Positions 1 through 64,000 of a DNA stretch of 64,000 nt are shown here, one piece after another. Each line of letters opens with the position of its first letter. Position 1 is the stretch's first letter. The stretch spans positions 897,872 through 961,871 of the forward strand of contig CBDBQC010000003.1 in assembly GCA_965209205.1 (NCBI GenBank), given 5' to 3'. Both the position numbers and the translations under genes were made by a program. The stretch comes from Dehalococcoidia bacterium. Its GTDB lineage: Bacteria > Chloroflexota > Dehalococcoidia > Bin125. Below the pieces are notes generated by a model that was not told where the DNA came from, did no database searches, and saw nothing but the letters and a program-made list of their open reading frames with translations.

Positions 1-1
1 C

Positions 2-196
2 GTCGAGCGGCAGGTCAACGCCCGCGGCTACGGCTCGTCGAGCGAGTACGTCCGCGAGTTGATCCGCAAGGACCAGGATCGCCAGCGGCTGCGCGGTCTG
101 CTGCTCGAGGGCGCGGCGTCGCCGCCAGCGGTCACCGCCGACGCCGACTACATCGGGCGGCTGCGCGACCAGGTCCGCGACGCCACCCCGCGGTGA
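2..196 (+). CDS. parD: Type II toxin-antitoxin ParD-family antitoxin (5' partial, runs off window start)
   Basis: Frame-2 translation VERQVNARGYGSSSEYVRELIRKDQDRQRLRGLLLEGAASPPAVTADADYIGRLRDQVRDATPR* matches ParD C-terminal core (compare Caulobacter ParD1 ...[22 protein letters not shown]...DDIRRLRQLWDEG...). Stop TGA at 194-196. Confidence 0.7.
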   Translation, partial: VERQVNARGYGSSSEYVRELIRKDQDRQRLRGLLLEGAASPPAVTADADYIGRLRDQVRDATPR

Positions 197-309
197 CCGG
201 GAAACCGGTCGTCCTGCGCGAGCGGGCCCAGCGCGATGTCGAGGCGGCCGTCGAGCACCATCTGGGCGCGGGGTTGGTGGTCACTTCCCACGCTGCGGCG
301 ATGGGCTGA
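193..309 (+). pseudogene. ParE/RelE-family toxin remnant (38 codons)
   Basis: GTG at 193 overlaps the parD stop (GTGA, classic TA coupling). First ~22 aa VTGKPVVLRERAQRDVEAAVEHH resemble the ParE N-terminus (MKPYRLSRRAKADLDDIWTYS), then similarity is lost and a stop follows at 307-309. Normal ParE is ~95 aa. Confidence 0.45.
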
Positions 310-708
310 TCAGCTCGCCTTCTCCTGCTCGACGGGCGGGTCTTCGGTGAACTCCTCACCGGCCTGCTCGGCCGCACGACGACGCTCATCCCACTTCCTC
401 CACGCCGTGTTCGCCCGCTTGAGACCCTCCGCCAAGCCACGCTCGTAGCGTCGCTTTAAGTACCCTTCGATCACAACCATGACGCCCTCCACGAGGATGA
501 CGGTCAGGGCAGCGGCGACGATCGTCATGGGGGCAAGTGCTTGCCCGATGGCGATGAATGTCTCCGTTTTGCCCGGCGCCGTCTTGCTGATTTCGTGATC
601 CGCCACCAGATAGGTGGCGACCGCCATCAGCACCGCGAACAGCAGCAGCGCCACTGTCGCGCGGTCTGGGTTGATGTTAGGCAGGAGAGCCCCCGCCGGA
701 CCGCTCAT
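310..708 (-). CDS. hypothetical small membrane protein (2 predicted TM helices, charged C-terminal tail)
   Basis: 132-aa ORF with two hydrophobic stretches (LLLFAVLMAVATYLV; IAIGQALAPMTIVAAALTVILVEGVMVVI). Its stop abuts the ParE remnant stop. No recognisable family. Confidence 0.4.
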   Translation of the reverse strand: MSGPAGALLPNINPDRATVALLLFAVLMAVATYLVADHEISKTAPGKTETFIAIGQALAPMTIVAAALTVILVEGVMVVIEGYLKRRYERGLAEGLKRANTAWRKWDERRRAAEQAGEEFTEDPPVEQEKAS

Positions 709-952
709 CTGCTCTGGTTCTGCCGGTCATGGTGATTCCCTTCGGCGGTCGCCGGTAGTGTCGGCGCTAGCACTAATATACCGATCGGAATCGAGATTCA
801 ACCGATCGGTCAGTTGGGCGCCTGAACGTCAACAGCGGCCAGCCGAAGCGCGGCGTGTCGGGATCGGCGAGCGCCGCGCCCCCGTCGCGTCGGCCGGTAC
901 GCTGCGGCCATCCGACCCACCCCATCCGACCCAGCGAGGAAAGGACCGCGCG

Positions 953-1315
953 ATGTTCGTCGCCATGAACCGATTCCGCGTCGTGCCCGCGCGCGAGCGC
1001 GATTGGGAGCGCATCTGGAAGGAGCGCGAGACCTATCTCCAGGACGTGCCCGGCCTGGTGCAGTTCGCGCTGCTGCGCGGCGACGAGGAGGGCGACTACG
1101 TGAGCCACACCATCTGGCGCGATCGCGCCGCCTTCGAGGCCTGGACCCGCTCCGACGCCTTCCGCAAGGGGCACGCGCAGGGCTCGCTGGAGGGCGTCCT
1201 GGCCGGGCCGCCGCAACTCGGCCTCTTCCAGGCCGTCATTCGGGAGGAGCCGGGCGGCCTGCGCGAGATCGACGACAGCGACCCGGCGCCCGGGCGCCGC
1301 GGCCCCCGGCACTGA
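953..1315 (+). CDS. antibiotic-biosynthesis-monooxygenase (ABM) domain protein
   Basis: MFVAMNRFRVVPARERDWERIWKERETYLQDVPG...TIWRDRAAFEAWTRSDAF is a typical ABM fold sequence. ATG at 953 is preceded by GAGGAAAGGA; the longer ORF-track start (614) is a spurious extension. Confidence 0.7.
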   Translation: MFVAMNRFRVVPARERDWERIWKERETYLQDVPGLVQFALLRGDEEGDYVSHTIWRDRAAFEAWTRSDAFRKGHAQGSLEGVLAGPPQLGLFQAVIREEPGGLREIDDSDPAPGRRGPRH

Positions 1316-1325
1316 CGCGCGGTCG

Positions 1326-1901
1326 CTAGCCGAAGCGCGGCGTGTCGGGGTCGGCGAGCGCCGCCTCCCCTTCGCGCGGCAGCACCTCGAGGTGATTCAG
1401 CGCCGCGTCGACGTCGCCCTGCCACTGCTCGGCCGGGAGCGAGTACAGCAACTCGACGCCGTGCCCGTCGGGGTCCTCGATGTAGACGCTGTGGCTGGTG
1501 CCGTGGTTGACCCGGCTGCCGAACTCGACCCCCGCCGCCTGCAGGCGGCGCAGCTGCGCCAGCCAGGCCGCCTGATCGCCGTACTCCACCGCCAGATGGT
1601 TGAGCCCCGGCCCCCGCGACGCCGCCTCCGCCTCGGCCGCCGCCTCGGCGGCCCCGTCGGGCAGCTGCATCAGCGCCACGTCGTGATGGTTGCCGCCGCG
1701 GCCGGCGTAGAAGCGCATCCGCCGCGCCCGCGACGGATCCGACTCCGCCACCTGATGGAAGCCCAGCACGTCGGTCCAGAACGCATGCGCGCGATCGAGA
1801 TCGCGCACGTTGAGCACGATGTGGTTGAGGCCCACCGGCCCCGGCGGGGCTGGTCCTGCGCCGGGCTCCGGGCCGGCGTCCAGCGTTTGCTCTCGTGGCA
1901 T
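1326..1901 (-). CDS. VOC (glyoxalase/bleomycin-resistance/dioxygenase) family protein
   Basis: LNHIVLNVRDLDRAHAFWTDVLGF...GLNHLAVEY...GHGVELLY are VOC motifs; the true start may be internal. Confidence 0.65.
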   Translation of the reverse strand: MPREQTLDAGPEPGAGPAPPGPVGLNHIVLNVRDLDRAHAFWTDVLGFHQVAESDPSRARRMRFYAGRGGNHHDVALMQLPDGAAEAAAEAEAASRGPGLNHLAVEYGDQAAWLAQLRRLQAAGVEFGSRVNHGTSHSVYIEDPDGHGVELLYSLPAEQWQGDVDAALNHLEVLPREGEAALADPDTPRFG

Positions 1902-1988
1902 GACGACTCCCCGCGGGCATCCGGTCGGCGCCTCGGGCGCGACCGCTCCCGGGCACTGTAGCCCAGCGCCCGTGCGGCGGCGGCGCTG

Positions 1989-2148
1989 GGAACCTCACCC
2001 CCTAACCCCCTCTCCATTGCTCTGCAATGGAGAGGGGGGATCGGAAGGGAGGCCGGCGCGGAGGCCATGCAGCGTTGTACCCAAACCGTCCCCTCCGGTT
2101 TCCCCTCTCCATCGTCCAGATGGAGAGGGGGCCAGGGGGTGAGGTTCC
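1989..2148. repeat. Inverted-repeat-bounded palindromic repeat element, copy A (~160 bp)
   Basis: Starts GGAACCTCACCCCCT and ends AGGGGGTGAGGTTCC (inverted termini). Contains two internal hairpins CCCCTCTCCAT-N8-10-ATGGAGAGGGG. Intergenic, between the VOC and PhyH genes. Confidence 0.75.
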
Positions 2149-2162
2149 GGGCCCCGGCTCGG

Positions 2163-3083
2163 CTAGTCCCGCTCGCCGGTCAGGGTCGGCACGAGGTCCC
2201 CCAACGTGATGGCGAAGTCGTTTTCCTGGGTGTGGAGAAACGCCGGGTGAGACAACCGATTCTGCTTTGCGAGGTGTCTCATCATTGCAGGTGTCGAAAT
2301 GCCGGCCACCCGATGCCAGTCGATTCGCGTCTCCGGATCGCACGTGCGTAACGACACCGCGAGGCGCCGATCGTCGGTCGTCTGCGTCGCGTGGATGGTG
2401 TTGAGGCTCAGCAGCAGCAGGTCGCCGGGCCCCACCTCCGGCGTCTCCATGACCTCCTCGATTTCGAAGTCCTCCTCCACCCAGTGGACGCCGCTCCAGT
2501 CGGACGTGTAGACCGTCCCCCCGTCACGCAGCGAGCGCAGAAAACTCGCGCCCGAGCGCCGGCAGAGGTTGAAGAGTCGCGGCGACTTTTCGCGAAGCCG
2601 ATCCCAGGGAATGACGCGCAGGCCCGCCTCGGTGCGGGACGGCTTGACCAGCGGAATCCAGTAATTGAGATGCGTCGGATTGAACTCCGTCAGGAAGAAG
2701 TGCTCGTGATCCTGATGCACGGGAAGATTGGTGACCGGCGTCTGCAGATAGAGGATTTGATAGAGCGCGGCCTTGGCTCCGGTGAGTTCCTGGGCGAACG
2801 CTTCCATCCGCGGACGGATGCCTTGGAAGGTTTCTTTGCGTCCCACCGCGGTCGTACGCAGCGCTGCCGTTTGACCGCGAACCGCTGGTGAAGCAGTACG
2901 TCGATCAACCGCCTGATCGCCAAGGTGCCGCGCCCCATGCTTGGTTCGCGGCGCGGGTTCGGAGTCGGGGCATGCATCGAATTCTTCCACGAGGAAGTCG
3001 ATCTCCTCACGGCTCAGGAAGTCCGGGACAACGCAGAAGCCCCGTTCCTCGAGCGCGGAGGCGATGGCGTGAAAGTCAGTCAT
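2163..3083 (-). CDS. phytanoyl-CoA dioxygenase (PhyH) family Fe(II)/2-oxoglutarate oxygenase
   Basis: 306 aa with an HxD...H-type facial triad context (VHQDHEHFF...) and overall PhyH-family resemblance. Confidence 0.65.
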   Translation of the reverse strand: MTDFHAIASALEERGFCVVPDFLSREEIDFLVEEFDACPDSEPAPRTKHGARHLGDQAVDRRTASPAVRGQTAALRTTAVGRKETFQGIRPRMEAFAQELTGAKAALYQILYLQTPVTNLPVHQDHEHFFLTEFNPTHLNYWIPLVKPSRTEAGLRVIPWDRLREKSPRLFNLCRRSGASFLRSLRDGGTVYTSDWSGVHWVEEDFEIEEVMETPEVGPGDLLLLSLNTIHATQTTDDRRLAVSLRTCDPETRIDWHRVAGISTPAMMRHLAKQNRLSHPAFLHTQENDFAITLGDLVPTLTGERD

Positions 3084-3200
3084 GCGTGTCTACCTTTCGA
3101 GATGCTGATGTTGTGGACTGCGTCACCGGTGACCGGCCGCAGCGCTGGAGGTTGGTGTCCTTCGGTTTCGTCGTAGAGGTCTCCTGGTTGTGCCCGCGAC

Positions 3201-4094
3201 CTAGCGCACGTTGCGCAGCCGCGGGTCGAGGGCGTCGCGCAGCCAGTCGCCCATCAGGTTGCCGGTCAGCGAGATCGTCAGCAGCGCCAGGCCGGGCAGC
3301 CAGATCGGCCACCAGGCGACGTTCATCGTCTCGCGCCCCTCCGTGATCATCGCGCCCCAGGTCGACGTGCCGGGCGGCACGCCGACGGTCAGGAAGCTCA
3401 GCGCCGCCTCCGCCAGGATCACGAGCGCGACCTCCAGCGTCATGATGATCACGATCGTGTTGACGACGTTCGGGAAGAGGTGCTTGCGGATGATCCAGAT
3501 CGGCCCCGCCCCGGTCGCCCGCGAGGCCGTCACGAAGTCGCGTTGCTTGAGCGAGAGCACGTCCCCCCGCACCAAGCGTCCGTAGGAGGGCCAGGTCCAG
3601 ACCAAGAGGATGATGATCACGTTGCGCAGGCTGGGCCCGACGAGGGCCGCCAGCAGCGCCGCGAAGAGGATCGCCGGCAGCGCCAACTGCACGTCCACGA
3701 GCCGCATCAGCACGTGCCCCCAGAGGCCGCCCCGCCAGCCGGCGATCAGCCCGACGAGCGTGCCGAACAGCGCCGCCCCCGGCACCACGATCGCCACGAC
3801 GATGAGGGAGACCCGCGCCCCGTGCAGCAGCCGGCTGAAGATGTCCCGCCCCAGCTTGTCCGTGCCCAGCGGGTAGTCCCAGCTCCCCCCGTCGAAGACG
3901 GGCGGCTCCAGCCGCACCGCGACGTTCAGGAACTCCGGGTCGTGTGGGGCGATCCAGTCCGCCCCGATCCCGCCGACGAGCAGCAACGTCACGATCACGG
4001 CGGGGAAGGACAGCCCCAGCCAGCGCCGCCAGCGGATAGGACGCCGCCGCTCGAGCTCCACCACCGGCGCCGGGGCCGCCGACTCCTGCGCCAT
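3201..4094 (-). CDS. ABC transporter permease, DppC/OppC-like
   Basis: Multi-TM protein with the EAA-like loop of the binding-protein-dependent family; MAQESAAP start ATG overlaps the dppB stop (ATGA). The ORF-track 671-aa product is a read-through of upstream repeat/other-frame sequence. Confidence 0.8.
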   Translation of the reverse strand: MAQESAAPAPVVELERRRPIRWRRWLGLSFPAVIVTLLLVGGIGADWIAPHDPEFLNVAVRLEPPVFDGGSWDYPLGTDKLGRDIFSRLLHGARVSLIVVAIVVPGAALFGTLVGLIAGWRGGLWGHVLMRLVDVQLALPAILFAALLAALVGPSLRNVIIILLVWTWPSYGRLVRGDVLSLKQRDFVTASRATGAGPIWIIRKHLFPNVVNTIVIIMTLEVALVILAEAALSFLTVGVPPGTSTWGAMITEGRETMNVAWWPIWLPGLALLTISLTGNLMGDWLRDALDPRLRNVR

Positions 4095-5032
4095 CAGGCT
4101 TCTCCCGCTTTGATCCGCGGGTCTATGAAGCGGTAGGAGACGTCGACCAGCAGGTTGGCCACGGTGATCGAGATCGCGAAGACGATGATCGACGCCTGCA
4201 CCATGGGGAAGTCTTCCCGGAGGATGGAGTCGATGATCAGCCGGCCGACGCCGGGCCAGGAGAACACGATCTCCACGATCACCGAGCCGCCGATGAGCCG
4301 GCCGAGCGAGAGGCCCAGCAGCGTCACGACGGGCAGCAACGCGTTGCGCAGCGCGTGCCGCCGGATCACCACCCGCTCGCTCAGCCCCTTGGCCCGCGCC
4401 GTGCGAATGAAGTCGGTATCCAGGACGTCGATCATCCCCGACCGGGTCAGCCGCGTGATCGCGACCAGCTCCAACAGCCCCAGCGACAGCGCCGGCAGGA
4501 TCAAGGACCGGAAGCCGTCCTCCGCGCCGGCGGTCGGGAACCAGCCGAGCTGCACGGAGAAGAAGAAGATCAGCATCAGGCCCAGCCAGAAGCTCGGCGT
4601 GGCCTGCCCGATCACGGCCAGGAAGCGGGCCAGCCAGTCGACGGCCCGGCCCCGCCGCAACGCCGCCACGAGCCCCAACGGCGCCCCCAGCGCGATCGCG
4701 AACACCATGCCGGCCGCCCCCAGCTTGAACGTGTTCAGCGCCCGGTCGCCGATCGCGCCGATCGCCGGTTTGCCCCCGCTCCGAAACGACGTCCCCAAGT
4801 CCCCCTGCGCCAGGTCCCAGAGGAAATTGCCGTACTGGACGAACAGCGGGTCGTTCAGCCCCAGGGTCTCCTTCAGCTGCTCGACGTCGGCCGCCACCCG
4901 CGACTCCATCGGCAGCATGGTCGCCACGGGATCCCCCACGAGGCGCGAGACGAAGAAGACGATCGTCACGACGAGGAAGACGACGAAGAACGCCTGGGTC
5001 AGCCGGATCGCGAAGTAGTGCCAGAACTGCAT
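4094..5032 (-). CDS. ABC transporter permease, DppB/OppB-like
   Basis: 312 aa, N-terminal TM, then ...IDVLDTDFIRTARAKGLSERVVIRRHALRNALLPVVT (canonical DppB/OppB signature). Confidence 0.85.
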   Translation of the reverse strand: MQFWHYFAIRLTQAFFVVFLVVTIVFFVSRLVGDPVATMLPMESRVAADVEQLKETLGLNDPLFVQYGNFLWDLAQGDLGTSFRSGGKPAIGAIGDRALNTFKLGAAGMVFAIALGAPLGLVAALRRGRAVDWLARFLAVIGQATPSFWLGLMLIFFFSVQLGWFPTAGAEDGFRSLILPALSLGLLELVAITRLTRSGMIDVLDTDFIRTARAKGLSERVVIRRHALRNALLPVVTLLGLSLGRLIGGSVIVEIVFSWPGVGRLIIDSILREDFPMVQASIIVFAISITVANLLVDVSYRFIDPRIKAGEA

Positions 5033-5056
5033 CAGATCCCTTGCGGGCCGCGCGCC

Positions 5057-5252
5057 GGAACCTCACCCCCTGGCCCCCTCTCCATTGCAGAGCAATGGAG
5101 AGGGGGAATCGGAAGGGGAGCGGGTTGATCGCACGCCCTTCCGGTCCCCCCTCTCCACCTCCTGGTGGAGAGGGGGTTAGGGGGTGAGGTTCCCCCTCCG
5201 GTCCCCCCTCATCCATCGGTTCAGATGGAGAGGGGGTTAGGGGGTGAGGTTC
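5057..5252. repeat. Inverted-repeat-bounded palindromic repeat element, copy B (~196 bp; one full unit plus a partial tandem unit)
   Basis: Same termini (GGAACCTCACCCCCT ... GGGGGTGAGGTTCC) with three CCCCTC(T/A)TCCA...TGGAGAGGGGG hairpins. Sits between the SBP stop and the dppB start, inside the operon. Confidence 0.75.
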
Positions 5253-5258
5253 CGCGCG

Positions 5259-7667
5259 TTAGATGTGCCGCTGCACGGCGTAGGTGGTGCCCCCCCAGAG
5301 GGTGCCGGTGCGCCCGCCCTTCGGCCAGTTGACGTCGCTGCGGGTCAGCACCGCGTCCGGCGCCTCGACGATGAAGACGTAGTACGCCTGACGCGCGTGC
5401 TCCAGGAACATCTCCGTGATCAGCTCCGCGCGCCGATCGGGATCGAGCTCGGTGGTCTGCGCGAGGTACAGCTCCTGCAGGGCCGGATCCTGGACCCCCG
5501 AGCCGTTGAGCTTCATGAAGTAGGATTCGGGCCCGGCGCAGCAATCCCACATCGATCCGACGTCGCGGACGGGGTTGGCCCAGAACCAGTAGAGGCCCGG
5601 CGGGAGGCCGGGGCCGCCCGTCACGTAGGCGTCGGTCAAGTACTCGCCCAGGAGGGTCGACTCTTCGTGCGCGCGGATGCCGACCGCGGTCAGGTCCTGC
5701 ACCACAGCCAGTACCAGGTCCGCCTCGTACGCGCCGCCCCAGTCGGACGCCCAGTACAGGGGGATGTCGAAGCCGTCCGCATAGCCCGCCTCCGCCAGCA
5801 GCTGCCTCGCCCGCTCGGGGTCGTAGTCGTACTGGACGTCCTGCTTCTGCTCCGGGCTGGGGTAGCCAGGGACGCCGCTGAACGCGAAGAGTGGATACGT
5901 GCCCTGGCCGAGCAGGAGGTTGTCGATCATGGCTTGGCGGTTGATCGCGTGGTTCGCGGCCTGGCGCACGCGGAGGTCCAAGAACGGGTTCGGGCTGCCG
6001 TCTGCCATCGTCTCTGGGAACAGGTTGGGATGGAGGTTCTGGATGGTCCACGGTCCGGCGGGCTGGAACTGCACGCTGAAGTCGGGGTCGTCCACGTACG
6101 GCCTCACGTTATCGGGGCCCAGTTCCGGCACCGTGTCGATCTCACCGGCCTCCAGGCCGGCCAGCCGCGACTGGATCTCGGGCCGCACCACGATCTTCAG
6201 GTGCTTGTTGTGGGCGTAGCGCTGCACCACGGTGGGGTGGTCGACCGGGTTGAAGTGGTCCTCGAAGCGCTCGAAGACGAAGTCCGTGTCGTCTTCGTGG
6301 CTGACGAAACGGTAGGGACCGGTGCCCATCAGCGCCTGGTCCACCGCGGCGTCGCCGCGCCGCTCCGTGTCCGCTTGCGACATGACGGCGATCTCGCCGA
6401 CCCCGGTCAGGTTGATGATGAAGAAGCCCGCATCGGGCGCCGGCAACTCGAACGACCAGGTGCGGTCGTCCACGGCCTCGTTCCGGACCCAGTCCCGGGC
6501 GCTCCGGCCGGGATTCGCGGGGGCCCAGCCGCCGGTGTGATCGCTCGTCGCGCCGCCCTGGTGGTATTCGGCGAGACCGCCCGCGCGGTCGTAGCTGAAC
6601 ACCATGTCGTGGGCGGTGAGGATCGAGCCGTCGTGGAACGGCGCCGGCCGGACTGACGCCCGAATCGACGTGGCGTCAATCCACTCCGGCGCGGCGAGCG
6701 ATGGGACCGACTGGCCATCGAGGGGATCCCAATCCAGGGGCGAGCTGAGGACGGCCCCGTGCGCGTAGTGCTGGCCGAAGCTGCCGGCGCGGTGCTGATC
6801 CAGGCCCCCCTGGTCGGCCGGGACCACCCCGACGATCGAGGCGTCCAGATCGACTTGGTCGAGCGGCCAGGGGACGGTGAACTCGGCGGTCTCGCCGACG
6901 ACCCCGGCGACGGCCGCCGCAGCCGCGCTGGCGGCCTCCCCGGCCGCCTCGGCGGCCTCTTGGGCGGCGGCGACGGCGGCGGCGGCGGTCTCGGCCGCGG
7001 CTTCGGCGGTCTCCTGAGCCGTGGCGGCGGCCGCCCCGGCGGCGGCGGACGCCTCCCCGGCAGCAGCCGCGGCAGCGGCAGCCGCCTCAGCGGCCTCGTC
7101 GATGGCGGCCTGGGCGGCCTCCGCGGTGGCCGTCCCGGCCTCGACCGCGGCGGCCGCGTCGCGGGCGGCCTGGGCGGCGGCCTCGGCGGCCTGAGCGGCG
7201 GCGTCCGCGACGGCCGCGGCAGCGGCGTCACCGGCCGCGGATGCGGCGTCGGCGGCCTGGGCGGCAGCCGCAGCGGCGGCTTCCGCGGCGGCGGCCGCGT
7301 TGGCGGCGTCCTCCGATTCGGCCGCCTCGGCGGCCAGGGCGGCGGCCGCATCGGCGGCGTCGGCGGCCTGGGAAGCCGCGGCGGAGGCCTCGGACGCGGC
7401 GGCAGCCGCCTCAGCGGCGGCGTCCGCGGCGGCCTCGGTTTCGGCGGCGCGCGCCTCGCCGGCGGCGATGGCCGCCGCTGCGGCGTCCTCCGCGGCCGAG
7501 GCGGCCCGTTCGGCGGCCGCGGCCCCGGCGTCGGGCTCGTCGTCGTCGCCACAGCCGACGAGCGCGAGGCCGGCCGCTCCAACGCCAGCCTTCGCGCTGG
7601 CTCCCAACATGGTGCGACGCGAGATCTTTCGCTGTCGCAGGGTGGTCCAATACTTCGGCGTGCTCAT
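5259..7667 (-). CDS. ABC transporter substrate-binding lipoprotein (family 5, peptide/nickel/opine-type) with a ~230-aa Ala-rich acidic linker
   Basis: MSTPKYWTTLRQRKISRRTMLGASAKAGVGAAGLALVGCGDDDE has a Tat-like RR motif and a lipobox (LVGC). A long A/E/D/Q/S/T low-complexity tract follows, then an SBP_5 domain. Lies upstream of dppB and dppC. The 26-aa N-terminal extension in the ORF track is leader sequence. Confidence 0.8.
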   Translation of the reverse strand: MSTPKYWTTLRQRKISRRTMLGASAKAGVGAAGLALVGCGDDDEPDAGAAAAERAASAAEDAAAAAIAAGEARAAETEAAADAAAEAAAAASEASAAASQAADAADAAAALAAEAAESEDAANAAAAAEAAAAAAAQAADAASAAGDAAAAAVADAAAQAAEAAAQAARDAAAAVEAGTATAEAAQAAIDEAAEAAAAAAAAAGEASAAAGAAAATAQETAEAAAETAAAAVAAAQEAAEAAGEAASAAAAAVAGVVGETAEFTVPWPLDQVDLDASIVGVVPADQGGLDQHRAGSFGQHYAHGAVLSSPLDWDPLDGQSVPSLAAPEWIDATSIRASVRPAPFHDGSILTAHDMVFSYDRAGGLAEYHQGGATSDHTGGWAPANPGRSARDWVRNEAVDDRTWSFELPAPDAGFFIINLTGVGEIAVMSQADTERRGDAAVDQALMGTGPYRFVSHEDDTDFVFERFEDHFNPVDHPTVVQRYAHNKHLKIVVRPEIQSRLAGLEAGEIDTVPELGPDNVRPYVDDPDFSVQFQPAGPWTIQNLHPNLFPETMADGSPNPFLDLRVRQAANHAINRQAMIDNLLLGQGTYPLFAFSGVPGYPSPEQKQDVQYDYDPERARQLLAEAGYADGFDIPLYWASDWGGAYEADLVLAVVQDLTAVGIRAHEESTLLGEYLTDAYVTGGPGLPPGLYWFWANPVRDVGSMWDCCAGPESYFMKLNGSGVQDPALQELYLAQTTELDPDRRAELITEMFLEHARQAYYVFIVEAPDAVLTRSDVNWPKGGRTGTLWGGTTYAVQRHI

Positions 7668-7800
7668 GATCGGTTCCTTTCCGGGAACTACCGTTGGCCC
7701 CCCCGGGGGACCGTCGGGCTGGTGAGCATGCGCAGTATGGCACATTTCACTAAGACCCCCCCCCCCCCCCCACCTCCCCCCTTATGTTTCATAGAAAGAT
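7668..7800 (-). promoter_or_regulatory. Conserved 5' leader/promoter module of SBP paralogue 1
   Basis: Near-identical to the leader of the paralogue at ~32175-32290. Contains hairpin GTTCCCGGAAAGGAAC overlapping the RBS, a palindrome GG(C/T)CCCCCCGGGGGACC, and a 16-nt C homopolymer at ~7756-7771. Confidence 0.5.
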
Positions 7801-7937
7801 TTGATGGATACCGGTGGATCTATAGGAGTTGACCGGGGAAACCGCGTCCCGCCACCCTGCGATCTCGCCTATAATCCTCTATACTGCGATGGATACCCGC
7901 GAACCGCGGTTGTGCCGGTGCGCCGCCGGCGCGGCGG

Positions 7938-9260
7938 TTACGACGGGTCGGCCAGGACCATGCCCGCCGCGACGGTGTTCGACGTCGCCTCGTCGATCAG
8001 GATGAAGCTGCCGGTGGCGCGGTTGCGCGCGTAGGCGTCGGGGAAGAGCGGCGTCGTGCAGCGCAGGCGCGCGCGCCCGATGTCGTTCAGCGCCAGCGCC
8101 TCGACGGCCGGCTCGGGCTGGAGCGAGTTCACATCCAGCCGATGCACGATCGACTCCACGACCACGCGCGCCGTCCGCGTCGTGTGCTTGATGCCCAGGC
8201 GCCGGCCCGGCGCGAGCGTCCCCGCCTCCGACATCCAGCAGATCATCGCGTCGAACGTCTGCCGGGCGGCGGGCCGCGTGGCGCTGTGGCAGATCAGGTC
8301 GCCGCGCGAGACGTCGAGGGCGTCGGACAGGGTCACCGTCACCGACAGCGGCGGCCGCGCCGACTCGACGGCGACGCCGCCCACCGCGATGTCCTGGATC
8401 GTGGTCTCCCGCCCCGAGGGCAGCACCGTCACCGGGTCGCCCGGGCGCAGGATGCCCCCGGCCACGACGCCCGCGTAGCCGCGGTAGTCGGAGCCCACGG
8501 GCCGGATGACGTACTGCACCGGCAGGCGGCCGTCGTCGAGGTTGTGATCCCAGGCCACCTCCACCGATTCCAGGTAGTCGAGCAGCGCGGGGCCGTCGTA
8601 CCAGGGCATCGCCGCGGACCGATCGACGACGTTGTCGCCGCGCAGCGCCGAGATCGGGATCGCCCCCAGGTCGATCGTGCGCCCGTGCGTCGCGCGCAGC
8701 TTCGTGGCGAACGCCGCGAAGTCGGCCCGGATGCGGTCGAAGACGGCCTGCTCGTAGCCGGCCAGGTCCATCTTGTTCACGCACAGCACCAGGTGCGGGA
8801 TGCCCAGCAGCGTCGCCAGCGAGGCGTGGCGCCGGGTCTGCTCGACCAGCCCGTGGCGCGCGTCGACCAGGATCAGCGCCAGGTCGGCCGTCGATGCGCC
8901 GGTCACCATGTTGCGCGTGTACTGCACGTGGCCGGGGGTGTCGGCGAGGATGAACTTGCGGCGCGGCGTCTGGAAGTAGCGGTAGGCCACGTCGATCGTG
9001 ATGCCCTGTTCGCGCTCGGCGCGCAGGCCGTCGGTGAGCAGCGCCAGATCGACGTAGGCGTCGCCGCGCGCCTTGCTGGTCCGCTCGATCGCCTGCAGCT
9101 GGTCGTCGAAGGTCTGCTTGGCGTCGTACAGCAGCCGCCCGATCAGCGTGCTCTTGCCGTCGTCGACCGATCCCGCCGTCGAGAAGCGCAGCAGGTCCGA
9201 CGCGCCGTAGCGGCCCGCCGCGGCGTCGGCCGCCGTCGCGCCCGTCATCTTGGGCGTCAT
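7938..9260 (-). CDS. cysN: sulfate adenylyltransferase subunit 1 (GTPase) CysN
   Basis: GSVDDGKSTLIGRLL, DTPGH and NKMD GTPase motifs, with CysN-specific C-terminal domain similarity. Confidence 0.85.
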   Translation of the reverse strand: MTPKMTGATAADAAAGRYGASDLLRFSTAGSVDDGKSTLIGRLLYDAKQTFDDQLQAIERTSKARGDAYVDLALLTDGLRAEREQGITIDVAYRYFQTPRRKFILADTPGHVQYTRNMVTGASTADLALILVDARHGLVEQTRRHASLATLLGIPHLVLCVNKMDLAGYEQAVFDRIRADFAAFATKLRATHGRTIDLGAIPISALRGDNVVDRSAAMPWYDGPALLDYLESVEVAWDHNLDDGRLPVQYVIRPVGSDYRGYAGVVAGGILRPGDPVTVLPSGRETTIQDIAVGGVAVESARPPLSVTVTLSDALDVSRGDLICHSATRPAARQTFDAMICWMSEAGTLAPGRRLGIKHTTRTARVVVESIVHRLDVNSLQPEPAVEALALNDIGRARLRCTTPLFPDAYARNRATGSFILIDEATSNTVAAGMVLADPS

Positions 9261-9281
9261 CCTGGGCCCAGGGCCGGGCGG

Positions 9282-10217
9282 CTAGAAGTAGCCCTCACGC
9301 TTGCGGTCCTCCATGCCCGTCTCCGAGATGCGATCGTCGGCGCGCGTCTCGCCGCGCTCCGTGATGCGCGTCGCCGCGATCTCGCCCACGACCGCCGTCA
9401 GCGTCGTGGCGTCCGACTGCACGGCCGCCGTGCAGGTCATGTCGCCGACCGTGCGGTAGCGCACCCGCGCCCGGAACGGCGCCTCGTTCGGCAGCAGCGT
9501 GACGTGCGGCCCCACCGCGTACAGCATCCCGTCGCGGCGGAAGACCTCGCGCTCGTGCGCGAAGTAGAGCGGCGGCAGCGCCAGCCCCTCCGCGTCGATG
9601 TACTCCCAGATGTCGAGCTCGGTCCAGTTGGACAGCGGGAAGACGCGCATGTGCTCGCCCAGGCGGTGCCGGGCGTTGTACAGCGTCCAGACTTCGGGCC
9701 GCTGATTCTTGGGATCCCACTGGCCGAAGTCGTCGCGCAGCGAGAAGACGCGCTCCTTCGCCCGCGCCTTCTCCTCGTCGCGGCGCGCGCCGCCGAACAC
9801 CGCGTCGAAGCGATGCTCCTGGATCGCGTCCAGCAGGGTCACGGTCTGCAGCCGGTTGCGCGACGCCCGCGGCCCGGTCTCCTCGACCACGCGCCCCGCG
9901 TCGATGCTCGCCTGCACCGACGCCACCACCAGCGCCACGCCCAGCTCCGCCACGCGCCGATCGCGGAAGCGCAGCACCTCGGGGAAGTTGTGGCCGGTGT
10001 CGACGTGCATCGCGGGGAAGGGGATGCGTCCCGGCGCGAAGGCCTTGGCCGCGACCGCCAGCATGACGATGGAATCCTTGCCGCCCGAGAACAGCAGCAC
10101 CGGTCGCTCGAACTCGGCCGCGACCTCGCGCATGATGTGGATCGCTTCGGCCTCCAACTGGCGCAGGTGGGGGATGCGATCGGCGGCGGGGGCCTGGGGT
10201 GGTGCGGCGGTCACCAT
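9282..10217 (-). CDS. cysD: sulfate adenylyltransferase subunit 2 CysD
   Basis: PAPS-reductase-like fold LLFSGGKDS...; overall CysD similarity; directly upstream of cysN. Confidence 0.85.
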   Translation of the reverse strand: MVTAAPPQAPAADRIPHLRQLEAEAIHIMREVAAEFERPVLLFSGGKDSIVMLAVAAKAFAPGRIPFPAMHVDTGHNFPEVLRFRDRRVAELGVALVVASVQASIDAGRVVEETGPRASRNRLQTVTLLDAIQEHRFDAVFGGARRDEEKARAKERVFSLRDDFGQWDPKNQRPEVWTLYNARHRLGEHMRVFPLSNWTELDIWEYIDAEGLALPPLYFAHEREVFRRDGMLYAVGPHVTLLPNEAPFRARVRYRTVGDMTCTAAVQSDATTLTAVVGEIAATRITERGETRADDRISETGMEDRKREGYF

Positions 10218-10416
10218 GGCGTGACACTTTCGGACGGCCCGGCGGTCGCGGGAGGCGGGATCCCGCGCGTCGTCGTGGCCGTGCTTGAAACAATACTAAG
10301 ATAACCGGAATTATCAAGATTGCCGAGCGCGCGATGTAACACTGGGCGATCGCGCCGGAAGACCGCGCGGGTGGCCGCGCCCGTCCGATAGCGACCGCTC
10401 CCCCTAGACTCGCCAC

Positions 10417-13101
10417 ATGCCGCAGGACGAATTCGACCTCGCCGCCCTGGAAGAGGGCCAGGTGTCGGGGGCGCCGCCGCCCCCGCCTGCTCCCGCTCCC
10501 GCCCCCCCGGCCGCGTCCCCCCCACCGCCCCCTGCGATGCCCCCGCCGCCCCCAGCGGCGCCGCCCCCAGCGGCCCCGGCCGCGCCGTCCCCGCCCCCGC
10601 TCGATGCCCCCCTTCCGGCAGACCGCTCGCGGGGGCTGAGCGCGGCGGAGGTCGCCGACCGCATCGACCGTGGCCTCGTCAATCGCGACGACAGCAAGCA
10701 GCGCCGCGATCGCGACATCATCCGGGAGAACGCGCTCACCTACTTCAACCTCGTCCTCTTCTCCCTGATCCTCATCCTCTTCATCCTCGCCATCGTCGAT
10801 CAGGACCCGGGCCACGCGCAGGACGCCTTCTTCGTCGGCATCATCGTCGCGGCGAACATCACCATCGGGACCTGGCAGGAGATCCGCGCCACGCGCACGC
10901 TGCGCGCATTGCAGGCGCTCGCCGCCCCCCGCGCGACGGTCGTGCGCGACGGTGGCGAGTCGCAGATCCTGGCCACCGAAGTCGTCCAGGGCGACCTCGT
11001 CCTGATCGGCCCCGGCGACCAGGTGGTGGCCGACGGCCGCGTCGTGGTCGACGGGGCCGAAATCGACGAATCCCTGCTCACCGGGGAGTCGCAGTCGGTG
11101 CGCAGGGTTCCGGGCGAGCCCGTGCTCTCGGGCAGCTTCTGCACGGCCGGCCGCCTGGGCTACGTCGCGGAGCGCGTGGGCTCCGAGGCCTATGCGCACC
11201 AGCTCACCGCCGACGCCCGCCAACTCGTCCGCCGCGCCACGCCGCTGCAGATCCGCTTCCGCCGCATCGTGCGCATCCTGCTCATCGCGACGGCGGGGCT
11301 GGGGGCGCTGCTGCTCGTCTCGGCCGCCGTCGCCAATGACGACCTGGCCGACGCGATCAAGAACACGACCGCCACGATCTCCTCCGTCGTGCCAGAGGGG
11401 TTGCTGCTGGGGATGACGGTCGCCTTCGCCGTCGGCGCGGTGCGCCTCTCGCGCCGCGGCGCGATCGTCCAGGACATCAACGCCGTCGAGGCGATGAACT
11501 ACCTCGACGTGGTCTGCCTCGACAAGACGGGCACCATCACGGCCAACGAACTCAGCCTGCGGGAGACGCACTGGCTGGACGCCGGCGATGCCGGCGATGC
11601 CGGAACCAGGGCCGCCCGCATCGCGGCCGACCGCGGCTGGCTGGGCGCGTTCGCCGCCGCCGGAGCGCAGGAGAGCGGCACCGGCGCCGCCCTCGCCGCG
11701 GGGCTCGCGGCGGAGTCGAACGGCGCACAGCCGGTCGCGCGCGTGCCCTTCAACTCGGAGCGGCGCTGGAGCGCGCTCACGCTGGAGCGGCGCGGCGTGC
11801 GGCGGCACTTCGTCCTGGGCGCGCCCGAGACCGTGCTCCCATACGCCGACGACGACGCCCGCCTGTGGGAGCGCTACGCGGATGCGGCGCGGATTGGGCT
11901 GCGCGGGCTGATCTTCGCGGAGGCCGCGGCGCTGCCGGATCCCGAGGCCGGCCTGCGCGACGTGCGGGCCCTGGCCCTGGTCACGGTTGCGGATGTGCTG
12001 CGCGACGAGGTCGCGGGCGCCTTCCAGCTGATGGACGAGATCGGCATCGAGCCGAAGATCATCAGCGGCGACAACCCCGAGACCGTCGACGCGCTCGTGC
12101 GGCAGCTCGGCATCGACCTGCCGGGCGGCCACATCTCGGGCGCGGAACTCGCCGCCCTGGACGAGGCCGAGTTCCACGACGCCGTCGAGCAGCACAGCGT
12201 GTTCGGCCGCATCGCGCCCGAGCAGAAGGCGCGCATCGTCACGGCGCTGCGCGACAACAAGCACTTCGTCGCGATGGTCGGCGACGGCGCAAACGACGTG
12301 CGCGCGCTGCGCGCCGCCGACGTCGCCGTCGCGATGGAGTCGGGCACGCAGACGGCACGAGCCGTGGCCGGCATCGTCCTGCTCAAGGACTCGTTCTCGG
12401 CCTTCGTGCAGGGCACGGCCGAGGCGCAGTCGGTGCTGGGCAACAGCGCGCAGCTGAGCAAGCTCTTCATCACCAAGAGCTTCTACGCCTTCCTGATCAT
12501 CATCGCCTCCGACATGCTCCAGCTCGACTTCCCCTTCCTGCCCCGGCACGGGTCGCTCACGTCGCTGTTCACGCTGGGGCTGCCCACGATCTTCATCGCC
12601 CTGACCACGCCGCCGCCGCGCGCCGGCTCCGACTGGACGAACGCCGTGCTGCGCTTCGCGCTGCCCGCCGCCTTCGCGCTCGCCGCCGCCAGCGTCGCCG
12701 TGCACCTGCTCACCGAGGGCTTCCTCAACCGCCCCATCGAGGACTCGCGCACGCTGGTCTCGCTGACGATCGGCATCGTCGGCATCTACTTCATGGTGCT
12801 GGTCATCGGCTTCGACGGGATCACGCGCGACATGCGCGGCCGCGACCTCGTGCGGCCCGTGATGACCTCGTTCTTCGGGGTCGCGCTCGTCGGCCTCTTC
12901 GTCCTGACCCTCTACACCGCGCCGATCCGGGAGTTCTTCGACTTCGTCACCGTCGGCGCCACCGAATGGGGCATCGTCATCCCGGCCGTGATCATGGGCA
13001 TCATCGGCCAGTACGTGCTGAGCCGGAACTGGCGGCAGATCCTGGCCTGGATCATCAAGCAGCCGGAGGCCGAGGAGTTGGAGCGCGGCCGCGCCGTCTG
13101 A
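10417..13101 (+). CDS. cation-translocating P-type ATPase with a Pro-rich N-terminal extension
   Basis: DKTGTIT phosphorylation motif, a TGDN-like motif (ISGDNPET), GDGANDV and ~10 TM segments. No N-terminal heavy-metal-binding domain. First ~65 aa are almost pure P/A (PPPPPAPAPAPPAASPPPPPAMPPPPPAAPPP...). Confidence 0.8.
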   Translation: MPQDEFDLAALEEGQVSGAPPPPPAPAPAPPAASPPPPPAMPPPPPAAPPPAAPAAPSPPPLDAPLPADRSRGLSAAEVADRIDRGLVNRDDSKQRRDRDIIRENALTYFNLVLFSLILILFILAIVDQDPGHAQDAFFVGIIVAANITIGTWQEIRATRTLRALQALAAPRATVVRDGGESQILATEVVQGDLVLIGPGDQVVADGRVVVDGAEIDESLLTGESQSVRRVPGEPVLSGSFCTAGRLGYVAERVGSEAYAHQLTADARQLVRRATPLQIRFRRIVRILLIATAGLGALLLVSAAVANDDLADAIKNTTATISSVVPEGLLLGMTVAFAVGAVRLSRRGAIVQDINAVEAMNYLDVVCLDKTGTITANELSLRETHWLDAGDAGDAGTRAARIAADRGWLGAFAAAGAQESGTGAALAAGLAAESNGAQPVARVPFNSERRWSALTLERRGVRRHFVLGAPETVLPYADDDARLWERYADAARIGLRGLIFAEAAALPDPEAGLRDVRALALVTVADVLRDEVAGAFQLMDEIGIEPKIISGDNPETVDALVRQLGIDLPGGHISGAELAALDEAEFHDAVEQHSVFGRIAPEQKARIVTALRDNKHFVAMVGDGANDVRALRAADVAVAMESGTQTARAVAGIVLLKDSFSAFVQGTAEAQSVLGNSAQLSKLFITKSFYAFLIIIASDMLQLDFPFLPRHGSLTSLFTLGLPTIFIALTTPPPRAGSDWTNAVLRFALPAAFALAAASVAVHLLTEGFLNRPIEDSRTLVSLTIGIVGIYFMVLVIGFDGITRDMRGRDLVRPVMTSFFGVALVGLFVLTLYTAPIREFFDFVTVGATEWGIVIPAVIMGIIGQYVLSRNWRQILAWIIKQPEAEELERGRAV

Positions 13102-13122
13102 CGGCGCGCGCCGGTCCGGGCC

Positions 13123-14175
13123 CTACTCCGCGTAGAGCGCCGCGACCTCGGGGTCTTTGCGCGCGATCAGTTCCGCCGTTTCCAGCAGCACGCGCGCCTG
13201 CTTGTAGGTCGCGTCGTCCTGCATCTTGCCGTCCACGACGGCCACCCCCGACCCGCCCCCGCCGATCGCCGCGACGACCCGGCGCGCGAAGTCGACCGCC
13301 TCCGGGTCGGGCCGGAAGACGCGCCGCGCGATCGCGATCTGGCGCGGGTGCAGCGTCCACGCCCCCACGCAGCCCAGGATGAAGGCGTCGCGGAACTGAT
13401 CCTCGCAGGCGGCGTCGTCGGAGAAGTCGCCGAAGGGGCCGTAGAACGGGGAGATGCCGTTGCCCGCGCAGGCGTCGACCATGCGCGCCAGCGTGTAGTG
13501 CCAGGGGTCCTGCATGTAGGTGGCGCGGGGGGCGTCGGGCCGCGCGGGGTCGGCGTCGTCGCGCACGACGTAGCCGGGGTGCGGGCCGCCGACGCGCGTC
13601 GTCTTCATGCGCCGCGACGCCGCCAGGTCCGACGGCCCCAGGCTCATGCCCTGCATGCGCGGGCTGGCCGTCGCGATCGCCTCCACGTTGGCCACCCCGG
13701 CCGCCGTCTCCAGGATCGCGTGCAGCAAGATCGGACGGGAGAGCTCCCGCCGCGCCTCCAACTGCGCCAGCAGCTGATCGACGTACTGCACGTCCCAGGG
13801 GCCGTTCACCTTGGGCAGCATGATCACGTCGAGCCGGTCGCCGACGGCGTCGACGAGGTCCAGCATGTCGTCCAGGAACCAGGGGCTGTCGAGGCTGTTG
13901 ACGCGCGTCCAGAGTTGCGTGTCATCGAAGTCGTTGGCCCGCGCGACCGCGATCAGCCCCTCGCGGGCCGCCTCCTTGCTCTCGACCGGGATCGCGTCCT
14001 CGAGGTTGCCCAGCAGGATGTCGACCTCGTGCAGCATGCGCGGGACGCGGTCGCGCATCTTCGCGCTGCTGGGGTCGAAGAAGTGCACCATCCGCGAGGC
14101 GCGCGTGGGGATCTCCGCCGGCGGCGGCGGCGCGCCGACGGCGAGCGGCTGCAGGAAGTCGCGGGGGTTGCGCAT
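13123..14175 (-). CDS. HpcH/HpaI aldolase / citrate-lyase beta (CitE)-like CoA-ester lyase (malyl-CoA lyase-like)
   Basis: 350 aa; [17 protein letters not shown] and other CitE-family elements. Confidence 0.6.
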
Positions 14176-14238
14176 GGGGACTCCTTCGGGCGCGGGCGCT
14201 GTCCGGTTCGCTCGCGCCCGACGATACCCCAGCCGCCG

Positions 14239-15360
14239 CTAGCCCGCTCCCAGCAGGTCGTCGAGCGGGGTGTACTCGCGGCCCAGCGACGCCGCCACGC
14301 CGGGATGCGTGAGCCAGCCCCGGTAGGTGTTGACGGCCCGGCACAGCGGCCGGTCGGCTCGCACCGCGGCTGCGAAGCCCGCCCCCGCGACCTCCAGGAT
14401 GTAGGGCAGCGTGAGCCCCGTCAGGGCCCGCGACGAGGTGCGCGGCACCGACCCCGGCATGTTGGGCACCGCGTAGTGCACCACCCCCTCCTCGACGTAG
14501 ACGGGGTTGCGGTGGTCGGTGGGGCGCGTGGTCTCGATGCAGCCGCCCTGATCGACCGCCACGTCGACGATCACCGCGCCGTCGTGCATGGAGCGCACCA
14601 TCTCCCGCGTCACCACGACCGGCGCGCGGCGGGCCGGCACCAGCACCGCGCCGATCACGACGTCGGCCTGCGCGACCGCCTGCGCCACGCTCTGCCGGCT
14701 GGCCAGCGTCGTCTCGATGCGGCCCGCGTAGAGTTCCTCCAGGCTGCGCAACTGGCCCTCGTCGATCGAGAGCACCGTCACGCGGGCCCCCGCCCCCACC
14801 GCGGCCCGGCAGGCGTTCTTGCCCACCGTGCCCGAGCCCACGACCACGACGTGCGCCGGCGGCACCCCCGGCAATCCGCCCAGCAGCTGGCCGCTGCCCG
14901 GGCCCGGCTTCTTGAGGAACTGCGCCGCCATCTCCACGGCCATCCGCCCCGCCACCTCCGACATCGGCGCCAGCAGCGGCAGGAAGCCGTCGTCGCGCTC
15001 CACCGTCTCGTAGCCGATGGCCGTGCAGCCCGACGCCAGCAGGGCGTCGGTGACCTCTTCCTCGGCGGCCAGGTGCAGGTAGGTGAAGAGCATCTGGCCT
15101 TCGCGCAGCAGCCCGTACTCCGAGGGCTGCGGCTCCTTGACCTCGCAGAGCAGCTCGGCGCGCTCGAAGACGGCGGCCGGGTCCGGCGCGACCTCCGCGC
15201 CGGCGGCGCGGTATTCGGCGTCGCTGAAGTTCGATCCCGCCCCCGCCCCCGCCTCGACCAGCACCGTGTGTCCCGCGCCCACGATGTCGGCCACGCCCTG
15301 CGGCGTCAGCGCGACGCGGTACTCCTCGGTCTTCGTCTCCGTCACCGTGCCGACGATCAT
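14239..15360 (-). CDS. ald: alanine dehydrogenase
   Basis: [20 protein letters not shown]...; Rossmann motif [13 protein letters not shown]; overall Ald similarity. Confidence 0.85.
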
Positions 15361-15409
15361 GCCCGGCTCCTCCCGTCCGGCCCGCCCGCCGCGCCCGTCC
15401 CCGCCGGCG

Positions 15410-15826
15410 CTAGGTTCGCGCGACCGGGCTGGCGTGGTGGTGCAGCAACTTCCAGCCGTCCTGCTCTAGGAGAAACGTGTTGCTGACCGCGATCGGATGC
15501 CCGCCCACCAGCTCGCGCCCCACCACCAGTGCCACCTCCCCGACGATCTGCGCCGCCTCCGCCGCCCCCACGATCTTGGCCTGATCGGCGTTGCCCAGGA
15601 TCGATCGCCAACTCTCCAGCACCGCCTCGCGGCCGCGCAGGATGTTCCAGCCCGGATGCACGCAGGTGACCTCGGCGGCGGTCGCCCAGAGCGCCGCCAT
15701 CGCGTTGCTGTCGCGGGCGTTGAAGGCCGCGTAGAAGGCCGCGTTGGCGGCGAGCACGGCCGCCTCGTCATCGTGCGGCACGGGGTCCTGTGGCATGGGG
15801 CGCTGCGGCATGAGGCTGTGGGGCAT
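15410..15826 (-). CDS. SnoaL-like / NTF2-fold (DUF4440-like) protein
   Basis: AANAAFYAAFNARDSNAMAALWA...VTCVHPGWNILRGREAV is an NTF2-like signature; the true start may be internal. Confidence 0.55.
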   Translation of the reverse strand: MPHSLMPQRPMPQDPVPHDDEAAVLAANAAFYAAFNARDSNAMAALWATAAEVTCVHPGWNILRGREAVLESWRSILGNADQAKIVGAAEAAQIVGEVALVVGRELVGGHPIAVSNTFLLEQDGWKLLHHHASPVART

Positions 15827-15841
15827 GCGCGCGGCGGGCCG

Positions 15842-16174
15842 TCAGACCGGCGTGTCCGAGCGCCGCCGCCGCGGTCGCCGCTCGCGGGGCGCCGACGGCC
15901 GCAGCCACTCCTGGATCTCGCCCGAATACGCCCCCACGATCAGCAGCACGATCGACGCCGGCCGGACCCAGCCCGGCGCGCCGATGTCGCCCAGGAACTC
16001 GTAGTAGGGGTCGGTCGCGACCATGCCCACGTCGAAGCGCAGGATCGCCACGACCGTCAGCAGGATCAGGCTCAGGCCCGCGATCGGGTGGGCGCGGTAG
16101 TGCGCCCGCTGCGCCCAGAGCACCACGATGAACACCAGCGGCACCGCGAACGCGATGTACTCCAGCACCGACAC
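15842..16174 (-). CDS. hypothetical small membrane protein
   Basis: 110 aa with three hydrophobic segments and an Arg-rich tail. Confidence 0.4.
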   Translation of the reverse strand: MSVLEYIAFAVPLVFIVVLWAQRAHYRAHPIAGLSLILLTVVAILRFDVGMVATDPYYEFLGDIGAPGWVRPASIVLLIVGAYSGEIQEWLRPSAPRERRPRRRRSDTPV

Positions 16175-16277
16175 GCCCCGCCTCCAACCCTGTGCGCCGC
16201 TCGCGGAGTGGCGGCGTTCACCAGCCTAGCGATCGCCGGGGGAGGCCGGGAAGCCGTCGCGGTGCGACAATGCCCCG

Positions 16278-17726
16278 ATGCAGCGGAGCAGAATGATCGC
16301 ATGGGTCCGGCGGCAGGCGGCGCCCGTTGGGGTGGCGGCCGTTGGGCTGGCGGCCGTGGCGGCGGTCGCGCTGCTGGCGCTGGCCTGCGGCGCCGACGAC
16401 GCCGACCCGGGCCCCACGGCCGTCCGCGAGGCCGCCGTCGAGCAGGCCGCCCCCGAGCAGGCTGCCGGCGAGAGCCAGACCGAGGCCGAGCCGGAGGTCG
16501 AAGCCGCCGGGGAGGCGCCCGCGGAGCCCGCCGCAGAGGATGAGCCCGAGCCCACCGCAGACGACGAGCCGGCGGCCACCGCAGACGACGAGCCGGCCCC
16601 CGACTCCGGCACGTTCCTGCCGCTCGACGCCGCCGTCACGCCCGCCGGCGAGCCGATCCTGCGCGACCTGGGCGCGCCCAGCCACTTCGGCCGCGGCTGG
16701 ACGACCAACTTCGACATCAGCATCGTCGACTACTCGGAGATCCTGTCGGGCGGCGTGCCCCGCGACGGCATCCCCCCGATTCGCAACCCCCGCTTCATCT
16801 CCATCGCCGAGGCCGACGCGCTGTATGCGGACAGCGGCCCGGTCATGGCGGTCAGCCTCAACGGTGACGCCCGCGCCTACCCGCTCGAGATCCTGATCTG
16901 GCACGAGATCGTCGACGACATCGTCGGCGGCCTGCCGGTCGCCGTGACCTACTGCCCGCTCTGCAACACCGCCATCACCTTCGACCGCACGATCGGCGGC
17001 ACGGTCTACGACTTCGGGGTCAGCGGCCTGCTGCGCAACAGCGACCTGATCATGTACGACAGCCAGACCCAATCGCTGTGGCAGCAGATCGGCGGGGTCG
17101 CCATCGTGGGCGACATGGTGGGCGCGCGGCTGACCGTCCTGCCCTCCACCATCGTCGCCTGGGGCGACTTCAAGGCGCAGTACCCGGAGGGCATCGTCCT
17201 CTCCCGCGAGACCGGCTATACGCGGGGCTACGGCCGCAACCCCTACGTCGGCTACGACGACCCCGACAACGTCCCCTTCCTCTTCCGCGGCGATATCGAT
17301 CCCCGCCTCGGCGCAATGGAGCGCGTCGTCACGCTCGACCTCCCGGACGACGCGGTGGCCTACCCCTTCGCGCTGCTCGCCGAACGGCGCGCCGTCGCGG
17401 ACGTCCGCGACGGCCGGCCGATCGTCGTCTTCTGGACGCCGGGGGCGCGCTCGGCCCTGGACCGGCCCGGCTTCGAGGACTCGCGCGAGGTCGGCGCAAC
17501 CGGCGTCTTCGAGCGCACCGTCGACGGACGCCCGCTCGACTTCCGGCCCAACCCCGACGACCCCGCCACCTTCCTCGACGAGCAGACGGCGTCGGTCTGG
17601 AACATCTTCGGCGTCGCCGTCTCGGGGCCCTTGGCGGGGGCGCAGCTGACCCCCGTCGTCCACGGCGACCACTTCTGGTTCGCCTGGGCGGCCTTCCAGC
17701 CGGACACGGTCGTCTTCGACGGCTGA
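16278..17726 (+). CDS. DUF3179 domain lipoprotein
   Basis: Lipobox LALACGADD, an acidic A/E/P/D linker with repeated ADDEPA units, and the DUF3179 hallmark VTYCPLCNTA. Confidence 0.7.
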   Translation: MQRSRMIAWVRRQAAPVGVAAVGLAAVAAVALLALACGADDADPGPTAVREAAVEQAAPEQAAGESQTEAEPEVEAAGEAPAEPAAEDEPEPTADDEPAATADDEPAPDSGTFLPLDAAVTPAGEPILRDLGAPSHFGRGWTTNFDISIVDYSEILSGGVPRDGIPPIRNPRFISIAEADALYADSGPVMAVSLNGDARAYPLEILIWHEIVDDIVGGLPVAVTYCPLCNTAITFDRTIGGTVYDFGVSGLLRNSDLIMYDSQTQSLWQQIGGVAIVGDMVGARLTVLPSTIVAWGDFKAQYPEGIVLSRETGYTRGYGRNPYVGYDDPDNVPFLFRGDIDPRLGAMERVVTLDLPDDAVAYPFALLAERRAVADVRDGRPIVVFWTPGARSALDRPGFEDSREVGATGVFERTVDGRPLDFRPNPDDPATFLDEQTASVWNIFGVAVSGPLAGAQLTPVVHGDHFWFAWAAFQPDTVVFDG

Positions 17727-17733
17727 CGGCGTC

Positions 17734-18552
<819 letters not shown>

Positions 18553-18571
18553 GCCGCCAACAGATGTGGCG

Positions 18572-19690
18572 CTAGAAGACATACTGCCCCCGCGCCCGCC
18601 GCAGCAGCAGCAGGAAGAACGGCCCCCCCACGATGCCCGTGATCACGCCCAGCGGCACCTCGGTGGGCGAGAGCAGCGTGCGCGCCGCCAGGTCGGCCAG
18701 GACGACGAACAGCGCCCCGTACAGCGCCGACGCCCACAGCAAGCGCCGCTGGTCGGGGCCGATGAGCAGGCGCAGGACGTGCGGCGTCACCAGCCCCACG
18801 AACGCCACCAGCCCGGCCGCCGCGACGGCCGCCGCCGTCATCAGCGAGGAGGCGGCGATCAGGATCAGCTTCGTCTGCTCGACGCGGACGCCCAGCGCGT
18901 GGGCGTGCTCCTCGCCCAGCGCCAGCGCGTTGAGCGGCTGCGCCAGCGCTCGCGCCACCAGCAGCCCCGTCGCGACGAACGGCCCCAGCAACAGGAACTG
19001 GTCCCAGCCGACCGTGCCCACGCCGCCCAGCAGCCAGGAGAAGATCGCGCCGAGCCGGAACTGCGAGTCGCTCTGCGTGAGCATCAGAAACGACATCGAG
19101 GCCGTCAGGAACGCCCCCACCGCGACGCCCGCCAGTAGCAGCGTCGTCACCGCCACGCGACCGTTCGAGCGGGCCAGGAAGTAGACCAGCAGCACCGTCG
19201 CCAGGCTGCCGGCGAAGGCCAGCGCCGGCACCCAGGAGAAGCCGTAGATGATGAACCCCGCCTGCGGCGCGATCAGGAAGCCGATCACCGCCGCGAACGC
19301 CGCGCCGCTGCTGGCCCCAATGATGAACGGGTCGACCAGCGGGTTGCGGAAGACGCCCTGGAAGATCACGCCGGACGCGCTGAGCGCCGCCCCCACGACG
19401 GCCGCCGAGATCACGCGCGGCAGACGGATCTCGCGCAGGATCGTCGCCTCCGCGTCGGTCCAGCGCTGCTCCAGATGCACGAGCGGCAGCGAGTCGGCGA
19501 GGATGCGCAGCGTGTCGCCCAGCCCGATCGACGCCGACCCCACGGCCGTCGCGCCCGCCACCGCGCACAGCAGCAGCAGCGCCCCCAGGCCGTAGAGCAG
19601 GGCCGCCCCGGGCACGCCCCGCCCGGCGAGCCGGCGCCCGCCCGCCAGGAGCGGCAGGGGCCGTTGCAGCGGCAGACGCTGGGCGGTCAT
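18572..19690 (-). CDS. FecCD-family ABC permease (BtuC/FepD-like)
   Basis: 372 aa with ~9-10 TM segments and typical FecCD family organisation. Confidence 0.8.
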   Translation of the reverse strand: MTAQRLPLQRPLPLLAGGRRLAGRGVPGAALLYGLGALLLLCAVAGATAVGSASIGLGDTLRILADSLPLVHLEQRWTDAEATILREIRLPRVISAAVVGAALSASGVIFQGVFRNPLVDPFIIGASSGAAFAAVIGFLIAPQAGFIIYGFSWVPALAFAGSLATVLLVYFLARSNGRVAVTTLLLAGVAVGAFLTASMSFLMLTQSDSQFRLGAIFSWLLGGVGTVGWDQFLLLGPFVATGLLVARALAQPLNALALGEEHAHALGVRVEQTKLILIAASSLMTAAAVAAAGLVAFVGLVTPHVLRLLIGPDQRRLLWASALYGALFVVLADLAARTLLSPTEVPLGVITGIVGGPFFLLLLRRARGQYVF

Positions 19691-19706
19691 CGATCGCGCC
19701 GGCCCA

Positions 19707-20780
19707 TCATGCGGCCTCGTCCATCAGCGCCTGGGCCTCCGCCAGGATCTCCGCGACCCGCTCGAGCGCGTCCAGCAGGCCCACGCCGACGTTGAACAGC
19801 GTGCCGGGCAGGGGCACGACCATCCCGTCCTGCACGGCCGCGATCTCCGCCCAGCCCGTGCGCTCGCCCACGTCCGCCGCCGAGATCGGGTTGAACGACA
19901 ACTCATCGGCGAACTCCTTCGAGTTGAGCAGCAGGATCACCTCCGGGTCGGCGGCGATGATGCTCTCCCAGTTGACCTGCGGGAACGCGCCCTCCGCCCC
20001 CGCGAAGATGTTTGCGCCCCCCGCCAACTCGATGATCTCCTGGTGCAGCGACCCCGGTCCCACGCTGAACGGCTGCGACGGCGTCGATTGATCGACCTCC
20101 AGATACACCCGCGGCGGGCGCCCGGCGCCGGCGGCGACGGCTTGACTCACCGCCTCCAGCCGCGCGCCCAGATCATCGGCCAGCGTCTCCCCCGCCGCCT
20201 CATCGCCCAGCAGCCGGCCGAGGGTCCGCAGCTGCTCCAGCATCGTCGCCAGGCGGTCCGGGTAGGCCATCGAGTAGACGGGGAAGCCCAACGCCCGCGC
20301 TTGCTGCACGAGCTCTTCCGTCCCGCCAACCGCGACCAGGACCAGGTCGGGCTGCAACTCCGCGATCGCCTCGATGTTGAAGGTGAAGTTGTTGCCCCCC
20401 ACGCTGACCGCGTCGGGCGCCTTGGCGAGCGAGAAGTCGTCCACGCCCACCAACCGATCGACCAGGCCCAGATCGGCCACCAGGTCCACCACCGAGGGCA
20501 GCACCGCGACGACCCGCTCGGGACGCGCCTCCAGCGTGACCTCGACGCCGGTGTCGTCGGTCACGGTCAGCGGGAACACGTCGAGGGCGGGCGCGACGCT
20601 GCGCTCCACGTCGGCCGCCGTCACCGGGCCGGGCGCGGGCGCCGGCTCGTCGTCGCCGTCGCCGCCGCCATCGCCGCCGCAGGCCGACAGCGCCGGCAGC
20701 ACCAGCGCCAGCAGCGCGACCAGCGCCGCCGCCTTCCAGATCCAGCCCCAGTCCGCAGGCTTCTTCGTGTATCCGCGCAC
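19707..20780 (-). CDS. periplasmic-binding-protein-type (BtuF/FepB/TroA-like) ABC substrate-binding lipoprotein
   Basis: GTG start with RBS GAAAGGGG; signal peptide and lipobox LSAC followed by a GGDGGGDGDDEPAPAP linker. The start was placed downstream of the riboswitch terminator. Confidence 0.7.
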   Translation of the reverse strand: MRGYTKKPADWGWIWKAAALVALLALVLPALSACGGDGGGDGDDEPAPAPGPVTAADVERSVAPALDVFPLTVTDDTGVEVTLEARPERVVAVLPSVVDLVADLGLVDRLVGVDDFSLAKAPDAVSVGGNNFTFNIEAIAELQPDLVLVAVGGTEELVQQARALGFPVYSMAYPDRLATMLEQLRTLGRLLGDEAAGETLADDLGARLEAVSQAVAAGAGRPPRVYLEVDQSTPSQPFSVGPGSLHQEIIELAGGANIFAGAEGAFPQVNWESIIAADPEVILLLNSKEFADELSFNPISAADVGERTGWAEIAAVQDGMVVPLPGTLFNVGVGLLDALERVAEILAEAQALMDEAA

Positions 20781-20842
20781 GCCATGCCCCTTTCCAGCCT
20801 CGGGAGGGTCGGGACGGTGGGCGGTTCGCGGTGTCGGCGGGC

Positions 20843-21050
20843 CGAAAAAAAACGACCCGGCCGGCGCGGCGGGGTCGCACAGCGCCAAGCCCTTCCTCGA
20901 AGGCTTATGCAGCGTTCGGGACGACGCAGGTGTTCGGGCTCCCCCAGCGGCCGCGGCGCGGCGGCGGGGCTACCGTTGCGGGACAGCGCCGGATTTCGAC
21001 CGGCTTCCCCCGCGGCGTCCCAGTGATTGCGCGGTCAGTCTGTCAGCCCC
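20843..21050 (-). ncRNA. cobalamin (AdoCbl) riboswitch with intrinsic terminator as expression platform
   Basis: Minus-strand RNA contains GGGAAGCCGGUCGAAAUCCGGCGCUGUCCCGCAACGGUAGCC (matches the conserved Cbl aptamer core GGGAA..GGUG.AA.UCC...C.G.CCCGC.AC.GUA). A B12-box-like GAGCCCGAACACCUGCG follows, then hairpin CGACCC-N14-GGGUCG plus U8. Immediately upstream of the BtuF-like SBP. Confidence 0.75.
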
Positions 21051-21062
21051 CGCCGCCGCCGG

Positions 21063-21500
21063 TCAAGCGGTCCCGCCGTCGGCCCGCCAGACCGACACCC
21101 GCTCGACGCGCAGCCGGATCACGGGCCGATCGTCCAGCGCCATCGCCGCGTACTGCCGATAGCGCGCCCGCAGCGCCGCGACCGCCGCCGCCTGCTCGGG
21201 CCCCGGCGCCAGCACCGACGCCGCCCCCCGCAGCATCGCCCAGCGCAGCCGCGACCAGTCCTCGTCGTACACGTCCACCAGCAGCGCGGCGCGCGGATTC
21301 TCGGCGATGTTGCGCAGCCGCCGCAGCCGCAGCGTGGTCTTCGGCTTCTCGTCGATGACCACGTACGCGTCGTCGTCCACCAGCGCGAACACGACCGGCA
21401 CGACGTGCGGCGCGCCGTCGGCGCCGGCCGTCGCCAGCCGCCCCACGCGCTGCCCGTCGATGAACCGGCGCGTCTCCGCGTCGATCGGGGATGCGCTCAT
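21063..21500 (-). CDS. pyridoxamine 5'-phosphate oxidase family / PPOX-class (probable F420-dependent) protein
   Basis: [24 protein letters not shown]...; split-barrel FMN/F420-binding family resemblance. Confidence 0.6.
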
Positions 21501-21593
21501 GACGCCACCCTCACGCGGCCAGTATCGCGGCTATCATCGGGCTGCGCCGCTCGCCGCCCGCGCACGCGCGGCAGGACACGATATGGAGTCGCC

Positions 21594-21887
21594 ATGGCCC
21601 GCCCGGAAAAACTCGATGACGCCACCGTCGCGCAACGCGCCGCGGATCTGCCCGGCTGGTCCGTCGCCGACGGCAAGATCCGCCGCGCCTTCCAGTTCGA
21701 CGACTTCGTGGGCGCGTTCGCCTTCATGACCGCCGCCGCCCTCCAGGCCGAGAAGCTCGACCACCACCCGGAGTGGTTCAACGTCTACAACCGCGTCGTC
21801 GTCGATCTCTCGACGCACGACGCCGGCGGCGTGACCGAGCTCGACTTCCAGCTCGCCGCGGCGATGAACGCCATCGCCGGCGAATAG
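21594..21887 (+). CDS. 4a-hydroxytetrahydrobiopterin dehydratase (pterin-4a-carbinolamine dehydratase)
   Basis: 97 aa; ...LPGWSV...[60 protein letters not shown] has the PCD signature [EDK]x3HHPx5-6Yx3H-like core. Confidence 0.8.
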
Positions 21888-21935
21888 GCGCCGGCGAATA
21901 GGCGCCGGGGAGCCGCCGCCGCCGCCGCGGGCTGG

Positions 21936-22910
21936 TCAGAGCATCGCCCGCAACTGCGCGCGCGTCACGTTCGCGCCCGACACCACCAGCACCACCCGCT
22001 TGCCCCGCAGACGGCCGCCGCCCGCGTCCGCCTCGTGCAGCGCCGCCGCCGTGCTCGCCGCGCCGGCCGGCTCGGCCAGCACGTGCGCCAGGTCGAGCAG
22101 CGTCCGCACCCCCTCCTCGATCTCCGTGTCCTCGACCAGCAGGAAGTCGTCGAGCGACGCCAGGATGCCCAGCGGCCAGGCGAACGCCCCCGCCGTCGCA
22201 AGCCCCTCGGCGATCGTCGTGTTGGGCCGCTGCAGGGGCGTCCCCGCCCGCCAGGAGTCGTGCAGCGCCGGCGCCTGCGCCGACTGCACCGCCCAGATGC
22301 GCGCCCCGTGCGCCAGCCCGTCGCGCACCGTCACCCAGCCGCAGCCGCCCGACCCGCCCCCCGCCGGCACGATCACGACCTCCGTCTCGGGCCCCTGATC
22401 CTCCAGCACCTCCAGCGCCGCCGTGCCCACCCCCGCCACCAGCCGCGGCTCGTCCGACGAGTGCACGTAGCGCATCCCGCGCTCGGCCGCGAACTCCTCC
22501 GCCGCCCGCCGCGCGTCGTCGTAGCGCGCCCCGCGCAGCGTCACCTCCGCGCCCAGCCGCCGCATCGACGCCACCTTGTCGGCGTTCGCCCCCTCCGGCG
22601 CGAAGACGTGCGCCCGCACCCCGAAGCGCTGGGCGGCGTACGCGATCGACTGCCCGTGGTTCCCCGTCGATGCGACCACCACGCCCGTCTCCCGCTCGGC
22701 CGCCGGCAGTTGCGAGATCAGGTTGATGCCGCCGCGCAGCTTGAAGACGCTGATCGGGTTGGCCGTCTCCAGCTTCAGCGAGACGTGCGCCTCGAGCCGC
22801 TCCGACAGCCCCGGGCTGTAGACCAGCGGCGTCGGCAACGGCACGTGCGCCGCGATGGTCGCCGCCGCGTCGCGCACGTCGTCGAGGGTGGGGGGTGTGG
22901 GGGAGGTCAT
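21936..22910 (-). CDS. PLP-dependent threonine/serine dehydratase (no regulatory ACT domain)
   Basis: SVFKLRGG...STGNHGQS...GGGSGGCG motifs of the beta-family PLP enzymes. Confidence 0.75.
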   Translation of the reverse strand: MTSPTPPTLDDVRDAAATIAAHVPLPTPLVYSPGLSERLEAHVSLKLETANPISVFKLRGGINLISQLPAAERETGVVVASTGNHGQSIAYAAQRFGVRAHVFAPEGANADKVASMRRLGAEVTLRGARYDDARRAAEEFAAERGMRYVHSSDEPRLVAGVGTAALEVLEDQGPETEVVIVPAGGGSGGCGWVTVRDGLAHGARIWAVQSAQAPALHDSWRAGTPLQRPNTTIAEGLATAGAFAWPLGILASLDDFLLVEDTEIEEGVRTLLDLAHVLAEPAGAASTAAALHEADAGGGRLRGKRVVLVVSGANVTRAQLRAML

Positions 22911-23111
22911 CGGTACAGGCTACGCGCGATGGCGACGGTGGGTTTTGAGGTTCCCGCTTTCGTGGCTCCCATCCCGCCCATTGTGCTGGCTTGTGCGGCG
23001 GGTCGCAGCGGACCAGGGAGCGTCGGAGGCCACGTGCGCAGGGATTCCGGCTGAGCCAGCCTTGTGTTGCCCCGAGGGCTCCCCTAGACTCCGCCTCAAG
23101 GTGGGCAGCAC

Positions 23112-25703
23112 ATGCGCAACGCATTTTGCGACAGCGACGATCTACACAACGAGGCGGATGTCGAGGCACTCTTCGCCGAGCCGCTGCTTCACGCGCTCGG
23201 CTACGCCGACAATCGAATCCGGCGGAAGGCTGCGATCCAGGAAGTCACACTCCCGACGACTGGTGCTCACGGGGAACGATACCGTCCAGACTACATTCTT
23301 CACGACTCGACCGGACAGTCAGTCGTTGTTGTTGATGCCAAGCACCCGGATGAAGACCCCAGCGACTACCGGTATCAGGTCACCGGTTACGCGCTCCTGA
23401 TCAACCAGCGCCACGAAGACAACCCACTCCGCTACTGCGTACTCACTAACGGACTCAAGACGGAGCTGCTGGAATGGGATCGTGACGGTCCAATCTTGGC
23501 ACTTCGATTCCAGGATTTCGATTCCGGCAATGAGGCTTTGACCGCACTCCGTTCTACCATAGGCTACGGCGTCTTCAACCAAGAACGGCAGGTCAAGGAC
23601 GTAAGACCAAACTACCACCGACCAACGATCAGTGAAATTATCGCGTCGTTCGCCGACGCCCACAACACGATCTGGAAGAAGGAGAAGATCGGTCCGACGA
23701 AGGCGTTTTATGAGTTGGCGAAGCTATTGTTCGTCAAGCTCCGCCAAGACCGGCTAATCCATGAGAAGATCGCGCAAGGGGAGCAGCCTCGCAGAGATGA
23801 CTTCTTCTTCACAGTCGACTGGGTCAGCCGGCAACCGACAGACAACCCGATCGCAGAACCGCTCTTCAGCGCCATTCAGAAGCAAATGGAGGCGGAGATC
23901 ATTGCGAAGGAGAAGAAGCGCATCTTCCTCTCTGGCGAATCGATCAACCTGCGACCATCGACGATCTTGGAGGTTGTGCGGACACTTGAGGAATCTGACC
24001 TCCATGGTATCGATGAGGATCTGAATGGCCGCATGTTCGAGACATTCCTGAACGCGACAGTGCGCGGCAGAGAGCTCGGGCAGTACTTCACGCCTCGACC
24101 AGTAGTCAAGTACATGACGAAGTCAGCTCGCCTGAGTGTCGTCAACCGTCAGTTGCCCCGAGTCATTGATGCATGTTGCGGCAGCGGCGGCTTCCTTATT
24201 GAAGCGCTCGCAATGTTGTCCCAAGCGATCCAGAGCAGTGCCCACCTTACGAACAAAGAGCAAGCTGAACTGCAAGCGCTGCTGGAGAGGGATACTCTCT
24301 ATGGCATCGAAGCGAACGAAGAGATCGGTCGTGTCGCCCGACTCAACATGTACCTGCATGGAGACGGCGGCAGCCGCATCTACATAGCGGATTCACTGGA
24401 CAAAGAGTTGGCCGGCGAGGAGGGCCTGGAGACCGAGCCCCGACAGCAACTCGATGAATTGCGCTCGCAGCTGATCGACAACGGTGTGCGTTTCGACGTG
24501 GCGCTGACGAACCCTCCGTTCAGTATGTCCTACTCCAAGAAGAAAACTGACGAACGGCGGATTCTCCAGCAGTATGCGATCGTCAGCAGCGATACCACGC
24601 ACTCTAACGTGCTGTTCCTGGAACGCTACCATGATTTGTTGGAGGAAGAGGGGGAGCTGCTCACGATCATAGACGACACTGTCCTCAATGGCGTGAATGC
24701 TGCCGAGTTCCGTCGCTTCATCCGCGACAAGTTCATAATCCGGCAAGTGGTGTCACTGCCATTCAATACGTTCTTCCGAGCGCAAGCCAATATCAAGACT
24801 TCCATGCTTCACCTTCGACGACGTCGGCCGGGTGAACGGCAAGGGGACGTCTTCATGGCGATCACGAACAACGTGGGACATGATGATAGCAAGCGCGACA
24901 CCCCACACCGTGACAATCTCCCCGAGGTCGCGAACCTGTTCACCGACTGGGACGAACACGGGGTTGAGCCCAATCTGTTCCGCGAGGCGGACTCCGACGA
25001 GCCGCTGAGTTGTCCACTGCAGGTCTTCGCTGTGCCAGCAGAGGAACTCAGCGCCGACCGCCTTGACGCCTTCTACTACGCACCGGAGTTGCGCAGGCTA
25101 CAGAGACGCTTGGAATCCCAGGCCGACGCTGCTGAGATCGTGCTGAGGACGGGTGCTGAGTTCACCTTGGTGCCGAGTTTGTCGAAGGCGCAGAACGAGG
25201 ACTTACGCGGCACGACTAGGCAATACATCGAGATAACGAGCGTCACGCGCGATGGTATGATCGTGATGCCAACGCAGGATCTCTTCGAGGAGTTGCCGAC
25301 TCGCGGCCAGCTCATGGTCGAGCCGAATGACGTGCTCTTCGCGAAGAACAACAGCTCGCGAGGCACAGCCGTACTCGTGCCGGAGTGGTTCAGTGGCGGG
25401 ATCGCCACGACCGGCTTCATCAACGTTCGGCCCGAGGACGAGGAGGAGGCTCTGATCCTATGGACCGTATTCCGATCGGAAGTCTGGCGGAAGCAGGTTT
25501 ACTACCTCGCGATCACAGCGAGTCAGCCGGAAGTGCGAGAGCATATCTTCCTCGATGAAATGCTCATCCCCTGGCCCGCGACAGAGGAGCAACGCACGAA
25601 GATAGTTGAGAGCGCGCGAGCCATGCTGCGAGCACGTGAGACCGAGAGGCTTGCCGCTGAGGAGAACCGGCGGACGCTCGATGACATGCTGGCCTCAGAC
25701 TGA
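23112..25703 (+). CDS. single-chain Type IIG (MmeI-like) restriction-modification enzyme: N-terminal PD-(D/E)xK (HsdR_N-type) nuclease, gamma-class N6-adenine methyltransferase, C-terminal target-recognition region
   Basis: N-terminus RPDYILHD...VVVVDAKHPDE (D...D-x-K nuclease motif, HsdR_N-like). Motif I VIDACCGSGGFLIEA; motif IV LTNPPFS; ~350-aa C-terminal region of TRD size. GC ~55% against a ~70% background. Confidence 0.7.
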   Translation: MRNAFCDSDDLHNEADVEALFAEPLLHALGYADNRIRRKAAIQEVTLPTTGAHGERYRPDYILHDSTGQSVVVVDAKHPDEDPSDYRYQVTGYALLINQRHEDNPLRYCVLTNGLKTELLEWDRDGPILALRFQDFDSGNEALTALRSTIGYGVFNQERQVKDVRPNYHRPTISEIIASFADAHNTIWKKEKIGPTKAFYELAKLLFVKLRQDRLIHEKIAQGEQPRRDDFFFTVDWVSRQPTDNPIAEPLFSAIQKQMEAEIIAKEKKRIFLSGESINLRPSTILEVVRTLEESDLHGIDEDLNGRMFETFLNATVRGRELGQYFTPRPVVKYMTKSARLSVVNRQLPRVIDACCGSGGFLIEALAMLSQAIQSSAHLTNKEQAELQALLERDTLYGIEANEEIGRVARLNMYLHGDGGSRIYIADSLDKELAGEEGLETEPRQQLDELRSQLIDNGVRFDVALTNPPFSMSYSKKKTDERRILQQYAIVSSDTTHSNVLFLERYHDLLEEEGELLTIIDDTVLNGVNAAEFRRFIRDKFIIRQVVSLPFNTFFRAQANIKTSMLHLRRRRPGERQGDVFMAITNNVGHDDSKRDTPHRDNLPEVANLFTDWDEHGVEPNLFREADSDEPLSCPLQVFAVPAEELSADRLDAFYYAPELRRLQRRLESQADAAEIVLRTGAEFTLVPSLSKAQNEDLRGTTRQYIEITSVTRDGMIVMPTQDLFEELPTRGQLMVEPNDVLFAKNNSSRGTAVLVPEWFSGGIATTGFINVRPEDEEEALILWTVFRSEVWRKQVYYLAITASQPEVREHIFLDEMLIPWPATEEQRTKIVESARAMLRARETERLAAEENRRTLDDMLASD

Positions 25704-25802
25704 GATCACCGCCAACTGTGTCGCGTTCGACCCCCGCGTGACTCCCCTTGAGACGCTCGCGTCTCCCCGGCTTGCGCCCAGCCTGGCCCATCCGCGACGC
25801 CG

Positions 25803-26324
25803 TCACCGGTACTTCCGGCGCTGCTGCTCCTGCAGGCCCGCGATGGTCTCCGCCGCGCGACCGTAGATGTCGGGCGGATCCCAGCCGTTCATGCCGGCGT
25901 AGGTGTCGATCTGGCTGCGATGGTGGATGTCGTGCTCCGTCATCAGCAGCAGCACGCGCCAGCCCGACATCGCGCCGCCGCTGTCGATCATCTCCACCTT
26001 GCGATGCAGCCACGCATCGGGCGTCTCCTCGAGCAGCGACCGCAGTCGCGCCGCGCTCTCCTCGAGCACCGGCAGCCAGCGCTCCTGCGTCGAGACGTCG
26101 GGCGGCTCGGGCGTGACCCAGCCCTCGCCGCGGTAGGCGCTGGCGAAGTACAGCCGCGCCGTCGCCATGTGCCCCACGAGGCCGTTGATGGTCCAGGCCT
26201 TCTCGCCCTCCCCCTGCGACGGCCGCCAGCCGTCGGCCTGCGGCGGCAGCGCCGCGACATCGCGGATCGCCCGCCGGTGCACGCCGCCGAAGTAGCGCAG
26301 GAACTCGTCGATCGAAGTCAGCAT
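25803..26324 (-). CDS. DinB-family (DinB_2) damage-inducible-like protein
   Basis: 173 aa, four-helix DinB/YfiT-like with a conserved His triad context (...GLVGHMATARLYFA...TEHDIHHRSQI). Confidence 0.6.
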   Translation of the reverse strand: MLTSIDEFLRYFGGVHRRAIRDVAALPPQADGWRPSQGEGEKAWTINGLVGHMATARLYFASAYRGEGWVTPEPPDVSTQERWLPVLEESAARLRSLLEETPDAWLHRKVEMIDSGGAMSGWRVLLLMTEHDIHHRSQIDTYAGMNGWDPPDIYGRAAETIAGLQEQQRRKYR

Positions 26325-26367
26325 CGCCGCTCTCCTTCCGTCGCCCGCGCACCGCGCCGGCGCCTGA

Positions 26368-27102
26368 TCACGAAAACAGTGCCCCCTGCCGCGTGCCCAG
26401 CGGCGTCTGCGTGGCCAATTCCGCTTCGGGGTCGAGGGCCAGGCAATCGGGGTCGTCGTTGCGCACCGAGTTCACCCGCCGCGAGACCGCCTCCCCCACC
26501 AGCAGCGATTCCGGGGCGGGACGCAGCAGCTCCCACACGACCTCCGGCTCGTTGCCCGGATACACCCATTCCGCCGCGTCGTCGGCGCTCAGGACGACCG
26601 GCATGCGGTCGTGGATCGGCGCGACCGTCGGGTTGGCCGCGGTCGTTAGGATCGTGAACGTGCGCCGCCAGTCGTCGTCGCCCGCCCGCCACGATTCGTA
26701 CAGGCCGGCCAGCAGGATCAGGCCGCCCTCGGGCCGGTGGAACCAGACCGGCTGCCGCGCCGACTTCGGCCCCGTCCATTCGAGGAAGCCGTCGGCCGGG
26801 ACGAGGCAGCGACGCCGCTTCTCCCACGCGGCCCGGTAGGCGCGCCGCCGCGGCACGTCCTCGGCGCGCGCGTTGATCTGCGCCCCGGCGCGCTTGGCGT
26901 CGGTCGCCCAGGTGTTGACCAGCCCCCAGCGGGCGGGCAGCGCCTGCCGCGCCTCCTGTCGCTCCCGCACGATGACGTGCGGCTGCGTGGGGGCGATGTT
27001 GTAGCGCGGCCGATGGCCGGTCGCCTCGATGGCGGCCGGGTCGACGCCCAGCGCCGCCGCGATCTCCGCCACCCCGGCCGTGAGCGTGAATCGAGCGCAC
27101 AT
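26368..27102 (-). CDS. SOS-response-associated peptidase (SRAP/YedK, abasic-site processing protein)
   Basis: N-terminal MCARF... (catalytic Cys2), ...RYNIAPTQ...; full-length SRAP family similarity. Confidence 0.8.
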   Translation of the reverse strand: MCARFTLTAGVAEIAAALGVDPAAIEATGHRPRYNIAPTQPHVIVRERQEARQALPARWGLVNTWATDAKRAGAQINARAEDVPRRRAYRAAWEKRRRCLVPADGFLEWTGPKSARQPVWFHRPEGGLILLAGLYESWRAGDDDWRRTFTILTTAANPTVAPIHDRMPVVLSADDAAEWVYPGNEPEVVWELLRPAPESLLVGEAVSRRVNSVRNDDPDCLALDPEAELATQTPLGTRQGALFS

Positions 27103-27223
27103 ACCCGCAGTCTAGCGACGCGTCGCGGCTTGCCACCGCCTGCGGCAGCCGCGACCATTGCCGGGCATCGCGGCCGCCACCGCGCTGGGGACTGCACTTG
27201 GAGGATGGCCATTGGAGGATAGG

Positions 27224-28045
27224 ATGAACGATACCGTGCTCGTCGATCTCCGGGACGACGGCGTCGCGCTGGTCACGCTGAATCGCCCCGAGTCGCTCAA
27301 CGCGATGAACACCGACCTGAGCGACGCCCTGCGGGCGGCCCTCGCCGATCTCGCCGACGACCCGGCCGTGCGCTGCGTCGCCCTCACCGGCCAGGGCCGC
27401 GCCTTCTGCGCCGGCGGCGATGTCAAGTCGATGCGCGACCGCTCCCGGCAGGAGGGCATCGGCCCCGACGGCGAATACCACACCGACGTCGCGATCCGGG
27501 CCATGCAGGACCGCCAACTCGAGACCAGCGGCCTGCTGCACACGATGCCCAAGCCGACCGTCGCGCTGGTCAACGGCTACGCCATGGGCGCGGGCTTCAG
27601 CTTCGCCCTGGCCTGCGACCTGCGGCTCTGCTCCGAGAAGGCGAAGTTCGGCATGGCCTTCCGCAACGTCGGGCTGCCCGGCGACTTCGGCGGCGCCTAC
27701 TTCCTGCCGCGCGTCGTGGGGCAGGGCCTCGCCCGCGAGATCTACTTCACCGGCGAGGTGATCGACGCCGAGCGCGCCCAGGCGATCGGCCTGGTCAACC
27801 GCGTCTACCCCGCCGACGACTTCCTCCCCCAGGCGCTCGACTACGCCGGGCGCCTCGCCCAGGGGCCGACCAAGGCGCTGGGCCGGATGAAGGCGAATCT
27901 CAACCGCTCGGGCGAGGGCGCCGGCATGGAGGAGGTCCTGATGTCGGAGGCGATCAACACGCGCATGTCGCGCGAGGACCACGATCACGCCGGCGCCGTG
28001 GAAGCCTTCATCCGCGGCGACAAGCCCGTCTTTCGCGGGCGCTGA
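27224..28045 (+). CDS. enoyl-CoA hydratase/isomerase (crotonase) family protein 1
   Basis: VALVTLNRPESLNAM...FCAGGDVK...VNGYAMGAGFSFALACDLRL...PVFRGR. Confidence 0.8.
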   Translation: MNDTVLVDLRDDGVALVTLNRPESLNAMNTDLSDALRAALADLADDPAVRCVALTGQGRAFCAGGDVKSMRDRSRQEGIGPDGEYHTDVAIRAMQDRQLETSGLLHTMPKPTVALVNGYAMGAGFSFALACDLRLCSEKAKFGMAFRNVGLPGDFGGAYFLPRVVGQGLAREIYFTGEVIDAERAQAIGLVNRVYPADDFLPQALDYAGRLAQGPTKALGRMKANLNRSGEGAGMEEVLMSEAINTRMSREDHDHAGAVEAFIRGDKPVFRGR

Positions 28046-28087
28046 TCCCCGCCGCGCGCAGCGACCCGCGACACCCCTGGAGGACCC

Positions 28088-28900
28088 ATGTCCGACTCCC
28101 CCATCCTGGTCGACACGCGTGACGACGGCGTCGCGCTGATCACGCTCAACCGCCCCGACCGGCTCAACGCCATGTCGGCCGACCTGCTCGCGCAACTGTC
28201 CGACGCCCTGACCGCCGCGGCGGCGGACCCCGCCGTCCGCTGCGTCGCGATCACCGGCGCGGGGCGCGCCTTCTCGGCCGGCGGCGACGTGAAGGACATG
28301 GCCGCCGACCGCCGCGCCGTCACCTTCGGCGGCGAGACCGACGAGGAGGCGTCGGGCCTGCTGGCGCGCGCCGCCCAGAGCACGACCGGCGCGATCTACG
28401 CCCTGCCCAAGCCCGTCGTCGCGCTGGTCAACGGCGTCGCCGTGGGCGGCGCGCTGGGCCTGGTGCTGGCCTGCGACGTCCGCCTCGCCTCGCGGCGGGC
28501 GCGGCTGGGGACGGCCTTCCGCAACGTCGGGCTGAGCGGCGACTTCGGCACGACCTACCTGCTGCCGCGACTGGTCGGCTGGGGGCGCGCGCGGGAGCTC
28601 TTCCTCAGCGGCGACCTGCTCGACGCCGACACCGCGCAGGCGTTGGGCCTCGTGACCGCCGTCTACGACGCCGACACCTTCCTCAGCGACGGCCTCGCCT
28701 ACTGCGCCCGGCTGGCCCAGGGCCCCACCCTCGCCTTCGGTCGCATGAAGGCCAACCTCAACTTCGGCGAGGGGCACTCGCTGCCCCAGGCCCTGGCGCA
28801 CGAGGCCCTCAACCAGCGCTTCAGCGCCCTCGACAGCGACCACCGCGATGCCGCCGTCGCGTTCGCCAACAAGCAGGAGCCCGTCTTCCGGGGGCGCTGA
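28088..28900 (+). CDS. enoyl-CoA hydratase/isomerase family protein 2
   Basis: VALITLNRPDRLNAM...FSAGGDVK...VNGVAVGGALGLVLACDVRL...PVFRGR. Confidence 0.8.
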   Translation: MSDSPILVDTRDDGVALITLNRPDRLNAMSADLLAQLSDALTAAAADPAVRCVAITGAGRAFSAGGDVKDMAADRRAVTFGGETDEEASGLLARAAQSTTGAIYALPKPVVALVNGVAVGGALGLVLACDVRLASRRARLGTAFRNVGLSGDFGTTYLLPRLVGWGRARELFLSGDLLDADTAQALGLVTAVYDADTFLSDGLAYCARLAQGPTLAFGRMKANLNFGEGHSLPQALAHEALNQRFSALDSDHRDAAVAFANKQEPVFRGR

Positions 28901-28928
28901 GCGACCCCGCGCAGCAAAGGAGATCGAG

Positions 28929-29816
28929 ATGGAATTCGGCAACTTCCGCGGCTTCGAGGTCGGCCTGCGCGACCCCGGCATCGCCTGGGTGCGGTTCAAC
29001 CAGCCCGAGCGGCTGAACGGCATGACCCACCACCTCAAGCGCGACCTGCGGGAGGCGCTGCTCCAGGCCCAGTTCGACGACGCCGTGCGCGTCGTCGTGA
29101 TCACGGGCTCGGGCCGTGCCTTCTCGGCCGGCGACGACATCACCGGACGCCCGATCTCCTTCGCCGACGACGCCCGGCCGCTCGTCGGCCCCGTCGGCAG
29201 CGGTCACCACAACCCCATGGGCACCTACTACGGCCTGCGCATGATCTCGCAGCCGCTCAACAAGGCCGTGCGCGAGCTGGACAAGATCACCATCGCCGCG
29301 ATCAACGGCGTCGCCGTGCAGACCGGCCTCTCGCTGGCGCTCGCCTGCGACTTCCGCATCGCCGCCGAGAGCGCCCGGCTGACCAGTGGCACGCTGCGTT
29401 TCGGCCTGCTGCCCGACGAGGGCGGCCACAAGCTGATGGTGCAGCACATGGGCGTCACCAAGGCGATGGAGTTCTGCCTGCGCATGCAGTTCGCCGGGGC
29501 GCAGGAGGCGCTCGAACTCGGCATGCTCAACGAGGTCGTCCCCGACGACGAACTCGAAGAGCGCACCATGGCGCTCGCCACCGAGATCGCCAACGGCCCC
29601 CAGGTCGCCATGCGCCTGCTCAAGCGCACGATGTACAACGCCGACGAGATGACCTGGGACCAGGCCTGCGACGACATCGCCACCAAGACCGCGATCGCGG
29701 ACTGGGACCCCGACGCCAAGGAGGGCGGCCTCTCGTTCAAGGAGAAGCGCTCACCCGTCTTCAACCAGCAGCTGGGCGCGGCCCGCGGCGCGCAGCCGTG
29801 GCAGGAAGGCGGCTAG
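28929..29816 (+). CDS. enoyl-CoA hydratase/isomerase family protein 3
   Basis: ATG preceded by AAAGGAG. ...FNQPERLNGM...FSAGDDI...INGVAVQTGLSLALACDFRI... Confidence 0.75.
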   Translation: MEFGNFRGFEVGLRDPGIAWVRFNQPERLNGMTHHLKRDLREALLQAQFDDAVRVVVITGSGRAFSAGDDITGRPISFADDARPLVGPVGSGHHNPMGTYYGLRMISQPLNKAVRELDKITIAAINGVAVQTGLSLALACDFRIAAESARLTSGTLRFGLLPDEGGHKLMVQHMGVTKAMEFCLRMQFAGAQEALELGMLNEVVPDDELEERTMALATEIANGPQVAMRLLKRTMYNADEMTWDQACDDIATKTAIADWDPDAKEGGLSFKEKRSPVFNQQLGAARGAQPWQEGG

Positions 29817-29930
29817 CCGCGCGACGACCGCGCGGCCGGCGACGGACCGGACCGCCGGGGCCGCACGTAGAGCAGCCGCCTTGCGGCGGCTGCTCCGGTG
29901 GCGACCGACTGGCGCGTTCGTTTGGCCCTC

Positions 29931-32174
29931 CTACGTCGTCAGGACGTTGATCTGGTAGGCCTTGTGCATGTCGGCGATCTGCGCGGCGCCGAGCGGCCAG
30001 TCGATATTGGCCGCCGTCGCGTGGTACTGGAAGCGCTCCGTCAGGTAGATGAAGCCCGCCCGCTGGTAGTGCGCGACGTAGAGGTCCTCGATCGCCGCGG
30101 CGCGGTCGTCGGCGTTGACGGCCGACTTCGTGCGCGCGCGCATGTCCGCCAGGTCGTCGTGCGGCGCCAGCGAGTAGGTGCCGCCCGGCGTCGGCGCGAT
30201 GTGCGCGGCGATCATGATCTCCGGCTCGAAGCAGGCGCAGTTCTGCATGAAGAAGAGCCCGGCCCCCTCCGTTTCTGAAGCGGCGGCGTTGCGAGCCGTG
30301 GCGAAGAACTCGCCGGTCGGGTACGACTGCATTTCGAGCTCGACGCCGACGGCCGCCAGATCCTGCTGCAGGACCAGCGCCACCGCGGGGTCGGTCGGGA
30401 TGAAGTCCACCGAGAAGTGGAACGGCGTCGTGAACCCGTCCGGGTAGCCGGCCTCGGCGAGCAGGGCCCGGGCAAGGTCCGGGTCGTACGCGTACGGCCC
30501 GATCGCCTCCAGCGCTTCCCGCGGGTAGAACGCGGCCCCGGCCCAGGCGCCGTACGACACGCCCTCCTGCCCGGTCATCAGGTTGTCGATGATCGCCTGC
30601 TTGTTGATCGCGTGGTTCAGGGCCTTGCGCACCCGCTCGTCCCGGAAGGGATTCGGGATGCCGTTGACCTCCTCGGTCAACAGGTTCGGGAGCAGGTACT
30701 GGTTCGGGTTGCCGGCCCAGCCCAAACCGACGTTGAAGTCCGGGTCGTCCCGGATCGGTTCCACGACGTCCGGGGTCAGGGCGTACGCGACATCGATCTC
30801 GCCCGCCTCCATCCCGGCGATGCGGGAGAGCGGCTCCGGCCGCACGAGGTGGACGTGCCGCCGGGTGGACGTCGCCCCGAGCGGCGCCGGCGTGGGCGAC
30901 CACGGCAGGTGGTAGTCCTCGTTGCGCTCGAAGACGAAGTCGGTGTCTTCGGTGTGGCTGACGAAGCGCATGTTCCCCGTGCCCATGGATGAGGCGTCGA
31001 CGGCCGCGTCTCCCCGCTCCTCGGTGTCCCGCTTCGACATCGTGTAGATGTTGCCCAGGTAGGCGCCCGAGATCGTCGCGTCGGGTTCGTGGGTATTGAT
31101 CGTCCAGTGCAGCTTGTCGGTCTGGCCATAGCCCGCCCAGTGGTGGGCGCCCTGCTGCGTGCGCGCGCTGGCCCAGCCGCCGGGGTGGTCGGACGTCTCG
31201 CCGCCCTGGTGGTACTCGGCGATGTTCCCCACCCGCTCGTACGTGAAGATCATGTCTTCCGCCGTCAACTGCTGGCCGTTGTGGAAGAACACGTTGTCCT
31301 TGACGGTCAGGGCCCAGGTCGTGTCATCGGGGAGTTCCCACTGGACCAGGATCCCCGTGGGATTCCCGGTGTCCGGATCGAAATCCACGGGCCGGTCGAA
31401 CACGCTGTGGGAGTTCTGGTAGTTGACCTGGCTGCCGGAACGATGCGGATCGAGACCGCCGTTGTCGGCCGCCAGGGCGAGCCGCAGGGTGGCCTCCGTG
31501 TCGATCGTCCCGGCGGCGGCGGACGGCGCGTCCTCCTCCGCGGCCATGGTGGCGGCGTCGGCGGCCTCGCGGGCCGCGTCGGCGGCCTCTTCGGCCGCCG
31601 AGACGGCGGCCGCGGCGGTCTCGGCCGCGGCAGCGGACGCCTCCCCCGCGGCGGCAGCGGCGGCAGCCGCGGCATCGGCCGCGGCCTGGGCGGCGGCGGC
31701 AGCGGCGGCGGTGTCCTCGGCGCCCGCCTCGCGGGCGGCGGCGGCGGCGGCCTCGGCGGCATCGGCGGCCGCCTGCGCGACGGCGGCGGCGCCCGCGTCG
31801 CCCGCGGCCCGGGCGGCCTCGGCAGCATCGGCAGCCGCATCGGCGGCCGCCTGGGCGGCTGCGGCCGCCTGTTCGGCGTCATCCGACGCCGCGGCTTCGG
31901 CCGCCAGGGCGGAGGCCGCCTCGGCGGCTTCGGCGGCGCGGCCCGCAGCCTCGGCGGCGTCGCTCGCGGCGGATGCCGCGGCAGCGGCGTCGCCCGCCGC
32001 CGCGTCGATCGCCGACGTATCGACGGCGGCCGGCGCGGCGTCATCGTCGTCGTCGCCGCAGCCGACGAGCGCGAGCCCAGCCGCTCCAACGCCGGCTTTG
32101 GCGCTGGCTCCCAACATGGTGCGACGCGAGATCTTTCGCTGTCGCAGGGTGTTCCAATACTTCGGCGTACTCAT
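29931..32174 (-). CDS. orphan paralogue of the family-5 ABC substrate-binding lipoprotein, with a ~205-aa Ala-rich acidic linker
   Basis: First ~60 codons and the upstream leader are nearly identical at DNA level to the 5259-7667 gene. Same RR/lipobox N-terminus and Ala/Glu/Asp tract; the SBP_5 domain is roughly 40-50% identical. No adjacent permeases; convergent with the ECH genes. Confidence 0.8.
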   Translation of the reverse strand: MSTPKYWNTLRQRKISRRTMLGASAKAGVGAAGLALVGCGDDDDDAAPAAVDTSAIDAAAGDAAAAASAASDAAEAAGRAAEAAEAASALAAEAAASDDAEQAAAAAQAAADAAADAAEAARAAGDAGAAAVAQAAADAAEAAAAAAREAGAEDTAAAAAAAQAAADAAAAAAAAAGEASAAAAETAAAAVSAAEEAADAAREAADAATMAAEEDAPSAAAGTIDTEATLRLALAADNGGLDPHRSGSQVNYQNSHSVFDRPVDFDPDTGNPTGILVQWELPDDTTWALTVKDNVFFHNGQQLTAEDMIFTYERVGNIAEYHQGGETSDHPGGWASARTQQGAHHWAGYGQTDKLHWTINTHEPDATISGAYLGNIYTMSKRDTEERGDAAVDASSMGTGNMRFVSHTEDTDFVFERNEDYHLPWSPTPAPLGATSTRRHVHLVRPEPLSRIAGMEAGEIDVAYALTPDVVEPIRDDPDFNVGLGWAGNPNQYLLPNLLTEEVNGIPNPFRDERVRKALNHAINKQAIIDNLMTGQEGVSYGAWAGAAFYPREALEAIGPYAYDPDLARALLAEAGYPDGFTTPFHFSVDFIPTDPAVALVLQQDLAAVGVELEMQSYPTGEFFATARNAAASETEGAGLFFMQNCACFEPEIMIAAHIAPTPGGTYSLAPHDDLADMRARTKSAVNADDRAAAIEDLYVAHYQRAGFIYLTERFQYHATAANIDWPLGAAQIADMHKAYQINVLTT

Positions 32175-32345
32175 GATCGGTTCCTTTCCGGGAACTACCG
32201 TTGGTCCCCCCGGGGGACCGTCGGGCTGGTGAGCACGCGCAGTATGGCACATCCAATAGAGACTCCCCCCCCCACCCCCCCTATGTCAAGTAAGAAGGAA
32301 ATTATGGGGTTATCCACGGTATTTGCAAAGTTATCCACAGGATTT
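32175..32345 (-). promoter_or_regulatory. Conserved 5' leader/promoter module of SBP paralogue 2, with a C9-A-C7 tract and two consensus DnaA boxes
   Basis: Leader hairpins identical to copy 1 (GTTCCCGGAAAGGAAC; GGTCCCCCCGGGGGACC). An AT-rich patch carries TTATCCACG (~32309) and TTATCCACA (~32331) as direct repeats 13 nt apart. Confidence 0.5.
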
Positions 32346-32426
32346 TTCGGATTCGGGCGCCGTGGGACGCCCCCTGTGTCACTCGTGGGGTTCCGGCGTG
32401 CGATCGCGCGCCGGAATCGCTCCCCC

Positions 32427-32460
32427 GAACCTCCTCTCCATCGTGCAGATGGAGAGGAGG
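32427..32460. repeat. degenerate solo hairpin copy of the palindromic repeat family
   Basis: GAACCTCCTCTCCATCGTGCAGATGGAGAGGAGG. Confidence 0.55.
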
Positions 32461-32717
32461 CCAAAAGGTGGAGGTCGGCCGGCGCGCCACGATCCGGTGA
32501 TCTACCCGACCGCCAGCCTGACTTGGGCGATGGCCGGCGTAGCCCACGCATGGGGGCGGTTGGCACCGTTCGCGGCGCGCGGAGATCCGCTCCGACCGCC
32601 CCCACCATCCCTGCTCGCGTGGGCCGTGCTCGCCGACGCCGGATAGGGAGATCACCCCACGTGGCATCCCCGCGCGCCACCCTCTACACTGGCCAATGGA
32701 CAGAAAGGAACGGGGCC

Positions 32718-33020
32718 ATGTCTGCCGATGAGATGATGATCTGCGTCCGGTGCACAACCCACCGGCCGGTGGGTGAAGAGGACGGCGTGTTCAACGTGGA
32801 CTGCTGGGATCTGCCCATCTTTGTTGCTGGCCATGGTGACGAGGCGGCAGTCGATGAGCGGTTGGGGGAGGCAGTGAACGCGCACTTGGCTGCGATCCGC
32901 GAAGCCGGCGAGGATGTAGCCGCCTACTTGCGGCGCCACGGCGTGAACATCGAGGAGCCCACCCCGGCGCGCGCCGGGGACTGGCGGCCGACAGCAAGCC
33001 TCGTGGCGGTTCATGCCTAA
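32718..33020 (+). CDS. HicB-like (UPF0150 family) putative antitoxin
   Basis: 100 aa; EEDGVFNVDCWDLPIFVAGHGDEAAVDERLGEAVNAHLAAIREAG follows the HicB N-domain pattern (E-DG...PDLPGC...G-T-EEA..N..EAI..HL). RBS AAAGGAACGGGG. GC ~60%. Confidence 0.5.
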   Translation: MSADEMMICVRCTTHRPVGEEDGVFNVDCWDLPIFVAGHGDEAAVDERLGEAVNAHLAAIREAGEDVAAYLRRHGVNIEEPTPARAGDWRPTASLVAVHA

Positions 33021-33261
33021 CGAACTGAACATCGCGCAGGCGAAGGAGGTCTTGGAGGAACTCGGCTTTGAGGTCTTCCGTTCGCCCGGCGGACCGATCA
33101 CGTACATGCGCGGAGGCCGCTTTCGCCGACCACGGTACTATACTCTCGCGCTGAACGATCAAGAGCGGATCGCGCTGGCGGCCTTTGTGAAGAACTTGGT
33201 CATACACGCAGGGGTTTCCCGCGACAAGATCGAGGCGGCCCTGCGGACGGTGTTGGGGTAG
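33013..33261 (+). CDS. HicA-like (YcfA family) small protein, catalytic His not conserved
   Basis: 82 aa. Its ATG overlaps the upstream gene by 8 nt (translational coupling). LEELGFEVFRSPGGPITYMRGGRFRRPRYY...KNLVIHAGVS parallels the HicA architecture, but the GSHH/prHp histidines are replaced. Confidence 0.4.
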   Translation: MPNELNIAQAKEVLEELGFEVFRSPGGPITYMRGGRFRRPRYYTLALNDQERIALAAFVKNLVIHAGVSRDKIEAALRTVLG

Positions 33262-33342
33262 CGCTCTCCATCGCGTCGCGATGATCCACCCCGCCACGCA
33301 CAGGAACGCCCGGAACGCCGCCACGATCGATGTGAGCAGGTG

Positions 33343-34383
33343 CTAGCCCCCGGCCCGCTCCGCGACCGCCTCCGCCGCCGCGATGCCCGCCGCCTCGGCC
33401 AGCAACTCGTACGAGCGGCGGCGGGCGGCCGGGTCGTGCGTGATCGTCAGCACGACGAACTCGTCCACGTCGTAGGTGGCGCTCAGCTCCTCCAGCCTCG
33501 CGACGCACTGCGCCGGCGAGCCGTGGATCGAGAGCCCCTGCATGTGCTCGATGTACGCCAGCTCCCGCTCGGTGTAGGGGAAGGCGCGGGCGGTCTGCAC
33601 CGAGGGGATGCCCCCGCCCATGCCGCGGTTGCTCATGATGCGCCAGCACCAGCGGCTCCAGGACAGTTCCCGCGCCTCCTCCTCGGTCTCGGCGCAGGTC
33701 ACCGAGACGCCCATGTTGGCGCGCGGCCGCTCCAGCCCCGGCGAGGGCCGGAAGCGCTCGCGGTAGTTGCGGATCACCGCCTCGCCGCCCTCGGGGCTGA
33801 TGAAGTGCGCGAACGAGAAGGCCCAGCCCAGTTCCGCCGCGTACGTCCCGCTCACCGTCGACGATCCCAGCAGCCACAGCTCCGGCATCCCGCCCACCTC
33901 GGGGGTCGCGCGCACGCCGCGGAACGGATGGTCGGCCGGCAGCTCGCCGGCCAGGTAGCCGTAGAGGTCCATCAGCTGCTCGGGGTAGTGCTCGATGCCC
34001 AGCGCGCCGGGCCCGTGCGCGAGGGCCCGCGCGGTGCGGCCGTCGCTGCCCGGCGCGCGCCCCACCCCCAGGTCAATGCGGCCCGGGTGCATGGCCTCGA
34101 TCACGTGGAACGCCTCGGCCACCTTGAGCGGGCTGTAGTGGCTCAGCATCACCCCGCCCGACCCCACCCGGATGCGCTGCGTGCGCGCCGCGACCTGGGG
34201 GATCATCACCTCCGGCGCGGGGCAGGCCAGCGCCGTCGTGTTGTGATGCTCGGCCAGCCAGTAGCGCTCGTAGCCCAGCCGGTCCGTCAACTCCGCCAGG
34301 GCGAGGGTCTCCCGGATCGCCTGCGCGCCGTCGCTGCCCGCCACGATCGGGATCTGGTCCAGGACGCTCAGTCGCATGCGCAC
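33343..34383 (-). CDS. luciferase-like flavin-dependent monooxygenase/oxidoreductase
   Basis: 346 aa TIM-barrel luciferase-like family (…YERYWLAEHH…GRIDLGVGRAPG…). Confidence 0.75.
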   Translation of the reverse strand: MRMRLSVLDQIPIVAGSDGAQAIRETLALAELTDRLGYERYWLAEHHNTTALACPAPEVMIPQVAARTQRIRVGSGGVMLSHYSPLKVAEAFHVIEAMHPGRIDLGVGRAPGSDGRTARALAHGPGALGIEHYPEQLMDLYGYLAGELPADHPFRGVRATPEVGGMPELWLLGSSTVSGTYAAELGWAFSFAHFISPEGGEAVIRNYRERFRPSPGLERPRANMGVSVTCAETEEEARELSWSRWCWRIMSNRGMGGGIPSVQTARAFPYTERELAYIEHMQGLSIHGSPAQCVARLEELSATYDVDEFVVLTITHDPAARRRSYELLAEAAGIAAAEAVAERAGG

Positions 34384-34460
34384 AGCCTAGAGACCGCCCG
34401 ACGCTCGGTCGCGGCGCTGGCGCGCGCCCCCGCACTCCGTACACTGCCCGGGGAGGCGCG

Positions 34461-35759
34461 ATGACCACCGAGACGCCCGACCTGGAAGCCGAACTGCACG
34501 CCGTCGCCGCCCGCAGCGCGGCGCTGTGGGACGAGCGCGACCCGGCCGCGTTCCAGAGCGCCCGCCTGCGCGGCCTGACCGTCGGCAGCACGACCGCCTG
34601 GGGCCTGGCCGGCGGCGGCGCCGAGTCGAAACGGCCGCCGATCTCGATGGCGGGCGGCATCCCCGACGCCGCCTCGCAGCCCAAGCAGGGGCTGCTGCGC
34701 GCGATGGAGCGCGCCCTCGCCGTCTCCGACGATGCCCCCCTGGTCTACGGCGGTCCCCTGGGCTACGAGCCCCTGCGCGCGGAGATCGGCAAGTACTTCG
34801 CGCGCGACCACGCCGAGATCCCCGGCGCCGACCACTTCATCCTCACCAACGGGGCCGCCGGCGCGATCGACATGGCCGCCACGCTCCTGCTCGACCCGGG
34901 CGACGTCGTGATTTCCGAGATGCCCACCTTCGCCGGCTCGCTGCGCACCTTCCGCGGGCACGGCGTCGAGGTCGCGGGCGTGCACCTGGACGACGAGGGC
35001 ATGCGCCTGGACCAGGTCGAGGCCCAGATCGCCCGCCTGCGGGCCGAGGGCCGCGCGCCCAAGCTGATCTACACGATCCCCACCTACCACAACCCCACCG
35101 GCGTCACGATGTCGCTCCGGCGCCGCGCCGACCTCGTCGACCTGGCGGCGCGGGAGGGCATCCACATCCTCGAGGACACGGCCTACAACGAGCTCTTCTT
35201 CACGCCCGAGCGCCCGCCCACGCTCTCGGCCGTCGCGGGCGGTCGCGGCGTGCTGACGGCGGGCACGTTCTCGAAGGTGATCGCGACCGGACTGCGCATC
35301 GGCTGGCTGCAGGCCGAGCCGGCCCTCATCGAGCTGCTGCTGCCCGGTCGCTTCGACATGGGCAACAGCCCCCTGCTGCACCGCATGCTGCACGAGTACA
35401 TGGTGAGCGGGGAGTTCGCGCCGCACGTCGCGCGGATGCGCGGCGTCTACGCCGCCAAGCTCGACGCCCTCGTCGCCACCCTGCGCGACGCCGGCGAGCC
35501 CTACTTCGACTTCACGGCGCCCGAGGGCGGCTTCTTCCTCTGGCTGCGCCTGCGCGACGGCCTGCGCGGCCGCGACGTGCAGCGGGCCGGCTTCGAGGAG
35601 GGCGCGATCTTCCCGCCCGGCGTCGGCTTCTACCCCGGCGGCGACCCGGACGGCGATCCCGAGGCCGTGCGCCTGGCCTACTCCTGGACCAGCGCCGCCG
35701 ACATCGCCGCGGGAGGCGAGCGCGTCCTCGCCGCCTGCGCCCGCGTCGCCGGCGCCTGA
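34461..35759 (+). CDS. PLP-dependent aminotransferase (class I/II; 2-aminoadipate/MocR-type fold)
   Basis: 432 aa; ...TIPTYHNPTGVTMS... and SKVIATGLRIGW (PLP-Lys region). Confidence 0.75.
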   Translation: MTTETPDLEAELHAVAARSAALWDERDPAAFQSARLRGLTVGSTTAWGLAGGGAESKRPPISMAGGIPDAASQPKQGLLRAMERALAVSDDAPLVYGGPLGYEPLRAEIGKYFARDHAEIPGADHFILTNGAAGAIDMAATLLLDPGDVVISEMPTFAGSLRTFRGHGVEVAGVHLDDEGMRLDQVEAQIARLRAEGRAPKLIYTIPTYHNPTGVTMSLRRRADLVDLAAREGIHILEDTAYNELFFTPERPPTLSAVAGGRGVLTAGTFSKVIATGLRIGWLQAEPALIELLLPGRFDMGNSPLLHRMLHEYMVSGEFAPHVARMRGVYAAKLDALVATLRDAGEPYFDFTAPEGGFFLWLRLRDGLRGRDVQRAGFEEGAIFPPGVGFYPGGDPDGDPEAVRLAYSWTSAADIAAGGERVLAACARVAGA

Positions 35760-35786
35760 CCGGCCCCCCCTCCGGCCTGCCGGGCC

Positions 35787-36728
35787 TCAGGCCCGTTCGG
35801 GCCAGTGCGCCGGGACCTGCGCGCGCAGGAACTCCCCGATCTTCGCCATCACCTCCTGCGACTCCGGCAGCGCCGGGAAGGCCGGGAAGACGTGCGGCAT
35901 CTCGGGGTAGATCTCCGACTGCGCCGTCACGCCCATCATCCGCGCCAGCGCGGCGATGCGCGTGGTGTCGTCGCGCAGCACCTCGTGGTCGCCGGCGATC
36001 AGGTACAGCGGCGGCAGGTCCTCCAGGTCGGCGAACACCGGCGAGACGAGCGGGAAGCTGGGCCGCAGCGGACCGGGCAGGATCCAGTCGATGAGCCGCT
36101 CCGTGCCCGCCCGCCGCACGAGCAGGTCCTCCGCGGTCCGCGTCCGCCACGACTCCCCGCTCAGCGTCAGGTCGGTCCAGGGCGAGAGCAGCACGGCGGC
36201 GTCGGCCTGGCGGTCGTCGAGGTCGCGGATCTTGACCAGCGTGCCCAGCGCCAGCCCGCCCCCGGCCGAGTCCCCCGCGATGAAGGCGGCCTCCGCGTTC
36301 CCGGCCCCCGACGGCCCGTGCCCCGTCATCCAGGCGAAGGCCGGGACCGAGTCGCGCACGGCGGCCGGGCAGGGATGCTCGGGCGCCAGCCGGTAGTCGA
36401 GCGACAGCACGGCCATGCCCGTCGCGGCCGACAGCCGGCTGGTCAGGTTGCGATGCGTCGCCGGGCTGCCCAGGCAGTAGCCGCCGCCGTGCAGGTAGAG
36501 GATGCGCCGCGCCCCGTCGGCGCCCGGCGCGAGCACCCATTCGGCCGGCGTCTCGTCGGGCCCGCCGCCCGACGCGCCCGGCCCGGCGGCCATCACCGGC
36601 GTGATCGTTGTGTCGGGGATCGCCGGCGAGGGCGCCATCCAGGCCCGCATCTCCTCGATGCTCGCATCGGCCGGCAGCTGGTTCTCACGCAGCCAAGTCC
36701 GCGCCCGCTCCAGCGCTTGCGACGTCAT
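35787..36728 (-). CDS. alpha/beta hydrolase (esterase/lipase, HGGG-type)
   Basis: LYLHGGGYCLGS oxyanion motif, GDSAGG nucleophile elbow and C-terminal His. Confidence 0.8.
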   Translation of the reverse strand: MTSQALERARTWLRENQLPADASIEEMRAWMAPSPAIPDTTITPVMAAGPGASGGGPDETPAEWVLAPGADGARRILYLHGGGYCLGSPATHRNLTSRLSAATGMAVLSLDYRLAPEHPCPAAVRDSVPAFAWMTGHGPSGAGNAEAAFIAGDSAGGGLALGTLVKIRDLDDRQADAAVLLSPWTDLTLSGESWRTRTAEDLLVRRAGTERLIDWILPGPLRPSFPLVSPVFADLEDLPPLYLIAGDHEVLRDDTTRIAALARMMGVTAQSEIYPEMPHVFPAFPALPESQEVMAKIGEFLRAQVPAHWPERA

Positions 36729-36759
36729 CGCCCCGCCCCACTCCCCGACGGCGGCCGGC

Positions 36760-38076
36760 TCACGTGCACATCCGTCGCACGATCTCGTAGGTCAGCTCGA
36801 CGCCCATGTTGAGGTTCTCGACCGTCAGGAATTCGTCGTTGCCGTGGAAGCCCGCCGCCTCCTCGGGGCTCAGCAGGCAGGGGATGAAGCCGTAGGCGGG
36901 GATGCCCTTGGCGCGCAGGAAGCGATTGTCGGTGCCGCCGGCGCACAGGTTGGGCGCCACCACCGCATCCTCCGAGGCCTGCTTCAGCACCGACTCGATC
37001 GTGCGGTATAACTCCGTGTCCCAGGGGATCGGCTCGGGCACAGCCTGGCCCCAGTCGGTGTAGAAGCCCACCTCGACCCGCGGGTCGTCGACCACCGCCG
37101 CCACCTCCCGCCGCCACGCCTCGCGATCCTGGCTGGGCAGCAGCCGGCAGTCGATCACGGCCGTGCTCTCCGCCGGGATCACGTTGGCCTTGATGCCGCT
37201 GCGGATCATCGTGATGTTGAGCGTGTTCTGGAACGCCGCCTGCTGCACCGGGCTGCGCCGGATCAGCGCCTCCAACTCGGCCTCCGACGCCGTGGCCGGC
37301 ATCAGCCCCTCGTCCTGCAGCCGCTCGATCGTGTAGCGCGTCTCGGGAATGAATTCGAGCGGACGCTCCCAGTCGGCCAGGCGCTGCAGCGCGCGCGTCA
37401 GGTGCACCGCCGAGTTGTCGGCGTGCGGCCGGCTGCCGTGTCCCGGCGTGCCCACCGCCCGCAACTCCAGCCAGCACATCGTCTTCTCGTTCGTCGCGAC
37501 GTTGAACAGCTCCACGTCCTGCCCCAGGAAGCGCGACGTCCCGGAGCCCCCCTCGCTCAGCTCGAACTCCACGTCGACCAACTCCGGGTGCCGCTCCGAC
37601 AGCCACTGCATGCCCCAAACGCTGCCCGCCTCCTCGTCGGGCACGGCGCAGAACACCAGGTCGCGGCGCAGGGGCGCCCCCTGCCGCTTCAGCAGCAGCA
37701 TCGTCAGCAGCTGCATCACCCCCGCGCCCTTCATGTCCACCGCCCCGCGGCCGTAGATGCGGCCCTCCTCCACCAGCCCCTCGAAGGCCGGCTTCGTCCA
37801 GTACGACTCCTCGACGGGCACCACGTCGGTGTGGTTGCAGAGCATCATCGGGCGCTTGCTGCCGTCGCCGGGCAGCGTCGCCAGCAGGATGTCGCGGCCC
37901 GGCTGCGGCTCCAGGTAGGTGCAGTCGAAGCCCTCCGCCGCCAGCAGGTCGCCCAGGAAGTGCGCCGCCGGCGCCTCCCGCCCCGGCGGGTTCGACGTGT
38001 CGATGCGCAGGTAGCGCGTCAGCACGTCGAGCGCCTCCGCGTGCACCGCCGCCCAGTCGATGGGGGTTGGGGTCAT
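36760..38076 (-). CDS. M20-family metallopeptidase (ArgE/DapE/ACY1/CPG2-like)
   Basis: HTDVVP, GRGAVDMKG and ...PDEEAGS... metal-binding motifs. Start at MTPTPIDW with RBS GGAGAA. Confidence 0.8.
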   Translation of the reverse strand: MTPTPIDWAAVHAEALDVLTRYLRIDTSNPPGREAPAAHFLGDLLAAEGFDCTYLEPQPGRDILLATLPGDGSKRPMMLCNHTDVVPVEESYWTKPAFEGLVEEGRIYGRGAVDMKGAGVMQLLTMLLLKRQGAPLRRDLVFCAVPDEEAGSVWGMQWLSERHPELVDVEFELSEGGSGTSRFLGQDVELFNVATNEKTMCWLELRAVGTPGHGSRPHADNSAVHLTRALQRLADWERPLEFIPETRYTIERLQDEGLMPATASEAELEALIRRSPVQQAAFQNTLNITMIRSGIKANVIPAESTAVIDCRLLPSQDREAWRREVAAVVDDPRVEVGFYTDWGQAVPEPIPWDTELYRTIESVLKQASEDAVVAPNLCAGGTDNRFLRAKGIPAYGFIPCLLSPEEAAGFHGNDEFLTVENLNMGVELTYEIVRRMCT

Positions 38077-38152
38077 GCCGTCGTTCTCCGTTGGTCGCTG
38101 TGGTCGGCCCGCTGCCCGCGACGCTACCACCATCCGCGTCCGCGGGAGAGCG

Positions 38153-38977
38153 TCACTCGGTGAACCCAGGGAGACGCCTTTGCCCCGTGGGCTCCACCCG
38201 ACTGATCTTTCTGAAGAAATCCGTGCCGCGGGGATTCTTGCTGGCGAAGACGAGGTGATAGATGGTCGATCGCTTCGTGTTCAGGATGCGGCTGTCGTCA
38301 TCGACGTGCGAGTAGTTGATGCCCTTGAGTTGGCGTTCATACATGTCGAGCAACGCGCGGGTGATCGATGCTGTGGGCTCATCGCGGAGCGCGAGGTACT
38401 CGTCAGTGCCCATGAAACGCTCAAGGTCCGATCCCTTCCCGAAGCCGGGTTGATAGAGGAACCGCTTGGCGAAGTTCGTCATGAATGTGACGATCAGGTC
38501 GAGTGGGATCTCCGCCGAGAGCCTCCGGACGGACTCGAAACTGATCTGATATCCGAATGGATCGAGGACCGCCAGGCCGAGGGTTCCGCCGCCAGGCCCG
38601 CGGGGAAAGAGGAACTCGCGGGCTCTCGCCGGTGCCTCGTTGCAGTCCAGGCACTCGACTCGCACTCGCCCAGGATCCTCGTCTGCGGTCCTGGCCTTCA
38701 GCGCTTCGACGACAGCCGGGTCGGAGTCGCTCAGGAACACCTTGGCGAACGGGGCCTTCACTGCCAGCAGCGCCGAGCCGCGTGATTCGTCACCCGAGTC
38801 CTTGTTGATGTTGATTCCCGGCCCAGCGAAGAGATCCGCGTAGACAAGGTCCGTCCACCTGTCCTTCATGCCCTTCGTGAAGATGTCGATATAGCGCTCG
38901 ACGTAGAAGAGCTTGTCTTCGCTCCACGGCTCGACCTCATGCGCGGCATGGCCGTCCGAGGCCTCAACCAGCGTCAC
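38153..38977 (-). CDS. TcmP-like 'three-Cys-motif partner' protein (uncharacterised)
   Basis: 274 aa. GTG start overlaps the stop of the upstream DUF5131 gene (GTGA). No recognisable catalytic family; contains a DLFAGPG Gly-rich motif. GC ~57%, clearly below background. Pairing with a DUF5131/three-Cys protein is the defining genomic context of the TcmP family (from memory of TIGRFAM/NCBI family descriptions). Confidence 0.5.
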   Translation of the reverse strand: MTLVEASDGHAAHEVEPWSEDKLFYVERYIDIFTKGMKDRWTDLVYADLFAGPGININKDSGDESRGSALLAVKAPFAKVFLSDSDPAVVEALKARTADEDPGRVRVECLDCNEAPARAREFLFPRGPGGGTLGLAVLDPFGYQISFESVRRLSAEIPLDLIVTFMTNFAKRFLYQPGFGKGSDLERFMGTDEYLALRDEPTASITRALLDMYERQLKGINYSHVDDDSRILNTKRSTIYHLVFASKNPRGTDFFRKISRVEPTGQRRLPGFTE

Positions 38978-39711
38978 GCTTGCGCTCCCACCGCCGGCAG
39001 CTCATCCCACGTTCGACCATCGAGCACACGGCCCGACGCCTTCTTGCCGCGGCGCACGCCCGCCTCATCATGGGCGCCCCACTGCTTGAAGAAGAACGGC
39101 ACGCCCGCCGCCGCGCACTGATCCCGCACCGAGGTCGCCCACGACAGCTGCATCGGTCGTGCGCCGGGACCGCTCTCGCCGCCGACGATCACCCAATCGA
39201 TCTTCGCGAGGTCCAGGTCCAGCGGCCCCAGCAACGGCTCGCAGGACAGGAACCGCACGGCCGCCGGCATCGCCCGCAACTCCGCGATCCGCGACGTCCA
39301 GCGCTGGTTCTCGACCGACACGCCCATCCACACGTTGTCGGGCCAGGGCAGCCGATCGGCCAGCGCACGCGCCCGCTCCGGGCGCTTCGTCAGGACCTGG
39401 AAGACGTGCCAGTGCGCCCGCCGCATGACGTCGAATACCTCCGCGACGTACTCGTCCGGCACGCCCTCGTGGAACAGGTCGCTCATGCTGTTGACGAAGA
39501 TCACGCGCGGCCGCTTCCAGGCCAGCGGCTGCTGCAACCGCTCCGGACGCAGCGTCAGGTCGAAGCCGGGCTCGTAGGGATGGCCGGGCACGCCGCGGAA
39601 TCGCTCCGCGAACGTCTCCGCGTAGCAGTGGGCGCATCCGGGCGACACCTTGGTGCAGCCCGTGACGGGGTTCCACGTCATCTGGCTCCACTCGATCTTC
39701 GTCTTGCCCAT
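38974..39711 (-). CDS. DUF5131 family protein (phage Gp37/Gp68-like, three-Cys motif)
   Basis: MGKTKIEWSQMTWNPVTGCTKVSPGCAHCYAETFAERF... gives a C-x7-C-x2-C cluster near the N-terminus, a hallmark of Gp37/Gp68 (PF07505) proteins. RBS GGAGGA. Confidence 0.65.
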   Translation of the reverse strand: MGKTKIEWSQMTWNPVTGCTKVSPGCAHCYAETFAERFRGVPGHPYEPGFDLTLRPERLQQPLAWKRPRVIFVNSMSDLFHEGVPDEYVAEVFDVMRRAHWHVFQVLTKRPERARALADRLPWPDNVWMGVSVENQRWTSRIAELRAMPAAVRFLSCEPLLGPLDLDLAKIDWVIVGGESGPGARPMQLSWATSVRDQCAAAGVPFFFKQWGAHDEAGVRRGKKASGRVLDGRTWDELPAVGAQA

Positions 39712-39732
39712 CGCGGATCCTCCCCGGGACAA

Positions 39733-39744
39733 GAACATACGTTC
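39733..39744. promoter_or_regulatory. Cheo/LexA-type SOS box GAACATACGTTC
   Basis: Perfect GAAC-N4-GTTC inverted repeat (context aAGAACATACGTTCCt), ~20 nt upstream of the DUF5131 start and ~137 nt upstream of the divergent lhr start. A TTATCCACT DnaA-box-like 9-mer lies ~25 nt further on (~39767). Coordinates +/-2. Confidence 0.5.
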
Positions 39745-39880
39745 CTGTCGTGCGTCTGTCCACATGTTATCCACTACTGCCGACACCGTATCCTGTCGTG
39801 GTCGTCCCGCTCGATCGTCGCCCTGCGACCATGGGCCGCGCAGGTCCCCCGACGCCTGCTACAGTGACCGACTAGAACAC

Positions 39881-42800
39881 ATGGTCCAAACCACCGAGCC
39901 CCCCGCTGCCACTCCTCCGCCCGACGTGGCCCCGGTCCTGCGCGACTTCCACCCCGCCGTCCAGGCCTGGTTCCTGCGCCACTTCGCCGCCCCCACCGAC
40001 GCTCAGACCGACGGCTGGCCGCACATCCGCGCCCGCCGCGACGTGCTGATCGCCGCGCCCACCGGGTCGGGCAAGACGCTGGCCGCCTTCCTGGCCGGCA
40101 TCGACGCCCTCATCCGCAAGGCCGAGGCCGGGCTGCTCGACGACCAGATCGAGATCCTCTACGTCTCGCCGCTCAAGGCGCTTGGGGCCGACATCCATCG
40201 CAACCTGGAGGCGCCGCTGGCGGAGATCAACGCCATCGCGGCCGAGCTGGGTTACGAGCTGCCGCCCATCCGCGTCGCCGTGCGCAGCGGCGACACGACC
40301 CCCTCGCAGCGGCAGACGATCACCAGGCACCCGCCCCACATCCTGATCACCACCCCCGAGTCGCTCTACCTGATGCTCACGGCGGCCAAGGCCCGCCCCA
40401 CCCTGCGGCACGTCCGCACCCTCATCGTCGACGAGATCCACGCCCTCGTCCGCGACCGGCGCGGCAGCCATATGGCGCTCAGCGTCGCCCGGCTCGACCA
40501 CGTTGCCGACGAGCGCCCGGCCCGCATCGGCCTCTCGGCCACGCAGCGGCCGATCGACGAGATCGCGCGCTTCCTCGTCGGGCCGGAGCGCGCCGCCGGG
40601 GACGGCGCCCCCGACGTTGGGCCCGGCTGCGTCATCGTCGACCGCGGCCACCAGCGCGACCTCGACCTCAGCATCGAGCTGCCGAACTCGGAGATGACGG
40701 CCGTCGCCTCGCACGAGCAGTGGGCCGAGGTCTACGACCGCCTGGCCGCGCTGATCGCCGGCCACCGCACGACGCTGATCTTCGTCAACACGCGCCGCCT
40801 GGCCGAGCGCGTCGCCCACCACCTGGCCGAGCGGGTCGGCGAGGAGCACGTCGCCAGCCACCACGGCTCGCTCTCGAGGGAGCGCCGCCTGCAGATGGAG
40901 CAGCGCCTCAAGAGCGGCGACCTGCGCGCGCTCGTCGCGACCGCCTCGCTGGAGCTGGGTATCGACATCGGCTCCATCGACCTCGTCTGCCAGCTGGCCT
41001 CGCCCCGCGCCATCAGCACTTTCCTGCAGCGCGTCGGCCGCTCCGGGCACGCCCTGGGCCTGACGCCGCGCGGCAAGCTCTTCCCCACCACCCGCGACGA
41101 GCTGGTCGAGTGCGCCGCCCTGGTGCGCGCCGTGCGCGCCGGCCGCCTCGACCGCGTCCAGCAGCCCGTCGCCCCGCTCGACGTGCTGGCGCAGCAGATC
41201 GTCGCCGAGACCGCCTGCGAGGACTGGCCGGCCGACGCCCTCTTCGGCCTCGTGCGCCGCGCCGCCCCCTACCGCGATCTCGCCCGCGACGACTTCGACG
41301 ACGTGGTGGCCATGCTGCGCGACGGCGTCGGCGAGAGCGGCGGCCGCGCCCACCCCCTCATCCACCACGACCGCATCAACGGCGTCATCCGCGCCCGCCG
41401 CGGCGCGCGCATGAAGGCGCTCACCAACGGCGGCACGATCCCGGAGTTGGGCGACTACCGCGTCGTCGCCGAGCCCGACGGCACGTTCGTCGGGACGGTC
41501 AACGAGGACTGGGCCATCGAGAGCATGGCCGGCGACATCTTCCTGCTCGGCACGACCTCCTGGCGCATCAAGCGCGTCGAATCCGGGACCGTGCGCGTCG
41601 AGAACGCGCAGGGCGCGCCGCCCACGATCCCCTTCTGGCTGGGCGAGGCGCCCGGCCGCACCGTCGAGCTCTCGGCCGAGGTGAGCGCCCTGCGGCGCGA
41701 CATCGCCGCCGGCCTCGGCGATCTCGAGGCGACGACCGAGCTGCTGCGCGAGGAGTGCGGCCTCGACGCCCTCGGCGCCGCGCAGCTCCTGGACTACGTG
41801 CGCGCGGCCAGCGTCGCGCTCGGCGTCGTGCCCTCCGATACCGACGTCGTGTTCGAGCGCTTCTTCGACGAGGCGGGCGACCAGCATCTCGTCGTGCACG
41901 CCCCCTTCGGCGCGCGGATCAACCGCGCCTGGGGCCTCGCCCTGCGCAAGCGCTTCTGCGTGCGCTTCGACTTCGAGCTGCAGGCCGCCGCCAACGATGA
42001 CGCCATCGTGCTCTCGATCGGCCCCGCGCAGTCGTTCCCGCTCGAGGAGGTCTTCGGCTACCTCACGGCGGCCGCCGCCGAACCGGCGCTGTCGCAGGCC
42101 ATCCTCTACGTGCCGCAGTGGGGCACGCGCTGGCGCTGGAACGCGACCCGCGCCCTCGCCGTCGAGCGGCAGCGCGGCGGCAAGAAGGTGCCGCCGCAAC
42201 TCCAGCGCATGCGCGCCGACGACCTCCTGGCCGCCGTGTTCCCGGCCCAGGTCGGTTGCCAGGAGAACGTTACCGGCCCCCTCGACTACCCCGACCACCC
42301 GCTCGTCCGGCAGTCGCGCGAGGACTGCCTGCGCGAGTGGATGGACACCGACGGCCTCGTCGCCACGCTGGCCCGCATCGAGGCCGGCGCGATCGCGCTG
42401 CACGCGCGCGACAGCGTCGAGCCCTCGCCCATGGCGCACGAGATCCTCAACGGCAAGCCGTACACCTTCCTCGACGACGCCCCCCTCGAGGAGCGGCGCA
42501 CGCGCGCCGTCATGCTGCGCCACGCCCTGCCCGGCGACGCGCGCGACCTCGCCGCCCTCGACCCCGCCGCCATCGCCCGCGTGCGCGAGGAGGCTTGGCC
42601 GGTCCCCCGCGACGCCGAGGAGGTCCACGATGTCCTGCTCTCGCTCGTCGTGCTCTCCGACCGCCACGTGGCCGGCTGGGAGCCCTGGCTCGACGACCTC
42701 GCCGGGCGGGGCCGGGCCGCCGTCGTCGAGCCCGCCGGCAGCCTCCCCGGAGCGGCGCCCCGGCACTGGTTCGCCGCCGAGAACCTCCCGCTCATCGAGT

Positions 42801-44395
42801 TGCTGTTCCCGGGCGGGCGCATCGCCCCGCCGCTCTCGCTCCCGTTTGGCGCCGCCGCCGCCGTCGCCGACCGCGACGACGCCCGCGCGCGCCTGCTGCG
42901 CGGCCACTGCGAGGTGCTGGGCCCCGTCACCGCCGCGGCGCTCGCGGGCCGCTGCGGCCTGCGGGCCGAGGACGTCGAGCGCGGGCTCGTCCAGGTCGAG
43001 GCCGCCGGTCATGTGCTGCGCGGTCGCTTCACGCCGTCCGGCGTCGCGAGCGGCCCGCTGCCGACCCCCGGAGCTCCGGGCATCCCCCCCGACGCCCCCG
43101 ATGAGTTCTGCGACCGCCGTCTCCTGGCGCGCATCCATCGCTACACCCTCGACTTCCTGCGCAAGCAGATCGAGCCCGTCGGCGCGCGCGACTTCATGCG
43201 CTTCCTGCTGCGCTGGCAGCACTGCGCGCCCGACACCCGGCTGACCGGCAAGCAGGGCCTGCGCGCCGTGGTCGAGCGGCTGCAGGGCTTCGAGGCCCCC
43301 GCCGTCGCCTGGGAGCGCGACCTGCTCCCCGCCCGCCTGACCGACTACGACCCCGCCTGGCTCGACGAGCTCTGCCTCGACGGCACTCTGACCTGGGGCC
43401 GCCTGAGCCCCCGCAAGTCGAGCCGGGACGCCGGCCTGCCCGCCAGCCCGTCGCGCGTCATGCCCGTCAGCCTGGGCCTGCGCGCCGACTTCCCCCTGCT
43501 GCGGGCCGCCGCCGCCGGCCCCCCGGCCGACGCGACCGACGACGACGCGGCGGCGCCTCCTGGCGAGCCCGTCGCGGGCGCGTCGCGCGTCGTGCTCGAC
43601 TTGCTGCGCGAGCGCGGGGCGCTCTTCTTCGACGAGATCGTCAACGGCAGCCGCCGCCTGGCCAGCGAGGTGGAGGCCGCCCTGCGCGACCTCGTCGCCC
43701 GGGGGCTCGTCCACGCCGACGGCTACGAGGGCCTACGCCACCTGGCCGGCAAGCGCCGCGGGAGTGCGGGACGGCGTCGGGGGCGCTCGCGCTACGCCGG
43801 CGGCCGTTTCGCCGGCGGCGGTCCCGCCGGGCGCTGGGCCGCCGTCGGCGCCGCCCCCGCCGGCCTCGACGCCGAGGACCTGGCCCAAGGCACGGCCGAG
43901 ATCCTGCTGGCCCGCTACGGCGTCATCTTCCGCGACCTCCTGGCCCGCGAGAGCATCACCGTCCCCTGGCGCAACGTCCTCAAGGCGCTGCGACGCATGG
44001 AGGCCCGCGGCCAGGTGCGCGGCGGTCGCTTCGTGGCCGGATTCGTCGGCGAGCAGTACGCCCTGCCCGAGGCCGTCGAGGCGCTGCGCGCCGTCCGCCG
44101 CCGCGAGCAGGGCGGCGAGCGCGTCTACCTCAGCGCCGTCGACCCCTGCAACCTCGTCGGCATCGTCCTGCCCGGCGGCCGCATCACCGCGCGCGCCGGC
44201 GACGCCCTGACCCTGGTCGACGGCGCCCTCCCCGACGATGCGGAGACCGTGGGGTGCATCCCCTGGCCGCACCGCCCCGACCAGGTCGTCGCGACCCCCC
44301 GCGCCGACCTCGCCCCGGCCGCCCCCCGGCCCGGCGCGACGCCCGGCGGCAAGGCCGCGCGCCGCGCCGTCAATCGCGTCACCGGCCGTTCCTGA
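39881..44395 (+). CDS. lhr: ATP-dependent DNA helicase Lhr (large helicase-related, long form)
   Basis: 1504 aa. Walker A APTGSGKTL, DEIH box, helicase C motifs, then the Lhr-specific WH/beta-barrel region and a long C-terminal extension. Confidence 0.85.
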   Translation: MVQTTEPPAATPPPDVAPVLRDFHPAVQAWFLRHFAAPTDAQTDGWPHIRARRDVLIAAPTGSGKTLAAFLAGIDALIRKAEAGLLDDQIEILYVSPLKALGADIHRNLEAPLAEINAIAAELGYELPPIRVAVRSGDTTPSQRQTITRHPPHILITTPESLYLMLTAAKARPTLRHVRTLIVDEIHALVRDRRGSHMALSVARLDHVADERPARIGLSATQRPIDEIARFLVGPERAAGDGAPDVGPGCVIVDRGHQRDLDLSIELPNSEMTAVASHEQWAEVYDRLAALIAGHRTTLIFVNTRRLAERVAHHLAERVGEEHVASHHGSLSRERRLQMEQRLKSGDLRALVATASLELGIDIGSIDLVCQLASPRAISTFLQRVGRSGHALGLTPRGKLFPTTRDELVECAALVRAVRAGRLDRVQQPVAPLDVLAQQIVAETACEDWPADALFGLVRRAAPYRDLARDDFDDVVAMLRDGVGESGGRAHPLIHHDRINGVIRARRGARMKALTNGGTIPELGDYRVVAEPDGTFVGTVNEDWAIESMAGDIFLLGTTSWRIKRVESGTVRVENAQGAPPTIPFWLGEAPGRTVELSAEVSALRRDIAAGLGDLEATTELLREECGLDALGAAQLLDYVRAASVALGVVPSDTDVVFERFFDEAGDQHLVVHAPFGARINRAWGLALRKRFCVRFDFELQAAANDDAIVLSIGPAQSFPLEEVFGYLTAAAAEPALSQAILYVPQWGTRWRWNATRALAVERQRGGKKVPPQLQRMRADDLLAAVFPAQVGCQENVTGPLDYPDHPLVRQSREDCLREWMDTDGLVATLARIEAGAIALHARDSVEPSPMAHEILNGKPYTFLDDAPLEERRTRAVMLRHALPGDARDLAALDPAAIARVREEAWPVPRDAEEVHDVLLSLVVLSDRHVAGWEPWLDDLAGRGRAAVVEPAGSLPGAAPRHWFAAENLPLIELLFPGGRIAPPLSLPFGAAAAVADRDDARARLLRGHCEVLGPVTAAALAGRCGLRAEDVERGLVQVEAAGHVLRGRFTPSGVASGPLPTPGAPGIPPDAPDEFCDRRLLARIHRYTLDFLRKQIEPVGARDFMRFLLRWQHCAPDTRLTGKQGLRAVVERLQGFEAPAVAWERDLLPARLTDYDPAWLDELCLDGTLTWGRLSPRKSSRDAGLPASPSRVMPVSLGLRADFPLLRAAAAGPPADATDDDAAAPPGEPVAGASRVVLDLLRERGALFFDEIVNGSRRLASEVEAALRDLVARGLVHADGYEGLRHLAGKRRGSAGRRRGRSRYAGGRFAGGGPAGRWAAVGAAPAGLDAEDLAQGTAEILLARYGVIFRDLLARESITVPWRNVLKALRRMEARGQVRGGRFVAGFVGEQYALPEAVEALRAVRRREQGGERVYLSAVDPCNLVGIVLPGGRITARAGDALTLVDGALPDDAETVGCIPWPHRPDQVVATPRADLAPAAPRPGATPGGKAARRAVNRVTGRS

Positions 44396-44411
44396 GCCCC
44401 CGCCCCGGGCG

Positions 44412-45227
44412 TCAGCGCGCGTAGCTCCGCGCCAGCGACTCCGCCGGATCCGCCTCGATCCCCAGCGACGCGATCGGGTAGCGCAGCCCGTTGCGGTCCA
44501 GCGCCGCCAGCCCCTCGATCGCCTTCGGCAGGTAGCGCGGCGGGATCGCCATCAGCAGCTCGTCGTCCTGCACGCCGCCGAAACGGCGCTCCGCGAAGCA
44601 CGGGATCGACACGCTGGGCTCGCCCGTCCGCAGCGCCCGCCCCCACGAGTCGGCGCAGGCCGACTCCCCCACGCAGGAGAACTCCAGCTTCTTGTAGCCG
44701 CGGAACTGCAGCGCGTTGATCAGGATGATGATCTGGCCCGGCGTCGCGTAGATCAGCGCGATGTCCGGCGGGTCGAGCCGCCCGGTCGCCAGCGGCGACA
44801 CCGCCAGCGCCGTGTACCGCCCCGACGGCAGGCAGTCCATCGCCTGCTGATGCGCGATGGCGTCGGCGTCCGTCGCGAACCACACGCCCGACATGTTCGT
44901 GCTGCGCCGCCAGTCGGGCTCCTGCGGGTAGAGGCCCACCGGCGCGCCGCATTGCGGCCCCACCAGGTCGTCCATCGTCACGCCGACCGTGCGATTCAGC
45001 CATCGCGCCTGCGCCACGATCTGGTCCAGCGCGTACTTGCGGTCGGGCCGGCGGATGCGCGTCACCGCCTCCATCCCGGCGACGGTCTCGAACAACTTCA
45101 TCCCCACCGGCGTCGCCTTGATCCGCAGGTAGCGCGTCAGCCCGTCGACCAGCGCCGCCCAGTCGTACGACGCCGGCTCCGGCGGCGCGTCCTCCGCCAC
45201 CCCAATCGCGACGGTCTCGTTCGGCAT
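44412..45227 (-). CDS. DUF169 domain protein
   Basis: Start MPNETVAIG with RBS GGAGGTG; ~272 aa. The ORF-track N-terminal extension is spurious. Confidence 0.5.
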   Translation of the reverse strand: MPNETVAIGVAEDAPPEPASYDWAALVDGLTRYLRIKATPVGMKLFETVAGMEAVTRIRRPDRKYALDQIVAQARWLNRTVGVTMDDLVGPQCGAPVGLYPQEPDWRRSTNMSGVWFATDADAIAHQQAMDCLPSGRYTALAVSPLATGRLDPPDIALIYATPGQIIILINALQFRGYKKLEFSCVGESACADSWGRALRTGEPSVSIPCFAERRFGGVQDDELLMAIPPRYLPKAIEGLAALDRNGLRYPIASLGIEADPAESLARSYAR

Positions 45228-45369
45228 CTGACACCTCCCTGCTTCTCGGCCGTCCGTCTGGCGCCGTGCGGGCCCGCTTCGGTCCGGCGAGGCTAGCAGC
45301 GACTGCCGCCACCTGACGCCCGGAGTAGAATCGGGAGGGCCTTCGGGCCGGCGAGAGGAGCCACGAGCC

Positions 45370-46620
45370 ATGGCGGCAGCGCTGGACGGGATGCGTGTCC
45401 TGGACATGACCCAATACGAGGCCGGTACGTCCGGCACCCAGGCGCTCGCCTGGCTGGGGGCCGACGTGGTCAAGATCGAGCGCCCCGGCTCCGGCGACCC
45501 CGGCCGCGTCGTCCGCACCGGCCAGGACCACGCGCCCTACTTCCTGACCTGGAACAGCAACAAGCGCAGCGTCTGCATCGACCTCGCCGCCCCCGAGGGG
45601 CGCGACATCTTCCTCAAGCTCGTGCCGCACTACGACGTCTTCGTCGAGAACTACGGTCCCGGCGTCGTCGAGAAGCTCGACATCGGCTACGACGTGCTGG
45701 CCGCCGTCAATCCCCGCCTCATCTACGCGCGTCTCAAGGGCTTCGGCACGACCGGCCCCTACGCGGGCTTCAAGTCGTTCGACATGATCGCGCAGGCGAT
45801 GGGCGGCGGCTTCTCCGTCACCGGCGAGGCCGACGGCCCGCCCATGCGCCCCGGCCCGACCGTCGGCGATGCCGGCACGGGCGTGCAGCTGGCCCTCGCC
45901 ATCACCGCCGCCTACGTCCAGCAGCAGCGCACCGGCCGCGGCCAGGAGATCGATCTCGCCATGTACGAGGCCTACACCTACTACATGCGCACCCAGCTCG
46001 CGGTCGCCGCGGCCGCCGGCCGCGACCAGCCCGCCCCCCGCAACGGCAACGCCGGCGGGGCGCCCACCGACCTCTACCCCTGCAAGCCCTTCGGCCCGAA
46101 CGACTGGGCCTACATCATGGTCGTGACCACGCGCATGTGGGACACGCTCTGCATCACCATCGACCGGCCCGACCTCCTCGCCGACCCCCGCTTCGAGCGA
46201 GGCCGCATGCGCAACGCCAATCGCGAGGCGCTGTACGAGGAGGTCGCCAAGTGGACCCGCGCCCACACCAAGCGGGAGGTGTTCCAGACCCTCGGCGCCG
46301 CCGGCGTGCCCTGCGGCTACAACGCCGACACGACCGACTACTGGACCGATCCCCACATGCAGGAGCGCGGCCTCATCCAGACCGTCCGCCACGCCGAGGC
46401 CGGCGACATCGACCTGCTGCGCTTCCCGCCCCTGATGTCCGACTCGCACGTCCCGATCGAGGCCGCCCCCCTGCTCGGCGCGCACACCGCCGAAGTCCTG
46501 GCCGCCGACCTCGGCCTCGGCGGTGACGAGATCCGCGACCTTGAGCAGCGCGGCGTCCTGGCCTCCCCCGAGATCCCCGAGGGGGCCGAGATGGAGCCGG
46601 ACCCCCAGCCCGCCCGCTGA
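45370..46620 (+). CDS. CoA-transferase family III (CaiB/BaiF/formyl-CoA transferase-like)
   Basis: MRVLDMTQYEAGTSGTQALAWLGADVVKIERPG...; catalytic Asp context ...KSFDMIAQAMGG... Confidence 0.8.
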   Translation: MAAALDGMRVLDMTQYEAGTSGTQALAWLGADVVKIERPGSGDPGRVVRTGQDHAPYFLTWNSNKRSVCIDLAAPEGRDIFLKLVPHYDVFVENYGPGVVEKLDIGYDVLAAVNPRLIYARLKGFGTTGPYAGFKSFDMIAQAMGGGFSVTGEADGPPMRPGPTVGDAGTGVQLALAITAAYVQQQRTGRGQEIDLAMYEAYTYYMRTQLAVAAAAGRDQPAPRNGNAGGAPTDLYPCKPFGPNDWAYIMVVTTRMWDTLCITIDRPDLLADPRFERGRMRNANREALYEEVAKWTRAHTKREVFQTLGAAGVPCGYNADTTDYWTDPHMQERGLIQTVRHAEAGDIDLLRFPPLMSDSHVPIEAAPLLGAHTAEVLAADLGLGGDEIRDLEQRGVLASPEIPEGAEMEPDPQPAR

Positions 46621-46627
46621 CGCCCGG

Positions 46628-47581
46628 CTACGTCGCGGCGGCAGTCCGGTTGCGCGCGTACTGCTGCAGCAGCGCCGTCAGCGTCGCCAGATGCGGCGTC
46701 TCGACGCCCAGTTCCCGCGCCCGCGACAGCGGCGCGCCGAAGATCGCCGACACCTCCATTTCTCGCCCCTCCAGGTAGTCGATCATCGTGCTGGGGCGGT
46801 AGGGGCCCATCCGGTCGGTGAGGCCGAACATCGTCTCCACGATGGCCGGCCCGTCGATCCGCAGCGCCTCGCCGCGCGCCTCCAGATCGGCGTTGCCCGC
46901 CGCCACGACCTCCTGCATCGTCGCCCGCGCGATGGCGCGCAGCGCCGCGTCGCCCACCACGACGTCGGTCATGACGCCGCCCGCCGCGACGCAGAGCCCG
47001 TTGAAGGGGATGTTCCAGCAGAGCTTCTCCCATCGCGCCCGCCGCAGCGATGGCACGCCGCTGAACTCCACCCGCGCCGGCGCCCAGAGCGCCAGCGCCC
47101 GCGCCACCTCCGCCGCGTCGTCGAGCAGATGTCCCACCGTCACCGCGCCGTACGCCAGGTGATGCACGCGCCCGGGCTCGCCGCGGTTCACGCACGTGAA
47201 CGCCATCCCGCCGAAGACCCGCTCGCGCCCGAACCACTCGCCGAAGCGCTCCTCCAGCCCCAGCCCGTTCATCAGCAGCAGGATGCGCGTGTGCGGTCCC
47301 AGACACGGCCCGACGAGCGCCTCGGCCTCCCCGATCGACGTCGACTTGAGCGCGCAGACCACCCAGTCGGCCTGCCCGATCTCCGCCGCCGTCCGCGCGA
47401 TCGACGGCTCGTTCAGCGCGAAGTCGCCCAGCGGGCTCGTGCAGTGCAGGCCCCCCGTTCGCACGGCCTCGTAGTCGCGACGCATGAGGAAGTGCACGTC
47501 GTGGCCCGCCTGCGCGAGGCGCGCCCCGTAGTAGCTCCCGACCGCTCCCGCACCGATGACCGCGACCCGCTGCGCCTCCAC
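46628..47581 (-). CDS. panE: 2-dehydropantoate 2-reductase (ketopantoate reductase, PanE/ApbA family)
   Basis: N-terminal Rossmann VAVIGAGAVGSYYGARLAQAGHDV from a GTG start; C-terminal ApbA_C domain. The ORF-track start overlaps the upstream gene and is spurious. Confidence 0.7.
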   Translation of the reverse strand: MEAQRVAVIGAGAVGSYYGARLAQAGHDVHFLMRRDYEAVRTGGLHCTSPLGDFALNEPSIARTAAEIGQADWVVCALKSTSIGEAEALVGPCLGPHTRILLLMNGLGLEERFGEWFGRERVFGGMAFTCVNRGEPGRVHHLAYGAVTVGHLLDDAAEVARALALWAPARVEFSGVPSLRRARWEKLCWNIPFNGLCVAAGGVMTDVVVGDAALRAIARATMQEVVAAGNADLEARGEALRIDGPAIVETMFGLTDRMGPYRPSTMIDYLEGREMEVSAIFGAPLSRARELGVETPHLATLTALLQQYARNRTAAAT

Positions 47582-47601
47582 GTCGTCGCTGCCCCGCCCC
47601 G

Positions 47602-48456
47602 TCAGGCCGCGTGATCGCGCAGGAACGCCCGGATCGTCTCGGTCGTCGCCGCCCGCTTCTCCTCCGACCGGCAATCGACGTCCAGGCAGCGGGCGTCGGG
47701 GGCTTCGGCGCAGATCTTGCGCGCCACGCTGGTGGGGTGGAAGTCGTCGCTGCCGGGCAGGATCAGCAGCGGCGCGGGACAGCCGCGCAGCCACTCCTCC
47801 GACACCGTGAAGTACGGCGGCCGGTCGGGCCAGATGGCCCAGGCGAACTCGTCAACGAGGCCGACGTACTCCTCCCGCGACATCGCGCCGATCTCGTCGC
47901 GGAAGGCCGGGTCGGCCGCGATCCGCCGCGCGAAGGGACCGCCCCCGTTGGCCTGTACGAACAGCGGGTCCTTGATGGCCGCCCCCACCACCGCCGCCGG
48001 CCCCTGCTCTCGCGCGAGTCGCAGCGTGGACGCGAACATGCGATGGAAGGTGGCGGGCGAGTTCGTGTGATCGAGCCCCACCGGGTCCTGGCCGACCGCC
48101 CCCGTGATCCGCTCCGGCGCCTCCTGGATCAGCCGCAGCAGGTAGCCCACGCCGATGCAGCCGCCCCAGACCTGCGCCCGCTCGACCCCGGCGTCGTCGA
48201 GCACCGCCAGTTGATCCTGCCAGGCCAGGTCGTACGAGAAGTGCGGCGGCGCGTTCCAGCTCCGGCCCGCGTGGCGCTGATCCATCCCGATCAGCGTGAA
48301 CTCCGACGCCAGCTCGGCGATCGGGTCGATGGCGCCCCGGGCCCACATCCCGACCTCGCTGTTCACGCCCCCCGGCGCGATCAGCAGCACGGCCGGCCCG
48401 CTGCCGAACGTCTCGTAGTGGATGACCGCCCCGTCGGGCCGCGTGATGTCGGGCAT
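47602..48456 (-). CDS. alpha/beta hydrolase fold protein
   Basis: 284 aa; ...VWGGCIGVGY... nucleophile elbow-like motif. Confidence 0.6.
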   Translation of the reverse strand: MPDITRPDGAVIHYETFGSGPAVLLIAPGGVNSEVGMWARGAIDPIAELASEFTLIGMDQRHAGRSWNAPPHFSYDLAWQDQLAVLDDAGVERAQVWGGCIGVGYLLRLIQEAPERITGAVGQDPVGLDHTNSPATFHRMFASTLRLAREQGPAAVVGAAIKDPLFVQANGGGPFARRIAADPAFRDEIGAMSREEYVGLVDEFAWAIWPDRPPYFTVSEEWLRGCPAPLLILPGSDDFHPTSVARKICAEAPDARCLDVDCRSEEKRAATTETIRAFLRDHAA

Positions 48457-48472
48457 CGTGCCGCCTACTCCC

Positions 48473-50062
48473 TCAGTTCACCCGGCGCGACTGCCCCTGC
48501 CAGTACTGATTGCGCAGCTCGAACTTCTTCAGCTTGCCGGTGGCCGTGCGGGGCAGCGCCTCGACGAACTCCACCCGGCCCGGCGTCTTGAAGTGCGCCA
48601 TCAACTCCCGGCAGTGCGCGCGGATCTCGTCGCTGGTCGGGCGGGCGCCCGCGCGCGGGACGATGATCGCCATCGGCGTCTCGCCCCACTTCTCCGACGG
48701 CACGCCGATCACCGCCGCCTCGAGCACCGAGGGATGCTTGTACAGCACGTCCTCGATCTCGATCGACGAGATGTTCTCCCCGCCCGAGATGATCACGTCC
48801 TTCGCCCGGTCGACGATGTTGATGTAGCCGTCCTGGTTCACCGTGGCCATGTCGCCCGTGAAGAACCAGCCGTCGCGGATGACCTTGGCCGTCTCCTCGG
48901 GCTGCTCCCAGTAGCCCTCCAACACGACGTTCGACCGCGCCGCCACTTCCCCGATCGACTCGTCGTCCCAGGGCACTTCCTCCCCGTCCGGCCCGAACAC
49001 CCGCACGTCGGTGCCGATCACCTCCTGCCCCGCCCGCGCCTTGGTGCGGTAGTAGGCCTCGCCGGTCAACCGCAGGTGCGGCTTCACCTCGGCGACCGTC
49101 AGGATCGGCGATGTCTCCGTCAGCCCGTAGAGCTGGATGAACTCCCAGCCCAGTTCCTCCTCCAGCCGCTGGATGAAGGTCTGCGGCGGCGGCGCACCGG
49201 CCACCACGAACCGGGGCCGGGTGCTGATCGTGTAGTCGGCCTTGCCGGGGAACTCCAGGATCGTGGCCAGGACGGCCGGGGCCATGCAGGCGAACGTGAT
49301 CCCCTCGTCCTGGATCATCTGGTAGATCGCCGCCCCCTCGACCTTGCGCAGCACGACGTGCGTGCCGCCCATCGCCGTGATCGCGTAGGGGCCGCCCCAG
49401 CCGTTGGCGTGGAACATGGGCAGCGTCCACATCTCGCGGTCGTCCTGCGTGATGCGCCAGTGCGCGATCGCGTTGTACGCGTTGATGTAGGCGTTGCGAT
49501 GCGTGATCATCACGCCCTTCGGCCGGGCCGTCGTGCCGGACGTGTAGTTGATGCTCAGCAGGTCCGACTCCGACAGCCCCGGATCGGGTGGGGCCGACGC
49601 CGGCTGCGCCGCGGCCAGCGCCTCGTAGTCCTCCCAGCCGGGCAGCACTTCGTCCGTCTCGAACCGCACCGTCACGTAGTGCTCCACGGCCGGCAGCTTG
49701 TCGCGCAGCCCGTCCACGGCCGCCGCGTAGTCCGAGTCCACCACCGCCACCTTCGTCCCGGAGTGGCTCAGGACGTACTCGAAGTCCGACGCGATCAGCC
49801 GGTAGTTGATCGGCACGACGCCGGCCCCGATCGCGGCCGTGGCGTACAGCACCTCCAGGAACTGGTGACTGTTGGGACTCAGGATCGCGACGCGATCGCC
49901 CTTGCCGACGCCGAGCGCCAGCAGCGCGTTCGCGAATTGGTTCACGCGCGCGCCGAACTCGGCGTAGGTGAGGCGCAGTTCCCCGTTGACCACGGCCTCT
50001 TGCCCGGGGTAGAGCTTGACGGCCCGGCGCAGAAAATCGTTGACGACCAGCGGGACTTCCAT
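48473..50062 (-). CDS. AMP-dependent acyl-CoA synthetase/ligase (fatty-acid--CoA ligase)
   Basis: AMP-binding motif YTSGTTARPKGV, ...GYGLTET..., and C-terminal ...GKLKKFELR. Confidence 0.85.
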   Translation of the reverse strand: MEVPLVVNDFLRRAVKLYPGQEAVVNGELRLTYAEFGARVNQFANALLALGVGKGDRVAILSPNSHQFLEVLYATAAIGAGVVPINYRLIASDFEYVLSHSGTKVAVVDSDYAAAVDGLRDKLPAVEHYVTVRFETDEVLPGWEDYEALAAAQPASAPPDPGLSESDLLSINYTSGTTARPKGVMITHRNAYINAYNAIAHWRITQDDREMWTLPMFHANGWGGPYAITAMGGTHVVLRKVEGAAIYQMIQDEGITFACMAPAVLATILEFPGKADYTISTRPRFVVAGAPPPQTFIQRLEEELGWEFIQLYGLTETSPILTVAEVKPHLRLTGEAYYRTKARAGQEVIGTDVRVFGPDGEEVPWDDESIGEVAARSNVVLEGYWEQPEETAKVIRDGWFFTGDMATVNQDGYINIVDRAKDVIISGGENISSIEIEDVLYKHPSVLEAAVIGVPSEKWGETPMAIIVPRAGARPTSDEIRAHCRELMAHFKTPGRVEFVEALPRTATGKLKKFELRNQYWQGQSRRVN

Positions 50063-50210
50063 CGGCGTGCTCCCCTCATCCGCGGTGGCGGCGTGGCGCA
50101 AGTCTGCCATCCGCGCGCGCCCGCTCGCAAGATCCGCCGTCCCTGCGACGGACCGCGCCGGCGCGGCCGCCGCGGCCCACGATCCGCACCCGGCGACCGC
50201 CGCCCGCGCG

Positions 50211-50963
50211 CTACTGCCGTGCGCCCGGCATCACCCAGACCGACGGCTTGGGCCGGTCGAACGAGAGCCCGGGCATGCCCGGGTACAGGTTGCTCAGCGT
50301 CAACTCGAACGGCTGCGTGTAGACGATCTCCCCGTCCACCAGGCGGAACGGCCGGTCGTGTCCCGGGTAGAGCACATCCGACGCCGCCACGATCTTGCGG
50401 ATGCTCGCGTCGGCCTGCGTCTTATCGAAGAACACCAGCGGGCTCTCGCCCGTCAGCGCGACGCGCGCGAAATGCAGGGCGTCGCCCGTGAGCCCCGAGA
50501 GCCCGTCGTCCGACTCCACCAGCAGGCCAATGCTGCCCGGCGAGTGTCCCGGGATGTCGATCACCCGCACCCCCCGCGCGAGCTCATCCCCGTCGCTCAC
50601 CTCCTGGATCGTGTGCGTCTCCAGGGCGGCCCCCGTCCAGGCCGGCGTCGCCCAGTCGTTGGGGTGCGGGTTCTGCGCGTAGCGGCGCTCGTCGGGATGG
50701 ATCAGCATGGGCGCGTTCGTGAAGCGGTCGAAGTTCTGCGCGTGGTCCCAGTGCGCGTGCGACATCACCTGCAGGTCGATGTCCTCCGGCCCCAGCTTGC
50801 GCTCCTTGAGCGCCGCCTCGAGCCCCGTGTAGCGGCCCACGTGGCCGGTATCGAACAGGATGCGCTTCCCCTCCGACTCGACCAGGATGATCGAGCACAT
50901 CGCGGGGATGCCGGTGCTCGCCCCCCAGGCCTGCCCGGGCATCAAGACGTCAACCGTTGCCAT
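50211..50963 (-). CDS. MBL-fold metallo-hydrolase (lactonase-like)
   Basis: HAHWDHAQN (HxHxDH) motif; 250 aa. Confidence 0.75.
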   Translation of the reverse strand: MATVDVLMPGQAWGASTGIPAMCSIILVESEGKRILFDTGHVGRYTGLEAALKERKLGPEDIDLQVMSHAHWDHAQNFDRFTNAPMLIHPDERRYAQNPHPNDWATPAWTGAALETHTIQEVSDGDELARGVRVIDIPGHSPGSIGLLVESDDGLSGLTGDALHFARVALTGESPLVFFDKTQADASIRKIVAASDVLYPGHDRPFRLVDGEIVYTQPFELTLSNLYPGMPGLSFDRPKPSVWVMPGARQ

Positions 50964-51236
50964 CGCATCTCCTCCCGCTCGTGCGATCCGGGATCTGGCG
51001 GACCGCCACGCTGCGTATGCTGCCGCCCCGCCATGCTACGCGCATCACCGGCGTCGTCGCCTCCCGCCCCGCCTCCGCCCGCGTCCGGGATGGGCGCTGC
51101 CCGTCACATCGCCGCTGGCGGCAGCCGCGCCGTCTGCCCTACCATCGCCCTGCCCCCGATCACGCGCGCCCGCGGGGCGCAGGCCCGGGAGGCACGACAC
51201 CGGCCACGACCGGCCGGACACAACGAAAGGGACCCC

Positions 51237-51668
51237 ATGCCAACCCCAGACGAAGCGCGCGCCGCCATCGCCGCCGCCCGCAGCGATCTCAGCGCCGCGT
51301 TCGATGAGGCCATCGGCGGCTGGCAGAAGAAGCCCGCCGCCGGCGAGGGCGAAGAGGCCTGGTCGGCGCAGGAGACGGCCGCCCACGTGCTGGGCGCGGA
51401 GATCTTCTTCGCGCGTTCGGTCTGCGAGTCCAGCGGCCTCGACGGCCCCGCCAACCCGATCAAGGGCGCGCTGATCGCCTCGCCCCAGGAGGCGCAGTCC
51501 GCGCTGGAGGCCGTCGCCGAGGCCTCCGACGCCAAGGTCGCCGCCGTCGGCCCCGACGACATGGGCAAGCCCCACGAGATGATGGGCACGGTGGAGCAAG
51601 CCTTCGCCGCCTGGGCCGGCCACCTCCGCGACCACGCCGCGCAGATCCGCGCGGCCGCGGCGTCATGA
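51237..51668 (+). CDS. DinB-like/DinB_2-family small protein
   Basis: 143 aa; ...WSAQETAAHVLGAEIFF...; ATG preceded by AAAGGGA. Confidence 0.5.
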   Translation: MPTPDEARAAIAAARSDLSAAFDEAIGGWQKKPAAGEGEEAWSAQETAAHVLGAEIFFARSVCESSGLDGPANPIKGALIASPQEAQSALEAVAEASDAKVAAVGPDDMGKPHEMMGTVEQAFAAWAGHLRDHAAQIRAAAAS

Positions 51669-51862
51669 GGCGGCGGCTCGCGCCCCTCGCCGGGGCGGTG
51701 CTGCTGATGCTGCTGACGAGTGGCGCCGCCTTCGCGGCCGGTGAGGGCGGCGGCCACCTCCCGGCCGGCGCGATCGTGGGACTCGTCGTCTCCGTGCTGA
51801 TCGCCGGGCTCGTGGTGGTGCTGTCGCTGGGCTACATCCTGCCCAAGCCGCCCGGTCGCTAG
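51665..51862 (+). CDS. hypothetical small secreted/membrane peptide (65 aa)
   Basis: ATGA overlap with the upstream stop; signal-peptide-like N-terminus and one C-terminal TM segment. Confidence 0.35.
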   Translation: MRRRLAPLAGAVLLMLLTSGAAFAAGEGGGHLPAGAIVGLVVSVLIAGLVVVLSLGYILPKPPGR

Positions 51863-51865
51863 GGG

Positions 51866-52608
51866 CCGCCCTGGCCCGGCCGGGCGCCACGCCGATCCTG
51901 CTCCTGCCGGCCGCGGGCCACGACGCCCGATCCTGGCCGGCCGCCTTCCTGCAGGCCCTTGCGCCCCGCCCGCTCCTGCGCCCGAGCTGGCCCGGCCTCC
52001 CGCCCGATCCGACGATCGGCGACCTGGCCGCCGCCATCCGGGCGGACGTCGATGCCCAGCTCCCGCGGAGCGCCCGGGTGCACGTCGTCGGGCAGGGCCT
52101 GGGGGCGCTCGTCGCGCTGGAACTGGCGCTCGGGCGTCGCCGGCTGGCGGCGTCGCTGACACTGGTGGCGGGGCATCCCGGCGAGCGCACCGCGGTCGCG
52201 CCGCCGCCGTGGGTCGCGACCGCCCTCGCGGAGGCCCTCGACTGCGATGCCGCCTCGCCGCCCGTCGGGCTCAACGCGCTGCGGCACGCCCCCGCCTTCA
52301 GCGACCGCCCCGCGCCGCTCTCGCCCGCGGCGGAGATCCGGGCGCAGCTGCGCGCCGCGGCGACCGCCGACAGCTACGGCCGCCTGCCCCGCCTGCGCCT
52401 CCCCACGCTGCTGCTCCACGGCAGCGCCGACATCGTGGTCCTGCCCGACAACAGCCGCATCCTGGCCGATCGCATCCGCGGCGCGCGGCTGCACATCATC
52501 CCCGGCGGCGGCCACGCGCTGGTCCAGGAGCGGCCCGCCCTCGCCGGCGCGCTGCTGCGCGACTTCCTCGCCGCCCAGGCCCGCCCCGGCGCCGCGGCTC
52601 GGGCATAA
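51866..52608 (+). CDS. alpha/beta hydrolase, 5' region lacks a canonical start (possible pseudogene or non-canonical initiation)
   Basis: Homology (PILLLPAAGHDARSW... hydrolase N-terminus) extends upstream of the first in-frame GTG (52078). C-terminal ...LLLHGSADIVV...GGGHAL is a typical abhydrolase. Confidence 0.45.
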
Positions 52609-52647
52609 CCGATCGGCGCGGGCGCTCCCGCCCGCTAGACTGCGATC

Positions 52648-53181
52648 GTGCTACGTCGTGACCACGCCCTCGCCTACGCGCCGCTCGAGACCGCCCTGGG
52701 CCGAGTCCTGGTGGGCTATCGCGGCGATACCGTCCTGTCGTCCAGCCTCACGCAGACGCCGGCCCAGTTCGCCTCCGCCCTCGGCGAGCGGCACGGCCGT
52801 CCCCCCGAGGCCCACGCCGGTCTGCCCGATGGGCTGCGCGAGCCCGTCCGCACCGCCGTCGAGGGCGGCCCCTGCGTCGTCGATATCGACCTCGCCCCGC
52901 TCACGCCCTTCCAGCAGAAGGTCCTGCGCGAGGTCGTCGCCATCCCGCGCGGGCAAACCTGCACGTACGGCGAACTCGCCGAGCGCGTCGGCGCCCCCCG
53001 CGCGGCCCGCGCCGTTGGCTCCGCCCTGGCGCGCAACCCCGTGCCGCTGCTGATCCCCTGCCACCGCGTCGTCCGCTCCGGCGGCGACGTCGGGAAGTAC
53101 GGCATGGGCGGCGCGCAGATCAAGAAACGGCTGCTGCGCCGCGAAGGCGCGCTGAGCGCCGCCGGCCGCGTCGTCGCCTGA
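52648..53181 (+). CDS. ogt: methylated-DNA--protein-cysteine methyltransferase (Ogt/MGMT)
   Basis: Active-site PCHRVV motif and HTH region ...TCTYGELAERVGAPRAARAVGSALARNPV. Confidence 0.85.
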   Translation: MLRRDHALAYAPLETALGRVLVGYRGDTVLSSSLTQTPAQFASALGERHGRPPEAHAGLPDGLREPVRTAVEGGPCVVDIDLAPLTPFQQKVLREVVAIPRGQTCTYGELAERVGAPRAARAVGSALARNPVPLLIPCHRVVRSGGDVGKYGMGGAQIKKRLLRREGALSAAGRVVA

Positions 53182-53230
53182 CTGCGCCGCGTCCTCGCCC
53201 GCGCCTACCGCCCGCGCTTACCGCCCGCGT

Positions 53231-54169
53231 CTACCGGAAGTGCGGCAGCACCTGCTCGGCGAAGAGTTGGGCCGGCTCGATCGTGTCGCGGCCGAAGAAC
53301 TCCATCATGAACATCGTGCAGCCCAGGTCGATGTGCTGCTGCACGCGTTCCACGATGCGCTCCGGTGTCCCGGTCAGCGCGATGGGCCCCGCCGGGTCGC
53401 CCATGTGCCCGCCGAAGATGCGCTGCGCCCGTTCCATCGCGACGGCGGCGCTCTCGTCGTCGGCGGCGATCGTCACCAGCACCTGCTGCGAGATCGTGAT
53501 CTCGGCCGGGTCCCGGCCCACGGCCTCGCAGTGCCCGCGCAGCACGCCGACCTTGTGCGCCAACTGCTCGTGCGTCCCGGCCGCGTTGTTCCAGATGTCG
53601 GCGTGCTGGGCCGCCAGCTTCAGCGTGACCTTCTCGCCCCCGCCGCCGATCAGCAGCGGCACGCGGCGGGCCGGCTTGGGCAGGCAGACGAGGTTCTCGG
53701 TGCGGAAGTACTGGCCGTCGTAGCTCAGCGACTCCGTGTCCTCGTCCCACATGCCGCGCAGCAGTTCCACCGCCTCCCGCATCTGGCCCAGCCGATCGCG
53801 GGTGTTGGGGAACGGCATGTTGAAGTCGGTGTACTCGCGCGGCATCCAGCCCGCGCCGATGCCGGCGATGATGCGGCCGTCGCTGATGTGGTCGACGGTC
53901 GCGATCACCTTGCCCAGGTGGGCGGGGTTGCGCATCCCCGCCGGCGTCACCAGCGTGCCGATCTCCACCCGATCCGTGCTGGCCGCCAGCGCCGCCACCT
54001 CCGACCACGCCTCGAGGATCGGGATGCTGGGTGACTGCGGCCCATAGAGGTGGTCGTTGACCCAGATCGAGTCGTAGCCCATCTCCTCGAACGCCGTCGC
54101 GGCGCGGCGGGCGTCGGCCCAGCTGCGCTTGATCTGGGGCGTCATCACCCCGAAGTGTGCCTGGCTCAT
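53231..54169 (-). CDS. luciferase-like, probably F420-dependent oxidoreductase
   Basis: Start MSQAHFGVMTPQ...; ...DSIWVNDHL...; luciferase-like TIM-barrel family. The ORF-track N-terminal extension is spurious. Confidence 0.75.
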   Translation of the reverse strand: MSQAHFGVMTPQIKRSWADARRAATAFEEMGYDSIWVNDHLYGPQSPSIPILEAWSEVAALAASTDRVEIGTLVTPAGMRNPAHLGKVIATVDHISDGRIIAGIGAGWMPREYTDFNMPFPNTRDRLGQMREAVELLRGMWDEDTESLSYDGQYFRTENLVCLPKPARRVPLLIGGGGEKVTLKLAAQHADIWNNAAGTHEQLAHKVGVLRGHCEAVGRDPAEITISQQVLVTIAADDESAAVAMERAQRIFGGHMGDPAGPIALTGTPERIVERVQQHIDLGCTMFMMEFFGRDTIEPAQLFAEQVLPHFR

Positions 54170-54302
54170 CGCTGCGGTCCTTCCCCTCGGCCTGCGTTCG
54201 CGTCGAAGCAGGGGAGAGGGTAGCCGCCGGGGTCGCCGCACGCGAGCGGCCCGCGCCCGGCCGAGGGTTCGCGCGGTATGCTCCACGCCCAAGGAGTGGC
54301 GC

Positions 54303-54773
54303 ATGCGCTGGCTGGCCGCCGTGACGAGCGTCGAGATCGACCGGCCGATTGACGACGTGTGGGCATTCGTGACGGACATCGGGAACATGCCGCACTGGGT
54401 CGACGGGGTGTCGGAGCCGGCGCTGACGCCGGGGGCGGATGCTGCGGCGTCACCCCTGGAGGCCGGGACGCCGTTCACGAGCCGCTACACCTACGCCGGC
54501 CGCACCCACACGATGCACTACGTCGTGACCGACCTGGAGCCGCCCACCCACTACGCGCTCAAGTCCACCGAGGGCCCCTACCCCGTCGAACTGCGGCTGC
54601 GGCTGTCGTCGGGCGCCGACGGCGCGACGACGCTGGAGAAGACGACCCGCGCCGGCTCCGACGGCGTCGTCACGAGCGCGATGTTCCTGCTGTTCGGCCC
54701 GCTGCTGCGTCGCATGATGCGCCGGCAGATGTCGAAGGAGCTCGCCCGCTGCAAGGCGGCCGTCGAGGGCTGA
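54303..54773 (+). CDS. SRPBCC (START/polyketide-cyclase-like) family protein
   Basis: ...IDRPIDDVWAFVTDIGNMPHWV...; RBS AAGGAGTGG. Confidence 0.65.
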   Translation: MRWLAAVTSVEIDRPIDDVWAFVTDIGNMPHWVDGVSEPALTPGADAAASPLEAGTPFTSRYTYAGRTHTMHYVVTDLEPPTHYALKSTEGPYPVELRLRLSSGADGATTLEKTTRAGSDGVVTSAMFLLFGPLLRRMMRRQMSKELARCKAAVEG

Positions 54774-54782
54774 GCGCGCGCC

Positions 54783-54833
54783 GACCTCACCCCCTGGCCC
54801 CCTCTCCATCTGAAGCGACGGAGAGAGGGAACG
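54783..54833. repeat. degenerate copy of the palindromic repeat family at an island boundary
   Basis: GACCTCACCCCCTGGCCCCCTCTCCATCTGAAGCGACGGAGAGAGGGAACG (terminus plus a decayed hairpin). Confidence 0.55.
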
Positions 54834-55144
54834 TGACCGCGAACGGGCGGGGCGTGCGGCGAGGCTCGCAGCGAAGTGGGCAGCGTGGGGGGTACCATCG
54901 CGGGGTGAGGTCCACGCGTGCGACCTCAAACCACCGATACTGGACCAGTCATGGCTGTCGACGCACGAATGGACGAATACGTACGGCGGGCGCAGCCGTT
55001 CATCGAGTCCGGAGACTTCGACGAACAGGAGGCGAAGTACAAGCTGGATGGCGTCGTCGCGTAGGGTCCCTGGTCGCACCACTGGGCGGTCGCGCAGTGA
55101 TCGCGCGAAGGTACGGGGAGAGATCAGAAGCCTCTAGACTCTCA

Positions 55145-55762
55145 AGGATGGCCGAAGAACAGAACTGGTGGTGCACTCTCGACGCACGATGGGCGGAGAC
55201 TCGTCGACTGCCGTCCGTCGCGTATACCTGTGGCTACTGTGGCCGTGCCGTCGCGTCAGAACGGGGGTGGTACACCGAAGCTATGCTCGCGACCATCCGC
55301 GTGTGCCCCCAATGCAATGCCCCAACGTTCTTCAGCGCTCAGGGCGCGCAGCACCCGGGCCCGCTCCTTGGTGGGAAAGTCGCGAGCCTCGCCGACGATG
55401 TCCGGGGCATCTACGACGAGGCGCGGAATGCTCTGACCGTCGGGGCAGCCACCGGAACGGTGATGCTCTGCCGCAAGATACTGATGCACGTCGCGGTCGA
55501 TATGGGGGCCAACGAGGGTAAGAGGTTCCAGGAATACGTCGAGTGGCTCGCGGACGAAGGGTGGATTCCGAAGGGTGGTCAGCGCTGGGTCGACTTCATC
55601 CGGCGGCGCGGGAACGAGGCCAACCACAAGCTCCCCGACATAACAAGAGAAGATGCCGAGGGGATTCTGAAGTTCACCGAACTGTTGCTTCGGAATGTCT
55701 ACGAGCTACACGCCTTGCTGCCTCCGCCCCCCGATGCTGGGCCTTCAGAGGATGGCGGATGA
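55145..55762 (+). CDS. zinc-ribbon plus DUF4145 domain protein
   Basis: N-terminal CGYCGR...CPQCN (four Cys in two CxxC pairs). C-terminal ILMHVAVDMG...FQEYVEWLADEGWIPKG...FIRRRGNEANHKLPDITREDAEGILKFTELLLRNVYEL matches the DUF4145 core. Convergent with the R-M pair. Start coordinate +/-3. Confidence 0.6.
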   Translation, partial: RMAEEQNWWCTLDARWAETRRLPSVAYTCGYCGRAVASERGWYTEAMLATIRVCPQCNAPTFFSAQGAQHPGPLLGGKVASLADDVRGIYDEARNALTVGAATGTVMLCRKILMHVAVDMGANEGKRFQEYVEWLADEGWIPKGGQRWVDFIRRRGNEANHKLPDITREDAEGILKFTELLLRNVYELHALLPPPPDAGPSEDGG

Positions 55763-55811
55763 CCGCCCGCTGCCAGCGGATAGGCGCACGACGGCATTGT
55801 GAACGGGGACT

Positions 55812-56363
55812 CTAGTCCGGCTCGATGAAGATGACCTTGACCGGGAACGTCGGAAACTGCCGCTGCAGGCCGATGATGTCGGTCACGAGCATCTCGCCCC
55901 GTCCTACACCCGACGACATTTGGGCTGCGAGGCGATGTGACGGGACGATTTCGACGCCAACATCGGCCTCATCCTGACGGTAGAAGTACTCCAGTTTCGC
56001 CATGTCGTAGAACATCGCGAAATACTTGCCAAGCTGCACCTCGACCAAGACTCGATCACGCGCGAAGTCGATCTGCTTGCGACCGGTCCGCAACCGGGAC
56101 GTGTCCCAGTCGGGAACGTTCGGCTTCACGGATCGCTTCAACTCCTGGAAGCCGCGCGCGTTGAACTCGGAGCGGAGCGCAGAGTTGATGGCCGTCGGAT
56201 CGAAGAGCATGCGACCTTTCTTCGTCTTCTCCTTGCTCTTCTTGGTCCGGAAGTCGCTGCCGATCGCCGCGATAACTTCGTGGATCGCCGCGTCGATGTC
56301 CGGGAACCGCGACCGGAGGATCTCGCTGCCGCCGAGATGCGAGTACTCGTAGACGGCCTTCAT
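55812..56363 (-). CDS. Type II restriction endonuclease, BglII/BstYI family
   Basis: 183 aa. MLFDPTAINSALRSEF... and DFARDRVLVEVQLGKY parallel BglII LIFDPVGTNQYIKDEL... and DFGKRDTLVEVQFSNY. ATG overlaps the methyltransferase stop (ATGA). GC ~58%. Confidence 0.7.
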   Translation of the reverse strand: MKAVYEYSHLGGSEILRSRFPDIDAAIHEVIAAIGSDFRTKKSKEKTKKGRMLFDPTAINSALRSEFNARGFQELKRSVKPNVPDWDTSRLRTGRKQIDFARDRVLVEVQLGKYFAMFYDMAKLEYFYRQDEADVGVEIVPSHRLAAQMSSGVGRGEMLVTDIIGLQRQFPTFPVKVIFIEPD

Positions 56364-57301
56364 GGCCCGCCTGGAGGACTGGCAAGCTCCAGCCGGAGCA
56401 GGCTGTCAACCTGGGGGGGCTGGTACACAGCTCTCGTCATGGGCCTGGTCCGCAGCCTACCTTCGTAAGCCTCCTTGGCTCGTTTCTTCCCGATCTCGTA
56501 GTACTCGGCCTCGATTTCTGCACCGACGGCGCGGCGCTGATGCCGCAGGGCGCCGGCGGCGGTCGAGGCGACGCCCATGAACGGGTCAACGACGAGATCA
56601 CCGATTCTTGTCATGCTCAAAACGAGACGCTCAACCAGCTCGATAGGGAACTGGCAGGGGTGAGGCGTCTTCTCAACGTGGTTGTTCTTCACGTTCGGGA
56701 ACACCCAGACATCGCCGGGGTTCTTTCCCAGCGGGTTCCCCGACAGTTGCCCCGCCCGGGGACCCTTGAAGTGGCGCTTATTCGGGTACTTCTGCGGCGT
56801 CCGAATGGGGTCGACGTCGAACAGGTAGTCGTCCCCCTTGGTGAACCAATTGATGGTCTCGTAGCGGCCGGAGAGTCGCTTGGTGCAGTGCAGCCCGTGC
56901 TCGAAGTGCCAGACGATCCGGTTCCGCATCTTGAGTCCGAGTTCCCGGAACACGGGGAACAGCAGCGCATCGAGCGGCACGATCTCGCCACGGTCGACGT
57001 GGTTCCCGACCTGCCAGCAGATCGACCCGTCGTCGGCTAGAACACGGACGGATTCCGTGATGACGGCGCGCTGGAACTCGACATAGTCGTCCAGCGAAGA
57101 GCGGTCCTCGTAGGGCTTGCCGATGTTGTACGGCGGGGAGGTCATCACGAGGCGCGCAGCCCCGTCGGGCAGCTGAGCGAGGAGTTCCAGGCAGTCGCCG
57201 TTGAAGAACGAGAAGTCGGCCTCAGGGTCGAAGTCGTCGGCGAACCGATAGGCTGCCCTCACGGGCACTTCCGCAGGTGGCTGCATCCTGAACTCCGGCA
57301 C
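56360..57301 (-). CDS. beta-class DNA methyltransferase, probable N4-cytosine (m4C) specificity, cognate to the BglII-like endonuclease
   Basis: Motif IV TSPPY precedes motif I VVDPFMGVASTAAGA (beta-class order). SPPY is typical of N4C methyltransferases (BglII and BamHI methylases are m4C). Start is GTG, or the internal ATG at ~57286. Confidence 0.75.
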   Translation of the reverse strand: MPEFRMQPPAEVPVRAAYRFADDFDPEADFSFFNGDCLELLAQLPDGAARLVMTSPPYNIGKPYEDRSSLDDYVEFQRAVITESVRVLADDGSICWQVGNHVDRGEIVPLDALLFPVFRELGLKMRNRIVWHFEHGLHCTKRLSGRYETINWFTKGDDYLFDVDPIRTPQKYPNKRHFKGPRAGQLSGNPLGKNPGDVWVFPNVKNNHVEKTPHPCQFPIELVERLVLSMTRIGDLVVDPFMGVASTAAGALRHQRRAVGAEIEAEYYEIGKKRAKEAYEGRLRTRPMTRAVYQPPQVDSLLRLELASPPGGP

Positions 57302-57547
57302 TCCGGCCCTCGGTGGTCAAGCTAGCGACCGGCTGATCCGTAGTCAAAGAACTGGACCCCCGCCTGCGAGCGCGCGCCGCCTGACACGGTTGCGGCCCGC
57401 CGCAGGTCCGCACGCCGACCGCTGACGGAAACCCCGCTCCTGCCATGGCGCACTGCTCGCCGCTTCCCCCTGTGAGAGCGCGCCGCGAATTCCCCGGGCC
57501 GGCGGCCGGGCATCGGCGCTGCGCCGCAACGCCGGCGATCCGATCGG

Positions 57548-59056
<1,509 letters not shown>

Positions 59057-59650
59057 GTCCTTCTCGGACTTCGTTGCTCACGGGTGCCGGCGGGTGGGTG
59101 GGGGAATGGAGGCGGCGCGCCGGGTGGTCTCGGATGCGGATCGGGGGCCGGGGGTGTCGATCCGGGTGGCGCGGCCGCGCGGGGCCTAGCGGTCCCGAAA
59201 GCGACCGCGCCCGGCGCGGGGTGCGCCGCGCCCACCGCGCTGGAGTTCCGGCAGGCCCTCGCGCAGGAGACTGCGATGGCCCTTGCGGTGGTCCAGGTTC
59301 GCGGGCTGGCGGTCGGGATCGGCGGCATTGCCGCCGCCGCGGCGTCGCTTACGTGGCTTGGTCATGCTGGTCCTTCGGCGGCTCATGTGCCGCGCGTTCC
59401 CTCGTGTGGGGCCCTCGTGTGGGGCCGGAGATGGGCCGCCGGCACGTCCGGTCCGCGGCCTGGGTTGGGGGTGGACTGCCGGATGGGGGACTGCCCGGCC
59501 GGCGAGCCGCCGCAGCCGTCCTACCCGGATCGGCCTGCGCGGACCGGTCGGAACTCACCCTGAGTTTACCACACGCCGAGTTCGCTCCCGCGTCACGCAG
59601 GTAACGCCGGGGCCGCGATCCCCGATACGCGTCCGGGCGCGATCAGGCGG

Positions 59651-60496
59651 CTAGGAGATCTCCAACGCCGGGAAGTGGGGATCGCGACGCTCCTGGAAGG
59701 CCGCCACCCCCTCGGCGAAGTCGGGCCACGCCATCGACGCCCGGATGCGCTCGTCCGCGTCGTCCATCGCCGGGCCCAGCGGCCGCATCAGGTCGCGGTA
59801 GGTCTGCTGCTTGATGTGCATCAGCGAGCGCGGCGACGCCGTCCGCGCCAGCGTGCGGATGTAGTCCTTGGCCGCGTCCAGCAACTCCTCGGCGGGCACG
59901 ACCTCGTTGACCAGGCCGCAGTCCTTGGCCTCTTGCGCCGAGACGCGCCGGCCGGTCCACATCATGTCCAGCGCCCGCGCGTGCCCCATCAGCCGCGGCA
60001 GCAGCCAGGTCGTGGCGTGCTCCCCGCTCAGCCCACGCTGCGCGAAGGCGTTGACGAAGAACGCGTTCTCCGCCGCGAAGCGGACGTCGCAGGCGGCCGC
60101 GAAGCTGAGGCCCATGCCGGCGGCCGGACCGTTAATCGCCCCCACGACCGGCTTGCGCACCGCCATCACGAATGTCACCGACTTCTCGTAGTCCGCGTCG
60201 CGATCCGGGCCGCCGGGAGTCAGCGTCTCCTCGACCTCCGTCAGGACGGCGTCCGAGCCCGCCGCGGCCAGATCCTGGAGGCCGCCCATGTCGGCGCCGG
60301 CGCAGAAGCCGCGGCCCGCTCCCGTGAGCACGATGCCCACCACGGACGTGTCCCGCTCCGCCGTCGCCATGGCGTGCCGCAGTTCGGCCAGCATCTCCCC
60401 GCCGATCGCATTCAGCCGTTCGGGCCGGTTGAGGGTGATCACGGCCACCGGGCCGTCTACCTCGTAGAGAATCGTCGTGTATGTGCCGGTCGTCAT
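59651..60496 (-). CDS. enoyl-CoA hydratase/isomerase family protein 4
   Basis: VAVITLNRPERLNAI...FCAGADM...INGPAAGMGLSFAAACDVRF. The ORF-track N-terminal extension is spurious. Confidence 0.8.
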   Translation of the reverse strand: MTTGTYTTILYEVDGPVAVITLNRPERLNAIGGEMLAELRHAMATAERDTSVVGIVLTGAGRGFCAGADMGGLQDLAAAGSDAVLTEVEETLTPGGPDRDADYEKSVTFVMAVRKPVVGAINGPAAGMGLSFAAACDVRFAAENAFFVNAFAQRGLSGEHATTWLLPRLMGHARALDMMWTGRRVSAQEAKDCGLVNEVVPAEELLDAAKDYIRTLARTASPRSLMHIKQQTYRDLMRPLGPAMDDADERIRASMAWPDFAEGVAAFQERRDPHFPALEIS

Positions 60497-60634
60497 CGCG
60501 ATGCCTTCCTCCGCCGGTGCGCCGCTCGGTGCCGACGCGCTGCGCGTCGTGGGGAGTGTATCCCACCGCGCCCCCGCCGAGCCCCCGCGCCTCGTCGCCC
60601 CGCCGCCACCGGGGTTTGCTAACCTGCCGGGGCG

Positions 60635-61528
60635 ATGACCACTGCCGACACCGCGACCCGCCCCTACACCATTGCGACCGACCGCGTGGGACGCCGCACG
60701 ATCGCCGTGACCACGGAGCTGACCAAGCGCCGGCTGCTGGCCTTCGCGGCCGGCATCGGCGAGTGGGCGCCCCAGTACCGCGACGACCTGCGCGCGGGCG
60801 GCCTGCTGGGCCACCCGGGCCTCGTCGAGAGCCTGATGTGGAACGCCCGGCACATGCTGGACGATGACATCGACCCGCGGGCGATCCCATTCGGTGTGCA
60901 CGCCGCGACGGACTGGCGCTTCAGCCGCGCCTTCCGTGTGGGGGACGTGATCACGACGCAGGGGGAGGTGATCGCCGTGGGGCAGATCCCGCCCGGGGTG
61001 ATCAGCACGACGCGCTATCGGATGCTCGATTCGCGGGGCGACGAGGTGGCGGTGATGGACACCAGCGGGATCATGCGCGGGCTGCGCACCGACGGCCCCG
61101 ACCGCGCGCTGGCGACCGTGCCGCCCCTGCCCGAGCGGGTCGTGGCGTCGGAGCCGCTGTGGAGCAGGGTCGTGCCGCTGCCGCCGCAGACCGCGCACGT
61201 CTACACGGAGTGCGCCGACATCTGGAACCCCATCCATACGGAGCGCGGCTTCGCGCAGGACGCCGGCCTGCCCGATCCGATTCTGCATGGGAGCTGCACG
61301 TTCGCCTTCTCCGTGCGCGAGTTGATGCGGTGCTACCTCGACAACGACCCCGCGCGGCTGCGGCGCGTCGCCGGGCAGTTCCGCTCGATCGTGATGCTGG
61401 GCGACCCCATCACTGTGCAGGCGATGGGCGAGACGCGGGACGGCGGCCGGCGCGTCGTCTTCTGGGAGACGCGCAACGCGCAGGGCGCCCCCGCCGTCGC
61501 GAACGGCGTGCTCGTCTTCGAGGCCTGA
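60635..61528 (+). CDS. MaoC-like (hot-dog fold, double-domain) dehydratase
   Basis: 297 aa with two hot-dog halves; the C-terminal half has the MaoC signature context ...IHTERGFAQDAGLPDPILHGSCTFAF... Confidence 0.65.
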   Translation: MTTADTATRPYTIATDRVGRRTIAVTTELTKRRLLAFAAGIGEWAPQYRDDLRAGGLLGHPGLVESLMWNARHMLDDDIDPRAIPFGVHAATDWRFSRAFRVGDVITTQGEVIAVGQIPPGVISTTRYRMLDSRGDEVAVMDTSGIMRGLRTDGPDRALATVPPLPERVVASEPLWSRVVPLPPQTAHVYTECADIWNPIHTERGFAQDAGLPDPILHGSCTFAFSVRELMRCYLDNDPARLRRVAGQFRSIVMLGDPITVQAMGETRDGGRRVVFWETRNAQGAPAVANGVLVFEA

Positions 61529-61546
61529 GCGGCTAGCGACCCTGGG

Positions 61547-62347
61547 CTAGCGACCGTGGTAACGGGGCGCGCGCTTCTCGGCGAACGCCTTGGGCCCTTC
61601 CGCGAAGTCGGCGGTCTGCCGTGTCGCGAAGGCCAGCATCGACTCCAGCCGGATCGCGTCATCCAGCGGCAGGCCGTGCCCTCGCACCACCGACTCCTTG
61701 ATGGCCCGCTGCGTCAGGGGCGCGCCCGACGTGAAGCGGGCCGCCGCCTCGCGCGCCAGCGGCATCACCTCGGCCGAGGGCACTACGCGGTTCACCAGCC
61801 CGTATTGCAGCGCCTGCCGCGCGTCGAGATTGTCGCCGTAGAGGATCAACTCCATCGCGATGGCGTGCGGCAGCTGACGGTAGAGCCGGTGCGTCGCCCC
61901 CAGCGTCGGGAAGATGCCGCGCCGCACCTCCGGCAGCCCGAACACCGACTTCTCCGACGCGATGCGGAAGTCGGTCACGCTGAGCAGGGTGAGCCCCGCG
62001 CCCAGGCAGTAGCCGTCGACGGCGGCGATGATCGGCTTCCAGACGTGGATGCCATCGTCGAGCGAGGCGCCGCCCCTCGGCTGGAACACCTGCGCGATCT
62101 CGGCCCCCGCGCTGCCGGGCCGGCGGGGGATCGTCTTCTTCAGGTCCGCCCCGGCCGAGAACGCCTTGCCGCCCGCGCCCGTGACGATCGCCACCCAGAT
62201 GTCGGGGTTGTCGCTGATCTCGGTCCAGGCCTCGGCCAGCGCCGCGAACGTCTCCGGATCGAGCGCGTTCATCGCCTCGGGGCGGTTGAGCGTCACCGTC
62301 GCGACGCGGTCGGCGACATCGAAGAGCACGGGTCGAGCGCCGGGCAT
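61547..62347 (-). CDS. enoyl-CoA hydratase/isomerase family protein 5
   Basis: VATVTLNRPEAMNAL...FSAGADLK...VDGYCLGAGLTLLSVTDFRI. Confidence 0.8.
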   Translation of the reverse strand: MPGARPVLFDVADRVATVTLNRPEAMNALDPETFAALAEAWTEISDNPDIWVAIVTGAGGKAFSAGADLKKTIPRRPGSAGAEIAQVFQPRGGASLDDGIHVWKPIIAAVDGYCLGAGLTLLSVTDFRIASEKSVFGLPEVRRGIFPTLGATHRLYRQLPHAIAMELILYGDNLDARQALQYGLVNRVVPSAEVMPLAREAAARFTSGAPLTQRAIKESVVRGHGLPLDDAIRLESMLAFATRQTADFAEGPKAFAEKRAPRYHGR

Positions 62348-62460
62348 GGGATCTCCAAGTGTGCCATCGCCTGGGTTGGCGGGGTATGGTGCGTGAGACT
62401 ACCATCGCCTGCGGACGATGCGACGGTGCATGCGCCCGCGAGCAGCCAAGGAGGTGCAGG

Positions 62461-63276
62461 ATGACGGACGACCGGGTGCTTTACGAGAAGCGGGACGACG
62501 GCGTCGCCCTGATCACGATCAACCGGCCGACCCGCCTCAACGCGCTCCTCCCGGACATGGGCGACCTCATGCACGACATGTTCGCCGACGCCGAAAAGGA
62601 CGAGGCGGTGCGCTGCGTCGCCCTGACCGGCGCCGGGCGCGCCTTCACCGCCGGCGGCGACGTGAAGGCGATGGCGGAGGATCAGGATACCGCCAGCGGC
62701 GGCGCCGCCAACTCCCTCGACGAGGCCGCTCGGAACCTGGCTGATTGGGGCTGGAAGATTGCGGGCCGCCTGTACACCCTGCCCAAGCCCACCGTGGCGC
62801 TCGTCAACGGCTTCGCGATGGGCGCCGGCATGAGCATCGCGCTCGCCTGCGACCTCCGCTTCTGCTCCAGCCAGGCCAAGTTCGGCACCGCCTTCCGCAA
62901 CGTCGCCCTCTCCGGTGACTTCGGCGGCAGTTGGTTCCTGCCCCGCATCGCGGGGGCGGCCGTCGCCCGCGAGCTCTACTTCACCGGCGAGATCATCGAC
63001 GCCGATCGGGCCCTGGCCCTGGGCATGGCCAACCAAGTCGTGCCGCACGAGGACTTCATGGACGCCGGGCTGGAGTACTGCGCCCAGATCGCCGCCGGCC
63101 CGCCGCTGGCCCTGGCCCGCATGAAGCTCAACCTGCAGCGCTCCGACTCCCTGTCGCTCCGCGACGCCTTCCTGTCCGAGGCGATGCACCACACGCTCAG
63201 CTCCCAGGACGAGGACCACGCCAGCGCCGCCAAGGCGTTTGTCAACAAGGAGACACCCGTCTTCCGCGGCCGCTAG
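62461..63276 (+). CDS. enoyl-CoA hydratase/isomerase family protein 6
   Basis: ATG at 62461 with RBS AAGGAGG. VALITINRPTRLNAL...FTAGGDVK...VNGFAMGAGMSIALACDLRF...PVFRGR. Confidence 0.8.
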   Translation: MTDDRVLYEKRDDGVALITINRPTRLNALLPDMGDLMHDMFADAEKDEAVRCVALTGAGRAFTAGGDVKAMAEDQDTASGGAANSLDEAARNLADWGWKIAGRLYTLPKPTVALVNGFAMGAGMSIALACDLRFCSSQAKFGTAFRNVALSGDFGGSWFLPRIAGAAVARELYFTGEIIDADRALALGMANQVVPHEDFMDAGLEYCAQIAAGPPLALARMKLNLQRSDSLSLRDAFLSEAMHHTLSSQDEDHASAAKAFVNKETPVFRGR

Positions 63277-63304
63277 CCCGGCGCGCGCGCAACGACGGCC
63301 CGCC

Positions 63305-64000
63305 ATGACCACTCTGCCCACACCCCGCGAGATCATCGACGTCCGTGACGCCCACCGATTCGACGAGGCCCGGCTGGAGGCGTACCTCGCCGAGCACATC
63401 GAGGGCTTCACGCCCCCCATGACGGTGCGCCAGTTCGACCGCGGCCAGTCCAACCCGACGTTCATGGTCGAGGCCGGCGGCAAGGAGTACGTCGTCCGCA
63501 AGAAGCCGCCCGGCGAGCTGCTCAAGAGCGCGCACGCCGTCGACCGCGAGTACCGGGTCATGGACGCACTCTGGGAGACGGATGTGCCCGTCCCCCGCAT
63601 GTACCACCTCTGCGAGGATCCGTCCGTGGTGGGCACCGAGTTCTTCGTCATGGAGCGCCTGCACGGGCGCGTCTTCATGAACTACGACGAGACCGGCGAC
63701 GACCCCGTGGGGCGTTCCGCCATGCTCGGCGACGCCATGCGCGTCCTCGCCGCGCTGCACGCCGTCGACTACGAGGCCGTGGGCCTCGGCTCCTTCGGTC
63801 GGCCCGGCAACTACGTGCAGCGGCAGTACCACCGCTGGACCAAGCAGTACCTCGCGTCGCAAACCGAGGAAATCGAGTCCTTCAATCAACTGATGGCGTG
63901 GCTGCCGGAGCGGATGCCGGAGGCGGAAGAGACCACGATCGTGCACGGCGACTTCTCGTTGCACAACATCATGTTCGCGCCCGACGCGCCGCGCATCGTG
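63305..64000 (+). CDS. phosphotransferase (APH/ChoK-like kinase) family protein, 3' partial
   Basis: ...GQSNPTFMV...YVVRKKPPG... (nucleotide-binding Lys) ...IVHGDFSLHNIMF (catalytic HGD...N loop). Runs off the window end. Confidence 0.7.
   Translation, partial: MTTLPTPREIIDVRDAHRFDEARLEAYLAEHIEGFTPPMTVRQFDRGQSNPTFMVEAGGKEYVVRKKPPGELLKSAHAVDREYRVMDALWETDVPVPRMYHLCEDPSVVGTEFFVMERLHGRVFMNYDETGDDPVGRSAMLGDAMRVLAALHAVDYEAVGLGSFGRPGNYVQRQYHRWTKQYLASQTEEIESFNQLMAWLPERMPEAEETTIVHGDFSLHNIMFAPDAPRIV

Follow-up and report, generated by a model that had tools for sequence, protein, structure and literature searches.

A horizontally acquired defence islet beside rpoD in a Dehalococcoidia bacterium: a BglII/BstYI-family restriction-modification operon and a predicted distant relative of RAZR

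Genes and features of the locus

The window analysed here is a 64,000-nucleotide stretch of the genome of a Dehalococcoidia bacterium (contig CBDBQC010000003.1). Three intact genes are wedged between an SRPBCC gene and rpoD, as an earlier note on this DNA had described, and their coordinates needed only small corrections (Table 1). The leftmost gene encodes a zinc-ribbon protein with a DUF4145 domain and is convergent with an operon for a methyltransferase and a restriction endonuclease. In the short spacer between the convergent genes, a scan found no terminator and folding (z-scores 0.79 and -0.23) found no stable structure.

The GC contents of the three genes are 63.1, 60.3, and 63.5%, and that of the island as a whole is 63.8%, compared to 71.2% for the window. 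The previously described dip in GC is thus borne out, but the real values (60.3-63.5%) are slightly higher than the 58-62% that had been given. The third codon positions show the same shift, with a GC3 of 0.74-0.84 in the three island genes and 0.95-0.97 in rpoD and the SRPBCC gene.

Table 1. Features of the island and its surroundings, in window coordinates.
Feature	Position	Strand	Remarks
SRPBCC gene	end at 54773		
REP-like palindromic repeat, single unit	54784..54832	.	native intergenic DNA, outside insert
Island proper	54870..57546		2677 bp; absent at the same site from 6/6 relatives (~91% identical DNA)
37-codon orphan ORF	54951..55064	+	dispensable for cassette
Core three-gene cassette	55064..57350	.	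L091/L092 version spans 54888-57388
RAZR-like (PD-T7-4 family) gene, predicted	55148..55762	+	204 aa
Zinc ribbon, Cys4 (C28, C31, C53, C56)	~55148-55345		residues 1-66, N-terminal
DUF4145/HEPN domain			residues 91-178; predicted catalytic R152 (55601-55603), H160 (55625-55627)
Convergent spacer	55763..55811	.	49 bp between stop codons
Restriction endonuclease, BglII/BstYI-family Type IIP	55812..56363	-	183 aa; predicted catalytic D99, E108, Q110
Beta-class N4/N6 amino-methyltransferase	56360..57286	-	308 aa from ATG 57286; 313 aa if GTG 57301
Promoter-like TTGACT-N17-TAGCTT	57319..57347	-	upstream of methylase-endonuclease operon, conserved cassette end; read from sequence
GC-rich filler	57389..57546		158 bp, cassette end to rpoD stop codon; 74% GC over 57302-57547
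rpoD	57548-59056	-	

Acquisition and boundaries of the island

Synteny with the six relatives breaks exactly at 54776 and 57547. Five of them carry a LonC-like gene of 821 aa in the same slot, while the sixth (locus L005) has an empty site. The L005 locus can be aligned through 54869, and the left start of the island has therefore been placed at 54870. The segment filling the gap between rpoD and the SRPBCC gene is a foreign, horizontally acquired defence islet, far beyond what could be ascribed to chance. The LonC-like gene of the relatives was also considered as a defence gene; it is not called one because it has no PADLOC match and has native GC.

No terminal repeats or target-site duplication have been recognised at the island ends. 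An exact direct repeat of 12 nt, GAGCGCGCGCCG, flanks the island (54772 and 57368) but was rejected as an insertion signature, since chance alone would be expected to yield a repeat of such length in DNA this GC-rich and the left copy is native. The GC-rich filler next to rpoD has no counterpart in the relatives, the other cassette copies, or the REP family. Scans of the island for Rfam families, tRNAs, and consensus terminators and promoters found none.

The palindromic repeat to the left had been proposed to mark the island edge. It is a true copy of the repeat family of the window, 77-90% identical to the other copies (~1992-2145, 5049-5258, and 32417-32485), and the pattern of this family gives 6 matches where 0.01 are expected. 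However, it is not an edge of the island, because the unit occupies the corresponding position in the L005 empty site, where its 13-bp stem is perfect. A REP element as the end of the cassette or island has been rejected for this reason.

The 37-codon ORF likewise exists as described, but its reading as the remnant of a larger gene finds no parent: an exhaustive HMMER search over 1.84e9 proteins returned two short ORFs only (37 and 48 aa), and a word-index search returned only the query itself. The ORF is kept only in the L091/L092 copy of the cassette (81% by blastn over the 37 codons; 75% by tblastn with a 48-residue extended query) and is missing from the L002, L090, and L096 cassettes. Two origins were tried and rejected. 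The ending GVVA-stop, shared with a gene flanking the L090 cassette, could suggest the C-terminus of a CoA-transferase, but the match is a GC-rich stretch of only 15 nt and similar 15-mers recur nearby. For an origin of the ORF or the flanks from Type ISP fragments, blastx was empty.

The restriction-modification operon

Judged by homology and motifs, the operon is a Type II system of the BglII/BstYI family. The endonuclease matches Pfam Endonuc-BglII (PF09195) with an E-value of 4.6e-13 and 49.7 bits, the curated cut-off being 26 bits, and PADLOC REase_II with E 5.4e-32. Its closest relative in the PDB is BstYI (1sdo, E 6.4e-30), and BglII is matched with E 0.009. The family assignment made in the earlier note is therefore correct. 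In HMMER alignments, D99-X8-E108-X-Q110 in the endonuclease (IDFARDRVLVEVQ) falls on the motif of BstYI and BglII (BglII D84/E93/Q95). In addition, K113 (GKY) and S151 (MSSG) align with BstYI K133 and S172 and are kept in all relatives compared. The two BstYI residues are reportedly base-contacting.

The endonuclease is a short form of the family. Compared to BstYI (203 aa), it lacks ~19 residues between BstYI positions 79 and 114, where it has 17 residues instead of 36. The large subfamily in which it falls has ~182 aa and is labelled "BstYI" by the sources; the enzyme is ~33% identical to full-length plasmid-borne relatives. BstYI recognises RGATCY and BglII (1d2i) AGATCT, and the present enzyme most likely targets a hexamer with a GATC core, e.g., RGATCY. 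Predicting the specificity of enzymes in this family is known to be difficult (PMC2731914). Site avoidance gives no usable signal as a clue to specificity, with 64 RGATCY sites observed and 71 expected, and 7 AGATCT sites observed and 15.6 expected.

The cognate methylase is encoded directly upstream. It matches Pfam N6_N4_Mtase (PF01555, E 1.4e-49) and PADLOC MTase_II (E 2e-84), and its best PDB match is the adenine methylase M.RsrI (E 1e-32). The SPPY motif and beta-class order noted previously are present: motif IV (residues 55-58, in TSPPYNIGK) precedes a motif-I-like DPFMGVAST near residue 240. SPPY is found in all homologues that lie beside BglII/BstYI endonucleases, including the plasmid copies. 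Motif IV of the SPPY type is associated with m4C, and the product of the methylase is probably N4-methylcytosine, as predicted from SPPY alone. Characterised RGATCY systems of the BglII/BstYI family with m6A also exist (PMC10287943, PMC10734518).

The start of the methylase is preceded by GGAG-N6 before the ATG at 57286, and homologues have been called at the same 308 aa. Its TGA overlaps the ATG of the endonuclease in an ATGA at 56360-56363. This translational coupling from methylase to endonuclease would already supply the order of expression. The promoter-like stretch upstream of the operon is kept in L002, L090, L091, and L096, and homology between the copies stops just upstream of it. Since it falls below a strict E. 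coli-type consensus scan, it is considered a putative promoter.

The zinc-ribbon–DUF4145 protein

The DUF4145 domain proposed for the 204-aa protein is confirmed by Pfam (E 9.7e-13). Its sole PADLOC match is PD-T7-4 (PDLC04109, E 3.5e-6), a model that is also matched by 31 of its 46 homologues (best E 2.5e-10). The combination of a zinc ribbon with DUF4145 had been taken as uncharacterised, but it is the architecture of PD-T7-4 (PMC9519451) from E. coli and Klebsiella, now termed RAZR, a system with a solved mechanism (PMC13017515). This abortive-infection RNase is encoded by a single gene and is switched on by phage ring proteins (PMC13017515, Nature 2026).

Like RAZR, the protein has ~200 aa with a Cys4 ribbon followed by a DUF4145/HEPN domain. 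In the PADLOC alignment, residues 44-161 cover model positions 40-155, with R152 at position 146 and H160 at position 154. E. coli RAZR has its catalytic residues, R146 and H154, at these positions (PMC13017515), and R152 sits 8 residues before H160 in the same R-x7-H spacing. Across the 46 homologues, C28, C31, C53, C56, N156, N159, and H160 are invariant in the family alignment.

An AF2 model of the protein (pLDDT 90.3) has four beta strands at residues 19-62. Compared against 350,542 PDB chains, its top match is RAZR in complex with Gp77 (9y9c), with a probability of 0.99 over 191 columns but only 18% identity and a TM-score of 0.37-0.40. The matches ranked after RAZR are HEPN toxins (HepT). 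In searches of PDB sequences with phmmer and with the family profile, the RAZR chain was not recovered at E-values up to 10. The protein is thus best described as a distant RAZR/PD-T7-4 relative, the relationship being a remote one, with a predicted RNase activity.

The ribbon is the most variable part of RAZR and sets its phage specificity (PMC13017515). A similar pattern is observed here, with an identity of 55-62% in the zinc ribbon and 73-85% in the rest of the protein or its HEPN part for five out of six related copies that were compared. In L091, the nearest copy, the two parts do not differ in this way (0.89 vs 0.85).

The N-terminus of the protein and its ATG are kept in all cassette copies. 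A -10-like hexamer, TAGACT (55135-55140), ends 7 nt before this ATG, a gap that suggests a leaderless mRNA. Public gene calls begin the protein at Met46, and half of the zinc ribbon is lost as a result.

Distribution of the cassette and comparison with other systems

The core cassette (~2.3 kb) has 84-89% nucleotide identity to copies at L002, L090, L091/L092, and L096/L097, which lie in differing neighbourhoods; the trio occurs in at least 5 genomic contexts. The dN/dS values of the three genes (0.13-0.39) show purifying selection. The nearest named copy is in a Chloroflexota MAG, and the cassette does not encode a recombinase. Two loci retain the RNase gene with another partner. In L089 the restriction-modification half is swapped for a different REase-like gene, and L001 has a Type ISP enzyme. 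All closest RNase relatives examined adjoin a restriction-modification gene or remnant (BstYI-like, Type II REase-like, or Type ISP/IIG), and this adjacency could be more than hitch-hiking.

Relatives of the RNase are found in at least 322 species representatives, and the wider family is stand-alone and scattered across many phyla. Among 80 sampled loci, no family recurs as a neighbour and defence genes are only sprinkled in, and none of the 80 members had a BstYI-like endonuclease beside it. On the other side, no DUF4145 gene lies beside endonuclease relatives of 74-76% identity, and methylase-endonuclease pairs of the same family occur alone on Sphingobium and Acinetobacter plasmids and on chromosomes (L099, L100). 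The earlier suggestion that the DUF4145 protein is partnered with the restriction-modification pair therefore holds as physical linkage within a narrow clade but not in the wider family. DUF4145 has been recorded in fusions to, or in operons with, restriction-modification components (PMC3710099).

In lacking a fixed partner, the wider family resembles RAZR, from which the present protein differs in being joined to a Type II pair and in its high-GC host. Ring activation and cleavage of single-stranded RNA are known for RAZR and would apply here by analogy.

Two other systems invite comparison. PrrC-EcoprrI consists of an anticodon nuclease that is held latent by a Type Ic restriction-modification enzyme; PrrC is encoded inside the hsd operon, is co-transcribed with it, has an ATPase domain, and depends physically on the restriction enzyme. 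Both arrangements link an abortive-infection RNase, a predicted one here, genetically to restriction-modification as a second line of defence. However, the 204-aa gene is a separate convergent unit and no ATPase domain is detected in its product. The second system involves AbiD, which is said to be a HEPN-family protein. The RMC island of A. baumannii A118 encodes a methylase, a C-type regulator, a BglII/BstYI endonuclease, and then AbiD (PMC10287943), so that here too a BglII/BstYI system in a strain-variable hot spot has an abortive-infection gene directly next to it. The A118 island differs in its Dam-like adenine methylase (m6A:RGATCY), its HTH controller, and its predicted AbiD in place of a zinc-ribbon DUF4145 protein, and the paper offers no evidence of functional coupling (PMC10287943).

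Proposed function of the cassette and alternative explanations

The reading that we favour, with a probability of roughly 0.7, is that the island is a small acquired defence cassette in a variable slot, carrying two mechanistically independent anti-phage modules. In the first module, the methylase would be made first and the endonuclease translated by coupling through the ATGA overlap. The BstYI-like endonuclease would cut unmodified incoming DNA, likely at a GATC-core hexamer, e.g., RGATCY, while the methylase would protect the host, probably through N4-methylcytosine. This module is identified by its homology and catalytic motifs, from which we infer what site is cut and which base is modified. 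In the second module, the variable zinc ribbon would sense a phage-made protein assembly, by analogy with the portal-type rings sensed by RAZR. Oligomerisation would then activate the C-terminal HEPN RNase (R152/H160), which would cut single-stranded RNA non-specifically, stop translation, and abort the infection. Here the architecture, the catalytic dyad, and the variability pattern are observed in the protein, and its trigger and activity are proposed by analogy. What links the two modules is their joint travel, in one lineage, as a ~2.3 kb promoter-to-promoter unit. Restriction would be the first line and abortive infection the fallback, with neither requiring the other. Of the three roles that had been offered for the DUF4145 protein (regulator, sensor, or abortive-infection effector), the evidence favours the last.

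Alternatively, the three genes could form one integrated system in which the RNase guards the restriction-modification pair and is released once restriction has been disabled or evaded by a phage. The tight linkage across the 49-bp spacer, the high identity of the trio over its several contexts, the selection on all three genes, and the restriction-modification neighbours of the close RNase relatives argue for such a system, as do the recorded DUF4145 fusions and operons (PMC3710099) and the independent cluster of A118 (PMC10287943). Nevertheless, the restriction-modification partner is interchangeable (L089, L001), the 74-76% identical endonuclease relatives and the plasmid copies do without a DUF4145 gene, and the type found in the cassette adjoins 0 of the 80 wider RNase relatives. 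Furthermore, RAZR is active as a single gene (PMC13017515), and the RNase gene is convergent and not co-transcribed with the operon. We consider an integrated system unlikely. It is somewhat less likely again that the RNase of the cassette lineage depends on the adjoining restriction system and senses restriction interference or cleavage products, instead of or besides rings. If this were true, the 2.3-kb cassette would be a real system of three components and the Type II equivalent of PrrC-EcoprrI.

HEPN domains are common as toxins in toxin-antitoxin modules. The RNase could accordingly be chiefly an addiction or stabilisation toxin that aids the persistence of the cassette after transfer and has no role in host defence, which would be consistent with the HepT matches of its fold and with the many sites occupied by a cassette that lacks a recombinase. 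We regard this as improbable. No cognate antitoxin (MNT) gene adjoins the RNase gene, the upstream 37-codon ORF is absent from most cassette copies, and the fast-evolving sensor domain fits a phage arms race. The validated member of the family is anti-phage and non-toxic until triggered (PMC13017515).

Lastly, the DUF4145 protein had been suggested as a substitute for a C protein, controlling the operon by binding nucleic acid as zinc ribbons can; the operon has no C protein and timing of endonuclease and methylase would be useful, but this role is highly improbable, since C proteins are small HTH proteins encoded upstream of and co-directionally with the endonuclease, whereas here neither an HTH nor any other DNA-binding family is matched, the catalytic HEPN residues do not vary, the gene runs convergently to that of the endonuclease, the same restriction-modification family occurs on plasmids and chromosomes with no DUF4145 gene, and translational coupling already orders expression.

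Implications

With the two-module reading, what appeared to be an unknown partner of a restriction-modification pair is resolved into two recognisable defence modules. The cassette is a tidy example of known defence systems and does not represent a new class. It would add a distant RAZR clade in high-GC environmental bacteria, and it illustrates how a compact, promoter-bounded cassette can carry restriction and abortive infection jointly among unrelated chromosomal sites. For annotation, the conserved upstream ATG is of value, as the Met46 start in public calls truncates the ribbon. This divergent sensor domain of a predicted RAZR relative may also serve in comparative studies of trigger recognition.

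The islet between rpoD and the SRPBCC gene

Three intact genes lie between the stop codons of an SRPBCC gene (54773) and rpoD. The GC contents of the zinc-ribbon/DUF4145, endonuclease, and methyltransferase genes are 63.1, 60.3, and 63.5%, compared with 71.2% for the window, and their third-position GC is 0.74–0.84 versus 0.95–0.97 in rpoD and the SRPBCC gene. The earlier note, which described a three-gene islet with a GC dip at this place, is correct in substance.

Features of the islet and the adjoining sigma factor gene (window positions)
Feature	Position	Strand	Pfam match
37-codon ORF	54951-55064
Zinc-ribbon/DUF4145 (RAZR-like) protein, 204 aa	55148-55762	plus	DUF4145, E 9.7e-13
Endonuclease, 183 aa	55812-56363	minus	Endonuc-BglII, E 4.6e-13
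Methyltransferase	56360-57286 (or 57301)	minus	N6_N4_Mtase, E 1.4e-49
rpoD, group-1 sigma factor gene	57548-59056	minus

Six related loci (L003–L008) were reached via the proteins in the 90% cluster of the window rpoD, and their DNA is ~91% identical to the window on either flank. In five of them, the slot is filled by a gene of native GC (72.3%) encoding an 821-aa LonC-like protease (AAA_32 and Lon_C) without a match in PADLOC, and the alignment breaks exactly at 54776 and 57547. The slot of the sixth, L005, is empty, with the stop codons 128 bp apart, and ~93 bp of this gap aligns to 54777–54869 of the window. Since L005 aligns through 54869, repeat unit included, the inserted DNA is 54870–57546. 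Among these ~91% identical genomes, the slot has been observed in three states: with the LonC-like gene, empty with a REP unit, and with the defence cassette.

The palindromic unit at 54784–54832 had been taken for the left edge of the island. It is a true member of a window repeat family but not an island end, being native DNA within the stretch aligned to the empty L005 site. The family is REP/BIME-like (AACCTCACCCCCTRRCCCCCTCTCCAT...ATGGAGAGGGGG) and occurs at about 1992–2145, 5049–5258, 32417–32485, and 54784–54832, frequently as inverted pairs. Copies are also found near the cassette in the comparison loci L002 and L089, and in L091 a REP-like arm directly abuts the cassette end. Neither a tRNA gene nor a recombinase was found with the island, and Rfam families and convincing flanking repeats were likewise absent. 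A 158-bp GC-rich stretch (57389–57546) from the cassette end to the rpoD stop is found in neither the relatives nor the other cassette copies, and it contains a second, imperfect copy (57466–57486) of a 21-nt motif at 57360–57380.

No evidence was obtained that the 37-codon ORF is the remnant of a larger gene, as had been suggested. Searched by word index against 5.8 billion proteins, the ORF matched only itself; compared exhaustively by HMMER with 1.84 billion representatives, it matched two short ORFs (37 and 48 aa). Neither search returned a larger parent. The ORF is conserved only in L091/L092 and is missing from the remaining cassette copies. A third variant of 48 aa (P0139) is 70% identical over residues 1–33 and then has a differing tail.

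The RAZR-like protein

The only PADLOC library match of the zinc-ribbon/DUF4145 protein is PD-T7-4 (E 3.5e-6), a model that also matches 31 of 46 homologues. PD-T7-4 was discovered by a functional screen (PMC9519451), is now named RAZR, and its mechanism has been solved (PMC13017515), so this domain architecture is no longer uncharacterised; the earlier note had called DUF4145 biochemically uncharacterised. The Cys4 zinc-finger domain of RAZR binds ring-shaped phage proteins, the portal or Gp77, and its DUF4145 is a divergent HEPN RNase with the catalytic residues R146 and H154. RAZR forms a 24-mer around the phage ring and cuts single-stranded RNA non-specifically, leading to abortive infection (PMC13017515).

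Across the 46-homologue alignment, C28, C31, C53, C56, N156, N159, and H160 are invariant, and R152 lies eight residues ahead of H160 in the window protein. PADLOC aligns residues 44–161 to model positions 40–155, placing R152 and H160 at 146 and 154. The AlphaFold model built from this alignment is confident (pLDDT 90.3). Compared with 350,542 PDB chains, it matched 9y9c, the RAZR:Gp77 complex, best (probability 0.99 over 191 aligned columns), with HepT-type HEPN toxins next in rank. The fold alignment has 18% identity and a TM-score of about 0.4, and the family sequence profile did not retrieve the RAZR chain from the PDB sequences. The protein is therefore a distant relative, for which RAZR-like is a better name than RAZR.

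Public annotation begins this protein at Met46 (159 aa), without the first CxxC. The upstream ATG and N-terminal sequence are kept in all related copies checked, so the 204-aa form is the correct one. Across this protein and its close relatives (window 55148–55285; P0001, P0005, P0007, P0008, and P0010–P0012), public starts at an internal Met give 146–164 aa and lose the first zinc-ribbon CxxC in the same way. A TAGACT hexamer ends 7 nt 5' of the ATG, suggesting a leaderless transcript. The zinc-ribbon part is 55–62% identical among cassette copies and the remainder 73–85%, a contrast seen in five of the six copies compared, with no difference in the nearest, L091 (0.89 vs 0.85). RAZR shows the same variable-ribbon pattern, and there the ribbon sets which phages are sensed (PMC13017515).

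The restriction-modification pair

The assignment of the endonuclease to the BglII/BstYI family is upheld by comparison with sequences of solved structures (BstYI E 6.4e-30, BglII E 0.009). The Asp-X8-Glu-X-Gln catalytic motif aligns at D99, E108, and Q110, and the counterparts of BstYI K133 and S172 are kept. The window endonuclease is a short form, with 17 residues where BstYI has 36; this form makes up a large ~182-aa subfamily publicly labelled "BstYI" or "BglII/BstYI family".

In the methylase, the motif IV TSPPY precedes a motif-I-like DPFMGVAST, which bears out the beta-class order noted earlier. The ATG at 57286, which follows GGAG-N6, has the best support as the methylase start. The methylase stop codon and the endonuclease start codon overlap (ATGA), implying that the two genes would be translationally coupled. 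On small Sphingobium and Acinetobacter plasmids, BglII/BstYI-family endonucleases have a member of the same methylase family (52–67% identity, always with SPPY) directly upstream, which marks the pair as an ordinary mobile Type II system.

A GATC-core hexamer is the probable target and m4C the probable product. Caution is in order, since deducing specificity from sequence is notoriously difficult for these enzymes (PMC2731914), two characterised RGATCY systems of the family modify as m6A (PMC10287943, PMC10734518), and the window site counts are uninformative (RGATCY, 64 observed vs 71 expected). AGATCT is about two-fold under-represented in the window (7 observed vs 15.6 expected under a fourth-order Markov model), which RGATCY as a whole is not, and the island has 17 GATC sites with a single RGATCY (56318).

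The cassette in other genomes

Close relatives of the predicted RNase (68–84% identity) were followed to their contigs. The trio, in the same convergent layout, is found in L002, L090, L091/L092, and L096/L097, at 84–89% nucleotide identity to the window over ~2.3 kb (55064–57350). The surrounding genes are entirely different between loci, the common block ends just past promoter-like regions at either side, and all three genes are under purifying selection (dN/dS 0.13–0.39). The trio thus moves as a unit.

In L002 and L089, a broken Type ISP gene brackets the cassette, with its N-terminal fragment on one side and its C-terminal fragment on the other (L002 7165–7830 and 9988–10671; L089 5219–5884 and 8039–8386), as if the cassette had replaced the middle of this Type IIG/ISP restriction-methylase gene. 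A Type_ISP_C fragment likewise lies on the methylase side in L096.

One system or two modules

L089 is the chromosomal site of L002 in a sister strain. Here, the RNase gene survives together with the final 100 nt of the endonuclease gene, and a different REase-like gene replaces the remainder of the pair. The swap (L089 6581–7893 vs L002 8625–10217) leaves a 41-codon BstYI-like stump, and the replacement is a 295-aa REase_II-like gene (NmeDI_C in precomputed Pfam matches) with no adjoining methylase gene among the gene calls. In L001, the RNase adjoins an intact Type ISP/IIG enzyme inside a CBASS-containing island. This larger island (4604–16000), whose RNase is 68% identical, also holds an OLD-like TOPRIM fragment, ParE/HTH, and a CBASS operon (SMODS, HORMA, AAA, SAVED).

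Beside endonuclease relatives at 74–76% identity, the methylase is present and the DUF4145 gene is absent. Wider RNase relatives (39–57% identity, many phyla) come from at least 322 species representatives. In the 80 loci taken, the neighbours are heterogeneous, with defence genes only scattered, and none of the 80 adjoins a BstYI-like endonuclease; the partnership with the pair considered earlier is thus a linkage within a narrow lineage. Together with the L089 swap and L001, these loci show that the parts are separable.

Two autonomous defence modules that came to lie side by side in a single lineage and now travel jointly would be expected to leave this pattern. Every close RNase relative examined does adjoin some R-M gene, as it would if the RNase were a PrrC-like guard functionally tied to the R-M system, but with a partner that can be swapped and a wider family that is autonomous, such coupling is improbable, at perhaps one chance in ten. 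An obligate three-part machine does not fit, given the swapped partner and the occurrence of each module alone.

As early as 2013, DUF4145 had been associated with R-M genes (PMC3710099), and in an independent BglII/BstYI R-M island of A. baumannii the next gene is an abortive-infection gene, predicted to be AbiD (PMC10287943). The islet is well-defined and was correctly spotted. Both of its modules are of known kinds, and the novelty, a modest one, lies in a new and distant RAZR-type member that is carried alongside an ordinary Type II R-M system.
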